Shown here piece after piece: positions 1 through 64,000 of a stretch of 64,000 nt of DNA. Every line of letters starts with the position of its first letter. Positions within the stretch are counted from its first letter, which is position 1. Below the pieces are notes generated by a model. The model did no database searches, had not been told where the DNA came from, and saw nothing but the letters and a program-made list of their open reading frames with translations. The translations under genes and the position numbers were made by a program. The stretch comes from Candidatus Omnitrophota bacterium (GTDB lineage Bacteria; Omnitrophota; Gorgyraeia; Zapsychrales; Fredricksoniimonadaceae), in contig CAIVRE010000022.1 in the NCBI GenBank assembly GCA_903908245.1, positions 864 to 64,863 on the forward strand, written 5' to 3'.

Positions 1-2
1 CA

Positions 3-695
3 AAAACGGCGTGTTTGAAGTCGGGCCAAATTGTTTCAGACCATTTTGCTGATGTCAGCAAAATGGTTGATCTTGGGTCGGGTAGCCAGCGGCCTGTTGA
101 AGACATGAAGCTTACCCGGTATGCGTGTTATTTGATCGCGCAGAACGGTGATCCCCGCAAAGAACAGATTGCCTTTGCTCAAAGTTATTTTGCTATTCAG
201 ACGCGCAAGCAAGAGTTGCTGGAGGAGCGTATTGCGCTGGTAGAGCGCTTGCAAGCTCGTCAGAAATTGGCTGATACAGAGTCTAAGTTGTCAGGTATTG
301 TTTATGAACGTGGTGTTGATGGAGAGGGTTTTGCGCGGTTACGCAGTAAAGGCGATCAGGCGCTCTTTGGCGGTAATTCGACGCTGGATATGAAGAATAA
401 AATGGGGGTTCCTGTTAAGAAACCCTTGGCGGACTTTTTGCCTACGATAACGATCAAAGCGAAGGATCTGGCGGCTGAGATCACAGGCTTTAATACTAAG
501 AAAAATAATTTGCAAGGTGAACCATCTATTACGGGGGAGCACGTTAAAAATAATAGGGAAGTTCGGGAATTACTTGGAAAAAGCGGGATCAAACCGGAAT
601 TGTTGCCTCCTGAGGAAGATGTTAAAAAGCTGGCTCGTCGGCTTAATTCTGAAGGAAAAAAGATCGCAAAAGGTACAAAGAGAGTGAGGGGATAG
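3..695 (+). CDS. DinD/RhuM-family DNA-damage-inducible protein (5' partial, frame open to window edge)
   Basis: Reading frame open from nt 3. The core block LTRYACYLIAQNGDPRKEQIAFAQSYFAIQTRKQE matches the conserved DinD/RhuM signature as I recall it. Lys-rich C-terminal tail. Confidence 0.6.
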   Translation, partial: KTACLKSGQIVSDHFADVSKMVDLGSGSQRPVEDMKLTRYACYLIAQNGDPRKEQIAFAQSYFAIQTRKQELLEERIALVERLQARQKLADTESKLSGIVYERGVDGEGFARLRSKGDQALFGGNSTLDMKNKMGVPVKKPLADFLPTITIKAKDLAAEITGFNTKKNNLQGEPSITGEHVKNNREVRELLGKSGIKPELLPPEEDVKKLARRLNSEGKKIAKGTKRVRG

Positions 696-806
696 CAGTA
701 CCATTTCGTGGATATGTACGACATTGTTAATCTGGCGACATAACGCTGTCGTTTATGGGTGTTATAGTCTTTGAGGTAGCCGGAAGGACTAATGAGGGAG
801 AATTGA

Positions 807-959
807 ATGGAAGGCCCGCTTGATGAATTCGTTGAATTTGACGCGATTGTCGGCGCGGATGTGGTTAAGTGTCCGGATTGCGGTGCAACAGTTGGTAAGA
901 GTTTACTATTTGATAATGAGATCAAGTGTCCGGATTGCGGCGAGTTGATCAAAGACTAA
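807..959 (+). CDS. 50-aa double zinc-knuckle (zinc-ribbon) micro-protein, below the ORF-track cutoff
   Basis: Translation: ATG..TAA giving MEGPLDEFVEFDAIVGADVVKCPDCGATVGKSLLFDNEIKCPDCGELIKD. It carries two KCPDCG knuckles 22 aa apart. Strong SD (GAGGGAG) 6 nt upstream. It sits between the dinD-like gene and addB on the same strand. Confidence 0.55.
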   Translation: MEGPLDEFVEFDAIVGADVVKCPDCGATVGKSLLFDNEIKCPDCGELIKD

Positions 960-981
960 AAATATTGGAAAGTAGTATTTG

Positions 982-3900
982 ATGGCCCAAAGAACATCCC
1001 AAAACAATCTTATCGCACAGCTGACCGTCGTCGTTAGTCAGTATCCCCGTGTTGAAAAGGTTCTCATTTCCTCCGACAGGTCGACCGGTAACCACATCCT
1101 CCAGAATCTTGCCAGGACAGGAACGCCCTGGATAAATTTTAATGTGAAGACAGTGGCCTCACTGGCACAGGAACTCGTTGAAGGGCGTTTCATTGCCGGG
1201 GGTTTTCAGCCTCTTTCGTCTTTAGGTTCTCAGGCGGTACTTGATAGTGTCTTTAATGCGCTGGCTGACGCGGGTGAACTGAAATACTTTGAGAAGCACC
1301 CGGTAAATAAAGGCATTGTTGAAGCGTTGTTGAGGACCGTAAGTGAATTGCGCTTAAACGGGATAACGTCAGGCGACCTTAAAAAGGGATGTTTTATTCA
1401 TCCTCGTAAAGCAGCTGATATGCAGCTCATATTGGCGGAGTATGAAAAGACGCTTGAAGAGCAAAAGCTCATTGATAATGCCCGGCTTATGCTGATGGCG
1501 ATTGAGCAGTTAAAGCAGGGCGGTGTGCCGACGGGGCGCAAGTATTTTATATTATCGCGTCACTATCTGTGCGGTATTGAGCGAGCGTTCCTTGAAACGC
1601 TATGCGGGAAAGACCTGATCGTTATTGAAGAGGATCCGGCCACTGGCTTGCCGGTTCCATCAGACACATGGTTTGCTGAAGAAGTTTCTAAGCCGTTGGT
1701 GTGTGGTTCTGACATTGAACGGCTCAGGTGGTTGTTTCAAAGTGAAGCAGCACCGAAAGCTTTTAAAGACGGGACCATTGAATTATTTAGCGCTATAGGG
1801 TACAGGAATGAGGTTCGTGAAGTTCTTGGGCGTATCAGTGCTGAAAAGGTGCCGGTTGATGATGTTGAGGTGATCTACACGGACCCTGAAAGTTATAGTG
1901 AGATCATTTATTCTCTTTGCGAGAAGCTGAAGATCCCGGCGACGTTTGCTGATGGACAAAGTATCTTTATGACAGCCGCCGGTCGGACCTTTATGGGATT
2001 TTTGTTGTGGGTGAAAGAGGATTTTAGTGAGATCCATTTAAGGCATATCCTTGAATCATCAGGATTGGTAGATGTCCCAGGATCGACAACACTCGCCTTT
2101 CTTTTGCGGACAGCGGGGATCGGCTGGGGCAGGGATAGGTATGCTACAGTTCTAAATGGACAGATCTTGAAGAGTCAGCAGGAGGCCGCCGATCTTCGTA
2201 AAGAAGGCGAAATTATTGACGCCGAGCGTAAGGATGCAAAGGCCGGAAATCTTGCTGCGCTTAAGGCTGTATGTGAAGACTTGATCAAACTTGTTCCGCC
2301 TAAAGAAAAAGACGGCAGGATCGATTTCACAAAGTTCTGTGAGGGTTGTTTTACCTTCCTTGATAAGCACATGAAGAAGACGGACGATAATGACGCGGCT
2401 TTTGCGGGAATGGCATCGGATCGTCTTAAGATGTTGAGCGCTCTTATTAAAGGCCCCATGGTATTTGATGAGGCCGTGGAAAAGATATCTAATGCTATTT
2501 GCGGCATACGCGTGGGCGCTTCCGGGCCCAAGCCAGGGCATTTGCATGTGTCACAGTATCGAAAGGGCGGACGGTCAGGCCGTAATAGGACATTCATTGT
2601 GGGGCTTGATGAAGGTAAATTCCCAGCTAAGTCTGCGCAGGATCCTGTTCTCCTTGATGAAGAAAGAGCGAAGATCTCGAAAGGTCTGGAGCTTTCAACG
2701 GACAGGATGAGTAAGAATATTTATGACATGGCCTCCCTTATTGCCGGCTTACGCGGCAAGGTGACATTTAGCTATTCTGCCTACGATATCAAAGATGATC
2801 GGAAGGCTTTTCCGGCAGCCATTCTGTTGCAGGTTTTTCGTATCAGACAAGGGGATCCCGGTGCTGATTATGACGCTATGCTCAGCGCGATCGGTGAGCC
2901 GGCGGGTTTTGATCAGAGTTATGCCGGCAAGACGATCCTGGATGAAACAGACTGGTGGCTCGCACGCTTGATCGAAGACGGAGTTCTTAAAGATGCGCTG
3001 GGCGCGGTGCAGGAAACGCATGAGGGAATAGAGCCGGGTTTGCATGCGCGGACGATGAGGGCGGGTATTGCCCTGACGGCATATGACGGAAAGATAACTC
3101 CGCATGGCAGTGACCTTGACCCGCGTGAAAATACCGATCGGGTGATGTCTTGTTCAAGGTTGGAATCTGCTGCTAAATGCCCGTTTGCATACTTTGTAGA
3201 GAATGTGCTTCGAGTCAGGAAGCCAGATGAGGTTGAAAAGGACGAAGGGGCCTGGCTTGATGCCGCTGAGCGTGGAAAGTTGCTTCATGAAGTCTTTCAA
3301 ATTTTTATTAATAAGAGGACTGGCTCGAAGGCAACGGTTTCTGCATTAGATGAAGCGAAGGATATTGAGAAAATACTGAACGAGACAATAGTTAAATATA
3401 AGACGCTTGTACCTCCGCCCGGAGAGATCGTCTTCCAGAATGAATGCGTTCAACTTAAAAGAGATGTGGGCGTATTTCTTCACATCAACAGAGAACTCGG
3501 AACTGAACCGGTTGGTGCTGAGATGGCATTCGGGTTTAAGAAGGACGATGCTGTTAAGATCCCGCTTGGGAATGGCAAACATATTTCTCTCAGGGGGTCG
3601 ATTGACCGTGTTGATAAGGCAGGTACTTCGGAATACCGCGTATGGGATTACAAGACGGGCGGGACTTACTCATATAAAGATAAAGGATTTATCGCAGGCG
3701 GTACGCAGATACAGCATGCTTTGTATGCCATTGCGGCAGAAGAGATCCTTAAGCAAAGTGGTCAGGATAAGAATGCCAAAGTAATTTCCGCAGGATATTT
3801 GTTTCCAACGGAAAAAGGCACGAAAGACGGGCAGGGAGGGATATTCTCCCGCTCGACTAACAATAAGGATTTGTGGCAGTCGCCTTTGAATAAACTTTTG

Positions 3901-4071
3901 GACTTAATCGCGACAGGGACATTTGTTGTGAACAATAAAGACGTGTGTATCTTTTGTGATTATAAGGATATTTGCGGAGGCGCGACGGCGCGTGATTCCA
4001 TGGATGCGAAGATGGAGAATATTGAGAACAAAGCGCTGGAAGACTGGAAGCTGCTTAAGGAATATGACTAA
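982..4071 (+). CDS. addB: AddB/RexB-like helicase-nuclease subunit (inactive helicase-like N-terminus, PD-(D/E)XK nuclease with Fe-S cluster)
   Basis: 1029 aa. C-terminal nuclease motifs DRVDK...VWDYKTGG. Cys pattern C(~735)...CIFCDYKDIC (C-x2-C-x5-C at the C-terminus) typical of the AddB Fe-S staple. No intact Walker A at the N-terminus. Stop/start junction with the downstream UvrD-type gene. ATG at 982 preferred over TTG at 979. Confidence 0.75.
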   Translation: MAQRTSQNNLIAQLTVVVSQYPRVEKVLISSDRSTGNHILQNLARTGTPWINFNVKTVASLAQELVEGRFIAGGFQPLSSLGSQAVLDSVFNALADAGELKYFEKHPVNKGIVEALLRTVSELRLNGITSGDLKKGCFIHPRKAADMQLILAEYEKTLEEQKLIDNARLMLMAIEQLKQGGVPTGRKYFILSRHYLCGIERAFLETLCGKDLIVIEEDPATGLPVPSDTWFAEEVSKPLVCGSDIERLRWLFQSEAAPKAFKDGTIELFSAIGYRNEVREVLGRISAEKVPVDDVEVIYTDPESYSEIIYSLCEKLKIPATFADGQSIFMTAAGRTFMGFLLWVKEDFSEIHLRHILESSGLVDVPGSTTLAFLLRTAGIGWGRDRYATVLNGQILKSQQEAADLRKEGEIIDAERKDAKAGNLAALKAVCEDLIKLVPPKEKDGRIDFTKFCEGCFTFLDKHMKKTDDNDAAFAGMASDRLKMLSALIKGPMVFDEAVEKISNAICGIRVGASGPKPGHLHVSQYRKGGRSGRNRTFIVGLDEGKFPAKSAQDPVLLDEERAKISKGLELSTDRMSKNIYDMASLIAGLRGKVTFSYSAYDIKDDRKAFPAAILLQVFRIRQGDPGADYDAMLSAIGEPAGFDQSYAGKTILDETDWWLARLIEDGVLKDALGAVQETHEGIEPGLHARTMRAGIALTAYDGKITPHGSDLDPRENTDRVMSCSRLESAAKCPFAYFVENVLRVRKPDEVEKDEGAWLDAAERGKLLHEVFQIFINKRTGSKATVSALDEAKDIEKILNETIVKYKTLVPPPGEIVFQNECVQLKRDVGVFLHINRELGTEPVGAEMAFGFKKDDAVKIPLGNGKHISLRGSIDRVDKAGTSEYRVWDYKTGGTYSYKDKGFIAGGTQIQHALYAIAAEEILKQSGQDKNAKVISAGYLFPTEKGTKDGQGGIFSRSTNNKDLWQSPLNKLLDLIATGTFVVNNKDVCIFCDYKDICGGATARDSMDAKMENIENKALEDWKLLKEYD

Positions 4072-7000
4072 TGAGTAAACAATTGTATCCCGACCAGAAT
4101 GTAAGAGATAGGATCGCCTCAGAGTTCGACAGGAGTTTCTTTGTCGAGGCTGGCGCAGGTTCGGGTAAAACGCATAGTCTTGTGGATAGGATGGCGGGGC
4201 TTATACGTTATGGCCATGCCGGGATCGAGAATATTGCGGCAGTTACTTTTACCAGAAAGGCTGCGGCAGAGCTCAGAGAGAGGTTTCAGATCCGGCTTGA
4301 GAAGATCGTTCACGATAATACTGTACCTCAAGTAGAGAAGGACCGTGTCAGCAAAGCCCTGGCCAGCTTCGAGCAATCCTCTATAAGCACGATCCATTCA
4401 TTTTGTTCCCGGCTTTTACGCGAGCGGCCTGTTGAAGCGGGGATCGATCCTGGGTTTGAGGAGATCGAAGAGGCTGATGATGCCATATTCGCCGGCATCG
4501 TATGGGCCGAATATATTGAGAAACAGGGTTTCGCCAATAGTGCGGCGATAGGCTGGATGCAGGAAAATGGCATGTCGGCGCAGGCTCTTGTTGATATATA
4601 TCAAACGCTCGTCCAGTACCCGGATGTTGAGGTTTATAGAGAAGATGTCAGACGGCCGGATTTCACGGAAACCAGGAAATCAGTTAAAGCTCTGATTTTG
4701 GATTTGAAGGATAAGATCCCGGCGGATGAGCCGGATAAGGGCTGGGATGCTCTTCAGAAAATCGTCAGGAGATCGCTTAAGCTTTTTAGTATTGGATACC
4801 TTGAAGAGGACAGGCTTTTTGTTGTGTTGTTAAGAATGCTCAACAAGACAGCCGGAGTAACTCAGAACAGGTGGCCGGATAAACAGCTGGCTAAAGCTTA
4901 TGCTGAGGATTTTGTTAAATTTCAGAATGATGTCATAGCTCCAGCTATCCGGCAATGGTCCGAATATCTTCATAAGCCTCTTATTGAATTTGCGCTTGGT
5001 GGAGCTGCTTATTATGACCAGTGGAGAAGAGAGCGATCGACGCTGAATTTCCAGGACTTGCTCATGAGAACAGCAGATCTTCTGAGGAAGAATGAAGAAG
5101 TTCGTGCGTATTTTAAAGGCCGCATTAAATATTTGCTGGTCGACGAGTTTCAGGATACTGATCCAATACAAGCCCAGATCACTATGCTCCTGACGGGTGC
5201 TGATAATAAGGAAGCTGATTGGCGCAAGATAAAACCAAAGCCCGGCGCGCTTTTTCTTGTAGGCGACCCGAAACAGAGTATTTACAGGTTCCGTCGGGCA
5301 GATATTGATATTTATAATCAGGTTAAAGGGATATTTGGTCAAGGCGCTGGAGATATTGTTGCACTCACATCAAATTTCAGGTCTCTTGATCCTATCCGCG
5401 ATATTACCAACGACGTGTTCAAAGGCGCCTTCCCGGAGAAAGACTCCAAACATCAGGCTAAATTCGCTCCGCTGGATACGGTAAGGGGTGCTTCGGACGC
5501 CTACATGAATGGTATTTTTGTGAACGTGATCGGTAAGATCCGCAACAATCCTGCTGAGCTTATCGCTGTAGAAGACGCTGGTAAAATCGCCAATTGGATC
5601 CACTGGGCTGTTAACGGCGGGCTTAAACTTGAAAGAAAAGATCAGGCCGAAACGGATGATGCGAAGCCCGGTGATTTTATGATCATCGCTAAAGGCAAGA
5701 AACGACTTACCATCTATGCCAAGGCGCTTGAGGCTCTCGGCGTACCATACGAACTTTCTGGCGGGGAGAATTTTAGCAGTTCAGAAGAATTATATGAGAT
5801 CTATAAGATACTGAAAGCGGCCGCTGACCCCAGGGACCCTGTTGCGACGGTGGCGGCGCTTAGGGGGATGTTTATTGGCGCGAGCGATAATGATCTGTAT
5901 GAGTTTGCCAGAGAGGGTGGAAAGTTCGTCTATTTTCTGGAAGCGGATAAAGGGCCGGAGATAATTAAGACGGCTTTAAAGCGCCTGCGAAAATACAATA
6001 AGATGGCTGAACAGTATTCTCCTGTAACCGCTATTGAAATGATCATCGAGGATCTTGGGACCATACCACTGGCCATGTCGCAGGAGATGGGATCGAGCCG
6101 GGCGGGAAATATTTTCAAAGTGATCGAACTTTTTAGGGGGGCTAAGCCTAATAGCACATGTAGCTTTATTGAGCTTGTTGAGTATCTGCTGGATCTGAGG
6201 GAAAAGGCTAAGATTGAAGAGATGAGCCTGTTCCCGGCGACTTCTAAAGCGGTCAGGATCATGAATCTTCATAAGGCGAAAGGGCTGGAGGCACCGGTTG
6301 TTATTCTGGCTGATCCGGGGCCGAAGAAGGCTGGCTATGAGCCCGAGCGTCACATCGCACGAACGGGAGAGAAGTCAGTGGGGTGTTTCACGATCAGCCG
6401 TCCGGCGGGTGAGTTCCAGAATGAGATCGTTGCTTTGCCACGAAATTGGGAACAATATGCAGACGAAGAAAAGCTTTATGAGGATGCAGAAAAGGTCAGG
6501 CTCGATTATGTGGCCGTCACGCGGGCCAAGAATGTCTTGGTGGTTAGTACATATCATGATGGTGACCGGAGCAAGCCGTGGGAAGCGCTATACGGTTATT
6601 TAAAACAGATGCCGGCGCTTCCGCTGCCTGCTGCTGTTGACGCACAGAAACGAAAAGTCTTTACGATCGCGAAGACTCAATGGAAGGCTGAACAGGAGAA
6701 GATTGTCGCGTGTATTGAACAAATGACAATGGTCTCTTATCAGGCGATCAGCGCGACAGATATGGTCGAGAAGGCTGATGCCTTTGCCGGCGAGTCAAGA
6801 GGGCACGGCGCTGATTGGGGAACAGTTGTTCACCGCGCGCTTGAGCTGTGCGCCAAAGGACAGCGAAATGGACTGGATACTGCAGGGCCGGCATTGCTTG
6901 AAGAGAACGGTGTTCCGGCCGGAGATCTTGCTGCTCTCCTGAAAGTTGTCGATACGGCGATGAAACATGAGATCTGGCAGCGCATGGAGAAGGCAAAGGA

Positions 7001-7235
7001 GAAATATTTTGAAGTCCCGTTCTCTGGTACAGAAAAAGATGCCGTTGTCCGTGGTGTTATTGATATGATCTTTAAGGAGCAGGATGCCTGGGTTATCGTG
7101 GATTACAAGACCGACGATTTTAAAAAAGACCCCAAGCGCAAAGCGGCGTATGAAAGTCAGCTTGGAATATACGCCAAGTTTTGGGAAGAGATTGTGGGCG
7201 AGACGGTAAAGGAGAAGCTACTGCTGAGGGTGTAG
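4071..7235 (+). CDS. addA: AddA/RexA-like UvrD-family helicase with C-terminal RecB-type nuclease
   Basis: Walker A AGAGSGKTHSL. Helicase motifs LLVDEFQDTDPIQ and FLVGDPKQSIYRFRRADI. C-terminal PD-(D/E)XK motif VIDMIF...WVIVDYKTDD. Confidence 0.85.
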   Translation: MSKQLYPDQNVRDRIASEFDRSFFVEAGAGSGKTHSLVDRMAGLIRYGHAGIENIAAVTFTRKAAAELRERFQIRLEKIVHDNTVPQVEKDRVSKALASFEQSSISTIHSFCSRLLRERPVEAGIDPGFEEIEEADDAIFAGIVWAEYIEKQGFANSAAIGWMQENGMSAQALVDIYQTLVQYPDVEVYREDVRRPDFTETRKSVKALILDLKDKIPADEPDKGWDALQKIVRRSLKLFSIGYLEEDRLFVVLLRMLNKTAGVTQNRWPDKQLAKAYAEDFVKFQNDVIAPAIRQWSEYLHKPLIEFALGGAAYYDQWRRERSTLNFQDLLMRTADLLRKNEEVRAYFKGRIKYLLVDEFQDTDPIQAQITMLLTGADNKEADWRKIKPKPGALFLVGDPKQSIYRFRRADIDIYNQVKGIFGQGAGDIVALTSNFRSLDPIRDITNDVFKGAFPEKDSKHQAKFAPLDTVRGASDAYMNGIFVNVIGKIRNNPAELIAVEDAGKIANWIHWAVNGGLKLERKDQAETDDAKPGDFMIIAKGKKRLTIYAKALEALGVPYELSGGENFSSSEELYEIYKILKAAADPRDPVATVAALRGMFIGASDNDLYEFAREGGKFVYFLEADKGPEIIKTALKRLRKYNKMAEQYSPVTAIEMIIEDLGTIPLAMSQEMGSSRAGNIFKVIELFRGAKPNSTCSFIELVEYLLDLREKAKIEEMSLFPATSKAVRIMNLHKAKGLEAPVVILADPGPKKAGYEPERHIARTGEKSVGCFTISRPAGEFQNEIVALPRNWEQYADEEKLYEDAEKVRLDYVAVTRAKNVLVVSTYHDGDRSKPWEALYGYLKQMPALPLPAAVDAQKRKVFTIAKTQWKAEQEKIVACIEQMTMVSYQAISATDMVEKADAFAGESRGHGADWGTVVHRALELCAKGQRNGLDTAGPALLEENGVPAGDLAALLKVVDTAMKHEIWQRMEKAKEKYFEVPFSGTEKDAVVRGVIDMIFKEQDAWVIVDYKTDDFKKDPKRKAAYESQLGIYAKFWEEIVGETVKEKLLLRV

Positions 7236-7371
7236 TTTATATAATGAAGATTCAAAGTTAATTATTGCAGGAAGATTGAAGTCGTGGTTTAATAATGATG
7301 TTCCACATAGTGGCGGGAAAGCCGTCGCTGTGGGTGCCGAGATGTACCCTGCGCCAAAGCGGGGATACGGA

Positions 7372-7427
7372 GCCTAAATTCGACAGATTGCTTACAAAGC
7401 TATCTGTTGGGTTTAGGCTTTTTTATT
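7372..7427 (+). terminator. Rho-independent terminator after addA
   Basis: A long imperfect hairpin gcctaaattcgacagat...atctgttgggtttaggc followed by TTTTTTATT. Confidence 0.7.
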
Positions 7428-7455
7428 GGGATGTTAATCATGATGGGGGTGAGAT

Positions 7456-8169
7456 ATGGATCTAAATGACAACGGTTTGGGAGAAAGCGAGCCACTGGTC
7501 AGTGCTGTTCAGTTTTTTGACGATGCTTATTCAACAAGGAAAATTTTATCTCAAGAAGATCGTCTTGAGGTGGTCGATGGAATGCGGCTGGCGGGTCATA
7601 GCATTGCGGAGATTGCCGATGCGACTGGGGTGTCAGAAAAGACAGTTAAGCGCGATATCGAGGAAATAAAGAAAAGAAATGCTTTGAAACTCAACCCGGC
7701 ATTTGCGACTGAAATGGTTGGGGAGCTTATTCGGAAGGCAGGTCAACACTGGCAATCATTAAAATCGATGGCTCGTGATCAGTCGGGCAAGACTAATGAA
7801 AGAATTTTGGCAGAAAAACTGGCTTGGGATGTCGAGTTGAATCTTTGTCGAGAACTGCGTGAAATGGGATATTTGCCTTCTGCGCCCAAGACAGTTATGG
7901 GGCAGATATCGCATCAGGTAAATGTTAGCGCGGATAATACCTGGGAAGAGATTTTTCAGCAGTTCCAGCAGTTGAAGGAGTTGGCTGTTGATCATAATGG
8001 TGTGGTAAATGTTGAAATTCAACAAACATTGGAATTGCTGGGACCGGAGATTCAGGACGGGATCGCCCGGCAAAAAGCGCAAGAAACGTTAAGCGCATCG
8101 TATCAAAAGATAAAGGAGGTTCAAGATGGAAAAGAACGACGCATACCAGATGTTGGAGAAGAAACGTAA
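7456..8169 (+). CDS. phage terminase small-subunit-like HTH protein
   Basis: N-terminal sigma-r4-like HTH (GHSIAEIADATGVSEKTVKRDI). Acidic, coiled C-terminus. Overlaps by 44 nt with, and sits immediately upstream of, a terminase large-subunit gene. RBS GGGGTGAG. Confidence 0.5.
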   Translation: MDLNDNGLGESEPLVSAVQFFDDAYSTRKILSQEDRLEVVDGMRLAGHSIAEIADATGVSEKTVKRDIEEIKKRNALKLNPAFATEMVGELIRKAGQHWQSLKSMARDQSGKTNERILAEKLAWDVELNLCRELREMGYLPSAPKTVMGQISHQVNVSADNTWEEIFQQFQQLKELAVDHNGVVNVEIQQTLELLGPEIQDGIARQKAQETLSASYQKIKEVQDGKERRIPDVGEET

Positions 8170-9982
8170 AAAAGCGGCTCTTTCAAGTTTGGCCAATTTT
8201 CGTAAGGCATATTTGAATAATGCTGCGGATAGTTTCGAAGATTCGCCAGCACATTTTGAAATTATGGAATACTTGGACAATTTGTTAAAGAATCCAGGTA
8301 AGAAATTGGCATTGGCGGCACCTCGTGGTTTTGGAAAAACCGATGTTTTGACGAGTTTGATAATTTATGCTCTTTGCTTGAACAAGTATAATTATATAAT
8401 TATCCTTTCATGCACCGGGCATCAAGCCAGGGAAATGCTGAAAAATGCTAAAGCGCTAATTTTGGGTTGCCCGCTTTTGATGCGTGATTTTCCGGATTTG
8501 GCTTCAAAAGTTTTCACCTTGTCGTCTAGAAAGTTGCTTGAGGTAAATCATACGATCAAGATCGCAGCATTCGGGCTTAAGCAAGGGTTCCGTGGGACAA
8601 AACATGGGCGCAAAAGGCCGGATCTGGTGATAGTGGATGACCTTGACAGTGACAATTATTTACACAATAGAGACGTTAAGGAGAGAATGCGTGAAATTTT
8701 TAACGGCAAGGTGTTGCGGATCGGGCATGAGCGAACGAATATTATTATTACTGGAAATCTTTTTTCACGAAATACGCTGATCTGGGATGTTTTTAATGAG
8801 CCTGCTTACAGAGAATTTGACCACCTTAACTATCAGGCCATTAAGCATTTCCCTAAGAACATGGATCTTTGGGAGAAATATTTTAAGATTTTGACTTCTA
8901 CGGAGAGTTATAAAGGAAGGTCTGGTAAGGAAGTGGCAGGCGATTTTTATCAAGATAATCAGGAGGCCATGGATCACGAATTTGTATCGCTTTGGCCTAG
9001 CCGATGGAGTGCGACCGAATTGTTAACGCAGTTTTTATTAGATCCGGGCAGATTTAAGCGCGAAATGCAGAATGAACCGGCATCTGGTGCCGGGGTTTTT
9101 CCCAGAGAGGACTTAAGGTTCTGGAGGCCGTCATTTCAGTCCAGGAATGCTTTAATAGCATCATTTAGTAAGAATTATCAAGTCTGTATTGCTGTTGATC
9201 CAAGTTATGGCAATGAAGATGGGGACTTTTGCGCGATCGCTGTTGTTGCTAAAGACGGGGGCATCTACTATGTCCTGCAGGTTTTTTTGCTAAAGGTAAA
9301 AGCAAATGAGTTAATAGATAACATCTTTGCGATTGTTGAACGGGAGGGGCGCGCAGTGGTTGCTATTGAAGTTAATGGTGGACAGGAGTATTTGGCTTCA
9401 CGATTGGAGGCCGAGTCGGTAAAGCGGGGGATCCCGATTCATTTAGAAAGGATCACCCACAATAGCAAAACTTCAAAAGACGCTCGGATCAGCGGGCTAT
9501 CCTCATTGGTTAATACTGCGGCGCTATTATTTAATGACGAAGATACATTATTTATTGAACAAATGTGTGATTTTCCATTGGGTAAGCGCAAGGATGGTCC
9601 GGATGCCTTGGAAATGGCGGTAAGAACGCTGATGCCTATGAAGAACGGAGATGGCATTGCTTTTACTTTAGATGTTTTTCAACGAATGCAGAGCAGTTCT
9701 AAGAGTAACGATCCACAGGTTGATGAAACGGAGCTTCTATCGAATGGGTTAAAGGTGCTAAACACTCCAGGGGATTCAATCGACCACATAAACAAAATAT
9801 TTAGGAAGATGCATAGCCGTGACACAGGAGATAATGAGGTTGCTCCAAAACTTGCCTCTTCTGAGGTTAACTCAAATGGTGCTGCGAAAGCAGGTAGCTT
9901 GACACCAGAAAGTGTTTCTGAAGTGGTTCCTTCTGCAGGAGCAGTGTCAAATTATTGGCAAATTTATAAGACCATCCGATAA
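8126..9982 (+). CDS. phage terminase large subunit (ATPase + RNaseH-like nuclease)
   Basis: Walker A LAAPRGFGKT. Walker B LVIVDDLDSD. Nuclease-domain acidic residues (VCIAVDPSYGNEDGDFCAIAVV, DGPDALEMAV). RBS AAGGAGG 7 nt upstream of the ATG. Confidence 0.75.
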   Translation: MEKNDAYQMLEKKRKKAALSSLANFRKAYLNNAADSFEDSPAHFEIMEYLDNLLKNPGKKLALAAPRGFGKTDVLTSLIIYALCLNKYNYIIILSCTGHQAREMLKNAKALILGCPLLMRDFPDLASKVFTLSSRKLLEVNHTIKIAAFGLKQGFRGTKHGRKRPDLVIVDDLDSDNYLHNRDVKERMREIFNGKVLRIGHERTNIIITGNLFSRNTLIWDVFNEPAYREFDHLNYQAIKHFPKNMDLWEKYFKILTSTESYKGRSGKEVAGDFYQDNQEAMDHEFVSLWPSRWSATELLTQFLLDPGRFKREMQNEPASGAGVFPREDLRFWRPSFQSRNALIASFSKNYQVCIAVDPSYGNEDGDFCAIAVVAKDGGIYYVLQVFLLKVKANELIDNIFAIVEREGRAVVAIEVNGGQEYLASRLEAESVKRGIPIHLERITHNSKTSKDARISGLSSLVNTAALLFNDEDTLFIEQMCDFPLGKRKDGPDALEMAVRTLMPMKNGDGIAFTLDVFQRMQSSSKSNDPQVDETELLSNGLKVLNTPGDSIDHINKIFRKMHSRDTGDNEVAPKLASSEVNSNGAAKAGSLTPESVSEVVPSAGAVSNYWQIYKTIR

Positions 9983-10123
9983 GAAAAGGAGTGATTTTGA
10001 CTAAATGAGGGGGCTCAAGTGGTCTAGGCGGGGATGTCCCAACAAAACATACAATATTTTATAATCGCTTGTTATTAAACGACTTATAGAATTTATCCTG
10101 AATGATACTGGACAAAAGGGACA

Positions 10124-10300
10124 TTATTTTCGGTCGGCTCTTCTTTTGCCGCAGGCTGACCGGACCGTCCTGCGTGATATGCCCAGGGCTTGAGATATCT
10201 CCCGCTGGGACATCCCTAAAGCCTTAAGTTCATTTGCTTTTTCAATGAACCTCTGGTATAAAGGTTGAGATTGAAGTGGCTCAATGATGATCTTTACAGT
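10124..10300 (-). pseudogene. remnant encoding only a serine-recombinase-like (resolvase/invertase) C-terminal HTH
   Basis: The last ~59 codons (MTVKIIIEPLQSQPLYQRFIEKANELKALGMSQREISQALGISRRTVRSAC...) resemble a resolvase/Hin C-terminal HTH. The 5' part of the track ORF (10301-10528) translates to R/P/S-rich low-complexity sequence through a hairpin-rich region, and no catalytic domain is present. Confidence 0.35.
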
Positions 10301-10350
10301 CATTAGGGACGCGGTTCGAATTGGTTGCAGATGCGTCCGAGTTTCTTCCT

Positions 10351-10447
10351 TAAGATTAAAACCCTCTTCCCGTAAGGGGGAGGGTTTTAATCTTATATCA
10401 GAAGAGAAACGAGGACTCCCGTGAGGCTCCGTCCGAACGGGAGTCTC
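10351..10447 (+). other. two tandem very stable hairpins (16-bp stem capped by a ccc-GUAA-ggg mini-stem with GNRA tetraloop, then an 11-bp bulged stem). Possible structured RNA, leader, or recombination-site remnant.
   Basis: Hairpin 1: taagattaaaaccctc / gagggttttaatctta are perfect reverse complements around cccgtaaggg. Hairpin 2: gaggactcccgt...acgggagtctc. Upstream, ggacgc(N21 containing ggttcgaat)gcgtcc. The GNRA loop exists only in plus-strand orientation. Confidence 0.4.
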
Positions 10448-10532
10448 GATTAAAACAGCGAACCTTATCGACGACATGCGAACTTTATTCCGTCTTGAGT
10501 TGTCGTGGGTGTGAGCTTGAGGAGTCAACGTA

Positions 10533-10901
10533 ATGAAATATTTGAGACTGGTTTATTTGTCGATTGGGTTGCTAAGTTTTTTCTGCGGAGTAAATGCCTT
10601 TCTTTTTACGATTCCCAATTTTTATCAGGATTATCTCTTTTTCCATTTTCCTGATCATTTAATCCTATGCGGAGATAATCCTAGGTATGTGAATGAATGG
10701 TGTGAGCTCATCGGAGGGTTTTTCTTGTTTGTTGGGGGTGTACTAGGTGTTTTAATTTCACGAGTGTTTTGGCAAAAGAAATTCTTTAACATTTATAAGA
10801 TGGTTTTCTTAATTCTTTTACTTATCGGGGCTATTTTATTTGTTTCTGGGCTCTTTAAAATATACCGTCCTTTGGAGCCTAATTGTGTTGCTTATCAATA
10901 A
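10533..10901 (+). CDS. small AT-rich integral membrane protein (3-4 TM), unknown function
   Basis: 122 aa, hydrophobic segments, very low GC relative to neighbours. Confidence 0.5.
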   Translation: MKYLRLVYLSIGLLSFFCGVNAFLFTIPNFYQDYLFFHFPDHLILCGDNPRYVNEWCELIGGFFLFVGGVLGVLISRVFWQKKFFNIYKMVFLILLLIGAILFVSGLFKIYRPLEPNCVAYQ

Positions 10902-10924
10902 ATGAAATTATTAATCAATAGGTC

Positions 10925-11010
10925 CATTCAATGATATTCGTCATTCAGCACTTCGTTTGCTGTAAAGTTATATAAGTTGCGTGGCTACAAGCGAGTTCGC
11001 CTGGCGTCAC
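10925..11010 (+). repeat. imperfect direct repeat copy A (~75% identity to 11585-11672)
   Basis: Copy A ...cacttcgtttgctgtaaagttatataagttgcgtggctacaagcgag-ttcgcctggcgtcac aligns to copy B ...tgcttcgctttcggtaaatttttataagtagcgtggtttcaagcatttggcaggttcgcctggcgtcaac. Confidence 0.6.
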
Positions 11011-11058
11011 AATTGCTATCGAATTGATCATGTGTTAATATTTCCGTAGAGGAAACAT

Positions 11059-11319
11059 ATGCCGACAATCAGCGCATTCTTTGGGATTTTTATCCGCATG
11101 TATTTTGATGAGCATTCACCAGCTCATTTTCACGCCTATTATGGCGATCATACGGCTGCTATTGAAATTGCAACACTGCGTGTTATGAAAGGCAAATTGC
11201 CTCAGCGTGTTTTAGGTCTTGTTTTGGAATGGGCTTCTTTGCATAGGGATGAATTGTTGCTAGATTGGTCTCTGGCAGAAAGTCACAAACCTTTGAAGGA
11301 TATTACTCCCTTAGAGTAA
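11059..11319 (+). CDS. DUF4160-family protein
   Basis: HSPAHFHAYYGDH matches the DUF4160 HxPPHFH signature. RBS GAGGAAA. Confidence 0.7.
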   Translation: MPTISAFFGIFIRMYFDEHSPAHFHAYYGDHTAAIEIATLRVMKGKLPQRVLGLVLEWASLHRDELLLDWSLAESHKPLKDITPLE

Positions 11320-11329
11320 TGGAGGGCAT

Positions 11330-11575
11330 ATGGAAAAGGTAACGCAAGTTAAAGTTTTGGATGGTTATCGTTTGGAAATATCCTTTGATGACGGAGTTCA
11401 TGGGGTTGTTTCTTTATCTGATCGTCTTTTTGGTCCTGTTTTTGAACCGCTTAAGGATTTGAAACTTTTTGCGCAGGCTCGGGTTGATGAATTCGGCGTT
11501 GTGGCTTGGCCTAATGGCGCCGATTTAGCCCCTGACGCTCTTTATGAAAGTTTTCAGACATCAAAGGTCAATTGA
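11330..11575 (+). CDS. DUF2442-family protein (usual partner of DUF4160)
   Basis: 81 aa. The block VKVLDGYRLEISFDDG...DLAPDALYE is typical of DUF2442. 10-nt spacing from the upstream DUF4160 gene. RBS GGAGGG. Confidence 0.65.
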   Translation: MEKVTQVKVLDGYRLEISFDDGVHGVVSLSDRLFGPVFEPLKDLKLFAQARVDEFGVVAWPNGADLAPDALYESFQTSKVN

Positions 11576-11584
11576 TTGGTTCGC

Positions 11585-11672
11585 CTAGTGATATTTGCCA
11601 TCCAGTGCTTCGCTTTCGGTAAATTTTTATAAGTAGCGTGGTTTCAAGCATTTGGCAGGTTCGCCTGGCGTC
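11585..11672 (+). repeat. imperfect direct repeat copy B (pairs with 10925-11010)
   Basis: See copy A. The two copies bracket the DUF4160/DUF2442 pair. Confidence 0.6.
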
Positions 11673-11722
11673 AACGACTACCCGTTTTCTATTATCCCGT
11701 TGGAATATGATGGGAGATAAGT

Positions 11723-11758
11723 AAGGCCCTGATCAGGATAACTGCGCAGGGCCTTTTT
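11723..11758 (+). terminator. Rho-independent terminator
   Basis: aaggccctg atcaggataactgcg cagggcct followed by TTTTT. Confidence 0.65.
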
Positions 11759-11901
11759 AATGAAGAATGATAAGTGGAAGGGGACTTCGTCCTTTGATCA
11801 AGCAGGCACTCAGTCTCCGTCGGATACCGAGGGTTTTTTCTTGCCTTTTCCCGACTCACCGATTACTATGAGTTTCAAGCAACTTTGTACGGGAGGATCA
11901 T

Positions 11902-13608
11902 ATGATCGGAATTGGATCACAGATTCGCGATAGGCGTCCCCGCCTGTTCCAGGGGCTACTTCCTATAAAAAATTCGGGAATATCGGCCGAAGTGATCGCG
12001 GGGATCACTTTGGCAGCCCTTGCGGTTCCCGAAGTGATGGGCTATACCAAGATCTCTGGTACGCCGGTGATCACCGGTTTATATACTTTACTTATTCCCA
12101 TGATTTTATATGCCATCTTCGGTTCCTCCCGACATTTAGTTGTCGGGGCGGACTCGGCAACTGCGGCTATTCTTGCGGCGGGATTGGCCGGGATAGCGAT
12201 AACAGGGTCTCATGAGTATCTGGCGCTTGCCGGAGTTCTGGCGTTAATGTCCGCTGGCTTATTGATCGTCGCACGTGTTATCGGACTTGGTTTTATGGCG
12301 GATTTCCTTTCGCGGACCGTGCTCATCGGATTCTTGACCGGGGTTGGTTTTCAAGTCGCTTTGCGAGCGATCCCAGGCATGCTGGGCCTTCCAGAAGGCG
12401 GGCACGACCTGATTGACAAGATCGTGAACACTTTGCATCAGATCGGCCAGATGAATTTCTACGACCTGGCGATATCGGTTATTGTGATCGGAGTCATTAT
12501 TGGATCAGAGAAGATGTCCCCAAAGATCCCCGGGGCTCTCATTGCCGTGATTGGTGCCATCGTTGTCAGTTGGGCATTTAATCTCAAAGTTTACGGTGTT
12601 CATACGCTGGGGGATGTTCCACAAGGACTGCCTTGGATCGGCTTGCCAGATGTTCATTGGTCTTATGCCCTTGTTCTGAAGATGCTTCCGACGGCCTTTT
12701 CAATGGTTGTTGTCATTTTGGCCCAAAGTGCTGCGACCTCGCGGGCTTATGCGGCGCGATACAATGAACCATTTAACGAGAATGTCGATCTGATCGGTCT
12801 CGGCCTGGCCAATGCAGGCGCAGCATTATCCGGGACGTTTGTTGTGAACGGAAGTCCAACCAAGACCCAGATGGTTGATAGTGCTGGCGGCCGCAGTCAG
12901 CTGGCCCAGGTCATAACGAGCCTGATCGTCCTTCTGGTCCTGTTGTTTTTTACAGGGCCACTGACTTATATGCCCAGCGCTGTCCTTTCTGCGGTGGTTT
13001 TTCTTATTGGCTTGCAGCTGGTAGATATCCAGGGGATGCACAAGGTCTGGCGACAGCGTCCACCCGAGTTTTGGGTAGCGCTGGTCACGGCCGTTGTGGT
13101 CGTCCTGGTCGGTGTTGAGCAGGGGATCGTTACCGCCATGGTGCTTTCTTTGATGGAGCATGTACGACGCAGCTACCGGTCGAAGAATGTCGTGCTGGTG
13201 CTCGACAAGGCGACAGGTGTCGGGCGGCTTTTGCCGGTGACTACGCCGGAGCAGATCGAGCCTGGGCTTTTGGTGTACCGGTTCGCCCACACGATGTACT
13301 ATGCCAATGCTCAACAACTGTTTGAGGAGGTCATCAGCCTTGCTGAAGGAGCACGGCCCGTTCTGTCCTGTTTTTGCGTTGACGCATCAGCGGTTGCTGA
13401 TGTGGATTTCTCGGCAGCAGAAACTTTACGCGAAATCCATGGGGTTCTGAAGACCCGGGGGATCCGGCTTGTTTGGGCGAATGTCATTGCCCCCTTAAAG
13501 GCTGAGTTCGACAGGTACGAACTCATTGGGTTGTTTGGCAAAGATGCGTTTTACGATAACATCAGTGATGTTGTGGATTCTTATCTCAGATATGAGAGGC
13601 CCAATTAG
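11902..13608 (+). CDS. SulP-family anion transporter with C-terminal STAS domain
   Basis: 568 aa. N-terminal SulP signature region (AGITLAALAVPEVMGYTKISG). ~11 TM segments. C-terminal STAS-like domain. Confidence 0.8.
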   Translation: MIGIGSQIRDRRPRLFQGLLPIKNSGISAEVIAGITLAALAVPEVMGYTKISGTPVITGLYTLLIPMILYAIFGSSRHLVVGADSATAAILAAGLAGIAITGSHEYLALAGVLALMSAGLLIVARVIGLGFMADFLSRTVLIGFLTGVGFQVALRAIPGMLGLPEGGHDLIDKIVNTLHQIGQMNFYDLAISVIVIGVIIGSEKMSPKIPGALIAVIGAIVVSWAFNLKVYGVHTLGDVPQGLPWIGLPDVHWSYALVLKMLPTAFSMVVVILAQSAATSRAYAARYNEPFNENVDLIGLGLANAGAALSGTFVVNGSPTKTQMVDSAGGRSQLAQVITSLIVLLVLLFFTGPLTYMPSAVLSAVVFLIGLQLVDIQGMHKVWRQRPPEFWVALVTAVVVVLVGVEQGIVTAMVLSLMEHVRRSYRSKNVVLVLDKATGVGRLLPVTTPEQIEPGLLVYRFAHTMYYANAQQLFEEVISLAEGARPVLSCFCVDASAVADVDFSAAETLREIHGVLKTRGIRLVWANVIAPLKAEFDRYELIGLFGKDAFYDNISDVVDSYLRYERPN

Positions 13609-13632
13609 GAAGGTCATGGAGATCCAGGAGGA

Positions 13633-14010
13633 ATGAAAATGGCCAAAAAAATCAAAACGACATGGTTGAGCAAATCAGAGGATCATGACTATCCGGCGGC
13701 CATGTCTTATTTAGGACTGTTGTATGATGAAAAAACATTGGCTATGAAGGTGAAAAAGTTGCGGCAGGCACATATGTCTTATTTTAAAGCAAAGGACATT
13801 CTCAGGGCGTCAGGGTCGCCTTTATTAAGTGTAAACAATTTTCACGTTAAGAAAGACCAGGAGAAGATATTGTCGAGGAAAAAGTTGTCTCCCCTGCTTC
13901 TTGTCCGTGATACAAAGAATGGGAAACTGGTCATCGCGGATGGTTATCATCGCATGTGTGCTGTTTATTTTTATGATGAGGACGCCGTGATCCCGTGCAA
14001 AATTATATAA
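13633..14010 (+). CDS. hypothetical 125-aa protein between the two SulP genes
   Basis: Good RBS (AGGAGG). No recognisable motif. Confidence 0.4.
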   Translation: MKMAKKIKTTWLSKSEDHDYPAAMSYLGLLYDEKTLAMKVKKLRQAHMSYFKAKDILRASGSPLLSVNNFHVKKDQEKILSRKKLSPLLLVRDTKNGKLVIADGYHRMCAVYFYDEDAVIPCKII

Positions 14011-14198
14011 AGAAGCGGGCAGATCAACTTAAAGGTCAAGAAGCCTTTCATCGGATCGATGGAAGGCTTCTTTATTTCAAAGAGAGAAGGGCGGGATGGG
14101 CCGGGAGGATTATGAAGTAAGTATTTACATATGTTGGAATGGACATATAATAAAAAATCAATCCGATCTCCGTCAATTTTTCAACTAGAAAGCTGTTT

Positions 14199-15854
14199 AT
14201 GTTCGCGCCAAAGCTGGTTACCTGTCTTAAAGATTACTCCAGGGAGAAATTTGTTGCGGATTGCATCGCCGGCTTTATTGTCGGTGTGGTGGCCATTCCG
14301 CTGGCGGTCGCTTTTGCCATTGCTTCAGGTGTTTCGCCGGATAAGGGCCTTTTTACAGCGATCATTGCGGGTTTCTTCGTTTCTGCTTTGGGCGGGAGCC
14401 GTGTGCAGATCGGCGGGCCGACAGGGGCTTTTGTTGTTATTGTTTACGGGATCGTGCAGAAATACGGGATCGATGGCCTGGTCATTGCGACATTGATGGC
14501 AGGGATATTGCTTGTGATCATGGGCCTGGCGAAATTCGGGACGGCGGTCAAGTTTGTTCCTCATTCCGTTATAGTGGGGTTCACCAGCGGCATTGCGGTC
14601 ATTATTTTTTCGTCCCAGGTTAAGGATTTTCTCGGCCTCAACGTCGATAAAGTTCCGGCGGAGTTCATCGGGAAATGGCGTGTTTTTATTGAGCATTTTA
14701 ACACGCTTAATTATGATGCATTGGCTCTGGGGCTTTTGACGGTCCTTATTATTGTTATATCACCTAGGCTTGTCAGGCGGATACCGGGGGCGCTCATTGC
14801 CTTGATCGCAGTTTCGTCCTTGTCCGCTTTTCTTTGTATCCCTGTTGAAACGGTCGGCAGCCGTTTCGGGGAATTACCGCATACACTTCCCATGCCGCAT
14901 TTTCCGGCCTTAAGCTTTGCCAGGATCCGGGAGCTTTTTCAGCCGGCGGTGACTATCGCTCTTTTGGGAGCGATCGAGTCTTTACTGTCGGCTATTGTGG
15001 CTGACGGGATGATCGGTGCCAGGCATCGGTCCAATACGGAACTTGTCGGTCAGGGGGTTGCGAATATCGCTTCTGCGCTTTTTGGCGGTATCCCGGCCAC
15101 AGGAGCTATTGCCCGGACGGTGACGAATGTCAAGAACGGCGGAAGAACTCCTGTTGCCGGCATGGTCCACGCGGTCACGGTCCTTTTGATCATGTTCTTT
15201 TTAGGGGGGTTGATCAAATTTGTCCCGTTGGCGTGTTTGGCAGGTATCCTGGTTGTGGTCGCTTATCATATGAGCGAGTGGCGGTCGTTCGGCGCGCTTC
15301 TGCACTGGTCTAACGGCGGCCGGATGGTCCTTTTGGCCACATTTTTTCTGACGGTTTTTGTGGACCTGAATGCCGCGATCGAGGTCGGTGTAGTGTTGTC
15401 TGCGTTCATCTTTATGAAACGGATGTCGGATGCCACGAATATCAAGGTATTCGCCAAGGAGTTTGCGGATGATGACGCAGGGGAGGATCGGGTCTTATCG
15501 TCGTTCGTTATTCCGCCCCGTGTCGAGGTTTACGAGATAAACGGGCCGTTGTTCTTCGGAGCCGCCAACCGCTTTGATGAAGCGGACCGGGAGGTGAGTT
15601 TAAGGCCGAAAGTTCGTATCCTGCGTTTTCGTGATGTCCCGCTCATCGATTCCACCGGGATGCATGCCCTTAAGAGTTTTTATGAGAAAAGCAAACGGGA
15701 GAATATTTCTCTTATCATCACCGGCCTTCATGTCCAGCCTCTCAATGAAATGGTCAAGGCCAGTCTTTACGAGCTTATAGGAGAGGAGAATGTTTTCTCC
15801 GGCATGAAAGACGCGATCAGACGGGCAGAAGAGCTCTTAAAACAAAAGAATTAG
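14199..15854 (+). CDS. SulP-family anion transporter (DauA/BicA-like) with STAS domain
   Basis: 551 aa. Blocks FVADCIAGFIVGVVAIPLAVAFAIASG and GGPTGAFVVIV typical of SulP. C-terminal STAS. Confidence 0.8.
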   Translation: MFAPKLVTCLKDYSREKFVADCIAGFIVGVVAIPLAVAFAIASGVSPDKGLFTAIIAGFFVSALGGSRVQIGGPTGAFVVIVYGIVQKYGIDGLVIATLMAGILLVIMGLAKFGTAVKFVPHSVIVGFTSGIAVIIFSSQVKDFLGLNVDKVPAEFIGKWRVFIEHFNTLNYDALALGLLTVLIIVISPRLVRRIPGALIALIAVSSLSAFLCIPVETVGSRFGELPHTLPMPHFPALSFARIRELFQPAVTIALLGAIESLLSAIVADGMIGARHRSNTELVGQGVANIASALFGGIPATGAIARTVTNVKNGGRTPVAGMVHAVTVLLIMFFLGGLIKFVPLACLAGILVVVAYHMSEWRSFGALLHWSNGGRMVLLATFFLTVFVDLNAAIEVGVVLSAFIFMKRMSDATNIKVFAKEFADDDAGEDRVLSSFVIPPRVEVYEINGPLFFGAANRFDEADREVSLRPKVRILRFRDVPLIDSTGMHALKSFYEKSKRENISLIITGLHVQPLNEMVKASLYELIGEENVFSGMKDAIRRAEELLKQKN

Positions 15855-15884
15855 GGCCAGGGCATTCTTGTTCAGAAAGGTTTT

Positions 15885-16220
15885 ATGAAGAAGATCGATG
15901 ACATGGTTTTCAAGATCAAGGCGGATTTTTTAAAAGCGCTGGCACATCCTGTCCGCCTTCAGATCATTGAATATCTCAAGAACGGGGAGGCCAGTGTTGG
16001 CAAGCTGGTGCAGGAACTGGGAGTGGAACAGTCGAGCCTTTCGCGTCATTTGGGTATTCTAAGGGACTTGGGGGTGCTGGAAGCCCGTCCGGAAAAGACG
16101 AATGTGTATTATAATCTTCATGACCATGATATTTTGAAGGTCCTGCGGCCTATCGCGGAGCTTCTTCGAAAGAAATTGAGACGCAGTGAGAAACTTTTAG
16201 AAAGCCTTGGGAAAGAGTAG
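15885..16220 (+). CDS. ArsR/SmtB-family transcriptional regulator
   Basis: LAHPVRLQIIEYL...SVGKLVQELGVEQSSLSRHLGILRDLGVL is a winged-HTH ArsR signature. Confidence 0.8.
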   Translation: MKKIDDMVFKIKADFLKALAHPVRLQIIEYLKNGEASVGKLVQELGVEQSSLSRHLGILRDLGVLEARPEKTNVYYNLHDHDILKVLRPIAELLRKKLRRSEKLLESLGKE

Positions 16221-16908
16221 CGGCTGTATGCAATTGACCTTTCGTGATATAGAGCTCGCGTTTGAGATCAACGAGAAGATCCTTTATCAATGGCTTAATA
16301 CCCTGGGGTTACCGGCGGTCAAGGCCAATGACCAGTATTATTTTAATTCCGTCGAGGTATTGGAGTGGGCGCTTAAGAACCAGATCCCTTTGACCTCCGG
16401 TGCGCTTAAGCTTTGTGAAAAGAGCCGGCCTGGCGTGGATATTTTTATGCCGGCGCTTGTGCGCGGGGGGGTGTATTCCGGGATATCCGGGGCCGCGCGA
16501 GAGGAAGTCCTTGAGAATGTCTTGAAAATATTGCCATTGCCCGGGAATATTGACCGCGTTGCCTTGAAGGAAATACTATTGTCCCGTGAACAGACGGGGA
16601 CCACCGGTATCGGCAATGGCATTGCCATTCCACATGTTAAGCATCCTGTTATTCTGGCCGGGCTCGAGCCGGTGGTGGGGTTATTCTTCCTGGAGGGCTC
16701 GGTTGATTTTGCCGCTTTTGACGGTCAACGGGTCCATACATTGTTCGTGATATTGACCGGTTCGTTCAAAGGGCATTTATCGTTATTGTCCCGTCTGGCT
16801 TTTTGTTTGCAGGAGGAAAGCGTTAAGGCTGTCCTTGGCCGTCGGGCAAGTCGTGAAGAGATCCTCGCGGCATTTCAGGTCGCGGAATCCAAGATCGTCC
16901 GGGTTTGA
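16207..16908 (+). CDS. HTH-domain / PTS EIIA(Ntr)-type fusion regulator
   Basis: C-terminal PTS EIIA-2 domain with active-site block GNGIAIPHVKH. N-terminal ~60 aa MerR/excisionase-like HTH. The start overlaps the ArsR stop and the stop overlaps the next gene. Start could instead be the internal Met (MQLTF...). Confidence 0.65.
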   Translation: MGKSSGCMQLTFRDIELAFEINEKILYQWLNTLGLPAVKANDQYYFNSVEVLEWALKNQIPLTSGALKLCEKSRPGVDIFMPALVRGGVYSGISGAAREEVLENVLKILPLPGNIDRVALKEILLSREQTGTTGIGNGIAIPHVKHPVILAGLEPVVGLFFLEGSVDFAAFDGQRVHTLFVILTGSFKGHLSLLSRLAFCLQEESVKAVLGRRASREEILAAFQVAESKIVRV

Positions 16909-18749
16909 TCATAATGAAAAATATCTTTCAAATGACATGGCAGGTCCCTTTCGGGGAGTTCGTGCTCAAGCTTGATCCGTTGAGCCTGGTTTTTCTTCTG
17001 GCTGTGACCATCCTTCTTTTGTGCGCCGGCGTTTATGCGGTAGGGTATATGCGGCCATATCAAGGAAAAAAGCCGCTGCTTCCTCATATTTTCTTCTATT
17101 TGTTGTTTGCATTTTCTTTGGTCCTTATCGTTACTGCCAACAATGTGATCCTTTTTCTGGGCGCTTGGGAAACGATGACGATCTCCACGTATTTTCTTAT
17201 TATTTTCTTTGACGAAAAAGAATCGGTGCGAAAGGCGGGTTTTCTTTATTTGATCGCGTCGCATTGCGCGACATTTTGCCTTTTTCTGATGTTTTTTCTG
17301 ATGGCGCACGCGGCCGGGTCGATGAATTTTGATATGATCGCGCGGGCAAGTTTCCCGCCGGTCCTGTCCGGGACCATTTTCCTGCTGGCTTTGGCCGGTT
17401 TTGGAGTGAAGGCGGGTTTTCTTCCGTCACATATATGGCTGCCGTATGCACATCCGGCCGCACCTTCCCATATTTCCGCGCTTCTTTCGGGAGTTGCGAT
17501 CAAGATGGGGATCTACGGGATCTGCCGTGTGTTATGGATCATGGATATCCTTCCGGACTGGTGCGGCTACCTGCTGGTCGTGATCGGTGTTATTTGCGGG
17601 ATCATGGGGGTCCTGTATGCGCTGGGACAGCATGAGTTGAAGAAATTGCTGGCGTATCACAGTATTGAGAATATCGGCATTATTGCGATCGGGCTTGGGG
17701 TCGGGTTATTGGGGCGTAGTTATCATCTGCCTTTTCTGGCGGTCCTGGGGTTTGGCGGCGGGTTGTTGCATGTGCTCAATCATTCTCTTTTTAAAGGCCT
17801 TTTGTTCCTGGCAGCGGGATCCGTGATCCAAAAGACACATTCCGGTGAAATAGACAAGCTGGGAGGGGTGGCGAAAGCCATGCCGGTGACGAGTGTGTTG
17901 TTCCTGGTCGGGGCTTTGTCCATTTGCGGGCTGCCGTTATTCAACGGGTTTATTAGTGAGTTTATTGTTTTTTTCGGGCTTTTTCAGGGGATGTTCACTT
18001 TGCCTTTATCGGGGGTGATCTTTTGTGTATGGGGGATACTCTCTTTGGCCTTGATGGGAGCGCTGGCGCTGGCTTGTTTCAGTAAAGTGTACGGGGCGGT
18101 TTTTTCCGGGCAGCCGCGTTCGATCTTGGAAGGGCTTGAAGATCCTGCAGGGAAAGGCGAGTCGACTTCCAAATGGATGTTGATCCCTATGATCGTCCTT
18201 GCGGGCGTATGTGTCTGGATCGGGCTTGCGCCAAGGGCGATGGCGATGTTTACTTTTCTGGGTGGGGCATACTTGACGCATGTTGAACTTTCCATGGTCG
18301 ATCTCGGGCAGGTTTTTATTCCGTTGACAATGGTCATAGGGGTCCTTCTTTTGTTTATCGCGCTTATTATGGGGTTGATCGTGATCCGCCGTCTTCTTCT
18401 GGGGGCTGAGTCAACTCCTGTCCGGGAAGCGTGGGGCTGCGGTTTTACCCGGGTTTCCGCGCGCTCGCAGTATACGGCTTCTTCTTTTGCCCGGATGATC
18501 CTGGATTTTGTTAAGAACCTTCTGTTCTTTCGTCGTGAAGGGGGAATGGTGGAGGGTATTTTTCCGGTGAAGGTCCGCCTGGAGTCTTCGGTCCGGGATG
18601 TTGCTGAAGAAAAGGGATTCCGCCCTTTGTTGACCGGATTGACTTTATTATCCAGAAAGATCGATGCCGGACGGGTGCACTATACTCAAATGTACCTGAT
18701 GTATATTTTTCTGTTCTTGATCTTTTTACTGGTATGGAAACTGAAATGA
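16905..18749 (+). CDS. NuoL/MnhA/HyfB-like antiporter-type membrane subunit
   Basis: 614 aa polytopic. WLPYAHPAAPSHISALLSG matches the NuoL/MrpA WLPDAMEGPTPVSALIH block. Confidence 0.8.
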   Translation: MIIMKNIFQMTWQVPFGEFVLKLDPLSLVFLLAVTILLLCAGVYAVGYMRPYQGKKPLLPHIFFYLLFAFSLVLIVTANNVILFLGAWETMTISTYFLIIFFDEKESVRKAGFLYLIASHCATFCLFLMFFLMAHAAGSMNFDMIARASFPPVLSGTIFLLALAGFGVKAGFLPSHIWLPYAHPAAPSHISALLSGVAIKMGIYGICRVLWIMDILPDWCGYLLVVIGVICGIMGVLYALGQHELKKLLAYHSIENIGIIAIGLGVGLLGRSYHLPFLAVLGFGGGLLHVLNHSLFKGLLFLAAGSVIQKTHSGEIDKLGGVAKAMPVTSVLFLVGALSICGLPLFNGFISEFIVFFGLFQGMFTLPLSGVIFCVWGILSLALMGALALACFSKVYGAVFSGQPRSILEGLEDPAGKGESTSKWMLIPMIVLAGVCVWIGLAPRAMAMFTFLGGAYLTHVELSMVDLGQVFIPLTMVIGVLLLFIALIMGLIVIRRLLLGAESTPVREAWGCGFTRVSARSQYTASSFARMILDFVKNLLFFRREGGMVEGIFPVKVRLESSVRDVAEEKGFRPLLTGLTLLSRKIDAGRVHYTQMYLMYIFLFLIFLLVWKLK

Positions 18750-19663
18750 TATTATCGATCTTTTTTCACTGGTTCTTCGTGTGCCTGACCGCGCCGTTCT
18801 TTCTTGGCGTGATCGGCAGGGTCAAGGCTTTTGCCTCGGGTAAGGTAGGACCGCCTTTATTGCAGCCGTATTTTGATCTGGGCAAGCTTTTTCGTAAAAG
18901 AAGCATATACAGCCGCAATATGACATGGGTATTTCGTCTGGCTCCGGCCGTCACTTTTGCGGCAATGCTTGCGGTGTCTTTGCTGGTCCCGTTCGGTGCA
19001 TTAAAAGCGCCGGTCCAGTTCGAGGGAGATATCCTTTTGATCGTGGGGGTCCTGGCGCTTAGCCGGTTCTTTATGATCGCGGCTGCGATGGATACGGGGT
19101 TTAGCATGGAAGGCATGGGGGCCAGCCGTGAAGCGTTCTTCGCGTGCCTTTCTGAAGTCGCGCTTTTCATGAATTTTATTACCCTGGCGCTTTTGGCACA
19201 TAGTCTCTCGCTTTCAAGGATGCTTGGCGCGGATAGTCCTGTCTCCTGGAATCTCCTTGGGCCTGCACTCCTTTTGGTGGTGGCCAGTTTTTTCATTGTA
19301 TTTCTGGCGGAGAATTGCCGTATCCCGATTGACGATCCTGATACGCATCTGGAACTGACCATGATCCATGAGGTGATGCTTCTGGAGCATGGCGGGGTGG
19401 ATCTGGCGTATATGTTTTACGCGGCGGCAGTGAAATTTTTTATTTTTGCGGCGATATTGGTCCCTATTATCCTTCCTGTTCAAACGGAGTATCTTTGTGT
19501 GCGAATGATGTCTTTTCTTGGCGGGATGCTGGGATTATCGGTCCTGGTTGGGATCGTGGAATCGTCGATGGCGCGTATCCGTCTTGACCGGGTCAGGAAC
19601 CTTTTATTGATCTCTTTTGCTTTGGCGTTTTTCGGCCTTATTGTCGCGCTGTGGAGGGGGTAG
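18734..19663 (+). CDS. NuoH/HyfC/HycD-like membrane subunit
   Basis: N-terminal GKVGPPLLQPYFDLGKLFRK matches the NuoH RxGPNxxGxxGLLQPxADxxKL motif. Confidence 0.75.
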   Translation: METEMILSIFFHWFFVCLTAPFFLGVIGRVKAFASGKVGPPLLQPYFDLGKLFRKRSIYSRNMTWVFRLAPAVTFAAMLAVSLLVPFGALKAPVQFEGDILLIVGVLALSRFFMIAAAMDTGFSMEGMGASREAFFACLSEVALFMNFITLALLAHSLSLSRMLGADSPVSWNLLGPALLLVVASFFIVFLAENCRIPIDDPDTHLELTMIHEVMLLEHGGVDLAYMFYAAAVKFFIFAAILVPIILPVQTEYLCVRMMSFLGGMLGLSVLVGIVESSMARIRLDRVRNLLLISFALAFFGLIVALWRG

Positions 19664-19664
19664 G

Positions 19665-20318
19665 ATGACCACCTGGATCGATGCCAGCTGTATTCTGATC
19701 GTATTCTTTGCCCTGAGTATTCTGGCGACATCCCGTATTGTCGGGATGATCCAGATCTTTGTGCTGCAGTCGTTCGTCCTCAGCCTGATGCCGCTCTTTT
19801 TGCATGCCAATGCCATTTCTGCGCATGATCTTTTGCTTTCTTTCGGCACGATGCTGCTTAAGGCGGCACTTGTTCCCTTTGTCCTTTTTTGGGCGATCCG
19901 GCATATTTCCATGCGTTCCGAGGTTAAGCCTCTCATCGGGCTTGGTTCATCGATCGTTTGCGGTGCTCTTTTGATCGCCGGGGCTTTCTGGGTTTCTTTG
20001 TCGTTGCGATTGCCGGGCAGGCCGGAGACTGACCTGGGGTTGCCGTGTTCACTGGCGACCGTCCTGCTCGGGTTTATGATCATGGTGACGCGTACGCGGG
20101 CGGTGACCCAGGTTATCGGGTATTTGGTCATTGAGAACGGCATTTTTCTTTTTGCGGTATCGTTATTCGATGCCATGCCGACCCTGATCGAATTGGGGAT
20201 CCTTCTGGATATTTTTGTGGCTGTTTTTATCATGGCCATTGTGCTTAATCATATTAACGAGGAATTCGAACAGAATTCCGATATCGCGAGTCAGTCTAAA
20301 ATGGGAGAAACGTTTTGA
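19665..20318 (+). CDS. HyfE-like small membrane subunit
   Basis: 217 aa from the ATG preceded by GGAGGGGG. Hydrophobic. Size and position as for HyfE. Confidence 0.55.
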   Translation: MTTWIDASCILIVFFALSILATSRIVGMIQIFVLQSFVLSLMPLFLHANAISAHDLLLSFGTMLLKAALVPFVLFWAIRHISMRSEVKPLIGLGSSIVCGALLIAGAFWVSLSLRLPGRPETDLGLPCSLATVLLGFMIMVTRTRAVTQVIGYLVIENGIFLFAVSLFDAMPTLIELGILLDIFVAVFIMAIVLNHINEEFEQNSDIASQSKMGETF

Positions 20319-21727
20319 TCTTGTCCTTGTTGATCCTGACACCGTTCTTGTGCGCTGTTTCCGTCTTGTTGCCGGTCAGAAGGATGTTCCGTGTATGGAT
20401 GTTGTGTGCCGCTGCCGTAGCCCATAATGCGGTGGTTGTTTCATTTTGGTTCCGCCTTCCGCCTGCGGAATGGAACGGTTACCTGGTCCTTGATCCTTTG
20501 GGGCTGATCGTCTTGTCGATCGTCAGTTTTCTTTTTTTGTTCGTGTCGGTATTCGGGATCGGGTATTTTGAACACGAACAGAGGCTTAATCGTACGTTCA
20601 TGACGTGTTTGCTGCTTCTTCTTTCAACGATGACGCTTGTGACGGTGAGTTATCATATGGGGCTTTTGTGGGTGGCTGTTGAAACGACAACGCTGTTCAG
20701 CGCGCCGCTTATCAGTTTTCACCGCAGCCGCGGGAGCCTGGAAGCGACCTGGAAGTATTTACTGGTTTGTTCGGTTGGTATCGCATTGGCGTTGATGGGG
20801 ACATTCTTTCTGGCTATTGCGGCCCATGATGTCCGGACGCTTCTTTTGCCGTCCTTGCTCAGCGCAGCGCCGTTGTTATCCGTCAACTGGTTGAAATTGA
20901 GCGTTATTTTCCTTCTGGTCGGCTACGGCTGCAAGATGGGTTTGGCGCCGATGCACAGCTGGAAGCCGGAGGCTTATGGCCAGGCGACAGGCATGGCGGT
21001 CGTTTTAATGGCCGGAGGCTTGACGCAATGCGCTTTTTTGGCCATTCTCCGGGTCAGCCAGATCTGTTTTAAGACGGGATTAAGCGATTTTTTTTCTTCG
21101 ATCCTGATCCTGACCGGGGTTCTGTCGCTGGTGGTCCCGGCGATATTTATTCTGGCAGAAAAGAATGTTAAAAGGTCTTTTTCCTATTCTTCCATTGAAC
21201 ATATGGGGATACTTGCGCTGGGACTCGGGTTGGGAGGCGTCGGGATCTTCGGTGCTTTATTCCATATGATCAATAATGCGCTTGCGAAAGTCGTGATGTT
21301 CCTGACGGCAGGGTCCATTGCCCAGAAATACGGCTCATCCCGGGTGGATGATGTCCGGGGACTTATAAAGACATATCCTGTGACAGGGTTATTTCTGATC
21401 GTTGCCTTGCTGGCAGGGACGGGGATGTTCCCTTTCGCCACTTTTCACAGCGAGTTGATGGTTCTTAATGCCGCGGTCATTTCCGGGCATTATGTCCTTT
21501 CCGGGGTGGCGGTTTTATGCCTGGCGGTCATGTTCATCGGAGTGTCGAGGATCGTTCTTGAGATGGTTCATGGCCAGCCGACGGAGCCGTTATTGGCAAA
21601 GAAAGAGAATCCTTTTATGAATGTGGCGATCGCGGCAGCGGCAGTAGCGCTGGTCGGGCTTGGGCTCTGGATGCCTCAGCCTCTGGAAAGAGTTCTGCGC
21701 GAAGCGGCCGCCTTGTTGGGAGCGTAA
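20315..21727 (+). CDS. NuoN/NuoM/HyfF-like antiporter-type membrane subunit
   Basis: 470 aa polytopic. Conserved Lys/Glu-containing antiporter-fold helices. ATGA overlap with the upstream gene. Confidence 0.75.
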   Translation: MILSLLILTPFLCAVSVLLPVRRMFRVWMLCAAAVAHNAVVVSFWFRLPPAEWNGYLVLDPLGLIVLSIVSFLFLFVSVFGIGYFEHEQRLNRTFMTCLLLLLSTMTLVTVSYHMGLLWVAVETTTLFSAPLISFHRSRGSLEATWKYLLVCSVGIALALMGTFFLAIAAHDVRTLLLPSLLSAAPLLSVNWLKLSVIFLLVGYGCKMGLAPMHSWKPEAYGQATGMAVVLMAGGLTQCAFLAILRVSQICFKTGLSDFFSSILILTGVLSLVVPAIFILAEKNVKRSFSYSSIEHMGILALGLGLGGVGIFGALFHMINNALAKVVMFLTAGSIAQKYGSSRVDDVRGLIKTYPVTGLFLIVALLAGTGMFPFATFHSELMVLNAAVISGHYVLSGVAVLCLAVMFIGVSRIVLEMVHGQPTEPLLAKKENPFMNVAIAAAAVALVGLGLWMPQPLERVLREAAALLGA

Positions 21728-21733
21728 GAAATC

Positions 21734-23245
21734 ATGGGATTATTTAATGGCGGGAATATTGCTTTAACGGATATTCCTGTTTTGACATCAGATGAATTTC
21801 GGGGTGAAGTTGTTCGTCACTGTCAAAGCGGCGACCGACTGGTGAATCTTTTCGGGAGTTCCGACGGGCCGCAGGGGGTGCGTTTATTCGCGGTCCTTGG
21901 GCTCGAAGATGAAGGGGGGCTTCTGGTGTTATCAACCAGGGTCCTGGCCGGATCCCCGAGTTACAGGTCGATCACCAGGGACTTGCCGGCAGCTCATTTG
22001 TTCGAGAGGGAGATCGCCGAGCAATGGGCTATCCTGCCCGAGGGGCATCCCTGGCTCAAGCCTGTCCGGTATCATGTGAATTATCGCGGCGTTGCGGATA
22101 TTTGGCCGGAGATCGAACGGCGTTCGATCCCGGGGGTGTATCCTTTTTACGCCATGGACGGCGATGAAGTTCATGAAGTGGGTGTCGGCCCGGTACATGC
22201 CGGCATTATTGAGCCCGGGCATTTCCGGTTCCAGTGCCATGGTGAAAATATTTTGCATTTGGAGATCCAGCTGGGATATCAGCATCGCGGAATTGAGCCG
22301 ATGCTGTGCGGCCGCGATTTGAAACGCGGCGTGTTACTCAGTGAATCTATTGCCGGGGATACTTCCATCGGACATTCCCTGGCCTTTTGTGAGGTTGTTG
22401 AGTCGCTGGCAGGGGTTATGGTCCCGCCCAGGGCGCAGGCTATTCGCGTTGCGGCGTTGGAGCTGGAGCGGCTGGTGAATCATGTGGGGGACCTGGGCGC
22501 TTTGGGAATGGATGCCGGGTTCCTGCCGACCAGCGCGTATTTTGGGCGGATGCGGGGTGATTATTTGAATTTATTGCTGGCGCTTACGGGCAACCGTTTT
22601 GGCAAGGGGTTATGCCGTCCGGGAGGTGTTGTGTTTGATATGGATGCCGGGATGGTGGACGAGTTTTGTTATAAGCTTAAATGTTATAAAAAAGAATTTG
22701 ATGATGTGAGCGGGCTTCTATTCTCACGGCCCTCGGTCCTGGCGCGTTTTGAAGGCGTCGGGGTGATAGCGATGGAGGAGGCTAAGATCCTTGGGCTTGT
22801 TGGGCCTGTTGCGCGCGCGAGCCAGCTGGAGCAGGATGTCCGCATTGAATATTCGTCGGGGATGTGGCAGTATTATCACATTCCGATCTCTTTATCTGCG
22901 ACGGGTGATGTGCTTGCCCGTGCTTTGGTTCGGCGGCAGGAAGTATTGCGCTCCATTGAGTTCCTGCTCAAGATACTCCCCGGGTTGCCCAAGGGGCCTG
23001 TTTCGGCCCCTGTGGGGCCGATGAAGGCGGACAGCTTTGCCGTGTCTATGGTCGAGGGATGGCGCGGGGAGATCATGCATGTCGGGATCACGGATGACCA
23101 GGGTTCTTTCACCCGTTACAAGGTCAAGGACCCCTCTTTTCATAACTGGTTCGGACTGGCACAGGCAATGCGCGGCCAGGAAATATCAGACTTTCCTTTG
23201 TGTAACAAGAGTTTCAATTTATCTTATTGCGGGCATGACCTATGA
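21734..23245 (+). CDS. NuoC-NuoD / HycE-like large subunit, apparently lacking [NiFe] cysteine ligands (Ehr-type)
   Basis: GVGPVHAGIIEPGHFRF...GYQHRGIEP matches NuoD/HycE. The position of the L1 motif RxCGxCxxxH reads SIAGDTSIGH. The C-terminal DPCxxCxxR position reads NLSYCGHDL. Confidence 0.7.
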   Translation: MGLFNGGNIALTDIPVLTSDEFRGEVVRHCQSGDRLVNLFGSSDGPQGVRLFAVLGLEDEGGLLVLSTRVLAGSPSYRSITRDLPAAHLFEREIAEQWAILPEGHPWLKPVRYHVNYRGVADIWPEIERRSIPGVYPFYAMDGDEVHEVGVGPVHAGIIEPGHFRFQCHGENILHLEIQLGYQHRGIEPMLCGRDLKRGVLLSESIAGDTSIGHSLAFCEVVESLAGVMVPPRAQAIRVAALELERLVNHVGDLGALGMDAGFLPTSAYFGRMRGDYLNLLLALTGNRFGKGLCRPGGVVFDMDAGMVDEFCYKLKCYKKEFDDVSGLLFSRPSVLARFEGVGVIAMEEAKILGLVGPVARASQLEQDVRIEYSSGMWQYYHIPISLSATGDVLARALVRRQEVLRSIEFLLKILPGLPKGPVSAPVGPMKADSFAVSMVEGWRGEIMHVGITDDQGSFTRYKVKDPSFHNWFGLAQAMRGQEISDFPLCNKSFNLSYCGHDL

Positions 23246-23261
23246 ATGACCGGGTGGATCA

Positions 23262-23939
23262 ATGTTGAGGATTCTGATAACACGTTTTAAACAGGGGTGC
23301 CGCACTTTATCTTTCCCCAAGGGGGCGCTCCCCGTCCTTCCTGTGCGTTACCGTGGCCGCCCTGTCATTGCCGGTCAGGGAGGGGCGCTGGATCTTGGCG
23401 CAATGACTTTTATCCCTGACAGCGGGGTCCGGTATTCCAATGACTTCCGAATGGCGGTGAGGCGGAGGGAAGATCTGATCCTTAAGGGGGATGAGTACGC
23501 GCTGGCACGGGCAGTGAATGACGGGATCGTGAAAATGTTCGGACGTTCGCTGAAACTTCGGCAGGTCTCGGCCGGGGGGTGCAACGCGTGTGAGGCGGAC
23601 ATTAATGTTTTGAACACGCCTGTGTTCGATCTTAGCCGTTTTGGGATCCAGTTCGTGGCGTCTCCCCGGCATGCCGATGGCATTGTTGTGACTGGCCCTG
23701 TTACGCGCAATATGCGGGAGGCGCTCGTGAAGACCTACGAGGCGGTCCCGGACCCAAAGATCGTTATTGCCGTCGGGGCTTGTGCTGTTTCGGGGGGGAT
23801 CTTTGCGGATACTCCGCAATGTTCCAACGGATTGGGGGATATTCTTCCTGTCGACCTGTATATTCCCGGTTGCCCTCCGCATCCGTTAACGATCCTCGAT
23901 GGGCTGTTAAGATTGATCGGAAGGTTAAGCAAGGGGTAG
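23262..23939 (+). CDS. NuoB/HycG-like small subunit with [4Fe-4S] ligands and ~95-aa N-terminal extension
   Basis: GGCNACE, SPRHADGIVVTG, VGACAVSGG, YIPGCPPHP. Confidence 0.8.
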   Translation: MLRILITRFKQGCRTLSFPKGALPVLPVRYRGRPVIAGQGGALDLGAMTFIPDSGVRYSNDFRMAVRRREDLILKGDEYALARAVNDGIVKMFGRSLKLRQVSAGGCNACEADINVLNTPVFDLSRFGIQFVASPRHADGIVVTGPVTRNMREALVKTYEAVPDPKIVIAVGACAVSGGIFADTPQCSNGLGDILPVDLYIPGCPPHPLTILDGLLRLIGRLSKG

Positions 23940-24004
23940 TTGCAGGCCGGATCTTTTCGAGGATTTCTTTAAGGGATCGTTTCGAATATGTTAAAATAAA
24001 ATCC

Positions 24005-25387
24005 ATGTCATTTCGTGTCCGCCTTACAATAGCGATGATCCTTTCAATGTTGCTGATCGTTGTTTTAAGCAATATTGTTATCCAGCGGTTTCTTCTCAAT
24101 GCCCAGCTCCAGGAATTACGGGACAAGCTCAAGACAGTGGCCCAGACTGCGGCCGTTAGTGTCGATCCTTCTGTTTTGCAGGCGATCCCTTTGAATAAAG
24201 AGGGGGTTCATTCGCCTGCTTACAAGACAGTTGCGAATTTTCTTGTCCGGGTCCGTGACAACAATCAAAAGATACAGTATATTTATATTCTTACCAGGGT
24301 TGGGAAAGAGGGGTTTTGGCGGTTTGTTGCTGATATTGACTCGAAGAATGTTAAAGACAAGGCTGCGGCGTTCCCCGGGGATAAATATGATGCCTCCCGT
24401 TTTTCGGAGATGCTCAAGGCCTGGGAGGGGCCTTCATCGGACAAGGATATTGAGGTTGATGAGTGGGGGGCTTCTCTGTCGGGTTATGCGCCGATCAGGG
24501 GTGCGGATGGTCAGACCATCGCGGTCCTGGGGGTGGATATATCGGCAGGGAATTATTATGCCACACTTCGTGTGGTCAATGACCGGACCCTTTTGTTGTT
24601 CTTCGCGGGCGTTCTTCTTTCTCTTGTTGTCGGTGTACTGATGTCGATCTATATCACGGCACCTATTGAGGCATTGGTGGAGGGGACAAAGCGCCTCAGC
24701 CTGGGGGACTTGCAGCATAAAGTCCCTGTAAGAAGAAAAGACGAGATCGGACAGCTGGCCGTGTCTTTTAACAAGATGGCGGGTGATCTTGACAGCGCGA
24801 GAGAACAGAACCTGAATTATTTCTATGGCGTTATCAAGGCACTGGTGCGTATTGTTGAGGCAAAGGACAAATATACCCGTGGTCATTCGGAGCGGGTAGC
24901 CGAGTATGCTGCGGGGATCGCGGCCAAGATGGGGTTTTCCAGGGATGATATTAATTTTGTCCGGCAAACGGCGGTCTTGCATGATATCGGGAAGATTGGG
25001 ATCCAGGATGATATCTTGAACAAGAACGGAGCCTTGACGGAGGAAGAGAGAGAGATCGTTAATCAGCATCCCAAGGTCGGCGAGGAGATCATTATGCCGG
25101 TGGCATTTGCGCCTGAGATGGCGGCGGTCATTCGCGGGCATCATGAGCGTTATGACGGAAAAGGTTATCCCGACTCTTTGCAGGGTGAAAATATCAGTAT
25201 TTTCTCCAAGATCATCTGCGTGGCGGATTCTTATGATGCCATGACATCCACCCGCGCTTATCGCAGTGCCCGCACGCGTGATGAGGCCATGGCCGAGATC
25301 AGAAAGAACAGGGGCACACAATTCGATCCTGCAGTTGTCGATGCTTTTTTTGCCCTCATCAACGATGAAGTCAGGGCGGTCATATGA
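24005..25387 (+). CDS. membrane-anchored HD-GYP phosphodiesterase with periplasmic sensor and HAMP domain
   Basis: Two TM segments flank a ~240-aa periplasmic domain. HAMP: DEIGQLAVSFNKMAGDL. HD-GYP: HDIGKIGI...HHERYDGKGYP. Start at 24005 chosen over the upstream overlapping extension. Confidence 0.75.
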   Translation: MSFRVRLTIAMILSMLLIVVLSNIVIQRFLLNAQLQELRDKLKTVAQTAAVSVDPSVLQAIPLNKEGVHSPAYKTVANFLVRVRDNNQKIQYIYILTRVGKEGFWRFVADIDSKNVKDKAAAFPGDKYDASRFSEMLKAWEGPSSDKDIEVDEWGASLSGYAPIRGADGQTIAVLGVDISAGNYYATLRVVNDRTLLLFFAGVLLSLVVGVLMSIYITAPIEALVEGTKRLSLGDLQHKVPVRRKDEIGQLAVSFNKMAGDLDSAREQNLNYFYGVIKALVRIVEAKDKYTRGHSERVAEYAAGIAAKMGFSRDDINFVRQTAVLHDIGKIGIQDDILNKNGALTEEEREIVNQHPKVGEEIIMPVAFAPEMAAVIRGHHERYDGKGYPDSLQGENISIFSKIICVADSYDAMTSTRAYRSARTRDEAMAEIRKNRGTQFDPAVVDAFFALINDEVRAVI

Positions 25388-27429
25388 TCAATTGCTCCTG
25401 GCTTGGCCTCTTACGACGGCCTTCGATCCTTATCCCTGTTGCCTTTATTGTCTGGACAGCCTCTCTGTGGGGTTTTTTGAGCGGCCGTGTCGGGCTGACT
25501 TCGGATGCGGTTTCCTATTATGAACATACGAAATTCTTCATTGACCAGATAGGCCGCGGGCAGTTCCCTTTATGGGACCCTTATTGGAGCGGAGGTGTTC
25601 CCAATGATTTCTTTCTGCGCCGCATCGGGCCATATAATCCGTTCTTGCTGATCGTTCTTGTCCTTAACAAGCTGGGCGTGAAATTTTTAAGCGCCTATAT
25701 GATATTTCAGGCCCTGTATTTCTTTTTTGGAATGACAGGGTTTTATCTCTTGAGCCGAAAGCTGTTGAAAGACGGATCGGCCGCGTTCCTGGCTTTTTTG
25801 TTGCTGACATTCTCCGCGCTGGGCACAAGGATGTTCGATTCGTATATGCTCCTGGTCACTATTCCGGCGATATGGTTTTTTTATTTTCTGGTGTCTTTCT
25901 TTATTGAGCCCCGAAGGTCCCGCGCGGCGGGCATGACCGTGGCGTTGATGCTCCTGGTAACGACCTATGTTCCTTTGTATTTCCTGGTGATCCTGCTTTT
26001 TTTCATTCTTGCGTATGTTCTTGTTTTTTGGAGGGATATCCCTTGCCGCATATCTTCTCTTTTCGGTTTTATAGGCCGGAACAAGGCCTTTTCAGTTGTA
26101 TGCGCCGCGGCGATCCTGGCAGCCATGATCCCGGGTCTGTCTTTTTACGGAGATGCAGGGAAAGGCGGGATCGCTATTCCCGGCCGCCATTATAATACTG
26201 AAGCCAGGCATGTCCTGGTGGTCGAGCCGCAGTTGCTCAGCCCCTGGTCGATCATGGAGGAATTTTTCTTTTCGTATTATTTTACAGATCTTACCCGTAT
26301 CGCTTTTGCGATCGTTTATGTGCCGTTATTTGCTTTTTTGGTCCTTGGGGCAGGGATATTTTCCCGCCTTACGGGTTTGTTCGTTTTGTTATTCCTTTGG
26401 GGTGTGAGTTTGTTGCTTTTTTCAATGCCAATTGGGTTCCCGATGTACGGTTTTCTTTATAAATACCTCGGGTTCGTGAAATATTTCAGGAACCTTCATT
26501 TTCTTTTATGGTTTGCCGGTTTACCGATCTTTGCTTTACTTGTCGGAGAGGCCTGGAAAAACCTGGCCGAGCAGCGGTTGGAGAAGCGGTCCTGGAGATT
26601 GTTGATCGTTGTTGTTATCGTGCATTTTCTGGCTTTTCTTTTTTTGTGGTTGCAGGGAGATGCGCTGGTTTCGACTTTCCTGGCCCTGGCGCTTAGCGGC
26701 TGTGCCTGGGGGGTTTTCTTGTCACGCAGTCAACGGATCCATCAATGGCTTTTGCCGGCATTGCTTCTTGCCATTGTGGTTCAACCGGTGGAGGTTTTTT
26801 CTTATCTGTCGCGGAATTATCCCCAAGGGGAGACAGGGTCTTTTTACACGAATTTTGATTATAAATTTGCTCATATTACTCAGCATGCAGGAGAGGGCCG
26901 TATCCCTTCTTTGGAGAATAGCGCATACATGTCTTTGTCCGGAACTCCCCCTACCTTGTATTATTCAACGGATATATATAAAACCCTGCGTGCGAAAGTC
27001 GGGGCGAGTGATCTTGAGCGGTATGAGCGATTCAAGTTTTATCTTTACGATCAGCGGCCTTTGTCCGATAGCCTGACGGATGCGTTTTCCGGTGTTCCGG
27101 TCAAGGCGGACAGCGATCTTTTGCGTGTCCAGAAGTTCGGGGTCAACGAGGTGGTCATTAAGGCCCGTCTGGGTTCCCCGAAATTCGTGGTTTACAATGA
27201 TGTGAATTATCCCGGGTGGTCTTTGATGGTCAATGGGAAAGCCCAGTCATTGGAAACGACGAATGGGGCGTATAAAGGGTTTTGGTTGCCGGCTGGCGAG
27301 AGCGTGGCCAGCCTTCGGTTCGGTTCTTTTGGGAAACACTTGTTCAACTGGATCGTCATGATGTCTTTTTACGGGATGTTTTCTTATACGATCTTTTTAT
27401 ATTGCCGGAGACGGTATGCCGCAGTTTAA
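25384..27429 (+). CDS. YfhO-like polytopic membrane protein (putative GT-C glycosyltransferase)
   Basis: 681 aa, >10 TM. C-terminal NYPGWSLMVNGKAQSL...FWLPAGESVASLRF resembles the YfhO C-terminal module. Confidence 0.45.
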   Translation: MINCSWLGLLRRPSILIPVAFIVWTASLWGFLSGRVGLTSDAVSYYEHTKFFIDQIGRGQFPLWDPYWSGGVPNDFFLRRIGPYNPFLLIVLVLNKLGVKFLSAYMIFQALYFFFGMTGFYLLSRKLLKDGSAAFLAFLLLTFSALGTRMFDSYMLLVTIPAIWFFYFLVSFFIEPRRSRAAGMTVALMLLVTTYVPLYFLVILLFFILAYVLVFWRDIPCRISSLFGFIGRNKAFSVVCAAAILAAMIPGLSFYGDAGKGGIAIPGRHYNTEARHVLVVEPQLLSPWSIMEEFFFSYYFTDLTRIAFAIVYVPLFAFLVLGAGIFSRLTGLFVLLFLWGVSLLLFSMPIGFPMYGFLYKYLGFVKYFRNLHFLLWFAGLPIFALLVGEAWKNLAEQRLEKRSWRLLIVVVIVHFLAFLFLWLQGDALVSTFLALALSGCAWGVFLSRSQRIHQWLLPALLLAIVVQPVEVFSYLSRNYPQGETGSFYTNFDYKFAHITQHAGEGRIPSLENSAYMSLSGTPPTLYYSTDIYKTLRAKVGASDLERYERFKFYLYDQRPLSDSLTDAFSGVPVKADSDLLRVQKFGVNEVVIKARLGSPKFVVYNDVNYPGWSLMVNGKAQSLETTNGAYKGFWLPAGESVASLRFGSFGKHLFNWIVMMSFYGMFSYTIFLYCRRRYAAV

Positions 27430-28048
27430 GAAAGCCTCCTTTAAGGTTATATATTTTTATCTTCTTTGCGCGTTGTTCCTTTTTTTCGCTGTTGATCGCA
27501 AGAAGGTGGCGGAACATGCCTGGCCGAAAACATTAAGCCGGCTGAGGGTGGAATATTCTTACCTGGTCAATGCGGCGAATGGTATTCCTCCGGGCCATTT
27601 GCAGTTGATCGACGGAAAGCGGTATTTTAATGCGATCATCAGCATTTATGGCCAGCGTTCGGACGCGTACGCGTTCCTGGGGATGTCGTATTATTATTTG
27701 GGAGACCGCAAGCTGTCCCGGGCGTATTTTTTGAAACTAAAGGATAAAGAGCAGGGATTCTTCTGGGCTTACTATGATCTTGCGGTCCTGGCGTATTTGG
27801 ATAAGGATTATTCCGCTGCCGGGGAGTATTGCCAAACAGCGGTCCAGCTTCCGGCAGAAATGTCTGTGGCCTACATGATGGGGAGCAAGGTTTATCAGCC
27901 TTTATTCGTAGAGAATGCTTTTACGCCGCAGATATTGGCCCGGAATATCGAACGGGCAAAAATGCTTTTATTGCAGATGTTCATTGCGATCAAAGCAGGG
28001 AATAATCCCGCGCCTTTTATTGACAAGATCCCGGTCAGTGTTTTTTGA
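27416..28048 (+). CDS. membrane-anchored TPR-repeat protein
   Basis: N-terminal TM helix. Repeated A/Y-rich TPR-like helices (AYAFLGMSYYYLGD..., AYYDLAVLAYLDKDYSAAGEY). Confidence 0.5.
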   Translation: MPQFKKASFKVIYFYLLCALFLFFAVDRKKVAEHAWPKTLSRLRVEYSYLVNAANGIPPGHLQLIDGKRYFNAIISIYGQRSDAYAFLGMSYYYLGDRKLSRAYFLKLKDKEQGFFWAYYDLAVLAYLDKDYSAAGEYCQTAVQLPAEMSVAYMMGSKVYQPLFVENAFTPQILARNIERAKMLLLQMFIAIKAGNNPAPFIDKIPVSVF

Positions 28049-28072
28049 AGAGAAAAGAGATCCGTAGAAATA

Positions 28073-28103
28073 AAAAAGACGCCTGGATCAGGCGTCTTTT
28101 TTA
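28073..28103. terminator. bidirectional Rho-independent terminator between convergent genes
   Basis: AAAAAAGACGCCTGGATCAGGCGTCTTTTTT, a perfect 10-bp stem flanked by A and T runs. Confidence 0.8.
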
Positions 28104-28119
28104 TTAAAGGCAAAGTTTT

Positions 28120-29139
28120 TTATTCGATCGGTATGATAATGACCGTTCCCTTTTTAAGTTTGTTCGGGTTTTTGATCCGGTCTTTGTTGATCTCATAAAG
28201 GTACTGCCAGCGGTTGCCGTTGCCCATTTCTTTCTGGGCGATCTTCCAAAGGGAATCATTGGCCTGGATCGTGTATTCCTTTGTCGAGACTTTTACACCG
28301 GACTCGACATTTTCTTTTTCTTCTACCACATAGTTTCCGTTGTCGGCAACCTGAAGATTGGCGTCTTTTGCAGGTACCTGGTCGGCGGGGATGTTGACTT
28401 CGTCCACTTCAGCCACCATGAACTGGGCATTGCGGTCTTTCTGCATGCCCATCAGGTCTTTGATCGGGGCTACGGCATCCAGTTTTCCGCGTGAAACGAT
28501 CTTGATGCGGTCTTCGGTGACCCCGTTCTTCAACATGTATTCCTGGACAGCATCGCCGCGTTTCTTGCCGAGCTTCATGTTGTATTCTTCGGTCCCGCGG
28601 GCATCGCAGTTGCCGGTGATGAGGATGGATGCCTTCGGGTTCTTTTTTAGCGAGCTGACAGCGCGGTCGAGGATGGCCGTATGGTCATCGCGCAGGTCGG
28701 CTTTATTGTAATCAAAATAGATCTTAACATTGCGGATGATCTTTTTGATCAGCAGCGACGCTTTGGTCTCCACTTTCGGGGCCGGGGTTGGTTCTGCCGG
28801 CTTTGTGGTGTCTTTTTCCTTGTAATCATAGATCAGTTTGTAAACGTAAACATAACCGCGATTGCCCCACAGGTCTGTGACCGATCCGGTCTTGGCTGGC
28901 CACCACCAGTAGCCTCCCTTTTGTTCATCTTTAACAGGGGCCGGTTTGGCGTCTGTTGGCCACCAGGAAAATGTTTCCTGCAGTTTCTTCATGTCGGCTT
29001 CGCGGTGTGTTTCGCGTGTGGCTTTATCGATGAATTGTGCCTGGGCTGGGCAGGCCGCGGCCAGCAAGCCGAAAGTGAGGGTTGAAGCGGAAAAAAAACA
29101 GGTGATTGCCTTTAGGCGGTTCATGTTGCTCCTCAACAT
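28120..29139 (-). CDS. OmpA-family (OmpA_C) peptidoglycan-binding protein with C-terminal LysM domain, signal peptide
   Basis: NCDARGTEEYNMKLGKKRGDAVQEYML is OmpA_C-like. The C-terminal YTIQANDSLWKIAQKEMGNGNRWQYLYEIN...GTVIIIP is LysM. N-terminal signal sequence. Confidence 0.75.
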   Translation of the reverse strand: MLRSNMNRLKAITCFFSASTLTFGLLAAACPAQAQFIDKATRETHREADMKKLQETFSWWPTDAKPAPVKDEQKGGYWWWPAKTGSVTDLWGNRGYVYVYKLIYDYKEKDTTKPAEPTPAPKVETKASLLIKKIIRNVKIYFDYNKADLRDDHTAILDRAVSSLKKNPKASILITGNCDARGTEEYNMKLGKKRGDAVQEYMLKNGVTEDRIKIVSRGKLDAVAPIKDLMGMQKDRNAQFMVAEVDEVNIPADQVPAKDANLQVADNGNYVVEEKENVESGVKVSTKEYTIQANDSLWKIAQKEMGNGNRWQYLYEINKDRIKNPNKLKKGTVIIIPIE

Positions 29140-29245
29140 ATTAGGGATTTAAAAGGTCTAGAAATATGGCAATATACTAACATAAAAAAAGAAAAGTAAA
29201 ACAAAATTTGATTTTTGATCTCCGGCCTTTTCGCGCATATTTACT

Positions 29246-29818
29246 TTGCTTCCGTTCATGCTTTTTGATATAACCAATGCCATGGAATTTCATGAGGCCT
29301 GGGCCCGCGCGTTAAAAGAGACCGAGATCATCCGTTCGAGAGTGTTGTCGCTGCCGACATACGACGATTCCCACGTGCCGTATCTTTTTTTGTCTCCATC
29401 AACGCTTAATGAAGGCGATACGGTTGTCCGCCGGGGCAAGATCCTGGTGCAGCGGCCGGCCTTGATGCTCCCGCCCAATATCCCCCAGCTGGAAGGTTTT
29501 GATATTCAGAAGAATGAAGGCGAGACCGACAGTTCTGTTATGAGTTTTCTCCTGGTGCGGGGGATCACTATCCCGTCATTAAAATATAATAACCAGACGC
29601 ATTCGCTTGATGTGTTCGAGGGCGATGTGCGCCAGGCTGTTTCATATTTTGCGAATCAGATGGAGCGGGAAGAGGATGTTGCCACGGGGCTTTTGCTGGG
29701 CCATGAGGATGTGTGGCAGTTCTCGGTCCTGATCTTTGTTTGTTCCCAGATCGCGCGCAATACCGAAGTTGACCTTAAAAGGCTGATGGATGATTTCCGT
29801 CGAAGAGAGGGCGTATGA
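29246..29818 (+). CDS. hypothetical protein (190 aa), ATGA-coupled to the M16 peptidase
   Basis: No recognisable motif. 4-nt overlap with the downstream gene. Confidence 0.4.
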   Translation: MLPFMLFDITNAMEFHEAWARALKETEIIRSRVLSLPTYDDSHVPYLFLSPSTLNEGDTVVRRGKILVQRPALMLPPNIPQLEGFDIQKNEGETDSSVMSFLLVRGITIPSLKYNNQTHSLDVFEGDVRQAVSYFANQMEREEDVATGLLLGHEDVWQFSVLIFVCSQIARNTEVDLKRLMDDFRRREGV

Positions 29819-32400
29819 GCAGAATGGCCAAAGTGGTGGCGATTGTTGTTTTCCTGTTTGCTTTTATTTCATCGGCAGGCGCGGCCGAGGGGCGCTTTTC
29901 CAGGTATGTGCTTGATAACGGGTTAACGGTCCTGGTCAATGAAATGCCTGCTTCGCCGATGGTCGCTGTTGATGTCTGGGTCAAGACCGGATCCGCGAAT
30001 GAGGGTGTGCATATCGGCAGCGGGATCACGCATTTTGTGGAACACATGCTTTTCAAGGGTACAGCCCGCCGGGGCGTAGGCGTTATATCCGATGAGGCGC
30101 GCGCGATGGGCGGCAGTATTAACGCTTCGACCAGCCATGATTTTACCGTGTTTACTTTAAGCGTTCCGAGAGTGAATTTCAGCCTTGGGCTTGACCTGAT
30201 CGCGGACATGGTCCGTAATCCCGCCTTTGACCCGGCCGAAGTGGAGCGTGAGCGGGGGGTCATCCAGAAAGAAATGAAGATGGTCAATGACCGCCCGGAC
30301 CGCAAGCTGGATGATGCGGTCTATCAGGCGGTCTATCTGACCCATCCATATCGTTATCCGGTCATCGGTTACGAACAGATCTTTAGCGCCATTACCCGCG
30401 ATCAGCTGGTGGAATATTACAGAACGTATTACGCGCCCAATAACATGATCCTTTCGATCGCCGGGGGAGTCAAGGCGGAGGAGGCATTGTCCGGAATAAA
30501 GAAGGTTTTTGATGATTTTCCGGCCCGGTCAACTCCGTTGAGGGTTTTGCCTCAGGAGGCGCAGCAGGTCACTCCGCGTGCGGTTGTAGTGCGTTATCCG
30601 ACGGACCTGATCCGGATGGTGATCGTCTACCAGGGGATGCCTCTTTTTGACAGGGACCTTTTTGCGGGGGATGTCCTGGCCATGGTCCTGGGCAGCGGGC
30701 AAAGTTCGCGTTTTAATCAGGAGCTGTATGAGAAACAGCGGCTGGTTGAGGCGGTCAGCGCGGGCAATGACACACCGATGGATCGCGGGAAATTTGAAAT
30801 ATCCTGTTTGCTCAATAAAGATAATGTTGAAAAGGTTTTGGCCACAACGCAGGCAATGATCGATGAGGTGAAGGCCAACGGCCTTAAGGCCCAGGAGTTG
30901 GAAAGAGCCAAGAGGGTGGTGATGGTCCAGAATATTTACAGCCGGGAAACGGCGGAGGGCGTTGCCTATCGTGCGGCGATGGAAGATGCTTTTGCGGGTG
31001 ACGCGCAGTTCTCCGAGAAGTATTTGGACGGGGTTCGCGCTGTTACCAATGATGATATCAAGAGGGTGGCGGCGAAATATCTTGTTCCTTCAGGCAGGAC
31101 GGTCGTTGTGATGAAGCCCAAGGATGTTCCGGCTGCGGGGGCGTCGCGTCCTGTGGAGGACGTCAGGGCTCCGGAACCGCAATTGTTCGTTTTGCCTAAC
31201 GGGATCAGGCTCATTGTGAAGAAAGACATGTCGTTGCCTTTGGTCAGCGTGCGCGCGGTCATCAGGGGGGGGATCCGTGAGGAATCTTTGGATAAAGCCG
31301 GCTTGGCGGGGTTGACCGGCCGGGTGTGGAGCCGAGGGGTCAGGGGAAAGACCGCGGAACAGTTTGCCCGTGAAATAGAGGATCGTGCCGGAAGTTTTTC
31401 GGCCGGGGCGGGGTTGGACTCGTTCACTGCTTCCTTTGATGTGCTGGCGGAAGACCTTCCTCTGGCATTTGAGGACCTGGCTCTTTTGTTGAAGTCGCCG
31501 ACATTTCCTGAAAGCGAGATCGGCAAACAGAAAGACGACATGTTGACAGCATTGCGTGCGCGCAAGGACAGCATTGCCCAGATGTCTTTTCGTGCCTTGT
31601 ATGAAACGCTTTTTACCGAGCACCCCCTGCGCCGGGATCCATTGGGGACGCCGGAGTCCCTGGCGCGTATTACGCGTGAGGACCTGGTCTCGTTTTATAA
31701 CAGGTTTGTATCTTCCCGGAATATCATCATTGCGGTTTACGGGGATATCGATATCGAGAAAGTGAAGCAGGAGCTTTCACGCCGGGTCGGGGATATGAAG
31801 CCGTTCATGGTCACAACGACACTTACGGAAGACATGCCGGTGCAGGCAACCCGCGTGAAGGAATTATCGATGGATAAGGAGCAGGCTTTTGTGGTCTATG
31901 GATTTCATGGTGCGAAGATCGGCACTCCCGCAAAATACGCGCTGGAAGTTGCCGTGAATGCCCTGAGTTCGTCATTGAGCGGCAGGATGTTCAAGCGGAT
32001 CCGGGATGAACTGGGGAAGGCCTATGCCTTAAGCGGTTTTTGTTCGCCAGGAGAGGATGTCGGGGTGTGCGCTTTTTATGTGATGACGACCAAAGACAAT
32101 GTGGCCAAAGTGCGTTCCCTGATGGAGGATGAGCTGAAGAAGGCGGCGGATCAGGGGTTTTCCGATAAAGAGATCGCGGACGCAAAGGTTTTTTTGAAGA
32201 GCGACTTCGCTCGGGACAGTCAGGAGGTCAGTGCTCAGGCGGATCGTGATATCGGCAGTGAGTTCTATGGCCTTGGGGTGAAGGCTTATCAGCTTTATGA
32301 CGGACGCATTGATGCTGTTACGCCAGAGGCGGCGCGCAATGTTGTGAGGGATTTCTTTAATGTTTCCAAAGCCGCGGTAGTTGTTACCCGTCCCGAGTGA
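29815..32400 (+). CDS. tandem-domain M16-family zinc metallopeptidase (pitrilysin/PqqL-like), secreted
   Basis: Inverted zinc motif HFVEHMLFKGT (HxxEH). 861 aa, consistent with two M16 halves. Signal peptide. Confidence 0.8.
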   Translation: MSRMAKVVAIVVFLFAFISSAGAAEGRFSRYVLDNGLTVLVNEMPASPMVAVDVWVKTGSANEGVHIGSGITHFVEHMLFKGTARRGVGVISDEARAMGGSINASTSHDFTVFTLSVPRVNFSLGLDLIADMVRNPAFDPAEVERERGVIQKEMKMVNDRPDRKLDDAVYQAVYLTHPYRYPVIGYEQIFSAITRDQLVEYYRTYYAPNNMILSIAGGVKAEEALSGIKKVFDDFPARSTPLRVLPQEAQQVTPRAVVVRYPTDLIRMVIVYQGMPLFDRDLFAGDVLAMVLGSGQSSRFNQELYEKQRLVEAVSAGNDTPMDRGKFEISCLLNKDNVEKVLATTQAMIDEVKANGLKAQELERAKRVVMVQNIYSRETAEGVAYRAAMEDAFAGDAQFSEKYLDGVRAVTNDDIKRVAAKYLVPSGRTVVVMKPKDVPAAGASRPVEDVRAPEPQLFVLPNGIRLIVKKDMSLPLVSVRAVIRGGIREESLDKAGLAGLTGRVWSRGVRGKTAEQFAREIEDRAGSFSAGAGLDSFTASFDVLAEDLPLAFEDLALLLKSPTFPESEIGKQKDDMLTALRARKDSIAQMSFRALYETLFTEHPLRRDPLGTPESLARITREDLVSFYNRFVSSRNIIIAVYGDIDIEKVKQELSRRVGDMKPFMVTTTLTEDMPVQATRVKELSMDKEQAFVVYGFHGAKIGTPAKYALEVAVNALSSSLSGRMFKRIRDELGKAYALSGFCSPGEDVGVCAFYVMTTKDNVAKVRSLMEDELKKAADQGFSDKEIADAKVFLKSDFARDSQEVSAQADRDIGSEFYGLGVKAYQLYDGRIDAVTPEAARNVVRDFFNVSKAAVVVTRPE

Positions 32401-32456
32401 TTTTTTACAAATCTCTTTAGACCTCTTTTCGGATTTGTGTTAAATTAACTGCATCT

Positions 32457-33818
32457 ATGAATAAAAATATCCGCCTTGAACTGGAAGATCAGCTTCTGGA
32501 CCGCCTGAAAGGCAAGGTCAAGCTTTTACAGCCCAGCCTCGAAAAAGAAGAGCTCGCTCTTGCCACGCTGGAATCAGTCCTCGTCAATGACAAGTCCCGT
32601 AAATTCGCCAGTGAGTTTTCGTCGGGGGAGGAAAAGACGGATTTTATCCGGTCATTCCTTTCCTACGGGCTGATCGAGGAGCTTTTGTGCAACGGCGATG
32701 TGGAAGATATTGTTATCCACGGGTTGAAGCCTATTTATATCCATCATGCCGAAAAAGGTTTTATATCAACGGGAAAAAAGTTCGAGCATATCCGCGAGCT
32801 GGAAGTCTTTATGAAGAAGCTTCTGATTTTCGGCGGCCGGGAGACGGTCAAGCGTGTCCTTGATCTTGAGCTGGCGAACCTGGGGGGACGTGCGAATATC
32901 ATTACTTCCCCTTTCGGCGCGCAGATCACGATCACCAAGGCCAAGGTCGATCCGATCAGCATCCTTGACCTTATCGAGCGCGGGAGCATGACCTATGAAG
33001 TGGCGGCCCAGCTGTGGGTTTATGTGGATGGTTTGTCAATCCGCCCGGCCAATATCATGCTGGCGGGCGGGCCTGGAACGGGCAAGACCACGCTTTTAAA
33101 CGCCCTTTTCAGTTTTATTCCCGAGAAGGACCATTTGATCATTATCGAGGATACCCTCGAGCTCAACACGTTTTTGATGGACACGGTGTCGCGCCTGGAG
33201 AGCGATGAAGAGCTGAGCCTGGCGGACCTGGTGAAGAACAGCCTGCGCATGCGCCCTGAGCGTATTATTATTGGTGAGGTGAGGGGTATTGAAGCGCGCG
33301 ACATGATCACATCCATGAATGTTGGTAAATATTGCATGTGCACCATCCACGCGCTGACATCCCGCGAGGCGATCACCCGTTTGCAGAACGAGCCGATGAA
33401 TATCCCCGAGACGCTGGTGAACCTGATCGATGTCTTTCTGGTATTGAAACGGTATCATGTTAACGGACGGTTGTTCCGTGTGGTGGACGAGGTCAGCGAG
33501 ACCGGAGGGATGGAGCAGAAGAAGATCCTGTTATCGCCGGTTTACAAGTACAATTATGAACAGAATAAGGTGATGATGATGTCGCCCAGTACGGTCTATC
33601 GTGACCGGCTGGCGCGCGAGGCGGGGATCACGCCGCGCGATATCATTAATGAGACCCTTATTCGCGCTGTTGTCCTTAAACAATTGCATGGCAAGGGAGT
33701 GCATACGCTTAAGGATGTCACCACTTTCTGCAAGGCTTATCGTGTAGATCCCTCTGATGCAATGACCCGTATCGGCCTTAACCGGAACAATCTGCTAAAG
33801 GAAGTTTCCCACCTTTGA
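32457..33818 (+). CDS. CpaF/TadA/VirB11-family secretion ATPase (orphan)
   Basis: Walker A GGPGTGKTT. Asp box IIIEDTLEL. Walker B RIIIGEVRG. His box CMCTIHA. Confidence 0.75.
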   Translation: MNKNIRLELEDQLLDRLKGKVKLLQPSLEKEELALATLESVLVNDKSRKFASEFSSGEEKTDFIRSFLSYGLIEELLCNGDVEDIVIHGLKPIYIHHAEKGFISTGKKFEHIRELEVFMKKLLIFGGRETVKRVLDLELANLGGRANIITSPFGAQITITKAKVDPISILDLIERGSMTYEVAAQLWVYVDGLSIRPANIMLAGGPGTGKTTLLNALFSFIPEKDHLIIIEDTLELNTFLMDTVSRLESDEELSLADLVKNSLRMRPERIIIGEVRGIEARDMITSMNVGKYCMCTIHALTSREAITRLQNEPMNIPETLVNLIDVFLVLKRYHVNGRLFRVVDEVSETGGMEQKKILLSPVYKYNYEQNKVMMMSPSTVYRDRLAREAGITPRDIINETLIRAVVLKQLHGKGVHTLKDVTTFCKAYRVDPSDAMTRIGLNRNNLLKEVSHL

Positions 33819-33926
33819 TGTGTCGGGGTGTCTTTTTTTCAGGTGAAAAATAGTCTTGTATTCTCAGGGATTATGTGTAAAATTTAGAACGCAATTTCCC
33901 GATGTTCTTTAAAAAATCAATATTTT

Positions 33927-34000
33927 GCGCCCATAGCTCAATTGGATAGAGCATTTGACTACGGATCAGAAGGTTGTAGGTTCGACTCCTACTGGGCGCG
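33927..34000 (+). tRNA. tRNA-Arg (anticodon ACG)
   Basis: Cloverleaf: acceptor GCGCCCA/TGGGCGC, D-arm GCTC-AATTGGATA-GAGC, anticodon loop CTACGGA, T-arm GTAGG-TTCGACT-CCTAC. No encoded CCA. Confidence 0.8.
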
Positions 34001-34036
34001 TTCTTCTCACCGGCATCCAAGCCGGTATTTTTATTT

Positions 34037-34504
34037 ATGGATATTGACTTTCAGTCCCACGAAGTGATGATGCGCGAAGCATTAAAGCTTGCGCGCCGCG
34101 CCGCTGATGCCGACGAGGTCCCGGTGGGGGCCGTGATCGTTCATGGCCGGGATATTATTGCCCGTGCCTATAATCAGGTGGAAATGCTCAAGGACCCGAC
34201 CGCGCATGCGGAGATGATCGCTATCACTCAGGCGACGAATCATCTTGGTTCCAAATGGTTGCATGAGTGTGTGATGTATGTTACAATCGAGCCCTGTTCG
34301 ATGTGTTCGGGGGCGCTCGTTCTGGCCAGGATCGAAAAAGTTTTTTTTGGCGCGGCTGACCCCAAGACGGGGGCGTGTGGTTCGGTGATCGATATTCTTC
34401 GGAATAAAGACCTGAATCATCAGGTTGATGTGGCGGGCGGGTTGCTCAAGGATGAATGCGGCGCGTTGATGAGCGAGTTCTTTAAAAAGAAGCGCAAGAA
34501 ATAG
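34037..34504 (+). CDS. tadA: tRNA-specific adenosine deaminase TadA
   Basis: HAEMIAI...PCSMCSGAL zinc-deaminase motifs. 155 aa. Confidence 0.85.
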   Translation: MDIDFQSHEVMMREALKLARRAADADEVPVGAVIVHGRDIIARAYNQVEMLKDPTAHAEMIAITQATNHLGSKWLHECVMYVTIEPCSMCSGALVLARIEKVFFGAADPKTGACGSVIDILRNKDLNHQVDVAGGLLKDECGALMSEFFKKKRKK

Positions 34505-34520
34505 ATTTTCCGAGTGTAGT

Positions 34521-34599
34521 GGAAACTTCTATCCATTCGTCGGGCTGATAGCCCGTCGTGATGGATAGAAGTCTCCAAAACTCTCGGAGAGAGTTTTGG
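34521..34599 (+). other. two strong hairpins between tadA and tRNA-Ser, without a U-tract
   Basis: Hairpin 1: a 16-bp outer stem (ggaaacttctatccat/atggatagaagtctcc) enclosing a 9-bp inner stem (cgtcgggct gat agcccgtcg). Hairpin 2: ccaaaactctc gga gagagttttgg, a perfect 11-bp stem whose 3' arm overlaps the first nucleotides of tRNA-Ser. Confidence 0.5.
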
Positions 34600-34686
34600 A
34601 GAGGTGCCAGAGTGGCCGATTGGAGCTTCCTGCTAAGAAGTTGACTGGGGAAACCTGGTCCCAGGGTTCGAATCCCTGCTTCTCCG
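34598..34686 (+). tRNA. tRNA-Ser (anticodon GCU), long variable arm
   Basis: Acceptor GGAGAGG/CTTCTCC. Anticodon stem GCTTC/GAAGT with loop CTGCTAA. Variable arm tgactggggaaacctggtc. T-arm CAGGG-TTCGAAT-CCCTG. Confidence 0.75.
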
Positions 34687-34772
34687 TTTTTTTTTGTAAA
34701 AGCAAGCTGTCGATATTGACAAGCCAAAGATTATAGTTATAATTCATCCACATTTGTTTTTTATAGTTTTAT

Positions 34773-34848
34773 TCCCCTGTAGCTCAGTTGGTAGAGCATG
34801 TGGCTGTTAACCACAGTGTCCGAGGTTCGAGCCCTCGCGGGGGAGCCA
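34773..34848 (+). tRNA. tRNA-Asn (anticodon GUU), CCA encoded
   Basis: Acceptor UCCCCUG/CGGGGGA with U1-A72 as in E. coli tRNA-Asn. D-arm GCTC-AGTTGGTA-GAGC. Anticodon loop CTGTTAA. T-arm CGAGG-TTCGAGC-CCTCG. GCCA 3' end. Confidence 0.8.
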
Positions 34849-34884
34849 TTGTTGACGAACAGACGCACCTGGCGTCGTTCAACT

Positions 34885-34925
34885 AACGCCTCGCGCAGAG
34901 TAGTCTGTGCGAGGCGTTCTTTATG
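34885..34925 (+). terminator. Rho-independent terminator after the tRNA cluster
   Basis: aacgcctcgcgcag agtagt ctgtgcgaggcgtt followed by CTTTAT. Confidence 0.6.
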
Positions 34926-34941
34926 TAAAACGGGAGGAATT

Positions 34942-35262
34942 ATGAAAAAAGTTTTTGTTTTATTGTTATGTTTAGGGCTAGTAGGTTGTGCAACCGCTCC
35001 AAATATGAGTGTGCTATCTTTGGGGATGACCAAAAATGAGGTCACAAGAGCATTGGGAAAACCATTCAGTGTTAGTGCTCAGGGTAATATGGAGTATTTA
35101 ACTTATAATGATAGATCCGGAATTTATGGCGATTATACAATACCTTACTTTGTTCGTTTGGTTAATGGCAAAGTCGAATCTTACGGGAAGGTTGGAGATT
35201 TTGATTCTGCAAAGAATCCTGCCAATGATATAAATTTAAATGTCAAAACAGAGAGTAAATAA
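34942..35262 (+). CDS. small lipoprotein (AT-rich islet)
   Basis: MKKVFVLLLCLGLVGC lipobox. RBS GGGAGGAA. The track ORF start at 34798 lies inside tRNA-Asn and is rejected. Confidence 0.6.
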   Translation: MKKVFVLLLCLGLVGCATAPNMSVLSLGMTKNEVTRALGKPFSVSAQGNMEYLTYNDRSGIYGDYTIPYFVRLVNGKVESYGKVGDFDSAKNPANDINLNVKTESK

Positions 35263-35283
35263 AAACAGATTCGGGGCGGTCAT

Positions 35284-35874
35284 ATGGAAATAGCTAAATT
35301 GGTTCTTGAATTTATAAAAGTTTTTTTATCTGCGCATATGGTTATTAGTTTTTTAACAATTATTTTTATCTGTACTTTCCGAAAGGAGATCGCAGGACTG
35401 ATTACTCGAGTTTTACTTATCAAATTTCCTGGTGGCGGTGAATTATCCATGTCTCAAAGCCAAAAAAGCTCAGTAGAGTCGTCAATTAAGAAAGATCCGC
35501 CATCAGTACCTGCACCTAGTGATTTGCCTTCGGGATTACATTTAACTGTGGAACAAGTTAAAACTATTCAAGAACTTATTCAGTCTGAGCGAGTGAATGC
35601 TTATTTATGGGAGTATCGGTATCTTAATTTCTTTTTAGTTAGAGGCACTCAGTATGTACTTGATTGGCTCGCTACTCTGCAACAGAGACCCAACCTAAGG
35701 TTATACGACAATATTTGGTCGCCGATAATTTCAAATCCAGTAGAAAGGCAGGCCATACTTAATGCGCTTCAACAGCACCATTTAATCAATATAATGGACG
35801 ATTTGATAGAGGTTACTGATAAGGGACGTGAGTATCTTGGGTGGCGAGGTCCAATGCCTGCTTTACCGAATTAG
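35284..35874 (+). CDS. hypothetical membrane-anchored protein (AT-rich islet)
   Basis: 196 aa, N-terminal TM, low GC. Confidence 0.45.
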   Translation: MEIAKLVLEFIKVFLSAHMVISFLTIIFICTFRKEIAGLITRVLLIKFPGGGELSMSQSQKSSVESSIKKDPPSVPAPSDLPSGLHLTVEQVKTIQELIQSERVNAYLWEYRYLNFFLVRGTQYVLDWLATLQQRPNLRLYDNIWSPIISNPVERQAILNALQQHHLINIMDDLIEVTDKGREYLGWRGPMPALPN

Positions 35875-36311
35875 TTTAATGTAGATTATTGGCTAATATA
35901 GCTCAAACATTTTCTTTCCTCGTGGTCCTCGCCAACGTTTCATTCTAACCAGCAAAGCAACCCATTTCCTTTGATATCTGTGTTGTGAGTCCATAGCGGG
36001 TCTCGCCATTGACTCACACCATAATGTGTTGCGTTTTACGTCATCGGTGGGGAGCCATTTAGATAACTCTAGCGAACACCCGCTAGAGTGGTTTACAGAA
36101 AATAGCCCTTTATCGGTCGGTTGATCGAAAAGGGCTATTTTTATTTCATTGGGGTCAATAACCCCAAGTAAGTGAATTCCTTTGTTAATTCTCCGAATCT
36201 TATTTCCGTCGTAATTTAATGCTTTTTTAATACCTTCCGCCTGCCTTTTAACTCGAAATAATCTTGTGCGAAACTAAACTTATATGTGGGAAGTGATTCC
36301 AGGAGGTCGTT

Positions 36312-36596
36312 ATGCGGACAATCAAAAAACATATCATGATTGGGCTCAGCGCCGGATTGATCGTATTTGCTATGAGCTGTGGCAACGCTTGGTCGGTTGT
36401 GCCGTATACCTTGCCGCTGGATCTGGTCAAGGCAGAGACGGTTCAGTCGGAGAAGCAAGAGATCCTAAAGAGAATTGAAAACCTGAAGAGGCTGGACATC
36501 AGGGCCATCAAAGAAATAAGGGACGATCTGAAGCAGATGGAAGAGAAGGACCGCGAGTCGTTTCCAAAGAAGCAGGTTACGGAAGAAAGGCATTAA
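36312..36596 (+). CDS. small secreted/lipo-protein with charged coiled C-terminus, directly upstream of kdpF
   Basis: RBS AGGAGG. Signal peptide with an SCG motif. 94 aa. Confidence 0.5.
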   Translation: MRTIKKHIMIGLSAGLIVFAMSCGNAWSVVPYTLPLDLVKAETVQSEKQEILKRIENLKRLDIRAIKEIRDDLKQMEEKDRESFPKKQVTEERH

Positions 36597-36598
36597 CT

Positions 36599-36679
36599 AT
36601 GGATATGATCATTATTGGCTTAATTTTGTTGCTTGCGTTCGCGTCATTGGGCTTTATCAATCTGTGCGGAAAAGTTTGA
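36599..36679 (+). CDS. 26-aa hydrophobic peptide ORF (possible KdpF-like paralogue)
   Basis: MDMIIIGLILLLAFASLGFINLCGKV. Starts 2 nt after the previous stop. Below the ORF-track threshold. Confidence 0.3.
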   Translation: MDMIIIGLILLLAFASLGFINLCGKV

Positions 36680-36687
36680 GGTGACCT

Positions 36688-36780
36688 ATGTTGGGGATCT
36701 ATTGGATCGGCGGAATATTGGCTTTGGGATTGTTCGTTTATCTGTTTCTGGCGCTTCTTAAACCGGAGATGTTCTCATGA
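36688..36780 (+). CDS. kdpF: KdpF, K+-transporting ATPase small subunit
   Basis: [30 protein letters not shown] matches the KdpF consensus (..LVYL..ALL.PE.F). Its stop overlaps the kdpA start (ATGA). Confidence 0.7.
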   Translation: MLGIYWIGGILALGLFVYLFLALLKPEMFS

Positions 36781-38522
36781 ACTTGAACAATAGCATTCAA
36801 ATTTTGATTTACCTGGTCGTTTTGATCTTGGCGGTCAAACCGCTCGGCATGTTTATGGCCTACATCTATGAAGGAAAGCCGGCGGGACTTAATGTTTGGT
36901 TAGGCCCTTTTGAACGGTGGATTTATCGGGTTTGTGGCGTGAAGGCTGAGGCGGGCATGACATGGAAGGAGTATGCTGTGGCCCTGATGCTTTTCAATGT
37001 TCTGGGGATCGTTGTTGTTTACGCTATTGAGCGTCTTCAGGTCTTTTTGCCATTGAACCCCATGGGCATGGCAGCGGTATCGCCGGACTCGTCATTTAAC
37101 ACGGCAGTAAGCTTCGCCAGTAACACGAATTGGCAGGGCTATGGCGGCGAGAGTACGATGAGTTATTTGACCCAGATGCTGGCTTTGACGGTCCAGAATT
37201 TCGTGTCGGCCGCGACAGGCATGGCGGTTCTCGTTGCGCTTATTCGGGGATTTGTTCAGAAACAAACAAAGACTCTTGGTAATTTCTGGGTGGATCTAGT
37301 GAGGAGCACTCTTTATATCCTGATTCCTTTGTCACTTGTTGTGGCTGTGATCCTTGTGTCGCAGGGAACTCCCCAGACATTCAATTCAAGTGCCACGGCA
37401 ACACTCGTTCAGCCCATGAAAGATGCGGCAGGGAAATCTGTGACGGAGCAGGTGATCGCTCTTGGGCCGGTCGCTTCCCAGCTCGCCATCAAGCAACTGG
37501 GGACCAATGGCGGCGGCTTTTTTAACGCCAATTCGGCGCATCCTTATGAGAATCCAACGCCGTTATCCAACTTCTTGGAGATGCTTTCAATACTGCTGAT
37601 TCCAGCGGCGCTTTGTTATACCTTCGGGTTTATGGTTAGGGATAGGCGACAGGGCTGGGCGTTACTTGCGTCTATGCTCGTTATCTTTATTCCCTGCCTT
37701 GTGTGGTCAGTTCAGATCGAACAGCAGGCGAATCCTTTGTTGGCGCGTTTGGGAGTTGACCAGGCAGCCACAGTTTTTCAGCCTGGCGGGAATATGGAAG
37801 GCAAGGAATCGCGTTTTGGGATCGCCAGTTCATCGATCTGGTCGGTTGCGACTGCCTCTGCCTCGAATGGGTCGGTTAATTCTATGCACGATTCGTTTAT
37901 GCCGTTAGGTGGAATGATCCCCATGTGGCTGATCCAGCTTGGCGAGGTCATTTTCGGCGGCGTGGGGTCAGGACTTTATGGATTGATCGCCTTTGTGATC
38001 GTGGCGGTCTTCATTGCCGGTCTTATGATCGGACGAACGCCGGAATACTTGGGGAAAAAGATCGAGGCTTATGAGATGAAGATGGCTTCCCTGGTCGCCT
38101 TGATTCCGCACGTTTTTATCCTGCTACCAACGGCACTGGCTGTGCTGATTCCCACCGGTAAAGCGGGAATACTGAATCCCGGGGCGCATGGTTTTAGCGA
38201 GATCCTTTACGCTTTCACATCAGCAGCCGGGAATAATGGCAGTGCTTTTGCCGGGTTGTCAGCGAACACGCCGTTTTATAATATCGCCTTGGGACTGGGT
38301 ATGTTCTTTTGCCGGTTCTGGCTCATTATTCCGATGTTAGCCATTGCCGGCTCATTGTCGTCAAAGAAGATCGTTCCGGTCAGTGCCGGTACTTTGCCGA
38401 CACATACGCCGTTGTTTGTGTTCTTTCTGGCCATGGTGATCCTCATCGTCGGTGCGTTGACATTCTTCCCGGCGCTTGCTTTGGGGCCGATCGTTGAACA
38501 TTTGATGTTAAATGGAGCTTAG
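36777..38522 (+). CDS. kdpA: KdpA, K+-translocating subunit
   Basis: 581 aa polytopic. Typical KdpA start [13 protein letters not shown]. Operon context. Confidence 0.9.
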
Positions 38523-40602
38523 TGTTATGAAAAAGACTAATAAGATCACCTCATTATTTGATCCGTCCATTCTGGGGCCCGCGGTCATTGATTCATTCAA
38601 AAAACTTGACCCCCGTCACCAGATCAAGAATCCTGTCATGTTCGTGGTTTTGGTAGGGAGTGTTTTGACGACGGGGTTATACTTCCAGGCGTTATTCGGT
38701 CATGGGGAAGCATCGGCTGGGTTTATCCTGGCGATTACCTTGTGGTTATGGTTCACGCTCTTGTTTGCCAACTTTTCCGAGGCCATGGCAGAAGGCCGCG
38801 GGAAAGCACAGGCGGCCAGTTTAAGAAAGACAAGAAAGGACGCTCCGGCCAAGAAATTGTTGAAGCCGTCCCATGGTTCGACGTTTACGACGGTCTCGGC
38901 CACAAGTCTTCGCAAGGAGGATGTGGTTCTGGTTGAAGCCGGTGACATGATCCCCATGGATGGCGAGGTTATTGAAGGGATCGCGTCGGTCGATGAGAGC
39001 GCGATCACTGGTGAAAGCGCACCGGTCATCCGGGAAAGCGGTGGAGACCGTTCGGCTGTTACCGGCGGTACTCGTGTTTTATCCGACTGGCTGGTTGTGC
39101 GAATTACGGCGAATCCAGGTGAAACTTTCTTGGATCACATGATCGCGATGGTTGAAGGTGCCAAGAGGCAGAAGACTCCGAACGAGATCGCTCTTACTAT
39201 TCTTTTGGTGGTGTTCACGATCATCTTTCTTTTGGTCACGGTCACGCTGTTGCCGTTCTCGATTTATAGCGTAAATGCGGCGGGTCATGGTGAGGTTATC
39301 TCCGTGACTGTATTGGTGGCGCTTTTGGTTTGCCTGATCCCGACAACGATAGGAGGGCTGCTTCCCGCCATTGGTATTGCTGGTATGGATAGGATGATCC
39401 AGGCCAATGTTATTGCCACATCCGGTCGGGCTGTAGAAGCCGCTGGGGATGTGGATGTTCTTCTTCTTGATAAGACAGGAACGATCACGCTTGGTAACCG
39501 TCAGGCGGTGGCGTTCTTTCCGGCTTACGGCATTAGTGTCGAGGCGTTGGCTGATGCGGCACAACTTTCATCCTTATCTGACGAAACGCCGGAAGGGCGC
39601 AGCATCGTTGTCCTGGCGAAGCAGAAACACGGCATCCGGGAAAGGCAGATCCACGACATAGAGGCTAAATTCGTTCCTTTTACAGCCCAGACCAAGATGA
39701 GCGGGGTTGATCTCGGCGGCGGTAGAGAGATCAGGAAGGGCTCTGTCGAGGCCATAGAGAATTATGTCAAGATCCACGGAGGGGTTTTCCCGGAGGACTT
39801 GAAATCAACGATCGAGACCATCTCAAAGAGCGGGGGGACGCCTCTGGCGGTTTGTGAAAACAGTCGGGTCCTTGGTGTGATCCAGCTGAAGGATATTATC
39901 AAGGGTGGCATTAAAGAACGGTTTGCTGAACTTCGGCGCATGGGAATCAAGACTATCATGATCACTGGAGATAATCCTTTAACAGCGGCATCTATCGCGG
40001 CGGAAGCCGGGATGGATGACTTTCTTGCTCAGGCAACACCGGAAGCCAAGCTCAAACTAATCCGCGAAATGCAATCCGGCGGGCGGCTGGTGGCCATGAC
40101 CGGCGACGGGACCAATGACGCTCCGGCTCTGGCGCAAGCTGATGTGGCTGTTGCCATGCATACCGGAACGCAGGCGGCCAAAGAAGCGGGGAATATGGTG
40201 GACTTGGATTCCAATCCGACCAAGCTTATCGAGGTTGTTGAGATCGGTAAACAGCTTCTGATGACGCGAGGATCTTTAACAACATTCAGTATCTCGAATG
40301 ATGTTTCTAAATACTTTGCCATCATCCCAGCCGCGTTCGTTGGGACTTACCCGGCATTGAAGGCGCTTAACATTATGCATTTGGCAACACCGCAAAGCGC
40401 GGTATTGTCGGCGGTCATCTTTAACGCGCTGATCATCATCTTTCTTATTCCGTTGTCATTATTTGGCGTGCCGTATAGGCCGATGCCTGCGAGCCGTTTG
40501 TTGAGGGATAATCTTCTGATCTATGGACTCGGCGGGCTTGTGACACCGTTTGTGGGCATTAAATTGATCGACATGATCCTTGTGGTATTGCACTTGGTAT
40601 AA
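38512..40602 (+). CDS. kdpB: KdpB, P-type ATPase catalytic subunit
   Basis: [32 protein letters not shown]. Confidence 0.9.
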
Positions 40603-40614
40603 ATGGAGGCAGTT

Positions 40615-41193
40615 ATGTGGCGTGAACAAATTAAACCAGCGATAATGATCTTCATTGTGTTAACCGTGATCACTGGAGTTATTTATCCGTTGGTTGTTAC
40701 AGGGATGGCACAGGCATTTTTTCACAAACAAGCTAACGGAAGTCTGATTTATTCGAGTGACGGGAAGTCTGTTGGCTCTACTCTAATTGGGCAGAATTTC
40801 GATGACCCCAAGTATTTCTGGGGTAGGCTTTCGGCAACAACACCGGCGTATAATGCCTCTGCATCATCGGGTTCTAATTTGGGGCCGTCTAATCCAGCCT
40901 TAGTTGATGCAGTTAAAGCAAGGATAGCTGCACTAAAAATTGTTGATCCGGGCAATCAGGTCCCAGTCCCTGTCGATTTGGTGACGGCATCTGCGAGCGG
41001 ATTAGATCCACATTTAAGTTTGGCTGGTATGGATTATCAGTTATCGCGTGTTGCGCGAGTTAGAAAATTATCAGAAGCGAGTATCAAGAAGATCATTGAT
41101 CAGAATACGAGTGGGCGATTCATTGGGCTTCTTGGAGAGCCAGTCGTGAATGTTTTGAAAGTTAATTGGGCGTTAGACCGGCTGAAGAAATGA
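40615..41193 (+). CDS. kdpC: KdpC
   Basis: ~190 aa. N-terminal TM. Start at the ATG preceded by GGAGG; the track ATG at 40603 abuts the kdpB stop. Confidence 0.8.
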
Positions 41194-41230
41194 TTGGTTT
41201 ACAGAACAATTGAAAGTTATTATATAAGTT

Positions 41231-43894
41231 ATGGAAAGACCTGATCCAGACGCGCTGCTTTTGAATGTCAACGCTGAGGATAACAAGCGGGGGAAATTAA
41301 GGATTTTCTTCGGTATGTGCCCCGGCGTCGGCAAGACCTATGCCATGCTCCTGGAAGCCCAGGCGCGGCAGGCAGAAGGAGTGCGCGTACTCGCCGGAAT
41401 TGTTTATACTCATGGTCGTGCGGAAACTGAGGCCTTGGTTCAGGGTCTTAACAAGATCCCACCCAAGGTCATTATCTACCGCGACAAGACTTTTGAGGAA
41501 ATGGACATCGACGAGATCCTGCGTCTTCGCCCGCAGCTTGTTCTTGTGGACGAGTTGGCCCATTCCAATATCCCCGGTAGTCGTCACCCCAAGCGTTATC
41601 AGGATGTTCTGGAGTTGCTTTCTGCAGGTATCGATGTCTTTTCAACGCTTAATGTTCAGCATGTTGAAAGCCATAAAGAGGATATTCACGCTGTCACGCG
41701 TGTCGCGGTTGGGGAAACTGTCCCTGACACCATATTGGATGAGGCTTTCGAGATCACGCTGGTTGATCTATCTCCGCAGGCGTTACGTAAGCGTTTGGCC
41801 GAAGGAAAAGTCTATGTGCCTGATCAGGTTCGTTCGACGGCGGCGGACAGCTTCTTTAAGACGGAGAATTTGACGGCCCTTCGGGAAATGGCCTTGCGCC
41901 TGACCGCGGCGCATGTGAACCGTCATTTACGATCGCTGATGGCCTCAAAGGGTATTGTCGGGCCCCATCAAAGTGGAGAGCGTATTTTGGTGGCGGTTGG
42001 ATCGACGCCTTTCTCGGAATCGCTCATTCGTATGACCCGGCGCTGGGCAGGCATGCTGGATGCCTCCTGGATTGCTCTTCACGTGGAGAGTTCAACGCCG
42101 GCCAGTGAAGAAGGCAAAGACCGTGTGCTTAAGAATTTGGCCCTGGCTCGCTTGCTTGGTGCAGAGGTTATGCATAAAGAGGGCGATAATCTCGCGTGCG
42201 AGATCATTGATGTAGCCAATAAAGAAAATGTAACCCAGATCATTGTCGGGAAATCTCCGCAGATGTTTTGGCAGCGGTTGTTCGGGTCTCCATCTTTGAC
42301 GGATAAGCTGGTTGAGTTGAGCGGGGAGATCGACATTCATGTCGTTCGCCTTTCGACGACTGAAAAGGTCTCTCCTGAAAGACGCCGGGATATTATCCCC
42401 CGTTTTAGGGCGTATGAATATGGCTTAAGCCTTCTTATGGTCACGCTGGCCACGATCACGGCGATATTCTTTGAAAAGTTTACCGGTTATCAGACATTAG
42501 GGTTGATCTATCTTCTGGCCGTGGTGTTGAGCGGGGTCTTTATGGGAAGGTCCGCCGCATTGATACTGGCCGCCTTAAGTGCCCTTGCGTGGGACTATTT
42601 ATTTATTCCTCCGAAATATACATTCATTATCAATAAAGATTATGATATCGCGATGTTGGTTATGTATTTTATTACGGCTCTGATGATGGGTCTTGTGACC
42701 TCCAAATTGAGGCGGCAAAAAGAGATTGAGCAGCGGCAGCGTATCCGCACTGAAGCCTTGTATGCTCTGACCCGGGCTTTGGCTGTGAGCACCGATCTTA
42801 ATCAGGCCATGCGGATCGGGACAGAGCAGGTCAATTTGCTGTGCAAATCGAAGAGCGCGGTTGTGATGTTAAATGGCGCTTCGGAACCTGTCTTTGATCA
42901 ACTTTTAGGAGACCGGATCGATCTGACCGAAGAGCAGAAGGGGCTTGTGCACTGGGTTATTGGGAACAAAAAGGCAGCAGGACGTTTCAGCGACACCTTG
43001 CCTCAGCAGCCTCTGATGTATCTGCCTTTGATGTCGTCGGGAAATGTCAGGGCCATCCTGGTCATTCAGTTACTGGAAGAGCGGCGGCTTGATCTGGCAC
43101 AGCGTACGCTGCTGGAATCGTTCACCTCGCTTATGACGCTCATGCTTGAAAAGGACAGTTTGCTCCGGATCTCGCGTGAAGCCAGGATGAAGGAAGACAC
43201 GCAGAACCTTCAGAGCGCGTTGCTGGACAATCTTTCCCATGAGCTAAAGACGCCGCTCACGATCATTGCCGGGTATCTGGACGCGCTTTTGTTGTACCAT
43301 GAATGGCCAAAGGATGCCCTGGAGCTGTTGGAGGAAAGCCGTTTGGCGAGTTTGCGGTTAACGAACAGCGTCGATGCAGTTTTGGATCTGACGAAACTTG
43401 ATACAGGGAACTTCCGGCCGAATTACGCGTGGTGTGAAGTCAGGGACATTGTTAATGAAGCGGTGAAGCTCGTTGCCGTCGGACTTAATAAGGACCGGGT
43501 CAAGGTCGAGTGTCCTGATGTCCCGCTGTATGTTCAGGCAGATTTCTATATGTTGACGCAGTCGCTCAAGAACATTATTAGTAATGCCCTGATACATGGC
43601 CCTGCGCAAGGCGTGGTCGATGTTAAGGCCAATTCCTTGAATCAGAAGGTTTTGATCAATGTCGTTGATCAGGGTGGGGGCATTCCTCAAGAGACCCTAA
43701 ACAAGATCTTTGACAAATTCTATCGGGGGGCGCAAACCAAGAAGGGCGGACTTGGTTTGGGACTATCCATTGCCAAGCGCTTCGTGGAATTGAATAACGG
43801 GACTGTCGAAGCGAGCAATTTATCGCCGCGAGGCTTTATGGTGAGCATGGCGTTGCCGGTCGTTGAGAAGGAAGGCGGGGAAGGAAATGTCTAA
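41231..43894 (+). CDS. kdpD: KdpD sensor histidine kinase
   Basis: N-terminal KdpD domain GKLRIFFGMCPGVGKTYAML. Usp-like domain. 4 TM. HisKA LSHELKTPLT. HATPase at the C-terminus. Confidence 0.9.
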   Translation: MERPDPDALLLNVNAEDNKRGKLRIFFGMCPGVGKTYAMLLEAQARQAEGVRVLAGIVYTHGRAETEALVQGLNKIPPKVIIYRDKTFEEMDIDEILRLRPQLVLVDELAHSNIPGSRHPKRYQDVLELLSAGIDVFSTLNVQHVESHKEDIHAVTRVAVGETVPDTILDEAFEITLVDLSPQALRKRLAEGKVYVPDQVRSTAADSFFKTENLTALREMALRLTAAHVNRHLRSLMASKGIVGPHQSGERILVAVGSTPFSESLIRMTRRWAGMLDASWIALHVESSTPASEEGKDRVLKNLALARLLGAEVMHKEGDNLACEIIDVANKENVTQIIVGKSPQMFWQRLFGSPSLTDKLVELSGEIDIHVVRLSTTEKVSPERRRDIIPRFRAYEYGLSLLMVTLATITAIFFEKFTGYQTLGLIYLLAVVLSGVFMGRSAALILAALSALAWDYLFIPPKYTFIINKDYDIAMLVMYFITALMMGLVTSKLRRQKEIEQRQRIRTEALYALTRALAVSTDLNQAMRIGTEQVNLLCKSKSAVVMLNGASEPVFDQLLGDRIDLTEEQKGLVHWVIGNKKAAGRFSDTLPQQPLMYLPLMSSGNVRAILVIQLLEERRLDLAQRTLLESFTSLMTLMLEKDSLLRISREARMKEDTQNLQSALLDNLSHELKTPLTIIAGYLDALLLYHEWPKDALELLEESRLASLRLTNSVDAVLDLTKLDTGNFRPNYAWCEVRDIVNEAVKLVAVGLNKDRVKVECPDVPLYVQADFYMLTQSLKNIISNALIHGPAQGVVDVKANSLNQKVLINVVDQGGGIPQETLNKIFDKFYRGAQTKKGGLGLGLSIAKRFVELNNGTVEASNLSPRGFMVSMALPVVEKEGGEGNV

Positions 43895-44573
43895 AGGTTT
43901 GGTTCTTGTTATTGACGATGAACCGCAGATCCAGAAACTGATGCGGGTGATCTTGACTCATGCCGGGTACACCATGATCGAGGCTGGTACGGGCAAGGAA
44001 GGGTTGTCGGAACTTGTTTACAAGAAGCCTAACGCCGTGCTGCTGGACATGGGTTTGCCGGATATGGAGGGCTCAGAAGTTTTGTTAAGAATACGCGAGA
44101 TCAGCGATGTCGCTGTGATCATGGTCTCTGTTCGGGGGCAGGAAGAGGTCAAGGTCAAATGCCTTGAGAATGGCGCTGATGACTATGTTACCAAGCCGTT
44201 TTCCGCTGTTGAGCTAACGGCACGCCTTCAGGCGGTGCTTCGGCGCAAGACAACGCCCGGGATCGTTGACGAGGTCTTTGAGAACACGGGATTGCGACTG
44301 GAGTTTAATACGCGTGTGGCTACCCTTCATGGACAGCCGCTCAAGCTTACGGCGATCGAATATGGACTGCTGACATTGTTCATTAAGAACGCTGGCCGTG
44401 TCCTTACGATGCGTCAGATTTTAAGAGATGTTTGGGGCACGGATAATGAAGAAAAGCTGAACTCCGTTCGCGTTTACCTTAATCATCTTCGGCAGAAGAT
44501 CGAAGATGATTCAGCGCGGCCCAAACGGATTGTCAATGAGCCAGGGATAGGGTATCGTTTTAATTTATTATAA
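43863..44573 (+). CDS. kdpE: KdpE response regulator (OmpR family)
   Basis: Receiver domain LVIDDEPQI...LLDMGLPDMEG. Winged-helix C-terminus. Overlaps kdpD by 32 nt. Confidence 0.85.
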   Translation: MRRKAGKEMSKGLVLVIDDEPQIQKLMRVILTHAGYTMIEAGTGKEGLSELVYKKPNAVLLDMGLPDMEGSEVLLRIREISDVAVIMVSVRGQEEVKVKCLENGADDYVTKPFSAVELTARLQAVLRRKTTPGIVDEVFENTGLRLEFNTRVATLHGQPLKLTAIEYGLLTLFIKNAGRVLTMRQILRDVWGTDNEEKLNSVRVYLNHLRQKIEDDSARPKRIVNEPGIGYRFNLL

Positions 44574-44592
44574 AGTTTAGAGGTGCGATCAT

Positions 44593-44820
44593 CTAAAGCA
44601 TGGCTAATTCTCGCTTGACTTTTTGTTGCAACCGGATAAACTCGCATAATTGCTGTTCTTGATTTTTGAATGTTGTTATTTCCTGCAGCTTCCGTTCAGC
44701 CCAGAAATTATGTTCGGTCACATCTTGGGTTGATCTCAAGTGCTGAATGATGCTTGGATTCAATTCAAGAAGGTTGAGCAACTGATAGACTCTGGCACGG
44801 GATATCCCAAACCGCTCGGC
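44593..44820 (-). pseudogene. ParB-like HTH fragment (5'-truncated remnant)
   Basis: The frame is open only back to a TAA at 44821-44823. It encodes AERFGISRARVYQLLNLLELNPSIIQHL (ParB-type GxSRSxVxNxLRLLxL). No ATG; the track start is TTG, and the first HTH helix is missing. Confidence 0.4.
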
Positions 44821-44987
44821 TTAGACAGGCCCATTAGAGATTTCTAGTGGGCCTTTTCTACGTATACGGATTCATCGTTGACAAAACCGTAGCATTTCTT
44901 CCCAAGTTCATCTCTGGCCTCGGCAGAGAGCTTATCTTTAGCCAGTTTTTGTTTAATGTTTAAAAACCAGTTGAAAATATGCACGCC

Positions 44988-45016
44988 TTGACACTATACC
45001 GACTAGTCGGTATACT
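44988..45016 (+). promoter_or_regulatory. sigma70-type promoter (TTGACA-17-TATACT) with embedded perfect 18-bp palindromic operator ATACCGACTAGTCGGTAT (44996-45013)
   Basis: Read directly: ttgacaCTATACCGACTAGTCGGtatact, upstream of the TetR-family gene. Confidence 0.6.
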
Positions 45017-45071
45017 ATATATTAAGTCCTGTGGCAAAGGGGACATCCTGGTTTTTATAAAGGAGCGAGCG

Positions 45072-45629
45072 ATGATCAAGAAAGTCAATTGTAAAGAAAG
45101 CATTCTTGATGCCGCTGAAGCGGTGGCTATGGAAATGGGCGCGGTCCACATGTCGCTGGATGTGGTCGCGAAAAAGGCCGGTGTCAGCAAGGGCGGCTTG
45201 ATGTACCATTTTGCTACGAAGAAAAGCCTGCTTAAAGCCATGATCGATCGGTTGGTCCGGCAGTTTTATGTTGACCGGACTGCGTTGCTCGATAAGGTCA
45301 AGCCGGGGCCGGGGAGGGAGCTTAAGGCGGGGATCCTGACGGCGCTGGGGCCGAATGAAAAGCGCGATCGTATGGGGCTTTCCATTTTGGTGGTTGCAGC
45401 CAATGATCCCGAATTACTTAAATGCCTTAAAGACGCGCATTGCGAACATTTGAAGGAAATGTCAGATTCCGGTCTGGATTTTGAACGCGCGGCTGTCATT
45501 TCATTGGCTTCGGACGGATTAATGTTATCAGAGATGCTGGGGTTTTCACCGTATAGCCCGGCCCAGAAGAAAAAGATCCGGGATATGATGATCCGGATGA
45601 TCGAGGAACTGGAGGCAGGGAAGAAATGA
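45072..45629 (+). CDS. TetR/AcrR-family transcriptional repressor
   Basis: N-terminal HTH ILDAAEAVAMEMGAVHMSLDVVAKKAGVSKGGLMYHF. RBS AAGGAG. ATGA overlap with the efflux outer membrane factor (OMF) gene. Confidence 0.8.
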   Translation: MIKKVNCKESILDAAEAVAMEMGAVHMSLDVVAKKAGVSKGGLMYHFATKKSLLKAMIDRLVRQFYVDRTALLDKVKPGPGRELKAGILTALGPNEKRDRMGLSILVVAANDPELLKCLKDAHCEHLKEMSDSGLDFERAAVISLASDGLMLSEMLGFSPYSPAQKKKIRDMMIRMIEELEAGKK

Positions 45630-47125
45630 GCGCAATGGCCGGATCGGCAAAGATCTGCATAGTTTTGGGTATCCTGGTGCTGAGCGGTTGCGCGGCGGGG
45701 CCGGCATTGCATACGCCTGCAGCCGATGTCAAGGCGTATACCGCGGGGCCGCTTGCAGAGAAGACGGAGGCGACAGCGGTGGCAGGTGGCGCGGCGCAGA
45801 AATTCAATATGGGAGAAGATGTCCCGGCGCAGTGGTGGACGCTTTTTAAGTCAGAGGAGTTGGACCGCATCATCCGCGACGCGCTGGCCCAGAATCCGAA
45901 CCTGGCGGCGGCACAGGCCACGCTCCGCGAGGCTCGGGAGAATTATAACGCGAGCGCCGGCAGCGAATATTTTCCGGATGTTTCCGCCGCCCTGTCTTCA
46001 TCGCGCAAGAAGAGCTCTCCGGCCGCAGCAGGTTTGCCTGCCGGAAGCAAGGGCAGTGTTTTTGACTTGCATAATGCTTCGGTCGATGTGGCGTATACAT
46101 TCGATGTTTTTGGCAAAGGGCGGCAGGAGCTCGATGGCCTCAGGGCTCAGGTGGATTATCAGCAATATCAGTTCGAGGCGGCTTATTTGGCGCTTACGGC
46201 TAATATTGTCACTACTGTTATAAGGGAAGCTTCTTTGAGAGAGCAGCTGGCGGCGCTCAGCGATATTGTAGCGTCGCAGGAAAAACATTTGAGCATGCTG
46301 GATCAGCAGATGGCTTTGGGTGGCGTGGCACGTCCCGAGGTTTTGGCGCAGCGTGCCCAGCTTGAGCAGACGCGCGCGGCTTTACCTCCCGTGGAAAAGG
46401 AGCTATCGCAGGTCCGACATCAGCTTATGGTGCTGACCGGGAAATTTCCGGCGGATGAGGCTACGGTGAAAGGCTTTAGCCTTGCGGCGATAAGTTTGCC
46501 GGAAGATTTGCCCGTAACCCTGCCTTCTAGACTGGTACGTCAGCGGCCGGATATCCGTGCCGCGGAAGCGCTGCTTAAGGCGGCTAGTGCCAGGGTGGGA
46601 GTGGCGACTGCGGACCTTTATCCGCAGATCACCTTAAGCGGCAGTTATGGTTCCCAGGCCGGGAGGATGGCGGGTCTTTTCGATGCTAACAGTACGGTGT
46701 GGAATATCGGGGCGGGCATCGTCCAGCCTATATTTAATGGCGGCAGGTTGCGTGCCCAGCGCCGGGCTTCTTTGGCGGCGTTTGATGCGGCCAGAGCCCA
46801 GTTCCGTCAGGTGGTCCTGGCGGCATACGCGAATGTGGCTGACGCGCTGCGCGCGCTGGAGACGGATGCGCGTGCGCTTAAAGCCCAGGCTGATGCACAA
46901 GCCGCGGCGGCTGCTTCCCTGGATATGACCCAGAAACAACTGGCCGCAGGCGCGGTGAATTATGCCCTGCTGTTAGATGCCGAGCGGCAGTATCAGCAGG
47001 CCCGGATCGCGTTGGTCCAGGCCCGGGCCGCTCGCCTTTCCGATACGGCGGCATTATTTCAGGCGTTGGGTGGCGGCTGGTGGAATAGAGATCATCGGGT
47101 TTCGGTGGAGCAATCAAAGGAGTAG
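45626..47125 (+). CDS. RND efflux outer-membrane factor lipoprotein (NodT/OprM family)
   Basis: Lipobox VLSGCAAG. Two-repeat OEP architecture. 499 aa. Confidence 0.8.
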   Translation: MSAMAGSAKICIVLGILVLSGCAAGPALHTPAADVKAYTAGPLAEKTEATAVAGGAAQKFNMGEDVPAQWWTLFKSEELDRIIRDALAQNPNLAAAQATLREARENYNASAGSEYFPDVSAALSSSRKKSSPAAAGLPAGSKGSVFDLHNASVDVAYTFDVFGKGRQELDGLRAQVDYQQYQFEAAYLALTANIVTTVIREASLREQLAALSDIVASQEKHLSMLDQQMALGGVARPEVLAQRAQLEQTRAALPPVEKELSQVRHQLMVLTGKFPADEATVKGFSLAAISLPEDLPVTLPSRLVRQRPDIRAAEALLKAASARVGVATADLYPQITLSGSYGSQAGRMAGLFDANSTVWNIGAGIVQPIFNGGRLRAQRRASLAAFDAARAQFRQVVLAAYANVADALRALETDARALKAQADAQAAAAASLDMTQKQLAAGAVNYALLLDAERQYQQARIALVQARAARLSDTAALFQALGGGWWNRDHRVSVEQSKE

Positions 47126-47128
47126 TTT

Positions 47129-48259
47129 ATGGTTAAGAGAATGTTATTGATGCTGTTGATCGCCGGGTTTGTATTCGGAGGTATTTTCGGATACCTGGCT
47201 TTCGGCAACTACATGATGAAACAGCATTTTGCCACGATGCAGATGCCACCCGTCGTAGTGGCTACGGTCAAAGTTGGAACACAGTTTTGGCAGCCCAAGA
47301 TCAAGGCGTCGGGAAGCCTGCGCGCGGTGCAGGGGGTGGATGTGGCCAGCGAGATAGCGGGGATCATTGAGGCAGTGCATTTTAAGTCCGGCGATGATGT
47401 TAAAGAGGGACAGGCTCTGCTTGAGTTGAATGCAGAAGCGGATACGGCCCAGCTGCAGGCCATGGAAGCGGCGGAGGAGCTGGCGCAGACGGTTTATGAT
47501 CGGGATAAGAAGCAGCTGGAGATACAGGCGGTAAGCCAGGCTGTCGTGGAGGCTGACGCGGCGGAACTCAAAAGCCGCAGGGCGCAGCGGGACCAGCAAA
47601 GTGCTATGGTGGCCAAGAAAAAGATCAAGGCGCCCTTTAGCGGCAAGCTGGGGATCGGTGTGGTCAATTCCGGACAGTATCTGAATCCGGGCGAGAAGAT
47701 CGTCACGCTGCAATCGCTCGATACGGTGTACGCCGATTTCTTCCTGCCTCAGCAGGAACTTTCCCGTCTGGTCATTGGCCAGGAAGTGAATGTTGCGACG
47801 GATACCTTCCCCGGCCGGTCTTTCCCCGGCAGGATCACGGCCATTAATACTAAAATTGAGCCTGATACGCGCAATGTTCAGGTTGAAGCCACGCTTGTTA
47901 ACCCGAAGCATGACCTTCTGCCGGGCATGTTCGTGTCCGTTGAGGTCGACGTGGGCGATGCGAAGCCTTACCTGACGCTGCCGCAGACGGCCGTGAACTT
48001 CAATCCGTATGGGGAAACGGTTTTCGTTGTGGAGGCTTCTGAAAAAGACGCGCAGGGTGCTTCTGTCATGAAAGCCAAGCAGTCTTTTATCACGGTCGGC
48101 GAAATGCGGGGTGACCAGTTGAGCGTCGTCAAAGGTATTAAGGAAGGCGACCTTGTCGTTTCTAGCGGCCAGCACAAACTTAAGAATGGCAGTGTGGTCA
48201 TCATTAATGACAAGGTGCAGCCGGGCAATGATCCCGCTCCCGCACCGGTCGATCAATAA
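47129..48259 (+). CDS. RND efflux membrane fusion protein (AcrA/HlyD family)
   Basis: N-terminal TM. Coiled-coil hairpin. Beta-barrel/lipoyl motifs. 376 aa. Confidence 0.8.
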   Translation: MVKRMLLMLLIAGFVFGGIFGYLAFGNYMMKQHFATMQMPPVVVATVKVGTQFWQPKIKASGSLRAVQGVDVASEIAGIIEAVHFKSGDDVKEGQALLELNAEADTAQLQAMEAAEELAQTVYDRDKKQLEIQAVSQAVVEADAAELKSRRAQRDQQSAMVAKKKIKAPFSGKLGIGVVNSGQYLNPGEKIVTLQSLDTVYADFFLPQQELSRLVIGQEVNVATDTFPGRSFPGRITAINTKIEPDTRNVQVEATLVNPKHDLLPGMFVSVEVDVGDAKPYLTLPQTAVNFNPYGETVFVVEASEKDAQGASVMKAKQSFITVGEMRGDQLSVVKGIKEGDLVVSSGQHKLKNGSVVIINDKVQPGNDPAPAPVDQ

Positions 48260-48261
48260 GG

Positions 48262-51200
48262 TTGAATATGGAAAACAGCCGCATGAGTTTTACGGATATT
48301 TTTGTTAAGCGCCCGGTGCTGGCTACCGTTGTGAGCCTGTTTATTTTTGTGCTGGGTTTGCGGGCCGTGAACCTCCTGGGCGTGCGGGAATATCCCGAGA
48401 CCCAGAATGCGGTTGTAACGGTGACAACGGTTTATACCGGTGCTGACCCGGCTGTCGTTGCCGGGTTTATTACGACACCGCTGGAGAATTCCATTGCCCA
48501 GGCCAACGGCATCGATTACCTGACCTCATCGAGCACGTCGAACGTGAGCGTGATCAAGGCTAATTTGCGGCTGAATTATGATGCCAACAAGGCGTTGACC
48601 GAGATCAACACCAAGGTTAACGCGGCGCTCAATCAGCTGCCAAGGGAAGCTCAGCAGCCGTCGATCACGGTGGCGGTCGGCGAGTCCACGGATTCAATGT
48701 ATATGGGGTTTTACAGCAATGCCCTGGCAACGAACAAGATCACGGATTACCTGATCCGGGTCGTTCAGCCTAAATTGCAAACGGTCGAAGGAGTGCAGAC
48801 CGCGGAGATCCTGGGCGGACGTCAGTTCGCGCTAAGGGCCTGGCTGGACCCGCAGAAGATGGCGGCGCATGGCATTACGGCGGTTGATGTCAGTAATGCG
48901 CTGGCGGCGAATGATTTTATCGCGGCGGTTGGCCGTACCCGGGGGATGATGGTGACGGCGGACCTGACCGCGGCAACGGGGTTGCATTCGGTGGAGCAGT
49001 TCCGGGACCTTATTATCAAGTCACAGGGTGGGGCGCAGGTGCGCTTGGGGGATGTGGCCAATGTCTCTCTGGGGAGCGAGGATTACGATTCCGCGGTGGC
49101 GTTTGATGGAGAGAACGCGGTGTTCATCGGCATCAAGGTGGCGCCCAGCGCGAATTTGCTGACCGTTATTGAGGGCGTGCGCAAGGCTTTCCCCGAGATC
49201 CAGTCGCAATTGCCCGAGGGGTTGGAAGGCCGTGTCATTTATGACGCCACCAAGTATATCAACAGCTCCATCCATGAAGTGATCAAGACGCTGTTCGAAT
49301 CGCTTTTGATCGTGACGCTGGTTATTTTTCTTTTCCTGGGATCGTTCCGTTCGGTGGTGATACCGGCTGTGGCCATGCCGCTTTCCCTGGTCGGAGCGTT
49401 GTTCATGATGCTCATTTTTGGTTATACGATCAATTTACTCACTTTGCTGGCGTTGGTCCTGGCGATCGGCCTGGTGGTTGATGACGCGATCATCGTGGTC
49501 GAGAATATCCACCGGCATATTGAGGAAGGGATCGCGCCCCTGGAAGCGTCGCTGCGGGGCGCGCGCGAATTGGCGAACCCGATCATCGCCATGACCATTG
49601 TCCTGGTCGCGGTCTACGTGCCCATCGGGTTCATGGGGGGATTGACCGGCGCCTTGTTCACCGAATTCGCGTTCACGCTGGTCGGAGCGGTGGCGGTTTC
49701 GGCGGTCGTGGCCCTGACACTTTCTCCGATGATGTGTTCAAAGATGTTACGGCATCATGATGCTGGAGGGCGAAAGACTTTCACTGACATCATTGACCAG
49801 CAGTTTGAACGTTTGCGTGGTACTTACGAGAGGACGTTGCATGGCGCACTCAATTATCTGCCTGTGATCGCGGTTTTCGCGCTCATTGTGCTGGGCAGTG
49901 CCTGTTTCCTGTACATAAGTTCGCGCAGTGAGCTGGCCCCGCAGGAAGACCAGGGTTTTGTGCTGGCCATGTACACCGGCGCGCCGACAGCGTCGCTGGA
50001 ACAGACCGGCATTTATTCCGGGCAGGTTTACGATATCCTTAAAGAGTATCCCGAGACCGAACATGTTTTTCAGATCAACGGACTCGGCGGGCTTAATGCG
50101 GGGCTCGCCGGTATTGTGCTCAAGCCCTGGGAGGAACGCAAGCGTTCGGCCGTGCAGTTCCAAGCGGGCCTGCAGATGAAGCTGGGTGGTCTGGCGGGGG
50201 TTAACGGCGTGTCTTTCCTTCCGCCGCCATTACCTGGCGGCGGTGAGGGCCTCCCGGTGCAGTTCGTCATCGGCACAACGGATTCCTCGACCAGGCTTAA
50301 TGAAGTTGCGAACGCTTTTCTCGAGAAGGCCATGGCCAGCGGCATGTTCATGTTCATTGACACAGACCTGAAGATCGACAAGCCACAGACCGAAATACAG
50401 ATCGACCGCGAAAAGGCGGCACAGATGGGGCTTTCCATGCGCGATGTAGGCAGCGTGTTGGGCTCCATGCTCGGCGGCGGGTATGTGAATTATTTCAGCC
50501 TGTCCGGCCGTTCGTACAAGGTTATCCCGCAGGTAATGCGGCGTGAGCGCCTTAACGCGGACCAGCTTATGAACTATTACATCACGACCGCCAGCGGGGC
50601 GTCTGTACCGATATCCACGATCGCTAGCCTCAAGACCAGTGTGGTGCCGCAGTCGTTGAACCATTTTCAGCAGCTTAATTCCGCGACCATCTCGGGGGTG
50701 CAGATGCCTGGCGTTCCGCTGGGGCAGGCGCTGGCCAAGCTCAAGGAGATCGGCAAAGAGGTGCTGCCGCAGGGTTACAGTTTTGATCATGCCGGGCAGT
50801 CGAGGCAGTTCGTCAAGGAAAGCAGCGCGTTGGTCATCACGTTCTTTTTTGCTTTGCTCATTATTTTTCTGGCGCTGGCCGCACAGTTTGAAAGCTTCCG
50901 TGACCCGCTCATCATTCTGGTGAGCGTGCCCATGTCGATCTGCGGTGCGCTGATCTTCATTGCTTTGGGTATCGGCGGGGCGAGTCTGAATATTTTTACA
51001 CAGGTAGGCCTGGTGACGCTCATTGGTCTTATTAGCAAGCACGGTATTCTTATTGTGCAGTTCGCCAATGACCAGCAGCGGGAGGGGAAATCCAAGCGTG
51101 AAGCGATCGAGACTGCGGCGGGCATAAGATTGCGCCCGATCTTGATGACCACGGCGGCCATGGTATTCGGTGTCATGCCGCTGGTCCTGGCCTCGGGTGC

Positions 51201-51339
51201 GGGTGCCGCGGGGCGCTTTAACATGGGCTTGGTCATATCCAGCGGTATTGCCATTGGAACCGCTTTTACGCTGTTCGTTGTGCCGGCCATGTACCTGATG
51301 CTGGCGGCGGACCATTCAAAAAAGGGTTTCCCAGCCTGA
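48262..51339 (+). CDS. RND inner-membrane multidrug efflux pump (AcrB/MexB, HAE1)
   Basis: 1025 aa. 12 TM with two large periplasmic loops. Start MSFTDIFVKRPVLATVVSL typical of AcrB. Confidence 0.85.
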   Translation: MNMENSRMSFTDIFVKRPVLATVVSLFIFVLGLRAVNLLGVREYPETQNAVVTVTTVYTGADPAVVAGFITTPLENSIAQANGIDYLTSSSTSNVSVIKANLRLNYDANKALTEINTKVNAALNQLPREAQQPSITVAVGESTDSMYMGFYSNALATNKITDYLIRVVQPKLQTVEGVQTAEILGGRQFALRAWLDPQKMAAHGITAVDVSNALAANDFIAAVGRTRGMMVTADLTAATGLHSVEQFRDLIIKSQGGAQVRLGDVANVSLGSEDYDSAVAFDGENAVFIGIKVAPSANLLTVIEGVRKAFPEIQSQLPEGLEGRVIYDATKYINSSIHEVIKTLFESLLIVTLVIFLFLGSFRSVVIPAVAMPLSLVGALFMMLIFGYTINLLTLLALVLAIGLVVDDAIIVVENIHRHIEEGIAPLEASLRGARELANPIIAMTIVLVAVYVPIGFMGGLTGALFTEFAFTLVGAVAVSAVVALTLSPMMCSKMLRHHDAGGRKTFTDIIDQQFERLRGTYERTLHGALNYLPVIAVFALIVLGSACFLYISSRSELAPQEDQGFVLAMYTGAPTASLEQTGIYSGQVYDILKEYPETEHVFQINGLGGLNAGLAGIVLKPWEERKRSAVQFQAGLQMKLGGLAGVNGVSFLPPPLPGGGEGLPVQFVIGTTDSSTRLNEVANAFLEKAMASGMFMFIDTDLKIDKPQTEIQIDREKAAQMGLSMRDVGSVLGSMLGGGYVNYFSLSGRSYKVIPQVMRRERLNADQLMNYYITTASGASVPISTIASLKTSVVPQSLNHFQQLNSATISGVQMPGVPLGQALAKLKEIGKEVLPQGYSFDHAGQSRQFVKESSALVITFFFALLIIFLALAAQFESFRDPLIILVSVPMSICGALIFIALGIGGASLNIFTQVGLVTLIGLISKHGILIVQFANDQQREGKSKREAIETAAGIRLRPILMTTAAMVFGVMPLVLASGAGAAGRFNMGLVISSGIAIGTAFTLFVVPAMYLMLAADHSKKGFPA

Positions 51340-51447
51340 TTTGTGTCAAAATTTTGCGGTTGTTTATAGGTATTTCTATCCACGTAGGGAGAATTCTTTT
51401 CTATATAAGAGGGTCAATATCTGGATTTTCGTGCGGCCAGATTTAAT

Positions 51448-51476
51448 TTGACTTTCTCAAGCCTCTTGATTATTAT
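51448..51476 (+). promoter_or_regulatory. putative sigma70 promoter TTGACT-17-TATTAT upstream of comEA
   Basis: Read directly, ~95 nt upstream of the comEA ATG. Confidence 0.35.
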
Positions 51477-51572
51477 ACAAAATATTTTGATTTTTCTCCG
51501 AACTCTTCCGATCAGAGTAATGGTGATAACCCCCCGGTTTTTCTAACGATTTCATAAAAAAGGATCGCGGAT

Positions 51573-51917
51573 GTGTTTTATTTAACCCCACAGGAGCGCA
51601 TTGCGCTTATTAGTCTGTTGGTCATTTTCTGCTTCGGCACGTTGGTGAGTGTCGCGCTTAAACAAGATGCGCGTATCATCCATTGGGTTAAAACCGCGCA
51701 TCAAGTTAAGTCAACGTATCCATTGAACATCAATATAGCAACAGCGGAAGATCTTGATAAATTGCCTGGCATCGGATTAAAGACCGCCCAAAGGATCATC
51801 GACTATCGGCAAAGTTATGGAAAATTCAAGTCCGCGGAAGACGTACGCCAGGTGAAAGGCATTACCAGGAAGGCATTGGAGACAATTACCCGAGATTGTC
51901 GTTTTGAAGCGTTATGA
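51573..51917 (+). CDS. comEA: ComEA-like DNA receptor (helix-hairpin-helix)
   Basis: N-terminal TM. HhH: NINIATAEDLDKLPGIGLKTAQRIIDYRQSYGKFKSAEDV. Confidence 0.8.
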   Translation: MFYLTPQERIALISLLVIFCFGTLVSVALKQDARIIHWVKTAHQVKSTYPLNINIATAEDLDKLPGIGLKTAQRIIDYRQSYGKFKSAEDVRQVKGITRKALETITRDCRFEAL

Positions 51918-53320
51918 AAACCCATCGTCCTTCATTCGTGTTAGCGATCGTATTAAGTGCCGGTATCACGGTGGGGAAGTTTTTGCCCTTGCCGTTCTTA
52001 TTCTGGGTCGCTTTATTGTGCGGATTTACTTTATGGGCGATGATCGGCCGCAAGTCATGGATTGTTTTCGCGGGAATGTTCGCCTTTGGGGCTGTATTGA
52101 TCATCAATGTATATCGTCTCGCCCCTGACAGTGCGGCCCTGCTTTCCTATGACGACCGTCAGGATATCCGCATGACGGAAGGGGTTGTAGATTCAAATCC
52201 GCGAATACGGGCATGGGCACAGGGAGGCCAGGCCGTTTTCGATCTGAAAGTAAGACGGATCTTAACTGAACAGGGATGGATATCTCAACGCGGGAAAGTT
52301 CAGGTGCAGGTGTACCAGAACAGGCCTGTTCATTACGGGCAATTGCTGCGCGTACAGGGCCGCTGGCATGCCATTTATGACGGGAATGGTAACGGGAAAT
52401 TTTCTTATCGCCAGTGGTTGCAAGAGCGGGGTATTTTCTGGGCGGTGAGTGTTGGGAAAAACGCTTCACTGGAGATCTTAAGTGAAGATCAGGGCAATTG
52501 GCTGGTCGCTCAGTCGTTCAAGCTCCAAAAGAAGTTCAAGGATGTTTTTGAACATTATCTGGACCGGGAAGAGGCCGGTATGATCATTGCCATGGTCCTG
52601 GGAGAAGGCACGGCCATGCCCAAAGAAATACAAACGGAATTTATCAACACGGGAACGGCGCATGTCATTGCTATCAGCGGTATGAACATGACCATCATCA
52701 TAACGATCGTATTTTTTATTTTCCGATTTTCCGGCTTGCCGAGGGCAGGGCAATTGATAGGGACGGCCTTGTTTTTATTCGCCTATGGGTTCTTGACCGG
52801 GTTCTCCGCATCTGTGGCAAGGGCCTGCATCATGTCATCGGTCATCCTCTTGTCTTTTGCGGCTGAAATGGAAGCGGAGGTTTTTAACTCGTTGGGACTG
52901 GCCGCGTTGATGTTATTGCTTGCATATCCCAAAGATCTTTTTAATATCGGTTTTCAACTTTCGTTCGCGGCCGTACTGGCGATCCTGGTGTTGAATAAAC
53001 ATTGCTTGAAATTATTCAGCCGGTTTCCCGAGGTCCTGGCAACGGCATTGGCGGTTTCATTAGCGGCTTGGGTCGGGACCGCCGGGTTAATTTTTTATTA
53101 TTTCAAAATGATCACGCCGATCTCGATCATTGCCAATATCCCAGTTGTCCCTCTGGCAGACCTTACCGTTGCGCTGGGGCTGGGGTTAGGCCTTGCGGGA
53201 TTGTGCTGCCCTCCTTTGGCTGACGCATTCGCCGGATGTTTGAAGATCGTCTTTAACGGGATGCTTCTATTTGTCCATTGGTTTAACCAGGTGCCTTATG
53301 GGCATGCCAATTTCAATTAA
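51914..53320 (+). CDS. comEC: ComEC/Rec2 DNA channel protein lacking the C-terminal metallo-beta-lactamase domain
   Basis: DUF4131-like OB region. Competence domain (GTAHVIAISGMNMTII...). Only 468 aa, ending directly before the PLD nuclease gene. ATGA overlap with comEA. Confidence 0.75.
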   Translation: MKTHRPSFVLAIVLSAGITVGKFLPLPFLFWVALLCGFTLWAMIGRKSWIVFAGMFAFGAVLIINVYRLAPDSAALLSYDDRQDIRMTEGVVDSNPRIRAWAQGGQAVFDLKVRRILTEQGWISQRGKVQVQVYQNRPVHYGQLLRVQGRWHAIYDGNGNGKFSYRQWLQERGIFWAVSVGKNASLEILSEDQGNWLVAQSFKLQKKFKDVFEHYLDREEAGMIIAMVLGEGTAMPKEIQTEFINTGTAHVIAISGMNMTIIITIVFFIFRFSGLPRAGQLIGTALFLFAYGFLTGFSASVARACIMSSVILLSFAAEMEAEVFNSLGLAALMLLLAYPKDLFNIGFQLSFAAVLAILVLNKHCLKLFSRFPEVLATALAVSLAAWVGTAGLIFYYFKMITPISIIANIPVVPLADLTVALGLGLGLAGLCCPPLADAFAGCLKIVFNGMLLFVHWFNQVPYGHANFN

Positions 53321-53329
53321 AGGAGACTT

Positions 53330-53893
53330 ATGAGATCGTTATTTGTCATATTGTTTTTGGTTCAGGCCCCGCTGTTGTGTTTTGCTGAAACTATGGAAGT
53401 CCATTTTTCACCCAACGGAGGATGCCAGCAGGTTATTGTCGACGAGATCGACCTGGCCAGAGTAAGAATGGACATCGCAATGTATTTTTTAACCTCCCGG
53501 GATATTGTGCAGGCTTTGGTCAGGGCTAAGGAACACCAGGTACAGGTGAGGGTGGTTTTTGATAAAAGCCAGAGAATACAGTCGTATTCTAAGGCCGCAT
53601 ATTTGATCAAACGGGGTTTCGAGGTCAAGTATCATACGGGGGAGGGACTGATGCACAACAAGTTCGCGGTGATCGACGATCATATTCTGATCACCGGTTC
53701 TTTTAACTGGACTCCTACGGCTGAGCGTAACAATGAAGAGAATTTGTTGATCATCAAAGATGCTCCGATCATAGCGAAGTATCGGGAGCGGTTTGAATAT
53801 TTATGGGGCCAGGCGCAAGCGGGAGAAGTAAAAAAAGAAGATGGCTTAAGGGAAAGGCTTTGTTTAATGTTCCCGGGGTTATGTGGAGATTAA
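53330..53893 (+). CDS. secreted phospholipase-D-family (single HKD, Nuc-like) endonuclease
   Basis: Signal peptide. HNKFAVIDDHILITGSFNWT = H-x-K-x4-D-x6-G-S-x-N. 187 aa, a single HKD copy. Confidence 0.75.
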   Translation: MRSLFVILFLVQAPLLCFAETMEVHFSPNGGCQQVIVDEIDLARVRMDIAMYFLTSRDIVQALVRAKEHQVQVRVVFDKSQRIQSYSKAAYLIKRGFEVKYHTGEGLMHNKFAVIDDHILITGSFNWTPTAERNNEENLLIIKDAPIIAKYRERFEYLWGQAQAGEVKKEDGLRERLCLMFPGLCGD

Positions 53894-53977
53894 GCCTTGT
53901 TCGATATTCTTTAATTTTGTTAATTCGAAGGTCAGGTTAGATGGGCCCATCAGAGAATTTTGGCGATCTTTTCTGTG

Positions 53978-54006
53978 ACTTGTGAAAGGTGCTGTTGCGG
54001 TATAAT
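53978..54006 (+). promoter_or_regulatory. putative sigma70 promoter ACTTGT-17-TATAAT
   Basis: Read directly, ~70 nt upstream of the 54078 gene. Confidence 0.3.
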
Positions 54007-54077
54007 ATGTTAGGCAAAGAAGATGTTTTGTTATTGCTTCTCGACAATGGGTCGCACGATCAAAGGCCGAAATATTC

Positions 54078-55061
54078 ATGAACGATCTTCTTGATAAAAC
54101 GAACAAATTCAAGCCGTTGCTACGTGGGTTTATCGTAGTTGTTCTGACATTATTTCTATTGTCGGCGGGTATAGATTGTCTCATAAAGTTTGCTATTGAA
54201 ACGACCTCCCCGCGAATTATCGGTGCTAAAGTACAAATGGAGACTTTCTCATTAGGGCTTTTGACGCATAAAATACATATAAAGAATCTTCGACTTTATA
54301 ACCCGCCGGCTTTTCCTGATCAGGTTTTTCTTGTTATGCCTGAAGTTATGGTAGATGTGGATGTTGTGGGGCTTATTCAAGGCAGGATGCATTTTCCTTT
54401 GGTTGTTTTTAATATGGAGAAAATGATCATTTTTAAAAATAAAGAGGGCGGGGTTAATGTTAATTCGTTAAAGATCATAAAAGAACATTTAGCAGCAAAT
54501 AAAGATAAGCCGATGAAGCTGCCTGTCTTTAAGATAGACCTGCTTGAGTTAAATGTAGGGAAAGTGATCCTGGAAGACTATACTCATGCACCTCCGGTAC
54601 TTGTCGAGGCTTATGATGTCGCCATCAAGAACAAGAGGATCAGCAATATTGATGGGGTCCCCAAACTGATCGCTTCTGTCACTCTTGAGGCATTGAAACC
54701 GACAGCTATCCGTAGCGCAGGATTTTTTGCTGCAGAAACTTTATTGGGCATCGGGTTCCTGCCTGCCGCTGTTATCGGCATTGCAGTAGCTCAGGACGAT
54801 GTTAAAACCGACCTTGGATATTCTTTTAACAGGGTTTATCATGAAAGTTTAAAATTAGTCCAAGACTTGGGAGCCGTGAAGAAAGAAGACCCAGGAAAAG
54901 GGCAAATTCTTGCCAAGGTTTATTCGAGCGATATTACTATCGATATCCAGAATAAAGGATGGAACAGATCGCATATCAGGATCCAGGCCAGACGGTATTT
55001 CTTAGCCAGGCTTGAGATCGCCAATGGATTATTGTATCAGTTGACACAAAGGCTGAAGTAG
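54078..55061 (+). CDS. hypothetical membrane-anchored protein (AT-rich)
   Basis: N-terminal TM. 327 aa. No confident family (weakly AsmA/DUF748-like). Confidence 0.45.
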   Translation: MNDLLDKTNKFKPLLRGFIVVVLTLFLLSAGIDCLIKFAIETTSPRIIGAKVQMETFSLGLLTHKIHIKNLRLYNPPAFPDQVFLVMPEVMVDVDVVGLIQGRMHFPLVVFNMEKMIIFKNKEGGVNVNSLKIIKEHLAANKDKPMKLPVFKIDLLELNVGKVILEDYTHAPPVLVEAYDVAIKNKRISNIDGVPKLIASVTLEALKPTAIRSAGFFAAETLLGIGFLPAAVIGIAVAQDDVKTDLGYSFNRVYHESLKLVQDLGAVKKEDPGKGQILAKVYSSDITIDIQNKGWNRSHIRIQARRYFLARLEIANGLLYQLTQRLK

Positions 55062-55194
55062 CCCTATAGTTCAGGGATGTCTTTTGGTAAAGCAATAACT
55101 TTATCTGTACAGAAAATAGATTTGGAAAAGGCAAAGAAGGTTCTGGGGCAGGATCCGTCTTAACAAAACGTCCACAAGGCGGGGGAGGGTCAAT

Positions 55195-55659
55195 ATGGTT
55201 GCCAATGAGGAACAAATTAAAGCTGTTGAATTGATGGCAAAGTGCGAGGCATGTGTCGCTGATCTTTATCGGGTCTACGCAGAGAAATTCCCTGAGGTGG
55301 CTGAGTTTTGGCGTAATCTGGTTTGTGAGGAAGAGGCGCACGAAGAGATCTTGCTTGTCTTTGCGGTTGGCCTGAAGAAAGGGGAATTTTTTATTCGTCA
55401 GGATGTTTTTTCCTCCAATATCTGGGGGTCGATCGTAGATATTAAGGAGAAAACCAGTGAAGCTAGCGCCGGGAATTTAACGTTAAAAGAGGCTCTCGCT
55501 GTGGCCGTTGGGATCGAATCCGGTTTTTTAGAAAAGTTATATTTTAGGGTTGTTACCGGGGATAGTGCCAGTCTTAAGAGTTTACTTCTTCGCTTGGCTG
55601 AGGATACCGAGCGACATCAGGGTTTGATCAAAAACATGCTGGTAAAATGCGGGGAATAG
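55195..55659 (+). CDS. ferritin-like/rubrerythrin-like small protein
   Basis: Candidate E-x2-H diiron helices (CEEEAHEE, EDTERHQ). 154 aa. Confidence 0.35.
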   Translation: MVANEEQIKAVELMAKCEACVADLYRVYAEKFPEVAEFWRNLVCEEEAHEEILLVFAVGLKKGEFFIRQDVFSSNIWGSIVDIKEKTSEASAGNLTLKEALAVAVGIESGFLEKLYFRVVTGDSASLKSLLLRLAEDTERHQGLIKNMLVKCGE

Positions 55660-55692
55660 CAGCCGGCCTCCTTACATACGTATGGATCTAAT

Positions 55693-56190
55693 ATGGCAAC
55701 TTCATCGAAGTCATTGCAGGAACTTTACCCCAAAAGGGTTGATATCGTTATTCTCATCACACTTTCTGTGTGGTTACTGCTTATTGGGCTGACACTTCCG
55801 GTCATGACCGTTCGTAAGCTATGGAATAGCAATACGTACTCGATCTTGACCGGCGTCCAGAACCTCTGGCAGGAGAAATTGTACGTCCTGGCTGTTATCA
55901 TATTTACATTTTCTATTATTTTCCCCATCGCGAAGCTGGTATCTCTTTTTGCCGTATGGTTCATTAAATTAACGGAAGAACGCCGACGGAAATTGATCTC
56001 TCTCATGGAGGTTTTTGGTAAATGGTCCATGCTGGATGTTTTTGTATCCGCGATCCTTATTGTATGGGTCAAGCTGGGGGCATTGGCTTCTGCCAAGGCG
56101 GAGATCGGTATTTATTTCTTTGGAGCGTCCGTATTGTTAACGATGATCGTTTCTTCGCTTCAGGGAGCTTTAGTTAAACGTTTTAAATAA
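55693..56190 (+). CDS. PqiA-family integral membrane protein
   Basis: 4 TM. WSMLDVFVSAILIVWVKLG block as in PqiA/YebS. Confidence 0.5.
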   Translation: MATSSKSLQELYPKRVDIVILITLSVWLLLIGLTLPVMTVRKLWNSNTYSILTGVQNLWQEKLYVLAVIIFTFSIIFPIAKLVSLFAVWFIKLTEERRRKLISLMEVFGKWSMLDVFVSAILIVWVKLGALASAKAEIGIYFFGASVLLTMIVSSLQGALVKRFK

Positions 56191-56301
56191 CATTGGTATA
56201 TGGCACTATTTGTTCGGAGTAAAATAAGATTTTAATAATATGGTGTTGGTCTTTAGTATTCTCTAATATAAATATTCATCAACAAAACAGTTGAGCTTCA
56301 C

Positions 56302-57330
56302 ATGAATAGCACTCCATTTGAGTTGGGCCCCATTCGTCCCGTGGACGAAGCCGAAAGCCTGCTGATCCGTACCACACGCGGCTGTCCCTGGAATCGATGC
56401 GAATTTTGCGTCAATTACAAGGGTATGCCATTCTCCATGCGCTCGCTCGACGAGGTCAAGCGCGACATCGTCGCTGCGGCCAAGTACTACGGAGACGAGA
56501 CCTTTGAAACATGCTTTTTGCAGGATGGTGACAGCTTCCTGATGAAAACCACTGAACTTGTCGCGCTTCTCACCTTCCTGAAGCAGACATTCCCCAAACT
56601 GAAGCGGATCAGTAGTTATGGCCGCGCTCAAACCATGATCCGCAAATCAGTCCAGGAAATGCAGGCCATTTGCCAAGCCGGACTTAACAAACTTTATTGC
56701 GGCATGGAATCCGGCTCGGATAAGGTATTGAAAAAAGTCAATAAGGGCGCAACTGCCGCCGATATTTCCACATCCAGCCGCAGGGCCAAGGATGCAGGGA
56801 TGTCTATTTCAGAATTCATTATCCTTGGCCTGGGCGGACAGGAATTGTGGGAGGAACACGCCCGTGAAACGGCCAAGGTCCTCAGTGAGATCAACCCTCA
56901 CTTCATTCGGGTTCTCACCATCGGAGTCAAACCCGGCTCCGGACTTCATCGACAGATGGAAGCGGGTGAATATACTTTGCAGACCGAGAAGAATATCATC
57001 GAAGAACAACGCTTGCTGATCGAGGATCTCAATGGCATTACCAGTCACTACGCCAATCATCATGCCGTTGACCTTCTGATGGAAGTCCGTGGCCAATTTC
57101 CCCAGGATAAAAGCCGTCTTATTGCCATCCTGGACCGCTATCTTTCTCTCCCGGAAGAAGACCGTATTCACTTTACATTGGGAAAACGGCTGGGCATTTA
57201 CCAGCGACTCGATGATATGGGCACCGCTCATTTGCATAAACAGGTGTCCGCCAAACTACTCAAGATCCGCGCGTCCTATTCTGACAAGCTGGAAGAAGTT
57301 TTCCACGATCTTCGATCACAGATCGTCTAA
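56302..57330 (+). CDS. radical SAM protein with non-canonical Cx4Cx2C cluster motif (Elp3-like / TIGR01212-like)
   Basis: TRGCPWNRCEFC. GDSFLM SAM-binding region. 342 aa. Confidence 0.6.
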   Translation: MNSTPFELGPIRPVDEAESLLIRTTRGCPWNRCEFCVNYKGMPFSMRSLDEVKRDIVAAAKYYGDETFETCFLQDGDSFLMKTTELVALLTFLKQTFPKLKRISSYGRAQTMIRKSVQEMQAICQAGLNKLYCGMESGSDKVLKKVNKGATAADISTSSRRAKDAGMSISEFIILGLGGQELWEEHARETAKVLSEINPHFIRVLTIGVKPGSGLHRQMEAGEYTLQTEKNIIEEQRLLIEDLNGITSHYANHHAVDLLMEVRGQFPQDKSRLIAILDRYLSLPEEDRIHFTLGKRLGIYQRLDDMGTAHLHKQVSAKLLKIRASYSDKLEEVFHDLRSQIV

Positions 57331-57457
57331 CGCTGCCCTATTAACTGCGTTCCCTTGATTCTTAATGTTTACCTTTGGTTTTTTGCTTTTTCTTGTTAAA
57401 TTAAATAGAAATACAGACGCAGGGACTGAAAACACCTCATAACCCAAGGAGCCTTTT

Positions 57458-60400
57458 ATGTTTCAGGCATGGACAAAGAAGATCGCGGTTGTCGTGATGG
57501 TCCTGGCGGGGAGTGTTTTTGTTTTGACTGCGAGGCCGATCTTCGGTCAGAGTGCGGGCCTGAATTCGTATCAGGCCGCGGAGCAGTTTTTCAGTGAAAA
57601 ATCCTATCAGCTTGCTTTAGACCGGTATAAGGCGTTTGCTGCTCAGCCCGGGTTAACGGCTGAGCAGAAGAGGGAGGTGTCCTTTAAGATCGCGGATTGT
57701 TCCTGGCGCAGTGGCAATTCCGGGTTTTATGAGGAAGCTTCCTTGGCGCTCAAGCATATTGTTATCGCTCCTGACCATGACCGCTGGTGGGCCGAGGCTA
57801 ATCAGTCCCTGGCCGAGTTTTTTATCCAGAACGACCGTTATCCCCACCGGGAAACCATTAAAACATTGTTGATGTCCGCCCGCGAATTTTGGAGCGGCTA
57901 TTCGGATACCGGGGTTGCCCGTCCGCGTTTTATCCGTGCGACGTTTGAGCTGGCGGAGTATGTGACTTCCAGTTGGGGATGGTATTTCGAGGCGCCGAAC
58001 CAGAATTATCAGGCTCAGAAAGAAGACGACCTTATCCCTCCGCCGGAACATCCTGGCCCGGTCGGGATCAAGGATCTGATGCAGGACATCCTTAAAGTCG
58101 CGGACAAGGCCGAGGACAAGGCCAGGGCGACGTTCATGCTGGCCACGGCCAGCATGAATACCTACGATCAATCCCGGCAGAAGGATGCGGAGAAATATTT
58201 TGAAATATTGACGAAGGATTACAGCACGAGCGAATGGGTCGACGATGCTTATTATCAGCTTGCGACGATGTATCAGCAGCACCAGGATTTTGTGAAGGCG
58301 GTCGCCGCGTACCAGGCCCTTCTTGCGAAGTTCAAGCCCGGCGAGTCGCAGTTCGTGGATGACGCCCAGCGTAATATCAAGGAGATCACGACCCCGGTGA
58401 TCCAGCCGGGTGTCGGGTATAATTTTCTGCCGGATTCCCAGGTCCGTTTTTCCCTGCGCTGGCGCAATGTCAATGAGGCTCAATTCACATTTTACAAGAT
58501 GGACCTTACGGAAGAACTGCGTTTTGATCCTATCAAGGTCACGGCGTATGATCGAGGGGTGGACAATTATGCCCGGCTTCTGAAGATCATGGTCGATACC
58601 AGGAGTTATGAGCGTTTGCCGGTGGCTCTGAGTTTCCACCGGACGCTGAAAGACGAAGGCAAGCATCTTTGGATGAGTGAGGATAAAGGCCTGGCCGAAT
58701 GGCAGATGCCGGAAGATAAGGAGGCCAAACCTGATCCGAAGTCCGGGATCCTTGCACCGGGCGCATATCTCCTGATGGTGAAGAGCAGGGAAACCGTTGC
58801 TTATGAGATGGTCGTGGTCTCTGACCTCGGGTTGGCGGTCAAGACCGCGGGGGGGAGCGCTCTCTTTTTCGCTTTCGACACGGCCAGTGGTGAGCCGAAA
58901 TCTGGTGCCAAGGTCAAATATCAATACCGTTATTACAAGAATGGCAATTATGAGTGGGACGAGGGCGCGGGGAATACCGATGAGGACGGTATCCTGAGGG
59001 TGAATTTGATGGAGGGGGATCAGCGCTACAACAACCAGCATCAACTGTTCGCGGTTGTTTCTGACGGGGAAAAACAGGCCTTTTCCCAGAGCAATTATTA
59101 TTCGTATTATGGAAATCGTGGAGAATTCTGGCTGTACGCGTTCGCTGACCGGCCGGCGTATCGCCCTAACGAGGAGGTGTCTTTCAAGGGAACGTTGCGG
59201 CGCTATGACGGGAGTACTTTTTCGACGCCTTCTCGCCTGCCGGTCAAGGTGATCCTTTATGATGCCCGTAACACCAAGGTCCTGGAGAAGGCCTACACGC
59301 TCAATGATTTTGGTTCTTTTAGCGACAGCCTGACGCTTGATGAGAAGGCAACGCTTGGGGAGTACCGTATGGAGCTTTATGCCGGCGATGGTAGCAGTCA
59401 GCTCGCGCGGGCGGCCCTGTTCCGTCTGGAGGAATACAAGCTTCCCGAATTTACGGTGACGGTGAAGCCGCGGCCCAAAGGTGAGGGGCAGTTCGCTAAT
59501 GCTTACCGTCTGGGGGACAAGCTCTCGCTTGATCTTGATGCGCAGTATTATTTCGGCGGCCCGGTGCCGAACGCGAAAGTTGAGTACCTGATCTATGAGC
59601 GGCCTGATCAGCATACGTATTATCCGGTGAGGCCGTATGAGTGGTATTACACCCAGGATCAGCAGCGGAACAATTATTATGGCAATGGACAGCTGCTTAA
59701 GAAGGGCGAGGCTGTAACGGACGCCAATGGCAAGGCGCTTATTGAATTTGAGACGGACAAGGCCAAGGGGTATGACCTTGCGTATCGCGTTGAGGCCCGC
59801 GTGGTGGATGAGAGCCGCCGCGAGATCACGGCTACGGCCGAGATCAAAGTGACTGCAAAGTCATTCTTCATATGCCAGACGCCGCGCCGGAATCTGTATC
59901 GTCCAGGGGATAAAACAGAGATCGACATTAAAACGATGACGGCTAATGACGAGCCGGTTTCGATCGAAGGCAAAGTGTCGGTCAGCCGGCATTGGTGGCA
60001 CGAGCCGGTTGTTGTTTCCAGTGAGGCTCGGTCGGACAAGGCCGTTCCCGCGCAGAATTTGCCGGCATCTCCCTATAATGATGAGGTTCTATTTACTAAA
60101 TTCATTAAGACCGATGCCAAAGGTCAGGCGGTCTTCGAGTTTTCACCTGAGCAGAATGGCTATTACAGCGTGATGGTCACCGGGTTCGATGTGGACGGAA
60201 GCCCGATCGAGTCCACGGTCAATGTTTATGTTTGTGACAAGCAGGCGAACGATATCGGTTACCGGTACAGCGGTTTGCAGATCATCGCGGAGAAGGATAC
60301 GTACAGCGTCGGGGACACGTTGCGACTGATGCTGGTGTCGGACAAGCCAGGTGCCCGTGTGCTCCTTTCGGCAGAGGCCGGGGAGATCGAGTCGGCCCAG

Positions 60401-63283
60401 CTGGTGCGGATGGACGGCCCGGTCAAGCTTGTTGAAATGCCGGTGACAGACATGTTCACACCGAATATTTTCGTGACGGCCGCATCCGCCAGCGACCAGC
60501 AGATCCGGATGCATGAACTCGAGTTGATCGTTCCGCCGGAAGGCCACTTCCTGAACGTTAAAGTGACCTCGGACAAGCCTGTTTATGGCCCGGGAGAGAA
60601 GGGAGAGTTCGGGGTTGAGGTTACCAACAGCAAAGGGCAGCCTGTTGTGGCGGAGCTGGGCTTAAGCCTTGTTGACGCGAGCGTGTTCTATATTCAGTCG
60701 GAATTGGCCGGGGATATCCGTCAGTTCTTTTTTGGAGACAAGCGTCCGCATAGTGTGCAGCTGCAGTCATCATTGAATCAGCGGCCTTATTTCAAGGTTG
60801 TCAACAAAGACCAGCCGTCTGTTGACGGGAATGAACGGGCCATGAATGGGGTGGATGCGGAGAAATCAGGAGCTGTCGGGAGAATGAAGTCGTCGGCGGA
60901 TGATATCGGTGTGCAATTCGCGGCTTCGGCGCCTGTCATGAGTGAATCCATGTCTTATGACAGGAAGGAAGAGTCCGGGAAGAAAATGCTGGCCAAGGGA
61001 GGCATGATGAATGCTTCTCGCCGGGAGTTGGAGCCTCAAGCCGCTCCCGCAGAGCTTGCTGAGGCGCAGGTCCGGCAGGATTTTCGTTCGACCGTCTTCT
61101 GGGGGCCATCGGTCGTGACGGACCAGCAGGGCAAGGCCAAGGTTTCGGTCAAGTTCCCGGATCCTCTGACGACCTGGCGGGCGACCGCGCGGGCGATCAG
61201 CCTGGGGACCGACATTGGCAATACGACTTATGATGTGACGACCAAAAAGGATATTATCGTTCGCTTGCAGGCGCCGCGGTTCTTTACCGAGCGCGATCAA
61301 GTCACGGTTTCGGCCAATGTCCATAATTACACAAAAGAGAAGCAGCATATCAAGGTGACGTTGAAAGCGTTGGGTGTAGATCTTGATGGTGCTTCGGAAG
61401 TGTGGGTTGATCTTGACCCGCAGGGAGAGAAACGTGTTGACTGGAATGTGTTGGCCGGCAAGGCGGGGCTGGCGGAGTTGACCGCCATGGCCCAGACCAC
61501 GACCGTGTCGGACGCGATGCTCAAGAAGTATCCGGTCATCCCGCATGGCATCGAGAAGTTCATTGCCAGGGCACTTGCGCTTAAGGCAGATGAGGGTGGC
61601 GCCGCGGATGGCGAGGTGACTTTTGATGTCCCGAAGGAAAGGATCAAGGAGTCCACATCGCTGCGCCTGACACTTTCTCCATCGATGGCCGCGGCCATGC
61701 TTGACGCGCTCCCGTATCTTGCGGATTATCCTTACGGTTGTGTTGAGCAGACCATGAGCCGTTTTTTGCCGGCCGTGATCGTGGCCAAGACCATGCGCGA
61801 TCTGGGGTTTGACAAGAAGGATGTGGATGACTATCTGGCGAATGTCCTTGAGCCGCGCAATGATCCCAAGGGCCATCCGCAGCGGCGCGATGATGCAACC
61901 TATTCGCGCTTGAATGACCTTGCCAGGGCAAGCCTGGACCGGCTTTATGATTTTCAGCATCCTGATGGAGGCTGGGGCTGGTGGAAGGGTGGCGATAGCG
62001 ACCGGTTCATGACCGCGTATGTGTTTTGGGGGTTGATGCTCGCCAAGGACGCGGGTAGCGATGTGCGCGGCGATGTGGTGTCGCGCGCGCTTCAGTATAT
62101 GGATAAGAATCTCGTTGAGGAAGAGAATGATCCGGATATGCTTGCATGGATGCTGCACGCCATGGCCTATGCGAAGTATCAAAGCCAGTTCCAGGATAAA
62201 CAGATCGCGCGGCTCTGGGATATGCGCGAGAAACTTAATCCTTATACGCGGGCGCTCTTTGCTGTCGGGCAGAAAGTCCGCGGCAGGGAGGACGAGGCGG
62301 CGATCCTCGCACGCAATGTTGTCAACGGGGTCATGAAGGACGACGGGGATCAGACCGCGCACTGGGGGGAAGCCGGTATGAACTACCGCTGGAGTGAAGG
62401 CGGGGTTGAGGCGACCGCCTTCAGCCTGAAGGCACTCGTTAATATCGAACCGCAAAGCGAGCTTATTGCGCCTGCGGTCAAATGGCTGTCGTTGAACCGC
62501 CGTGGAGCGAGTTGGAAGAATACCCGCGATACGGCGATCGCGATCCTGGCGCTTGCGGATTACTTGAAAGTGTCTGGCGAGTTGAACCCGGACTATGATT
62601 ATGAAGTGCTCCTTAACGGTAAGGCGATCCAGCAGGGCCATGTGAATGCGGCCAATATGTTCACTTTCGGGCGTTACATTGATCTTCCCGCTGAAGCGGT
62701 GAAGGACGGGGTGAATACGGTCAAGGTGAAAGTGAACGGGAAAGGCGCGTTGTATCTCTCGGCTTATCTGAAATATTTTACTCTTGAGGAGAATATTACG
62801 CCGGAGGGTAACGAGATATTCGTCGAACGGAAATATTTCAAGCAGTCGCAGAAAGAGACGTTGCTTAAAGGTTATGTGGAGGACTGGAAACCTCTTGCGG
62901 ATGGCGATACGCTTCAGAGCGGTGACCGCGTCAAGGTCGAGCTCGATGTTGAGGCCAAGAACAATTACGAGTATCTGATCTTCGAAGATGCGAAGCCGGC
63001 CGGGCTTGAGGCCATGGAATTAAAGAGTGGTGATGGATACGCCGAGGCGCTGGATAACAATGGTAAAGCGACCGGCGAAAAGGCGTACCTGTATCAGGAG
63101 TTCCGTGATCAGAAGGCCGTGTTCTTTGTCGACAAGATGAAGCAGGGCCACTATCGCATTGCGTATGAACTGCGGGCCGAGATCCCCGGTGATTTCCATG
63201 CCATGCCCGACCAGGCGCATGCGATGTATGTGCCCGAGATCCGCGCCAACAGTGCAGAAGGGCGGATGAAGGTGGTGGATTAA
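57458..63283 (+). CDS. bacterial alpha-2-macroglobulin-family protein (1941 aa) with thioester motif
   Basis: Signal peptide. DYPYGCVEQTMS (CxEQ thioester, cf. E. coli YfhM CLEQ). Repeated MG-like beta domains. Confidence 0.75.
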   Translation: MFQAWTKKIAVVVMVLAGSVFVLTARPIFGQSAGLNSYQAAEQFFSEKSYQLALDRYKAFAAQPGLTAEQKREVSFKIADCSWRSGNSGFYEEASLALKHIVIAPDHDRWWAEANQSLAEFFIQNDRYPHRETIKTLLMSAREFWSGYSDTGVARPRFIRATFELAEYVTSSWGWYFEAPNQNYQAQKEDDLIPPPEHPGPVGIKDLMQDILKVADKAEDKARATFMLATASMNTYDQSRQKDAEKYFEILTKDYSTSEWVDDAYYQLATMYQQHQDFVKAVAAYQALLAKFKPGESQFVDDAQRNIKEITTPVIQPGVGYNFLPDSQVRFSLRWRNVNEAQFTFYKMDLTEELRFDPIKVTAYDRGVDNYARLLKIMVDTRSYERLPVALSFHRTLKDEGKHLWMSEDKGLAEWQMPEDKEAKPDPKSGILAPGAYLLMVKSRETVAYEMVVVSDLGLAVKTAGGSALFFAFDTASGEPKSGAKVKYQYRYYKNGNYEWDEGAGNTDEDGILRVNLMEGDQRYNNQHQLFAVVSDGEKQAFSQSNYYSYYGNRGEFWLYAFADRPAYRPNEEVSFKGTLRRYDGSTFSTPSRLPVKVILYDARNTKVLEKAYTLNDFGSFSDSLTLDEKATLGEYRMELYAGDGSSQLARAALFRLEEYKLPEFTVTVKPRPKGEGQFANAYRLGDKLSLDLDAQYYFGGPVPNAKVEYLIYERPDQHTYYPVRPYEWYYTQDQQRNNYYGNGQLLKKGEAVTDANGKALIEFETDKAKGYDLAYRVEARVVDESRREITATAEIKVTAKSFFICQTPRRNLYRPGDKTEIDIKTMTANDEPVSIEGKVSVSRHWWHEPVVVSSEARSDKAVPAQNLPASPYNDEVLFTKFIKTDAKGQAVFEFSPEQNGYYSVMVTGFDVDGSPIESTVNVYVCDKQANDIGYRYSGLQIIAEKDTYSVGDTLRLMLVSDKPGARVLLSAEAGEIESAQLVRMDGPVKLVEMPVTDMFTPNIFVTAASASDQQIRMHELELIVPPEGHFLNVKVTSDKPVYGPGEKGEFGVEVTNSKGQPVVAELGLSLVDASVFYIQSELAGDIRQFFFGDKRPHSVQLQSSLNQRPYFKVVNKDQPSVDGNERAMNGVDAEKSGAVGRMKSSADDIGVQFAASAPVMSESMSYDRKEESGKKMLAKGGMMNASRRELEPQAAPAELAEAQVRQDFRSTVFWGPSVVTDQQGKAKVSVKFPDPLTTWRATARAISLGTDIGNTTYDVTTKKDIIVRLQAPRFFTERDQVTVSANVHNYTKEKQHIKVTLKALGVDLDGASEVWVDLDPQGEKRVDWNVLAGKAGLAELTAMAQTTTVSDAMLKKYPVIPHGIEKFIARALALKADEGGAADGEVTFDVPKERIKESTSLRLTLSPSMAAAMLDALPYLADYPYGCVEQTMSRFLPAVIVAKTMRDLGFDKKDVDDYLANVLEPRNDPKGHPQRRDDATYSRLNDLARASLDRLYDFQHPDGGWGWWKGGDSDRFMTAYVFWGLMLAKDAGSDVRGDVVSRALQYMDKNLVEEENDPDMLAWMLHAMAYAKYQSQFQDKQIARLWDMREKLNPYTRALFAVGQKVRGREDEAAILARNVVNGVMKDDGDQTAHWGEAGMNYRWSEGGVEATAFSLKALVNIEPQSELIAPAVKWLSLNRRGASWKNTRDTAIAILALADYLKVSGELNPDYDYEVLLNGKAIQQGHVNAANMFTFGRYIDLPAEAVKDGVNTVKVKVNGKGALYLSAYLKYFTLEENITPEGNEIFVERKYFKQSQKETLLKGYVEDWKPLADGDTLQSGDRVKVELDVEAKNNYEYLIFEDAKPAGLEAMELKSGDGYAEALDNNGKATGEKAYLYQEFRDQKAVFFVDKMKQGHYRIAYELRAEIPGDFHAMPDQAHAMYVPEIRANSAEGRMKVVD

Positions 63284-63319
63284 CGTGTTGGGAAGATCAT
63301 AACAAGGCAGGTGAAGGGA

Positions 63320-64000
63320 ATGAAAAGAAATAACGAGTTGGAATTCCTGTTCAAAGAATTGAATGAAAATCCGTACAGGCGGTTGAATTTTTCTTTCATT
63401 TTGATCAGCGTTATCCCGATCCTTTCTCTTGTTTATATTCTTTTCGATATCGTTTCCAGCGGCAACAAGATCCTTTACAATATCGGGTTTATTTTGTTGT
63501 TTGCCGGGGTTATTCTGGTATTGGGGTATATTGTTGCGTATAGCGTTATAAGGAATATCGTTAATAAAACGCTGGACTATGCCGCGAAAGCGAAGCGGGC
63601 GGATGAGCTGAAATCGGCGTTTGCCATGTCTTTGGCCCATGATCTTAAAAGTCCGTTGATGACGATCAAGGCGAATATTTCAAACCTGAAAGCCGGGTTC
63701 CTTGGGAAGCTGACACCTGAACAGGATGACGCGATCAATGTTTGCAAGGAGACATCCAACCGGATGAATGCGATGATCATGGAGCTTATTGATACATTTA
63801 TGATCGAGGCCCGTGTTGCGGAATTGAAACGAACGTCTTTTGACCTTCGGGAGCTTTTTGAAGGGCAGGAGCGGGAATTGGCCAGTGTCGCCGACAGGAG
63901 AAATATTTCCATCAAGCTTGAGATCCCGTTGAAGCCTCTTCTGGTCAGGGCGGATAAAGAAAAGATCCTTCGGGCGGTCAATAATCTTTTTAATAATTCC
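63320..64000 (+). CDS. sensor histidine kinase (3' partial, runs off window)
   Basis: Two TM segments. HisKA H-box SLAHDLKSPL. Confidence 0.7.
   Translation, partial: MKRNNELEFLFKELNENPYRRLNFSFILISVIPILSLVYILFDIVSSGNKILYNIGFILLFAGVILVLGYIVAYSVIRNIVNKTLDYAAKAKRADELKSAFAMSLAHDLKSPLMTIKANISNLKAGFLGKLTPEQDDAINVCKETSNRMNAMIMELIDTFMIEARVAELKRTSFDLRELFEGQERELASVADRRNISIKLEIPLKPLLVRADKEKILRAVNNLFNNS

Follow-up and report, generated by a model that had tools for sequence, protein, structure and literature searches.

An Ehr operon of Candidatus Omnitrophota encodes a hydrogenase-derived complex that lacks the nickel-iron ligands and is predicted to retain one iron-sulfur cluster

A six-gene operon of the Ehr family

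The published architecture of the energy-converting hydrogenase-related complexes, or Ehr, includes HyfB-, NuoH-, HyfE- and HyfF-like subunits, a fused NuoC-NuoD protein and a fused NuoI-NuoB protein (PMC6349859 Supplementary Note 4). A redox role for Ehr has been assumed (PMC6349859, PMC10284858, PMC7894505), and the rise of Ehr proteins on formate in Geobacter (PMC7894505) has been interpreted as a redox connection. The family occurs in at least 595 species genomes from many phyla, including Geobacter (ehrABCDLS), Geomonas and Pelobacter. Conservation of the operon spans at least 10 phyla, and Geobacter proteomes contain Ehr proteins, which are regulated.

The contig analysed here derives from Candidatus Omnitrophota. 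Within the window (the whole 64,000-nucleotide stretch of DNA that was analysed), an ORF check located six intact, contiguous ORFs at 16905-23939. Pfam, NCBIfam and structure matches bore out the NuoL-, NuoH-, HyfE-, NuoN-, NuoCD/HycE- and NuoB/HycG-like identities, in that order, proposed in an initial annotation:

EhrA, 16905..18749, + strand: HyfB/HycC/NuoL-like antiporter-type subunit (Pfam Proton_antipo_M, 8.5e-53; gene caller start 16914)
EhrB, 18734..19663, + strand: NuoH/HycD/HyfC-like subunit (Pfam NADHdh, 1.3e-33; gene caller start 18746)
EhrC, 19617..20318, + strand: HyfE-like subunit with a NuoK-like segment (Pfam Oxidored_q2, weak, 3e-4; gene caller start 19665)
EhrD, 20315..21727, + strand: HyfF/NuoN-like antiporter-type subunit (Pfam Proton_antipo_M, 8e-37; gene caller start 20384)
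EhrL, 21734..23245, + strand: NuoC+NuoD fusion, HycE-like large subunit without [NiFe] ligands (Pfam Complex1_49kDa, 2.9e-36, and Complex1_30kDa)
EhrS, 23262..23939, + strand: small subunit composed of a ferredoxin-domain relic and a NuoB/HycG/MbhJ-like domain (Pfam Oxidored_q6, 9e-32)

The nearest NCBIfam models for the membrane subunits are HyfB (EhrA, 9e-156), HyfE, the hydrogenase 4 membrane subunit (EhrC, 5e-24), and HyfF (EhrD, 1e-86). Among solved structures, EhrA matches HycC (7z0s_C, 2e-61) with its residue 19 paired with HycC residue 69, and its N-terminus is ~55 residues shorter than in HyfB, HycC or NuoL. With the gene-caller starts, the intergenic gaps are -4 (A/B), +1 (B/C), +65 (C/D), +6 (D/L) and +16 nt (L/S); translational coupling, initially ascribed to the operon as a whole, is therefore plausible at some junctions but not at all of them.

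The gene set and order are the same as in published Ehr, and the loci of Geobacter, Geomonas and Pelobacter share this order, with large-subunit identity of about 50%, in agreement with the initial assignment to this family. These matches and the shared architecture show, with high confidence, that the complex is an Omnitrophota form of Ehr, a known family descended from a group 4 [NiFe]-hydrogenase of the hydrogenase-4/formate-hydrogenlyase (Hyf-like) type. Identity among more than 100 Omnitrophota clusters is 56-80%, with the pocket and cluster residues described below invariant.

The former nickel-iron site and the iron-sulfur clusters

EhrL is most similar to E. coli HycE, both in a phmmer search of solved structures (7z0s_E, 4e-47) and in a Foldseek search with a low-confidence model as query (top match 7z0s_E, E 2e-20, TM 0.67). 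Its C-terminus coincides with the end of mature HycE. phmmer pairs HycE 'RVCGICGFAH' with 'SIAGDTSIGH' and 'DPCY(SCTDR)' with 'NLSY(CGHDL)', the same pairing that had been made by eye, so that no Cys pair stands at L1 or L2:

Former L1 motif (hydrogenase RxCGxCxxxH), 22340..22375, + strand: EhrL residues 203-214, SESIAGDTSIGH; Cys1 replaced by A207, Cys2 by T210
Former L2 motif and C-terminus, 23201..23242, + strand: EhrL residues 490-503, CNKSFNLSYCGHDL; Cys3 replaced by S497, Cys4 by G500

The initial estimate that at most one ligand survives holds as an upper limit, but the candidate, C499, is not a ligand, being one position out of register and a Cys in just 62 of 114 close homologues. In family alignments that include the sister CxxC hydrogenases, all four Cys are missing across Ehr. 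With all four Ni-Fe ligands replaced here and family-wide, H2 catalysis, first judged unlikely, is effectively excluded, and the complex is almost certainly not a hydrogenase.

The pocket that remains is conserved (invariant in 80/80 loci) and remodelled, with a largely acidic set of residues (E160, D209, D260, D502, R444, K492, S497 and Y498). S497, Y498, G500 and D502 are each invariant in the 80 loci, and D209 is an Ehr-specific gain, being Asp in 130 of 141 Ehr-type representatives and V or A in the sister CxxC hydrogenases. The counterpart of D260 is Nqo4 D139, a residue of the quinone site in complex I; the Nqo4 quinone ligands Tyr87 and His38 align by phmmer with G208 and I159 and are not conserved.

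EhrS resembles MbhJ (6cfw_J, 1e-37) and HycG (7z0s_G, 2e-36), and alignment to both accounts for all four [4Fe-4S] ligands that the initial annotation had recognized:

NuoB-type [4Fe-4S] ligands, 23580..23873, + strand: C107 (23580-82), C110 (23589-91), C174 (23781-83) and C204 (23871-73)
NuoI/HycF-type 2x[4Fe-4S] relic, 23262..23546, + strand: EhrS residues 1-95, with 0/8 ferredoxin Cys

All four NuoB-type Cys are kept in 120/120 close Omnitrophota homologues. A ferredoxin subunit had been reported missing; no HycF/NuoI-type gene is indeed found in the window, but residues 1-95 of EhrS are the relic of such a domain. In other lineages NuoI and NuoB parts are fused in EhrS, which has eight ferredoxin Cys, whereas Omnitrophota EhrS lacks all eight: aligned with full-Cys orthologues, motif 1 is deleted and motif 2 replaced ('LDLGAMTFIPD') while the flanks are kept, and the relic sequence is itself conserved among the 120 homologues. 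Pfam Fer4 matches within the EhrS family are confined to the full-Cys orthologues. These sequence comparisons show that Omnitrophota Ehr is a streamlined variant in which a single NuoB-type [4Fe-4S] cluster is left, two of three Fe-S clusters having been lost besides the nickel-iron site.

A Cys census indicated that all 12 Fe-S Cys are kept in most Ehr members and most phyla. Of the two ferredoxin clusters, Gemmatimonadota EhrS keeps just one and Desulfobacterota lineages just the other, so the bridging cluster must be missing from one of these two groups; the position of the ferredoxin clusters relative to the NuoB cluster is taken from complex I. In four Planctomycetota/Verrucomicrobiota loci the NuoB-cluster ligands are substituted and the ferredoxin Cys kept. 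Each of the three clusters is therefore dispensable somewhere. While the clusters vary by lineage, conservation persists in the former NiFe pocket and in the charges buried within the membrane arm. For the buried charged residues of the four membrane subunits EhrA-D it is at least 93%; those of EhrA (E89, K169, K200, H289, H293, K297 and E352) reach at least 96% across phyla, and the others include E133, E141, E193, D200, D201, E207, E213 and E276 of EhrB, E173 and E192 of EhrC, and E123, K207 and K325 of EhrD.

Neighboring transporters and regulators

The genes flanking the operon encode transporters and potential regulators:

SulP1, 11902..13608, + strand: SulP/SLC26 anion transporter with STAS, generic SULTR-like (Pfam Sulfate_transp, 3e-80, and STAS; NCBIfam sulP subfamily, 2e-94)
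125-aa protein between the two SulP genes, 13633..14010, + strand: no Pfam or NCBIfam match
SulP2, 14199..15854, + strand: DauA/SLC26Dg-like SulP with STAS (NCBIfam DauA, 1e-150; 503 bits, below the cutoff of 614)
ArsR/SmtB-family regulator, 15885..16220, + strand (Pfam HTH_5, 1e-12; NCBIfam HTH_metalloreg, 1e-23, weakly BigR-like)
HTH_17 (excisionase/MerR-like) and PTS EIIA-2 (PtsN-like) protein, 16228..16908, + strand (PTS_EIIA_2, 1e-17; HTH_17 weak, 0.038)
HAMP and HD-GYP membrane protein, 24005..25387, + strand: co-directional, 65 nt downstream (Pfam HD_5, 1e-38; HAMP, 4e-14)

The presence of two SulP genes, pointed out at the outset, reflects a real association that recurs in four phyla, with SulP adjacent in 8/86 Ehr loci. 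The best solved relatives of SulP1 are prestin and plant SULTR. SulP2 (solved relatives SLC26Dg, 5iof/5da0, 7e-57, and BicA, 6ki1, 1e-51) is the type that recurs: its orthologues adjoin Ehr in L003, L042, L058 and L073 (44-73% identity). Among seven distinct Omnitrophota loci, SulP lies upstream of Ehr in four, and MFS or CLC downstream in three. Most Ehr-neighboring genes are unrelated; the 75 same-strand immediate neighbors include six SulP, two MFS, one SbtA-like, one CLC and one Na/Ca exchanger, and no formate dehydrogenase, CODH, ferredoxin, hyp or NuoEFG gene. Among the window ORFs scanned with Pfam, genes of the hyp, HycF/NuoI, NuoEFG and ferredoxin types were likewise not found, consistent with the initial statement that a NuoEFG-type module is absent. 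Apart from L001, which is this same contig, no locus yielded a homologue of the 125-aa protein.

Upstream regulators are present as initially described, but the one heading the operon is a family hallmark and not a local oddity. Homologues of the HTH-EIIA protein occur in 39/82 loci and, where mapped, lie directly upstream of ehrA in many phyla; HTH_17 scores in the orthologues are 3e-16 to 6e-17, and the active-site His motif 'GIAIPH' is conserved. This protein is a putative dedicated regulator of the ehr operon. An ArsR gene also adjoins Ehr in two Omnitrophota loci (L085 and L086), and the HAMP and HD-GYP gene was found only in L001 and L002, near-identical contigs.

Possible functions of the complex

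The explanation that we favor, at a little under even confidence, is that this hydrogenase-derived complex may be a cation/proton translocator and not a working electron-transfer enzyme. A single cluster buried behind a retained relic would leave no wire from a cytoplasmic donor, so that net electron transfer through the Ehr arm seems, on balance, unlikely in the Omnitrophota lineage. The conserved part is the ion machinery, comprising the antiporter-like Glu/Lys/His residues, the acidic NuoH-/HyfE-like channel and the largely acidic former NiFe pocket. Against translocation, the retention of 12 Fe-S Cys in most members is more easily explained if electron transfer matters there, the NuoB cluster that is strict in Omnitrophota could be reduced by a directly docking donor, adjacent SulP genes are few among mostly unrelated neighbors, and Geobacter Ehr proteins show the formate-linked rise (PMC7894505).

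A less likely but serious alternative is the classical one of a redox-driven ion pump, in which ferredoxin or an unlinked partner enzyme (a low-potential donor) would reduce the NuoB-type cluster directly, electrons would pass to a non-proton acceptor (quinone, a sulfur compound or other) in the former NiFe pocket, and ion translocation would be driven in the way known from Ech, MBH, MBS and complex I. It accords with the redox role assumed in the literature, the strictness of the NuoB ligands, the whole three-cluster chain of most phyla, the match of D260 to Nqo4 D139, and the conserved pocket and coupling elements. However, no donor module or redox partner lies in the window or beside ~85 related operons, the conserved relic presumably continues to shield the cluster, some lineages have lost the bridging cluster or even the NuoB one, and the Nqo4 quinone ligands are replaced.

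NuoL-like proteins drive CO2 hydration in DAB (DabAB) and the cyanobacterial NDH-1/Cup systems, and by analogy the once gas-accessible NiFe pocket could host a non-redox reaction (e.g. CO2 hydration), with the antiporter-like subunits removing protons in a coupled step and with bicarbonate-type transporters as partners. The eight loci with SulP, to which BicA belongs, the Sbt_1 protein (SbtA-like) of L015, and an invariant polar pocket with Asp, Glu, His, Arg and Lys point in this direction, but no carbonic-anhydrase-like metal site is evident and the nearest relatives of the recurrent SulP are DauA/SLC26Dg dicarboxylate transporters rather than BicA; we consider such an energy-coupled anion- or inorganic-carbon-converting machine improbable.

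Database names ('NADH-quinone oxidoreductase subunit C/B') would make it an NADH- or ferredoxin:quinone oxidoreductase of the complex I type, and it does match PF00346 and PF01058. As PF00346 has served as a complex I marker (PMC10066038), surveys of Omnitrophota based on it would conclude complex I for Ehr. There are six subunits only, however, with no NuoA, NuoJ, intact NuoI or NuoEFG; HycE, HycG and HyfBEF are nearer than Nuo; no NCBIfam Nuo equivalog cutoff is reached, EhrS alone passing a broad NuoB-family subfamily model; and the quinone-ligand positions are not conserved. Subunit content largely refutes this identity, which we regard as quite improbable.

That the complex is a non-functional relic, as Geobacter Ehr has been called 'already nonfunctional' (PMC13194489), would fit the lost metal site and the Fe-S ligands eroded in several lineages, but is contradicted by the intact ORFs, the conservation within Omnitrophota and across phyla, and the regulated Geobacter proteins, and is very improbable. 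A genuine group 4 [NiFe]-hydrogenase mis-aligned by eye, despite overall homology to HycE and MbhL, is extremely improbable given that the four ligand positions are occupied by A, T, S and G, both in the HMMER alignments to HycE and MbhL and in the family alignment with sister CxxC hydrogenases, and that no hyp or protease gene occurs in the window or among conserved neighbors.

Returning to translocation, the conservation and gene context tentatively suggest that the most likely job of the complex is cation/proton translocation resembling that of an Mrp-type Na+ (or K+)/H+ exchanger. The former hydrogenase head would form a cap with a structural, gating, or ligand- or redox-sensing role, and the complex may set or balance the coupling-ion gradient for the co-encoded SulP anion symporters, the partners in relatives being MFS, CLC, SbtA-like proteins and Na+/Ca2+ exchangers. 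Control of expression probably lies with the HTH-EIIA protein, through a PTS-Ntr-type phosphorylation signal, to which the ArsR and HD-GYP proteins may add locally. Compared with Ehr complexes as described so far, what appears to be new, at the level of sequence, is the lineage-by-lineage loss of Fe-S clusters, the HTH-EIIA regulator in many phyla and the neighboring ion-coupled transporters.

Operon composition and Ehr membership

The segment 16905-23939 contains six ORFs in one direction (ehrA, ehrB, ehrC, ehrD, ehrL and ehrS), whose successive junctions, with gene-caller starts, measure -4, +1, +65, +6 and +16 nt. Pfam searches matched EhrA to Proton_antipo_M (8.5e-53), EhrB to NADHdh (1.3e-33), EhrC weakly to a NuoK-type family, EhrD as a second antiporter-like protein (8e-37), EhrL to Complex1_49kDa (2.9e-36) and Complex1_30kDa (1.4e-4), as in a NuoC+NuoD-type protein, and EhrS to the NuoB-type family Oxidored_q6 (9e-32). 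The nearest NCBIfam models for three of the membrane proteins were those of hydrogenase 4 (HyfB, 9e-156; HyfE, 5e-24; HyfF, 1e-86), and none of these membrane proteins reached the cutoff of a curated equivalog. Among solved structures, EhrL and EhrA were closest to E. coli formate hydrogenlyase (HycE, 4e-47, and HycC, 2e-61, respectively), and EhrS matched P. furiosus MbhJ (1e-37) first and HycG (2e-36) second. EhrA begins ~55 residues later than HyfB, HycC or NuoL. The six-gene Hyf/Nuo-like set that the initial annotation had read from the sequence is thus supported by ORFs, family models and solved structures, and the names that databases give to near-identical and related proteins assign the contig to Candidatus Omnitrophota.

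Assignment of the operon to the energy-converting hydrogenase-related (Ehr) type also held. In the Ehr architecture described for Margulisbacteria (PMC6349859 Suppl. Note 4), NuoH and HyfE accompany two antiporter subunits, one like HyfB and one like HyfF, while NuoC is fused to NuoD and NuoI to NuoB. The window operon matches it gene for gene, with all six subunit types and both fusions, the NuoI part being present here as a Cys-less relic only. Its large subunit is homologous to those of group 4 [NiFe]-hydrogenases and has no CxxC ligands at L1 or L2, the two [NiFe] ligand motifs; the literature concurs that the NiFe site is missing from Ehr. Four loci from Geobacter sp., Geomonas limicola, Geobacteraceae and Pelobacter, rather than from G. 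sulfurreducens itself, share gene order and motifs with the window (L028, L036, L057 and L051; EhrL identity 47-50%). Attempts to name the family through database labels failed, as these are generic: the Geobacter homologues are called “NADH-quinone oxidoreductase subunit C” or “hydrogenase large subunit”. The name Ehr therefore rests on architecture and literature, by which the window complex is a member of this known family. A pattern scan of one genome per species yielded at least 595 relatives, and the A-B-C-D-L-S order is conserved among 80 fetched loci from Omnitrophota, Verrucomicrobiota, Planctomycetota, Gemmatimonadota, Acidobacteriota, Geobacter/Geomonas/Pelobacter, Desulfobacterales, Spirochaetota, Myxococcota, Riflebacteria and others.

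Active-site pocket and iron-sulfur clusters

HMMER alignment places “SIAGDTSIGH” of EhrL opposite “RVCGICGFAH” of HycE and “NLSY” opposite “DPCY”, and ungapped extension of the second match puts S497 and G500 at the two C-terminal cysteines. None of the four Ni-Fe ligands is kept (A207, T210, S497 and G500), a loss already proposed from the sequence and now borne out by the HycE and MbhL alignments and by family alignments, which have A/T/S/G at these positions. The accompanying estimate that at most one cysteine survives holds as an upper limit, but its candidate, C499, lies one residue out of register and is no survivor; it is Cys in 62 of 114 close homologues. A search of 1.8 billion gave ~125 with the same non-Cys pattern among its best 150 cluster representatives, with the hallmarks “[AS]GD[TS]xxxH” and a C-terminal “NKSFNLSY[CAS]G[HNF]DL”, and genuine CxxC hydrogenases (“ERICGVCAASH” / “NKSFELCYSCTDR”) appear in this sample only at ~35% identity. 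These alignments show that the complex cannot bind Ni-Fe. That it might be a true hydrogenase is accordingly a minor alternative: of the two CxxC pairs of group 4 enzymes (RxCGxCxxxH and DPCxxCxxR/H) neither is present, and no hyp or endopeptidase maturation genes occur in the 64-kb window or among conserved neighbours.

The pocket that once held the metal has been remodelled. E160, D209, D260, R444, S497, Y498, G500, D502 and termination at “DL” are invariant in 80 of 80 loci; compared with the sister hydrogenases that keep the CxxC ligands, Ehr has specifically gained D209 and D260, and the end of EhrL coincides with that of processed HycE. In the membrane arm, the buried Glu/Lys/His of EhrA and EhrD and the acidic residues of EhrB and EhrC are at least 93% conserved. 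Across the loci compared, this conservation shows strong constraint on the remodelled pocket and on the predicted ion-translocating residues. Descent into a dead relic, another minor alternative, is contradicted by this conservation and by proteomics; a 2026 paper terms the Geobacter Ehr “nonfunctional” (PMC13194489), which cross-phylum conservation likewise contradicts. An AlphaFold model of EhrL from an 18-sequence alignment gives a fold match to HycE, with low confidence in key regions (mean pLDDT 64.9; poor at residues 110-184 and 467-503).

Three further cysteines of EhrL, C168 (22235-22237), C490 (23201-23203) and C499 (23228-23230), are Ehr-specific, being absent from the sister CxxC hydrogenases. 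They co-occur in 50%-identity representatives (odds ratios 7-31, p 2e-5 to 1e-11, uncorrected for phylogeny), and among Gemmatimonadota loci C499 is always lost and C168 is lost in 5 of 6. They could form a thiol or metal site or a cross-strand pair; given the uncorrected statistics and the variability of C499 in Omnitrophota, we treat a new metal site as a lead only.

In the small subunit, the proximal NuoB-type cluster retains all four ligands in 120 of 120 homologues, as the MbhJ/HycG alignment also indicates and as first noted from the sequence. EhrS of most phyla, 247-262 residues long, carries an N-terminal 2x[4Fe-4S] domain with two CxxCxxCxxxCP motifs, recognized by Pfam as Fer4. In the window and every other Omnitrophota sequence examined, motif 1 is deleted and motif 2 reads “LDLGAMTFIPD”, so that 0 of 8 ferredoxin cysteines remain and ligands for one Fe-S cluster are left, in place of the three-cluster wire of group 4 hydrogenases, in which a HycF/EchF/MbhN-type protein carries two [4Fe-4S] clusters and the small subunit the proximal one. 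The flanks of the relic, “FKQGxRTxxFPKG..P.RYRGRP” and “SNDFRMAVxxREDL”, are kept and conserved. Its homology is evident only through orthologues with intact cysteines; the N-terminal 96 residues alone gave only chance matches to solved structures. The initial annotation had the complex without a ferredoxin subunit, which is correct for genes in the scanned ORFs and incorrect insofar as a Cys-less NuoI/HycF relic persists in the N-terminus of EhrS. With this relic and its short EhrA, the Omnitrophota complex is a streamlined version of Ehr.

Other lineages have lost other clusters. Gemmatimonadota (L012, L024, L031 and L042) keep cysteines 1-3 of motif 1 and the last of motif 2, making one cluster, and have lost the other. 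The opposite ferredoxin cluster is kept in several Desulfobacterota lineages and two Geobacter-type loci:
L047, L050, L052, L054, L066, L075, L077, L078, L081, L028, L034
Since the two groups retain opposite clusters of a linear chain, the bridging cluster must be missing in one of them; which one depends on the N6a/N6b assignment of complex I. In four Planctomycetota/Verrucomicrobiota loci (L016, L027, L076 and L080), 2-4 ligands of the NuoB cluster itself are replaced in otherwise well-aligned sequence (e.g. “GGSGAEE”, “GAEAISGG”, “GWPP”), with the ferredoxin cysteines kept 8/8. Each Fe-S cluster is thus dispensable in some lineage, whereas the pocket and the predicted ion channel are fixed. 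In one Omnitrophota locus, L085, a second Ehr-type cluster lies in tandem (13173-20136), downstream of an ArsR gene; NiFe cysteines are missing from its large subunit too (“SECVAGDSVISH” / “NKSFDLSYAGNDL”), and its small subunit, of 176 aa with the relic nearly all deleted, makes it an even more reduced paralogue.

Genomic neighbourhood and a candidate regulator

The operon is set among the following genes.

Features of the window around the Ehr operon
7456-11575: possible remnant of a mobile element or phage immediately 5' of the SulP genes, with a sigma-70 region-4/HTH protein, an ORF with a weak terminase RNaseH-like match (8126-9982), an HTH protein (10124-10528, minus strand) and a DUF4160/DUF2442 pair (11059-11575); GC falls to 0.42 at 8-12 kb
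11902-13608, plus strand: SulP1 anion transporter
14199-15854, plus strand: SulP2 anion transporter
15885-16220, plus strand: ArsR
16228-16908, plus strand: HTH_17+EIIA protein
16905-23939, plus strand: Ehr operon
24005-28048, co-directional after ehrS, stops and starts overlapping: HAMP-HD-GYP protein, 681-aa membrane protein (no Pfam match; ~11 predicted TM helices, with a soluble domain at the C-terminus) and TPR protein
33927-34845: three tRNA genes
36777-44573: complete kdpABC and kdpD/kdpE, for potassium uptake, 13 kb downstream
57458-63283: 1941-aa bacterial alpha-2-macroglobulin

Nearly all genes are on the plus strand, GC skew is uniformly positive, and across the membrane-protein genes AT skew takes strongly negative values. 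A promoter and terminator scan of 10-29.5 kb returned background levels, and Rfam identified three tRNAs only, none near the operon. The HD-GYP, 681-aa and TPR proteins, considered as conserved Ehr components, were rejected because they recur only in near-identical contigs and are species-specific.

The 226-aa protein immediately upstream of ehrA joins an excisionase/MerR-type HTH_17 domain to a PtsN-like EIIA domain, in which the phosphorylatable-His motif “GIAIPH” is conserved. Of 82 loci from many phyla, 39 have a homologue in the same place; its partner in Geobacter-type loci is ehrA-1, at times in divergent orientation to ehrA-2BCDLS. This protein is most simply a dedicated regulator, and a literature search found no link between EIIA and NuoL or hydrogenase 4. 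In L086, one of the fetched loci, a separate EIIA gene (163 aa) also lies close by. PtsN (EIIA-Ntr) is known to act on Kdp in E. coli; the proximity of kdp to an EIIA-regulated ion complex may be coincidence, and no kdp genes were found among the recurrent gene families or immediate same-strand neighbours of other loci.

When 75 genes directly adjoining Ehr operons on the same strand were classified with Pfam, SulP was the commonest family (6, plus one convergent case), followed by MFS (2) and single SbtA-like, CLC and Na+/Ca2+ exchanger genes; no redox partner of any kind was among the 75. Six independent SulP cases in 80 loci correspond to p ~1e-3 against an assumed background of 1.5%. DauA-like SulP orthologues, 44-73% identical to SulP2 of the window, adjoin the operon in Omnitrophota, Gemmatimonadota and Verrucomicrobiota, and in an Isosphaeraceae locus a more distant SulP overlaps the ehrS stop. 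Among seven distinct Omnitrophota loci, four have SulP upstream and three have MFS or CLC after ehrS. We infer that the consistent partners are ion-coupled transporters. Transporters directly beside fetched operons include an SbtA-like Sbt_1, a CLC, two MFS, a CitMHS and a Na+/Ca2+ exchanger (L015 12212-13489; L086 12224-13594; L004 5354-6673; L084 12275-13594 and 1364-2617; L006 2989-4029). Within the 64-kb window, Pfam scanning of ORFs detected no hyp, ferredoxin, NuoI, NuoEFG or PTS genes, which agrees with the earlier reading that a NuoI/HycF-type gene and a NuoEFG module are missing.

Possible working of the complex and comparison with known systems

The single cluster behind the relic, the wire losses elsewhere and the ion-coupled transporter partners together favour a cation/proton translocator, Mrp-like in effect, and this is the reading we tentatively prefer for the window complex. 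With one buried cluster and the relic domain retained in front of it, the complex would support no net electron flow, and the hydrogenase-derived head would serve as a structural, gating or sensing cap. The translocator would balance Na+/H+ in support of Na+-coupled transporters, would assist the SulP symporters encoded beside it and would be under the control of the HTH-EIIA protein. The main rival, which we consider possible and rather less probable, is the classical view that a donor docks directly on the remaining cluster, with an acceptor in the pocket. In its favour are the strict retention of the remaining cluster, the wire left intact in most phyla and the Geobacter response to formate; cluster losses in other lineages suggest instead that what the family essentially conserves is not the electron wire. 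A DAB/Cup-like role in inorganic carbon is a minor alternative, as is complex I: Asp139 of the T. thermophilus Nqo4 quinone site aligns with D260 of EhrL, and the quinone ligands Tyr87 and His38 are replaced, lying opposite G208 and I159 (numbering counted from the printed alignment).

Extending the cation/proton translocator to the whole family is more doubtful than applying it to the window. All Ehr would then be hydrogenase-derived translocators rather than oxidoreductases, under PTS-Ntr-type (HTH-EIIA) control, with an acidic ion- or ligand-binding pocket and Fe-S clusters that are leftovers and can be dispensed with. If so, the Omnitrophota form would be the most reduced working version, with one cluster or with the 176-residue small subunit of the second L085 paralogue, wired to SulP, MFS, CLC or SbtA-type transporters.

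The Ehr family and the NuoI-NuoB fusion are already known. In the searchable literature, we found no description of a Cys-less relic with a single-cluster state across a phylum, of an invariant pocket combined with the loss of each cluster in one lineage or another, of a conserved HTH-EIIA gene, or of a transporter-only neighbourhood. The term “missing link” has been applied to Ehr for its place between respiratory complex I and the membrane hydrogenases. Hundreds of species carry Ehr, among them Geobacter, comammox Nitrospira and ammonia-oxidising archaea. The contrast of cluster losses with a fixed pocket and channel, the HTH-EIIA gene and the transporter partners narrow the question of Ehr function and yield testable predictions on ion flux, PTS-dependent regulation and anion-uptake phenotypes. 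An Omnitrophota survey used Pfam PF00346 as a marker of “respiratory complex I” (PMC10066038); because EhrL matches PF00346 at 2.9e-36, some of those calls may be Ehr. The same may apply to PF00346-based or automatic “complex I” and “hydrogenase” calls in Omnitrophota and other uncultured phyla, and inferred respiration and H2 metabolism would change accordingly.

Coppi (2005) reportedly described EhrA-1/A-2/B/C/D/L/S of Geobacter sulfurreducens (GSU0739-0745), and Marreiros et al. (2013) are said to have surveyed the family. Both are referred to here as cited through PMC3569383 and PMC7894505. The Geobacter and Margulisbacteria complexes share with ours six protein types, their order, both fusions and the absence of CxxC pairs, and EhrL of Geobacter, Geomonas and Pelobacter is ~50% identical to that of the window. 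Unlike those complexes, the window form has 0/8 cysteines in its NuoI half, and hence one Fe-S cluster instead of three, a single ehrA whose product is ~55 residues shorter N-terminally, and a setting among SulP, ArsR and HD-GYP genes.

E. coli hydrogenase 4 (HyfABCDEFGHI) and FHL-1 (HycBCDEFG; PDB 7Z0S) provide the closest structures for EhrL and EhrA, and the operon mirrors the order hyfB-C-(D)-E-F-G-(H)I. In contrast to them, the window complex has no NiFe ligands, HyfA/HycB, formate dehydrogenase, HyfD or separate HycF/HyfH, and no hyp/hycI maturation genes nearby. With complex I/NDH-1 it shares common ancestry of all six proteins and conserved antiporter-type charged residues; of the 11-14 core subunits, six genes are present, and NuoA, NuoJ, NuoEFG (E, F and G serving NADH) and an intact NuoI are absent from the window. 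No NCBIfam Nuo equivalog cutoff was reached, EhrS passing only a broad NuoB-family subfamily model. Mrp (Mnh/Pha) has MrpA/MrpD-type subunits with the same canonical buried Glu/Lys/His; it also has MrpB, C, E, F and G and no hydrophilic arm, whereas the window complex has MrpA/D-like domains only, with a NuoH/NuoB/NuoD-type arm, so the likeness is one of possible working, not of membership. P. furiosus MBH (6CFW) and MBS/Mbx (6U8Y) have homologous NuoB-, NuoD-, NuoH- and antiporter-like modules. They differ in their 13-14 subunits, full Mrp-type Na+/H+ module and separate two-cluster ferredoxin subunit; the 13-subunit cluster, MbxA-G module and separate MbxN of MBS have no counterpart in the gene content here, and EhrL matches MbsL (6u8y_L) at 2e-19, more weakly than HycE. 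MBS nevertheless shows, as a precedent, that a complex derived from a hydrogenase may cease to make H2.

Follow-up and report, generated by a model that had tools for sequence, protein, structure and literature searches.

Analysis of the 64,000-nt stretch of Candidatus Omnitrophota DNA presented above (hereafter, the window) revealed a predicted three-gene operon, comEA-comEC-nuc, in which a ComEC without a metallo-beta-lactamase (MBL) domain is followed by the gene for a small PLD-superfamily nuclease. We consider the chances even that nuc was recruited recently, in a shallow Omnitrophota clade, as a co-expressed periplasmic nuclease with an accessory role in DNA uptake. That is, nuc looks like an add-on of this clade and not like a general solution of MBL-less ComECs.

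The three window ORFs lie head to tail on the + strand, with comEA at 51573-51917, comEC at 51914-53320 and nuc at 53330-53893, an arrangement and a 9-nt gap exactly as given in the original prediction. The comEA stop and the comEC start share ATGA, and the comEC stop codon (TAA) is separated from the nuc ATG by the 9-nt spacer AGGAGACTT (53321-53329, + strand), which carries an AGGAG Shine-Dalgarno sequence. A candidate sigma-70-type promoter (TTGACT-17-TATTAT; 51448-51476, + strand), identified by its match to the consensus alone (10 of 12 positions), is located 5' of comEA and is the sole + strand promoter-like site in the interval 51300-54200, the scan of which gave no internal + strand candidate within comEA-comEC-nuc. 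No terminator was found 3' of nuc, no RNA elements were detected in the operon (Rfam gave three tRNAs, all elsewhere in the window), and a search for repeats flanking nuc, i.e., the signature of a mobile element, returned nothing meaningful. Judging from the 9-nt Shine-Dalgarno spacer, the lack of an internal promoter candidate and the retention of the junction in five contigs (below), comEC and nuc almost certainly share one transcript.

The comEC product is short (468 aa) and consists, based on Pfam and an AF2 model, of three TM helices, an OB fold and an eight-TM channel domain. Pfam reported only the OB-fold region (DUF4131, PF13567; residues 25-182, 51986-52459, + strand; E=1.5e-23) and the Competence (channel) domain (PF03772; residues 227-464, 52592-53305, + strand; E=3.3e-54, profile positions 1-242 of 270), and no Lactamase_B match in the protein. 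The score against TIGR00360 (84.1 bits) is above the cutoff of 36.5, while that against the full-length ComEC/Rec2 model TIGR00361 (100.8 bits) is below the cutoff of 190, and the latter alignment covers model positions 37-338 of 663, i.e., the first half. In the AF2 model (pLDDT 83), helices at residues 6-66 precede a beta domain (87-190) and then a helical domain, and hydropathy predicts eleven hydrophobic segments, in agreement with the 11-TM architecture of ComEC known from cryo-EM (PMC13539106). Both approaches place the end of the last helix around residue 454-458, and the ~10-14 residues that follow therefore offer no space for a residual MBL fold. A fold search with the same model returned only weak SSB-type OB folds from a PDB set that apparently does not hold the full-length ComEC cryo-EM structure. 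The window does not appear to encode the domain separately either: a custom MBL HMM, which matched 41 ORFs in control loci as a positive control, had no match in the window when all six frames were searched (best E=2.4), and no MBL was among the 25 families listed in a Pfam census of the 43 other window proteins. Hence, the claim that this comEC ends without an MBL domain stands on Pfam, TIGR00361, the custom HMM and the short C-terminus as seen by AF2 and hydropathy, a domain scan of the whole gene (51914-53320) leaving no residual fold, and the window ComEC thus belongs to the recognised DC subtype (PMC6299819). Its closest homologues are likewise all 450-530 aa, with DUF4131 and Competence alone. 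Since eight predicted TM helices come after the periplasmic OB fold, the ComEC C-terminus is expected in the periplasm, the compartment also predicted for the nuclease. The protein otherwise resembles the canonical ComEC of B. subtilis and Moorella, with which it has in common the OB fold and the three TM helices preceding it, the Competence domain, a total of eleven TM segments and a comEA directly upstream (PMC13539106), and from which it differs by the absence of the MBL nuclease domain. The upstream gene encodes a membrane-anchored helix-hairpin-helix DNA receptor of 114 aa (HHH_3 E=2.1e-18), which scores above the cutoff of TIGR00426, the ComEA HhH repeat region (64.8 vs. 53.1 bits), and has a hydrophobic segment at its N-terminus.

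Sequence profiles and the predicted fold identify the third protein, Nuc (187 aa), as a Nuc/NucT/Zucchini-type nuclease with a single HKD motif (PLDc_2 E=5.6e-32, 111 bits). The catalytic motif HxK(x)4D(x)6GSxN, proposed originally in exactly this form, can be read directly from the translation as H109, K111, D116, G123, S124 and N126 (53654-53707, + strand), and its columns do not vary across a 17-sequence alignment. The claimed signal peptide is a prediction here: the first 19 residues (MRSLFVILFLVQAPLLCFA; 53330-53386, + strand) are strongly hydrophobic (Kyte-Doolittle mean ~2.4), an AxA-like site (CFA|E) follows, and a similar leader is present in 17/17 aligned homologues, all of which is consistent with export to the periplasm. 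Profile searches against PDB sequences matched MitoPLD/Zucchini (2e-27), Nuc 1BYR (2e-25) and NucT 6EHI (5e-19), and Foldseek, used with the AF2 monomer model (pLDDT 84), ranked 1BYR best (E=6.7e-15, target-normalised TM 0.88, rmsd 1.8 A), with further matches to 6EHI (E=8e-14) and 4GGJ (E=1.5e-13). Typical of this subfamily are a small PLDc_2 domain (~150-190 aa) with a single HKD motif, a homodimer with one composite active site and cation-independent nuclease activity. The NucT models also rank best within NCBIfam but score Nuc under their cutoffs (at best 68.7 bits against the 297 required by the NucT equivalogs, PRK13912), so Nuc resembles NucT and should not be named NucT or an orthologue of it. 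The best structural match, 1BYR, is Nuc of the Salmonella plasmid pKM101 (29% identity), which has the same motif, the same small single-HKD build and periplasmic export (predicted in the case of the window protein); however, it is plasmid-borne and unlinked to competence genes, and the window protein is extended relative to it at the C-terminus by a Cys-containing tail of ~25 residues.

Linkage of comEC to a PLD gene, for the conservation of which the original prediction had suggested a survey, turned out to be narrow. None of 84 ComEC-centred loci from a genome scan with a ComEC alignment had a PLD gene within ~6 kb of ComEC; 72 of these loci had at least 700 nt of downstream sequence and 40 of the 72 carried a short ComEC, with PLD at 0/40 of the latter. 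The reciprocal metagenome scan with a PLD alignment gave 80 PLD-centred loci (64 with at least 500 nt upstream), none with ComEC beside the PLD gene, and a chimeric Competence-plus-PLD query recovered no protein with both domains among the matches listed (best 120 of 221). The pairing was found in five contigs only (four distinct sequences), that is, the window and loci L165, L166, L167 and L168, which form one shallow clade, and ComEC relatives at 28-57% identity are without an adjacent PLD gene. Two assemblies that hold both a PLD and a short ComEC (GCA_041643055.1 and GCA_041643115.1) are metagenome assemblies of >10,000-35,000 contigs each, not single genomes. Members of the PLD family are numerous, and hardly any is linked to comEC. 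In other lineages the family adjoins, or is fused with, an exported Ada-type Zn-binding domain; this domain may bind DNA, which would agree with an extracytoplasmic nucleic-acid substrate. A further habitual neighbourhood outside the clade is of the TPR/pilin/GAF-HD-GYP kind.

As judged from the loci surveyed, the MBL-less ComEC is the normal form across Omnitrophota and ancestral to a large radiation of the phylum. It is typically flanked by bamD and lptE rather than by a nuclease gene: the 108 genes adjoining short ComECs that were classified yielded HhH (ComEA), bamD/YfiO-TPR and LptE proteins, an HHH_3 protein being the upstream neighbour in 27/38 loci, and the only nuclease-family neighbours among the 108 were three MBL ORFs from split or frameshifted ComECs. 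In two such split versions (L078 and L083), the separate MBL ORF lies directly 3' of the short comEC. It is important to note that comEA-comEC of Omnitrophota is routinely found beside functionally unrelated envelope genes such as these (bamD, lptE), sometimes with overlapping ends, and operon membership therefore predicts shared function only weakly in this phylum.

Within the clade, the coupling has been maintained. The junction, i.e., the comEC stop, 9 nt with AGGAG or AGGGG, and ATG, is repeated in all four other loci despite dS values (0.8-1.5) that come close to saturation of synonymous sites. Ratios of dN/dS are 0.08-0.15 for nuc, 0.09-0.13 for comEC and 0.12-0.16 for comEA, and purifying selection acts on all three genes. 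Pairwise dS values of nuc and comEC are essentially equal (0.80 vs. 0.80; 1.51 vs. 1.53), which, together with the similar dN/dS, argues for a unit that is inherited together under selection. Outside the clade, the most closely related ComECs (44-57% identity) are encoded in the order comEA-comEC-brnTA or comEA-comEC-clpB, and comparison of comEC-nuc-brnT-brnA in L165 with comEC-brnT-brnA in L001 and L169 indicates that nuc was inserted between comEC and brnTA.

Our favored explanation is that ComEA would act in the periplasm by binding double-stranded DNA on its way in, one strand would be imported by the short ComEC, with its OB fold and channel, and the Nuc/NucT-type endonuclease would be exported into the same compartment, its gene having presumably been inserted recently just 3' of comEC, ahead of the brnTA cassette of the relatives, and being now probably coupled to comEC in translation and transcription. 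Nuc might then generate ends for entry by cutting or nicking the ComEA-bound DNA, or it might digest the strand left outside; the exact step is speculative. The DNA might be acquired for recombination or as a source of nucleotides, and either would suit. Several considerations weigh against this scheme: nuc and comEC are connected by nothing but their adjacency, and this in one shallow clade; the position 3' of comEC is variable (brnTA, clpB, HSP20); operon membership is a poor guide to function in this phylum; fusions of ComEC and PLD were absent from the matches listed; no terminator was found 3' of nuc; the transformation defect of H. pylori nucT mutants is mild (PMC5714352); and transforming DNA might equally well be destroyed by a periplasmic endonuclease without specificity.

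Alternatively, the adjacency might be meaningless, with a general secreted or periplasmic nuclease, serving nucleotide or phosphate scavenging or the degradation of extracellular DNA, inserted by chance and read through from the comEA promoter. We regard this as the less probable account, albeit one to be taken seriously: the family is abundant and nearly always apart from comEC, the position 3' of comEC is variable (brnTA, clpB/HSP20 or bamD-lptE), and PMC5714352 cites a documented purine-salvage role for NucT. However, the junction was kept despite dS values of up to 1.5, and the matching nuc and comEC divergence points to maintained coupling; further, scavenging of extracellular DNA and ComEC-mediated import can coexist.

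It seems improbable to us that the PLD protein is, as originally proposed, an in-trans replacement of the MBL domain, in the form of a dedicated enzyme that would dock at or close to ComEC and digest the strand that is left outside during uptake. Such a role would be consistent with the position of nuc directly 3' of the short comEC, which is the place of the MBL domain in full-length ComEC and of the separate MBL ORFs in L078 and L083, and with the periplasmic location predicted for both the nuclease and the ComEC C-terminus. NucT-type enzymes can also prefer ssDNA, and the role has been proposed for NucT (PMC5714352). Nearly half of ComECs are without the C-terminal domain, and the DC profile was found in 14/51 competent strains (PMC6299819, PMC8579336); by what means the second strand is removed or displaced in organisms with such ComECs is a question that the field itself regards as open (PMC8579336, PMC12455585). 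However, the MBL-less state appears ancestral and the PLD linkage recent, with the relatives at 28-57% identity having no PLD next to comEC; the survey counts (0/40 short-ComEC loci, 0/80 PLD loci, and no fusions among the matches listed) speak against a conserved partnership; the family is elsewhere partnered with the Ada-Zn protein or the TPR/pilin/GAF-HD-GYP neighbourhood; and the H. pylori precedent has provided only a mild phenotype. The factual premises of the substitution idea, a ComEC without MBL and a Nuc/NucT-type nuclease next door, thus hold, but the MBL domain was lost long before the PLD gene arrived, and compensation for its loss can therefore not have been the reason for the recruitment of that gene. 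A broader version, to which we assign a still smaller chance, is that exported Nuc/NucT-type PLDs are the strand-disposal nuclease of DC-type ComECs generally, their genes usually lying at other sites of the genome, as is the case in H. pylori, with the present clade as the genomic giveaway; the enzyme would then act at the periplasmic face of ComEC, where ComEA or the OB fold would bind the DNA.

It is very improbable that the PLD protein is part of a defence system or mobile island, whether DISARM DrmC-like or cargo together with the brnTA toxin-antitoxin pair. In DISARM, the PLD protein DrmC is cytoplasmic, and its gene adjoins drmA/drmB (and drmD/E or drmMI/II). Nuc resembles DrmC weakly, scoring 47 bits in NCBIfam (cutoff 133) and 37 bits in PADLOC, a similarity that is generic to PLDs and far below the scores for PLDc_2 (111 bits), Nuc and NucT; the neighbours of nuc in the window are comEC and a gene for a DUF748 protein, no DISARM partner genes being nearby, and Nuc has a predicted export leader. 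The identification as DrmC was therefore rejected. The brnT-brnA pair does lie beside nuc in L165 and L167, but it is also present in relatives without the PLD gene, and no flanking repeats were found. Least credible of all is a phospholipid-modifying enzyme (cardiolipin or phosphatidylserine synthase-like), as suggested by the JGI automatic product names of homologues and weak NCBIfam matches to ClsB and cardiolipin synthase, since lipid synthases are considerably larger proteins with a pair of HKD motifs and give far lower scores, whereas Nuc has a single HKD motif in ~170 mature residues and finds its best sequence and fold matches in Nuc, NucT and Zucchini.

The accessory-nuclease reading that we favor has its closest parallel in H. 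pylori. As far as we know, nucT and comEC of H. pylori are not neighbours, whereas the window nuc is apparently operonic with comEA-comEC. The H. pylori enzyme (HP0323) is, as predicted for the window protein, a periplasmic single-HKD PLD endonuclease with a signal peptide (23 aa in NucT) in a host whose ComEC is without MBL (PMC5714352, PMC12455585), and its structure (6EHI) is matched by the fold of the window Nuc, as mentioned above, although the two are only ~26% identical. NucT prefers ssDNA, and degradation of the complement of the imported strand has been proposed as its role (PMC5714352, PMC12455585), with nucT mutants showing only a mild transformation defect (PMC5714352). A further difference is that H. 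pylori employs ComH and a T4SS rather than ComEA (PMC6877725). Extracytoplasmic or membrane nucleases that are encoded separately from ComEC and process incoming DNA are also represented by EndA of S. pneumoniae and NucA of B. subtilis (PMC8579336), but these have the unrelated beta-beta-alpha-metal finger fold with a DRGH motif (PMC5714352). They are metal-dependent, as opposed to the cation-independent PLD chemistry of NucT, and S. pneumoniae, in addition, still keeps its MBL domain, which is probably inactive.

Chlamydia trachomatis and Omnitrophota both belong to the PVC group. The ComEC homologue of the former, CT339, is also without the lactamase-like domain, and a neighbouring gene has been proposed as the source of the nuclease; the candidate in that case is RNase Z (CT346), however, which has an MBL fold and is not a PLD protein (PMC6686042).

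A strand-degradation role for a PLD nuclease is not a new idea, having been put forward earlier for H. pylori NucT (PMC5714352). The value of the present case is limited in that it concerns one shallow, uncultured clade, the other MBL-less ComECs of the phylum have no such neighbour, and operons of this phylum mix unrelated functions; given this narrow linkage and mixed operon context, we consider the finding to be a lead, not an answer. Nonetheless, a PLD nuclease that is apparently coupled in translation with comEA-comEC and is under selection represents a concrete candidate, clonable and biochemically testable, and the nuc linkage provides independent genomic support for the old and weakly supported NucT hypothesis of H. 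pylori.

The three genes lie on the + strand of the window where the original prediction had placed them, namely comEA (51573-51917; Pfam HHH_3), comEC (51914-53320; 468 aa; Pfam DUF4131, an OB fold, and Competence, with no other domain) and nuc, a PLD-family gene (53330-53893; 187 aa; Pfam PLDc_2, E=5.6e-32). The comEA stop and comEC start overlap as ATGA, and nine nucleotides (AGGAGACTT), which include a Shine-Dalgarno sequence, separate the comEC stop (TAA) from the nuc ATG. A sequence scan of the region found its sole + strand promoter-like site upstream of comEA and none between comEC and nuc.

That this ComEC lacks the metallo-beta-lactamase (MBL) domain, as originally claimed, is borne out by Pfam, a custom MBL profile, hydropathy and an AlphaFold2 model. 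Trained on the C-terminal domains of 13 full-length ComECs, the profile detected no residual MBL fold in comEC, nor elsewhere in the window's 64 kb in any frame (best E=2.4), while it picked up 41 ORFs in the comparison loci. The NCBIfam model for full-length ComEC/Rec2 matches the N-terminal half alone, with a score below cutoff. Hydropathy predicts 3 + 8 membrane helices, the final one ending near residue 454, and in the AlphaFold2 model (pLDDT 83) three N-terminal helices lead into a beta-rich domain (87-190), followed by a wholly helical domain that ends at residue 458 of 468; the model's PDB fold matches were weak SSB-type OB folds and no others. The same order, three helices and then the OB fold, is seen in the 11-TM architecture known from cryo-EM (PMC13539106); since eight helices come after this periplasmic fold in the window protein, we infer that its C-terminus should be periplasmic. 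Among 5.8 billion database proteins, nearly all of the closest homologues, those named being Candidatus Omnitrophota (PVC group), measure 450-530 aa and have DUF4131 and Competence as their only domains, and three-domain ComECs appear only below ~32% identity. The short form of ComEC characterises the lineage; it is not a truncated protein. This domain profile was already described as common by Pimentel and Zhang (PMC6299819), and the C-terminal domain is missing from almost half of ComECs according to Silale et al., for whom the degradation or displacement of the non-transforming strand without that domain is an open question (PMC8579336), a point repeated for H. pylori by Stedman et al. (PMC12455585).

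The catalytic signature predicted for Nuc, H109-x-K-x4-D-x6-G-S-x-N126, is exact in the translation and invariant across homologues. A profile of 17 PLD homologues matched the PDB sequences of MitoPLD/Zucchini (2e-27), Salmonella Nuc (1BYR, 2e-25) and H. pylori NucT (6EHI, 5e-19), and the AlphaFold2 model (pLDDT 84) superposed best on Salmonella Nuc (target-normalised TM 0.88, rmsd 1.8 Å), followed by NucT and Zucchini. By hydropathy, the N-terminus is a hydrophobic leader ending CFA|E, with an equivalent leader in every aligned homologue ahead of a conserved mature start, xVxFSPNGG; the signal peptide of the periplasmic NucT has 23 residues (PMC5714352). Taken together, the profile and fold matches and the leader make the window protein a predicted exported, Nuc-type endonuclease. 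Four nuclease NucT models were its best NCBIfam matches, all below their cutoffs, and the name NucT should not be used since the equivalog cutoffs were not reached; similarity to DISARM DrmC was weak and generic, and that identity was also rejected. The C-terminal tail (…GLRERLCLMFPGLCGD; window 53816-53890, residues ~163-187), modelled with low confidence, is absent from Salmonella Nuc and NucT. It has two Cys conserved in many, but not all, homologues, which together with the invariant Cys32 hint at periplasmic disulfides, and it is not confined to the ComEC-linked proteins.

Adjacency of comEC and nuc was found in five contigs, the window and L165-L168, which share 76-80% ComEC and 68-81% PLD identity. 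Compared from the upstream in-frame ATG of nuc, the junction is identical in layout in all five (a stop, nine nucleotides with AGGAG or AGGGG, then ATG). Within this clade, dN/dS is low for nuc (0.08-0.15), comEC (0.09-0.13) and comEA (0.12-0.16), and pairwise dS is essentially equal for nuc and comEC (0.80 vs. 0.80, 1.51 vs. 1.53 and 1.35 vs. 1.17); therefore, the three genes have been passed down together, under purifying selection, from the clade ancestor. Overall, the evidence supports the view that this clade maintains comEA-comEC-nuc as a co-expressed unit. The two genes also share one reading frame in all five contigs, with one stop (TAA or TAG) and three sense codons between them (window 53318-53332; L165 1996-2010; L166 1944-1958; L167 1287-1301; L168 141-155). 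If the stop were read through, ComEC and Nuc would be fused, and the Nuc signal peptide would form an additional hydrophobic segment; the shared frame probably arose once by coincidence (the odds being 1 in 3) and was then inherited.

In the next relatives (ComEC 44-57% identical; L001-L004 and L169-L172), comEA-comEC is followed by brnT-brnA/HSP20 or clpB/HSP20, and the order in L165 and L167 is comEC-nuc-brnT-brnA. This toxin-antitoxin pair (L001 7470-7965; L169 6482-6992; L165 2737-3242; L167 2030-2535) lies directly 3' of comEC or comEC-nuc in several relatives and is absent from that spot in the window. Gene content directly 3' of comEC is variable, and the simplest history is that nuc was inserted between comEC and brnTA within one shallow lineage; no flanking repeats marking a mobile element were found around nuc.

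The expectation that PLD linkage would be conserved in comEC neighbourhoods failed in both directions. A PLD profile sensitive enough to pick up Nuc and NucT found no PLD gene within ~6 kb of ComEC in 84 ComEC-centred loci (80 from one genome per species and four from closer relatives), 72 of which have at least 700 nt of sequence after ComEC, 40 of these 72 being short ComECs. Conversely, none of 80 PLD-centred metagenome loci, 64 with at least 500 nt upstream, held a ComEC, and a chimeric Competence-plus-PLD query returned no fusion protein among the matches listed (120 of 221). Nor did a census of neighbours at 38 loci reveal a recurrent nuclease family beside short Omnitrophota ComECs. The usual order there is comEA, short comEC, bamD (a YfiO/TPR lipoprotein, ~315 aa; 19/38 loci) and lptE (~185 aa; 16/38), as in L005-L060 (e.g., L008 7640-8605 and 8602-9138), with gene ends sometimes overlapping, so that DNA-uptake genes sit in an operon-like cluster with outer-membrane biogenesis genes. 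In Patescibacteria/Saccharibacteria loci and one Syntrophaceae locus, a separate MBL ORF lies 3' of a short ComEC ORF (L078 5752-7230 and 7203-8033; L083 5736-7268 and 8361-9245; L051 1884-3023 and 3027-4367) and matches the ComEC MBL domain at E=1e-56 to 1e-75. Either these ComECs are split or the assemblies contain frameshifts; in the former case, a nuclease domain separately encoded directly 3' of comEC exists in nature.

The PLD-centred loci fall into two habitual neighbour classes. In the first, a large PLD lineage whose gene order is conserved (L173 8344-12566 and ~30 more loci among L090-L154), a divergent GAF/HD-GYP regulator gene is followed by PLD and a small TPR gene, on which 1-3 tandem type IV pilin genes (N-terminus GFTLVEIMIVVAIIALLAAIAIPNLLRA) converge from the opposite strand, with no pilus-assembly genes nearby. 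In the second, to which the nearest outgroups of the window PLD belong (54-62% identity), a small exported Ada-type Zn-binding protein follows PLD (L176 8553-8798; L175 1457-1702; L177 989-1234) or is fused to it (L087, L088 and L098; P0138, P0168 and P0285), often with an FHA protein upstream. Once exported, this protein (81 aa, PF02805, own signal peptide, MVKRLLTSFLLGFCLLSFAGVG...) could serve the nuclease as a DNA-binding partner.

Nearly all genes of the window are on the + strand, and each 2-kb bin (1-64000) has a positive GC skew, with a steadily climbing cumulative curve; this fits a location of the entire window on the leading strand of one replichore. An AddAB-like helicase-nuclease pair of two adjacent large genes occupies 979-7235 (AddB-N + PD-(D/E)XK, 1030 aa; UvrD-helicase + PD-(D/E)XK, 1054 aa). 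A terminase large-subunit RNaseH-like domain is weakly matched (E=8e-6) in a gene at 8126-9982, with small sigma-70 region-4/HTH proteins encoded on either side (7456-8169; 10124-10528, - strand), and GC content falls to 0.42 across 8-12 kb; 7456-10528 may be a phage remnant. The window further encodes a T2SS/T4P-type ATPase (T2SSE; 32457-33818), three tRNA genes (33927-34845) and, downstream of the operon, a 1941-aa bacterial alpha-2-macroglobulin (MG2, A2M bait region, TED, bMG10; 57458-63283), and no ORF in its 64 kb carries a pilin motif.

As to the role of Nuc, we give about even chances to an accessory periplasmic nuclease processing DNA on the uptake route; NucT is a periplasmic endonuclease preferring ssDNA (Celma et al., PMC5714352). 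An unrelated exported nuclease, co-transcribed through an accident of insertion, is a less probable reading. As bamD and lptE, genes of envelope biogenesis, commonly lie beside comEA-comEC in this phylum, operon membership alone is weak evidence of common function. The original prediction, that Nuc substitutes in trans for the missing MBL domain, holds as far as the MBL-less ComEC and its nuclease-type neighbour are concerned; recruitment as compensation is unsupported, and a dedicated replacement is improbable, because the MBL-less state far predates the linkage, sister lineages retain intact, conserved short ComECs without an adjacent PLD, and the PLD family sits elsewhere in almost all other cases (the assemblies holding both gene types are bulk metagenome assemblies). 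Defence or lipid roles, even taken together, are very improbable for a protein with these nuclease matches. DC-type ComEC (DUF4131 and Competence only), ComEA and Nuc/NucT-type PLD nucleases are each already known, as is the notion that a PLD nuclease serves a ComEC without MBL, which has published precedent in NucT (PMC5714352); for the MBL-less ComEC of Chlamydia, by contrast, a neighbouring RNase Z was proposed (PMC6686042). We found no published description of the operonic comEC-PLD arrangement, which appears to be new. While its narrow distribution, the uncultured host and adjacency as the sole link limit its significance, it offers a testable candidate for how the non-transforming strand is disposed of without an MBL domain.
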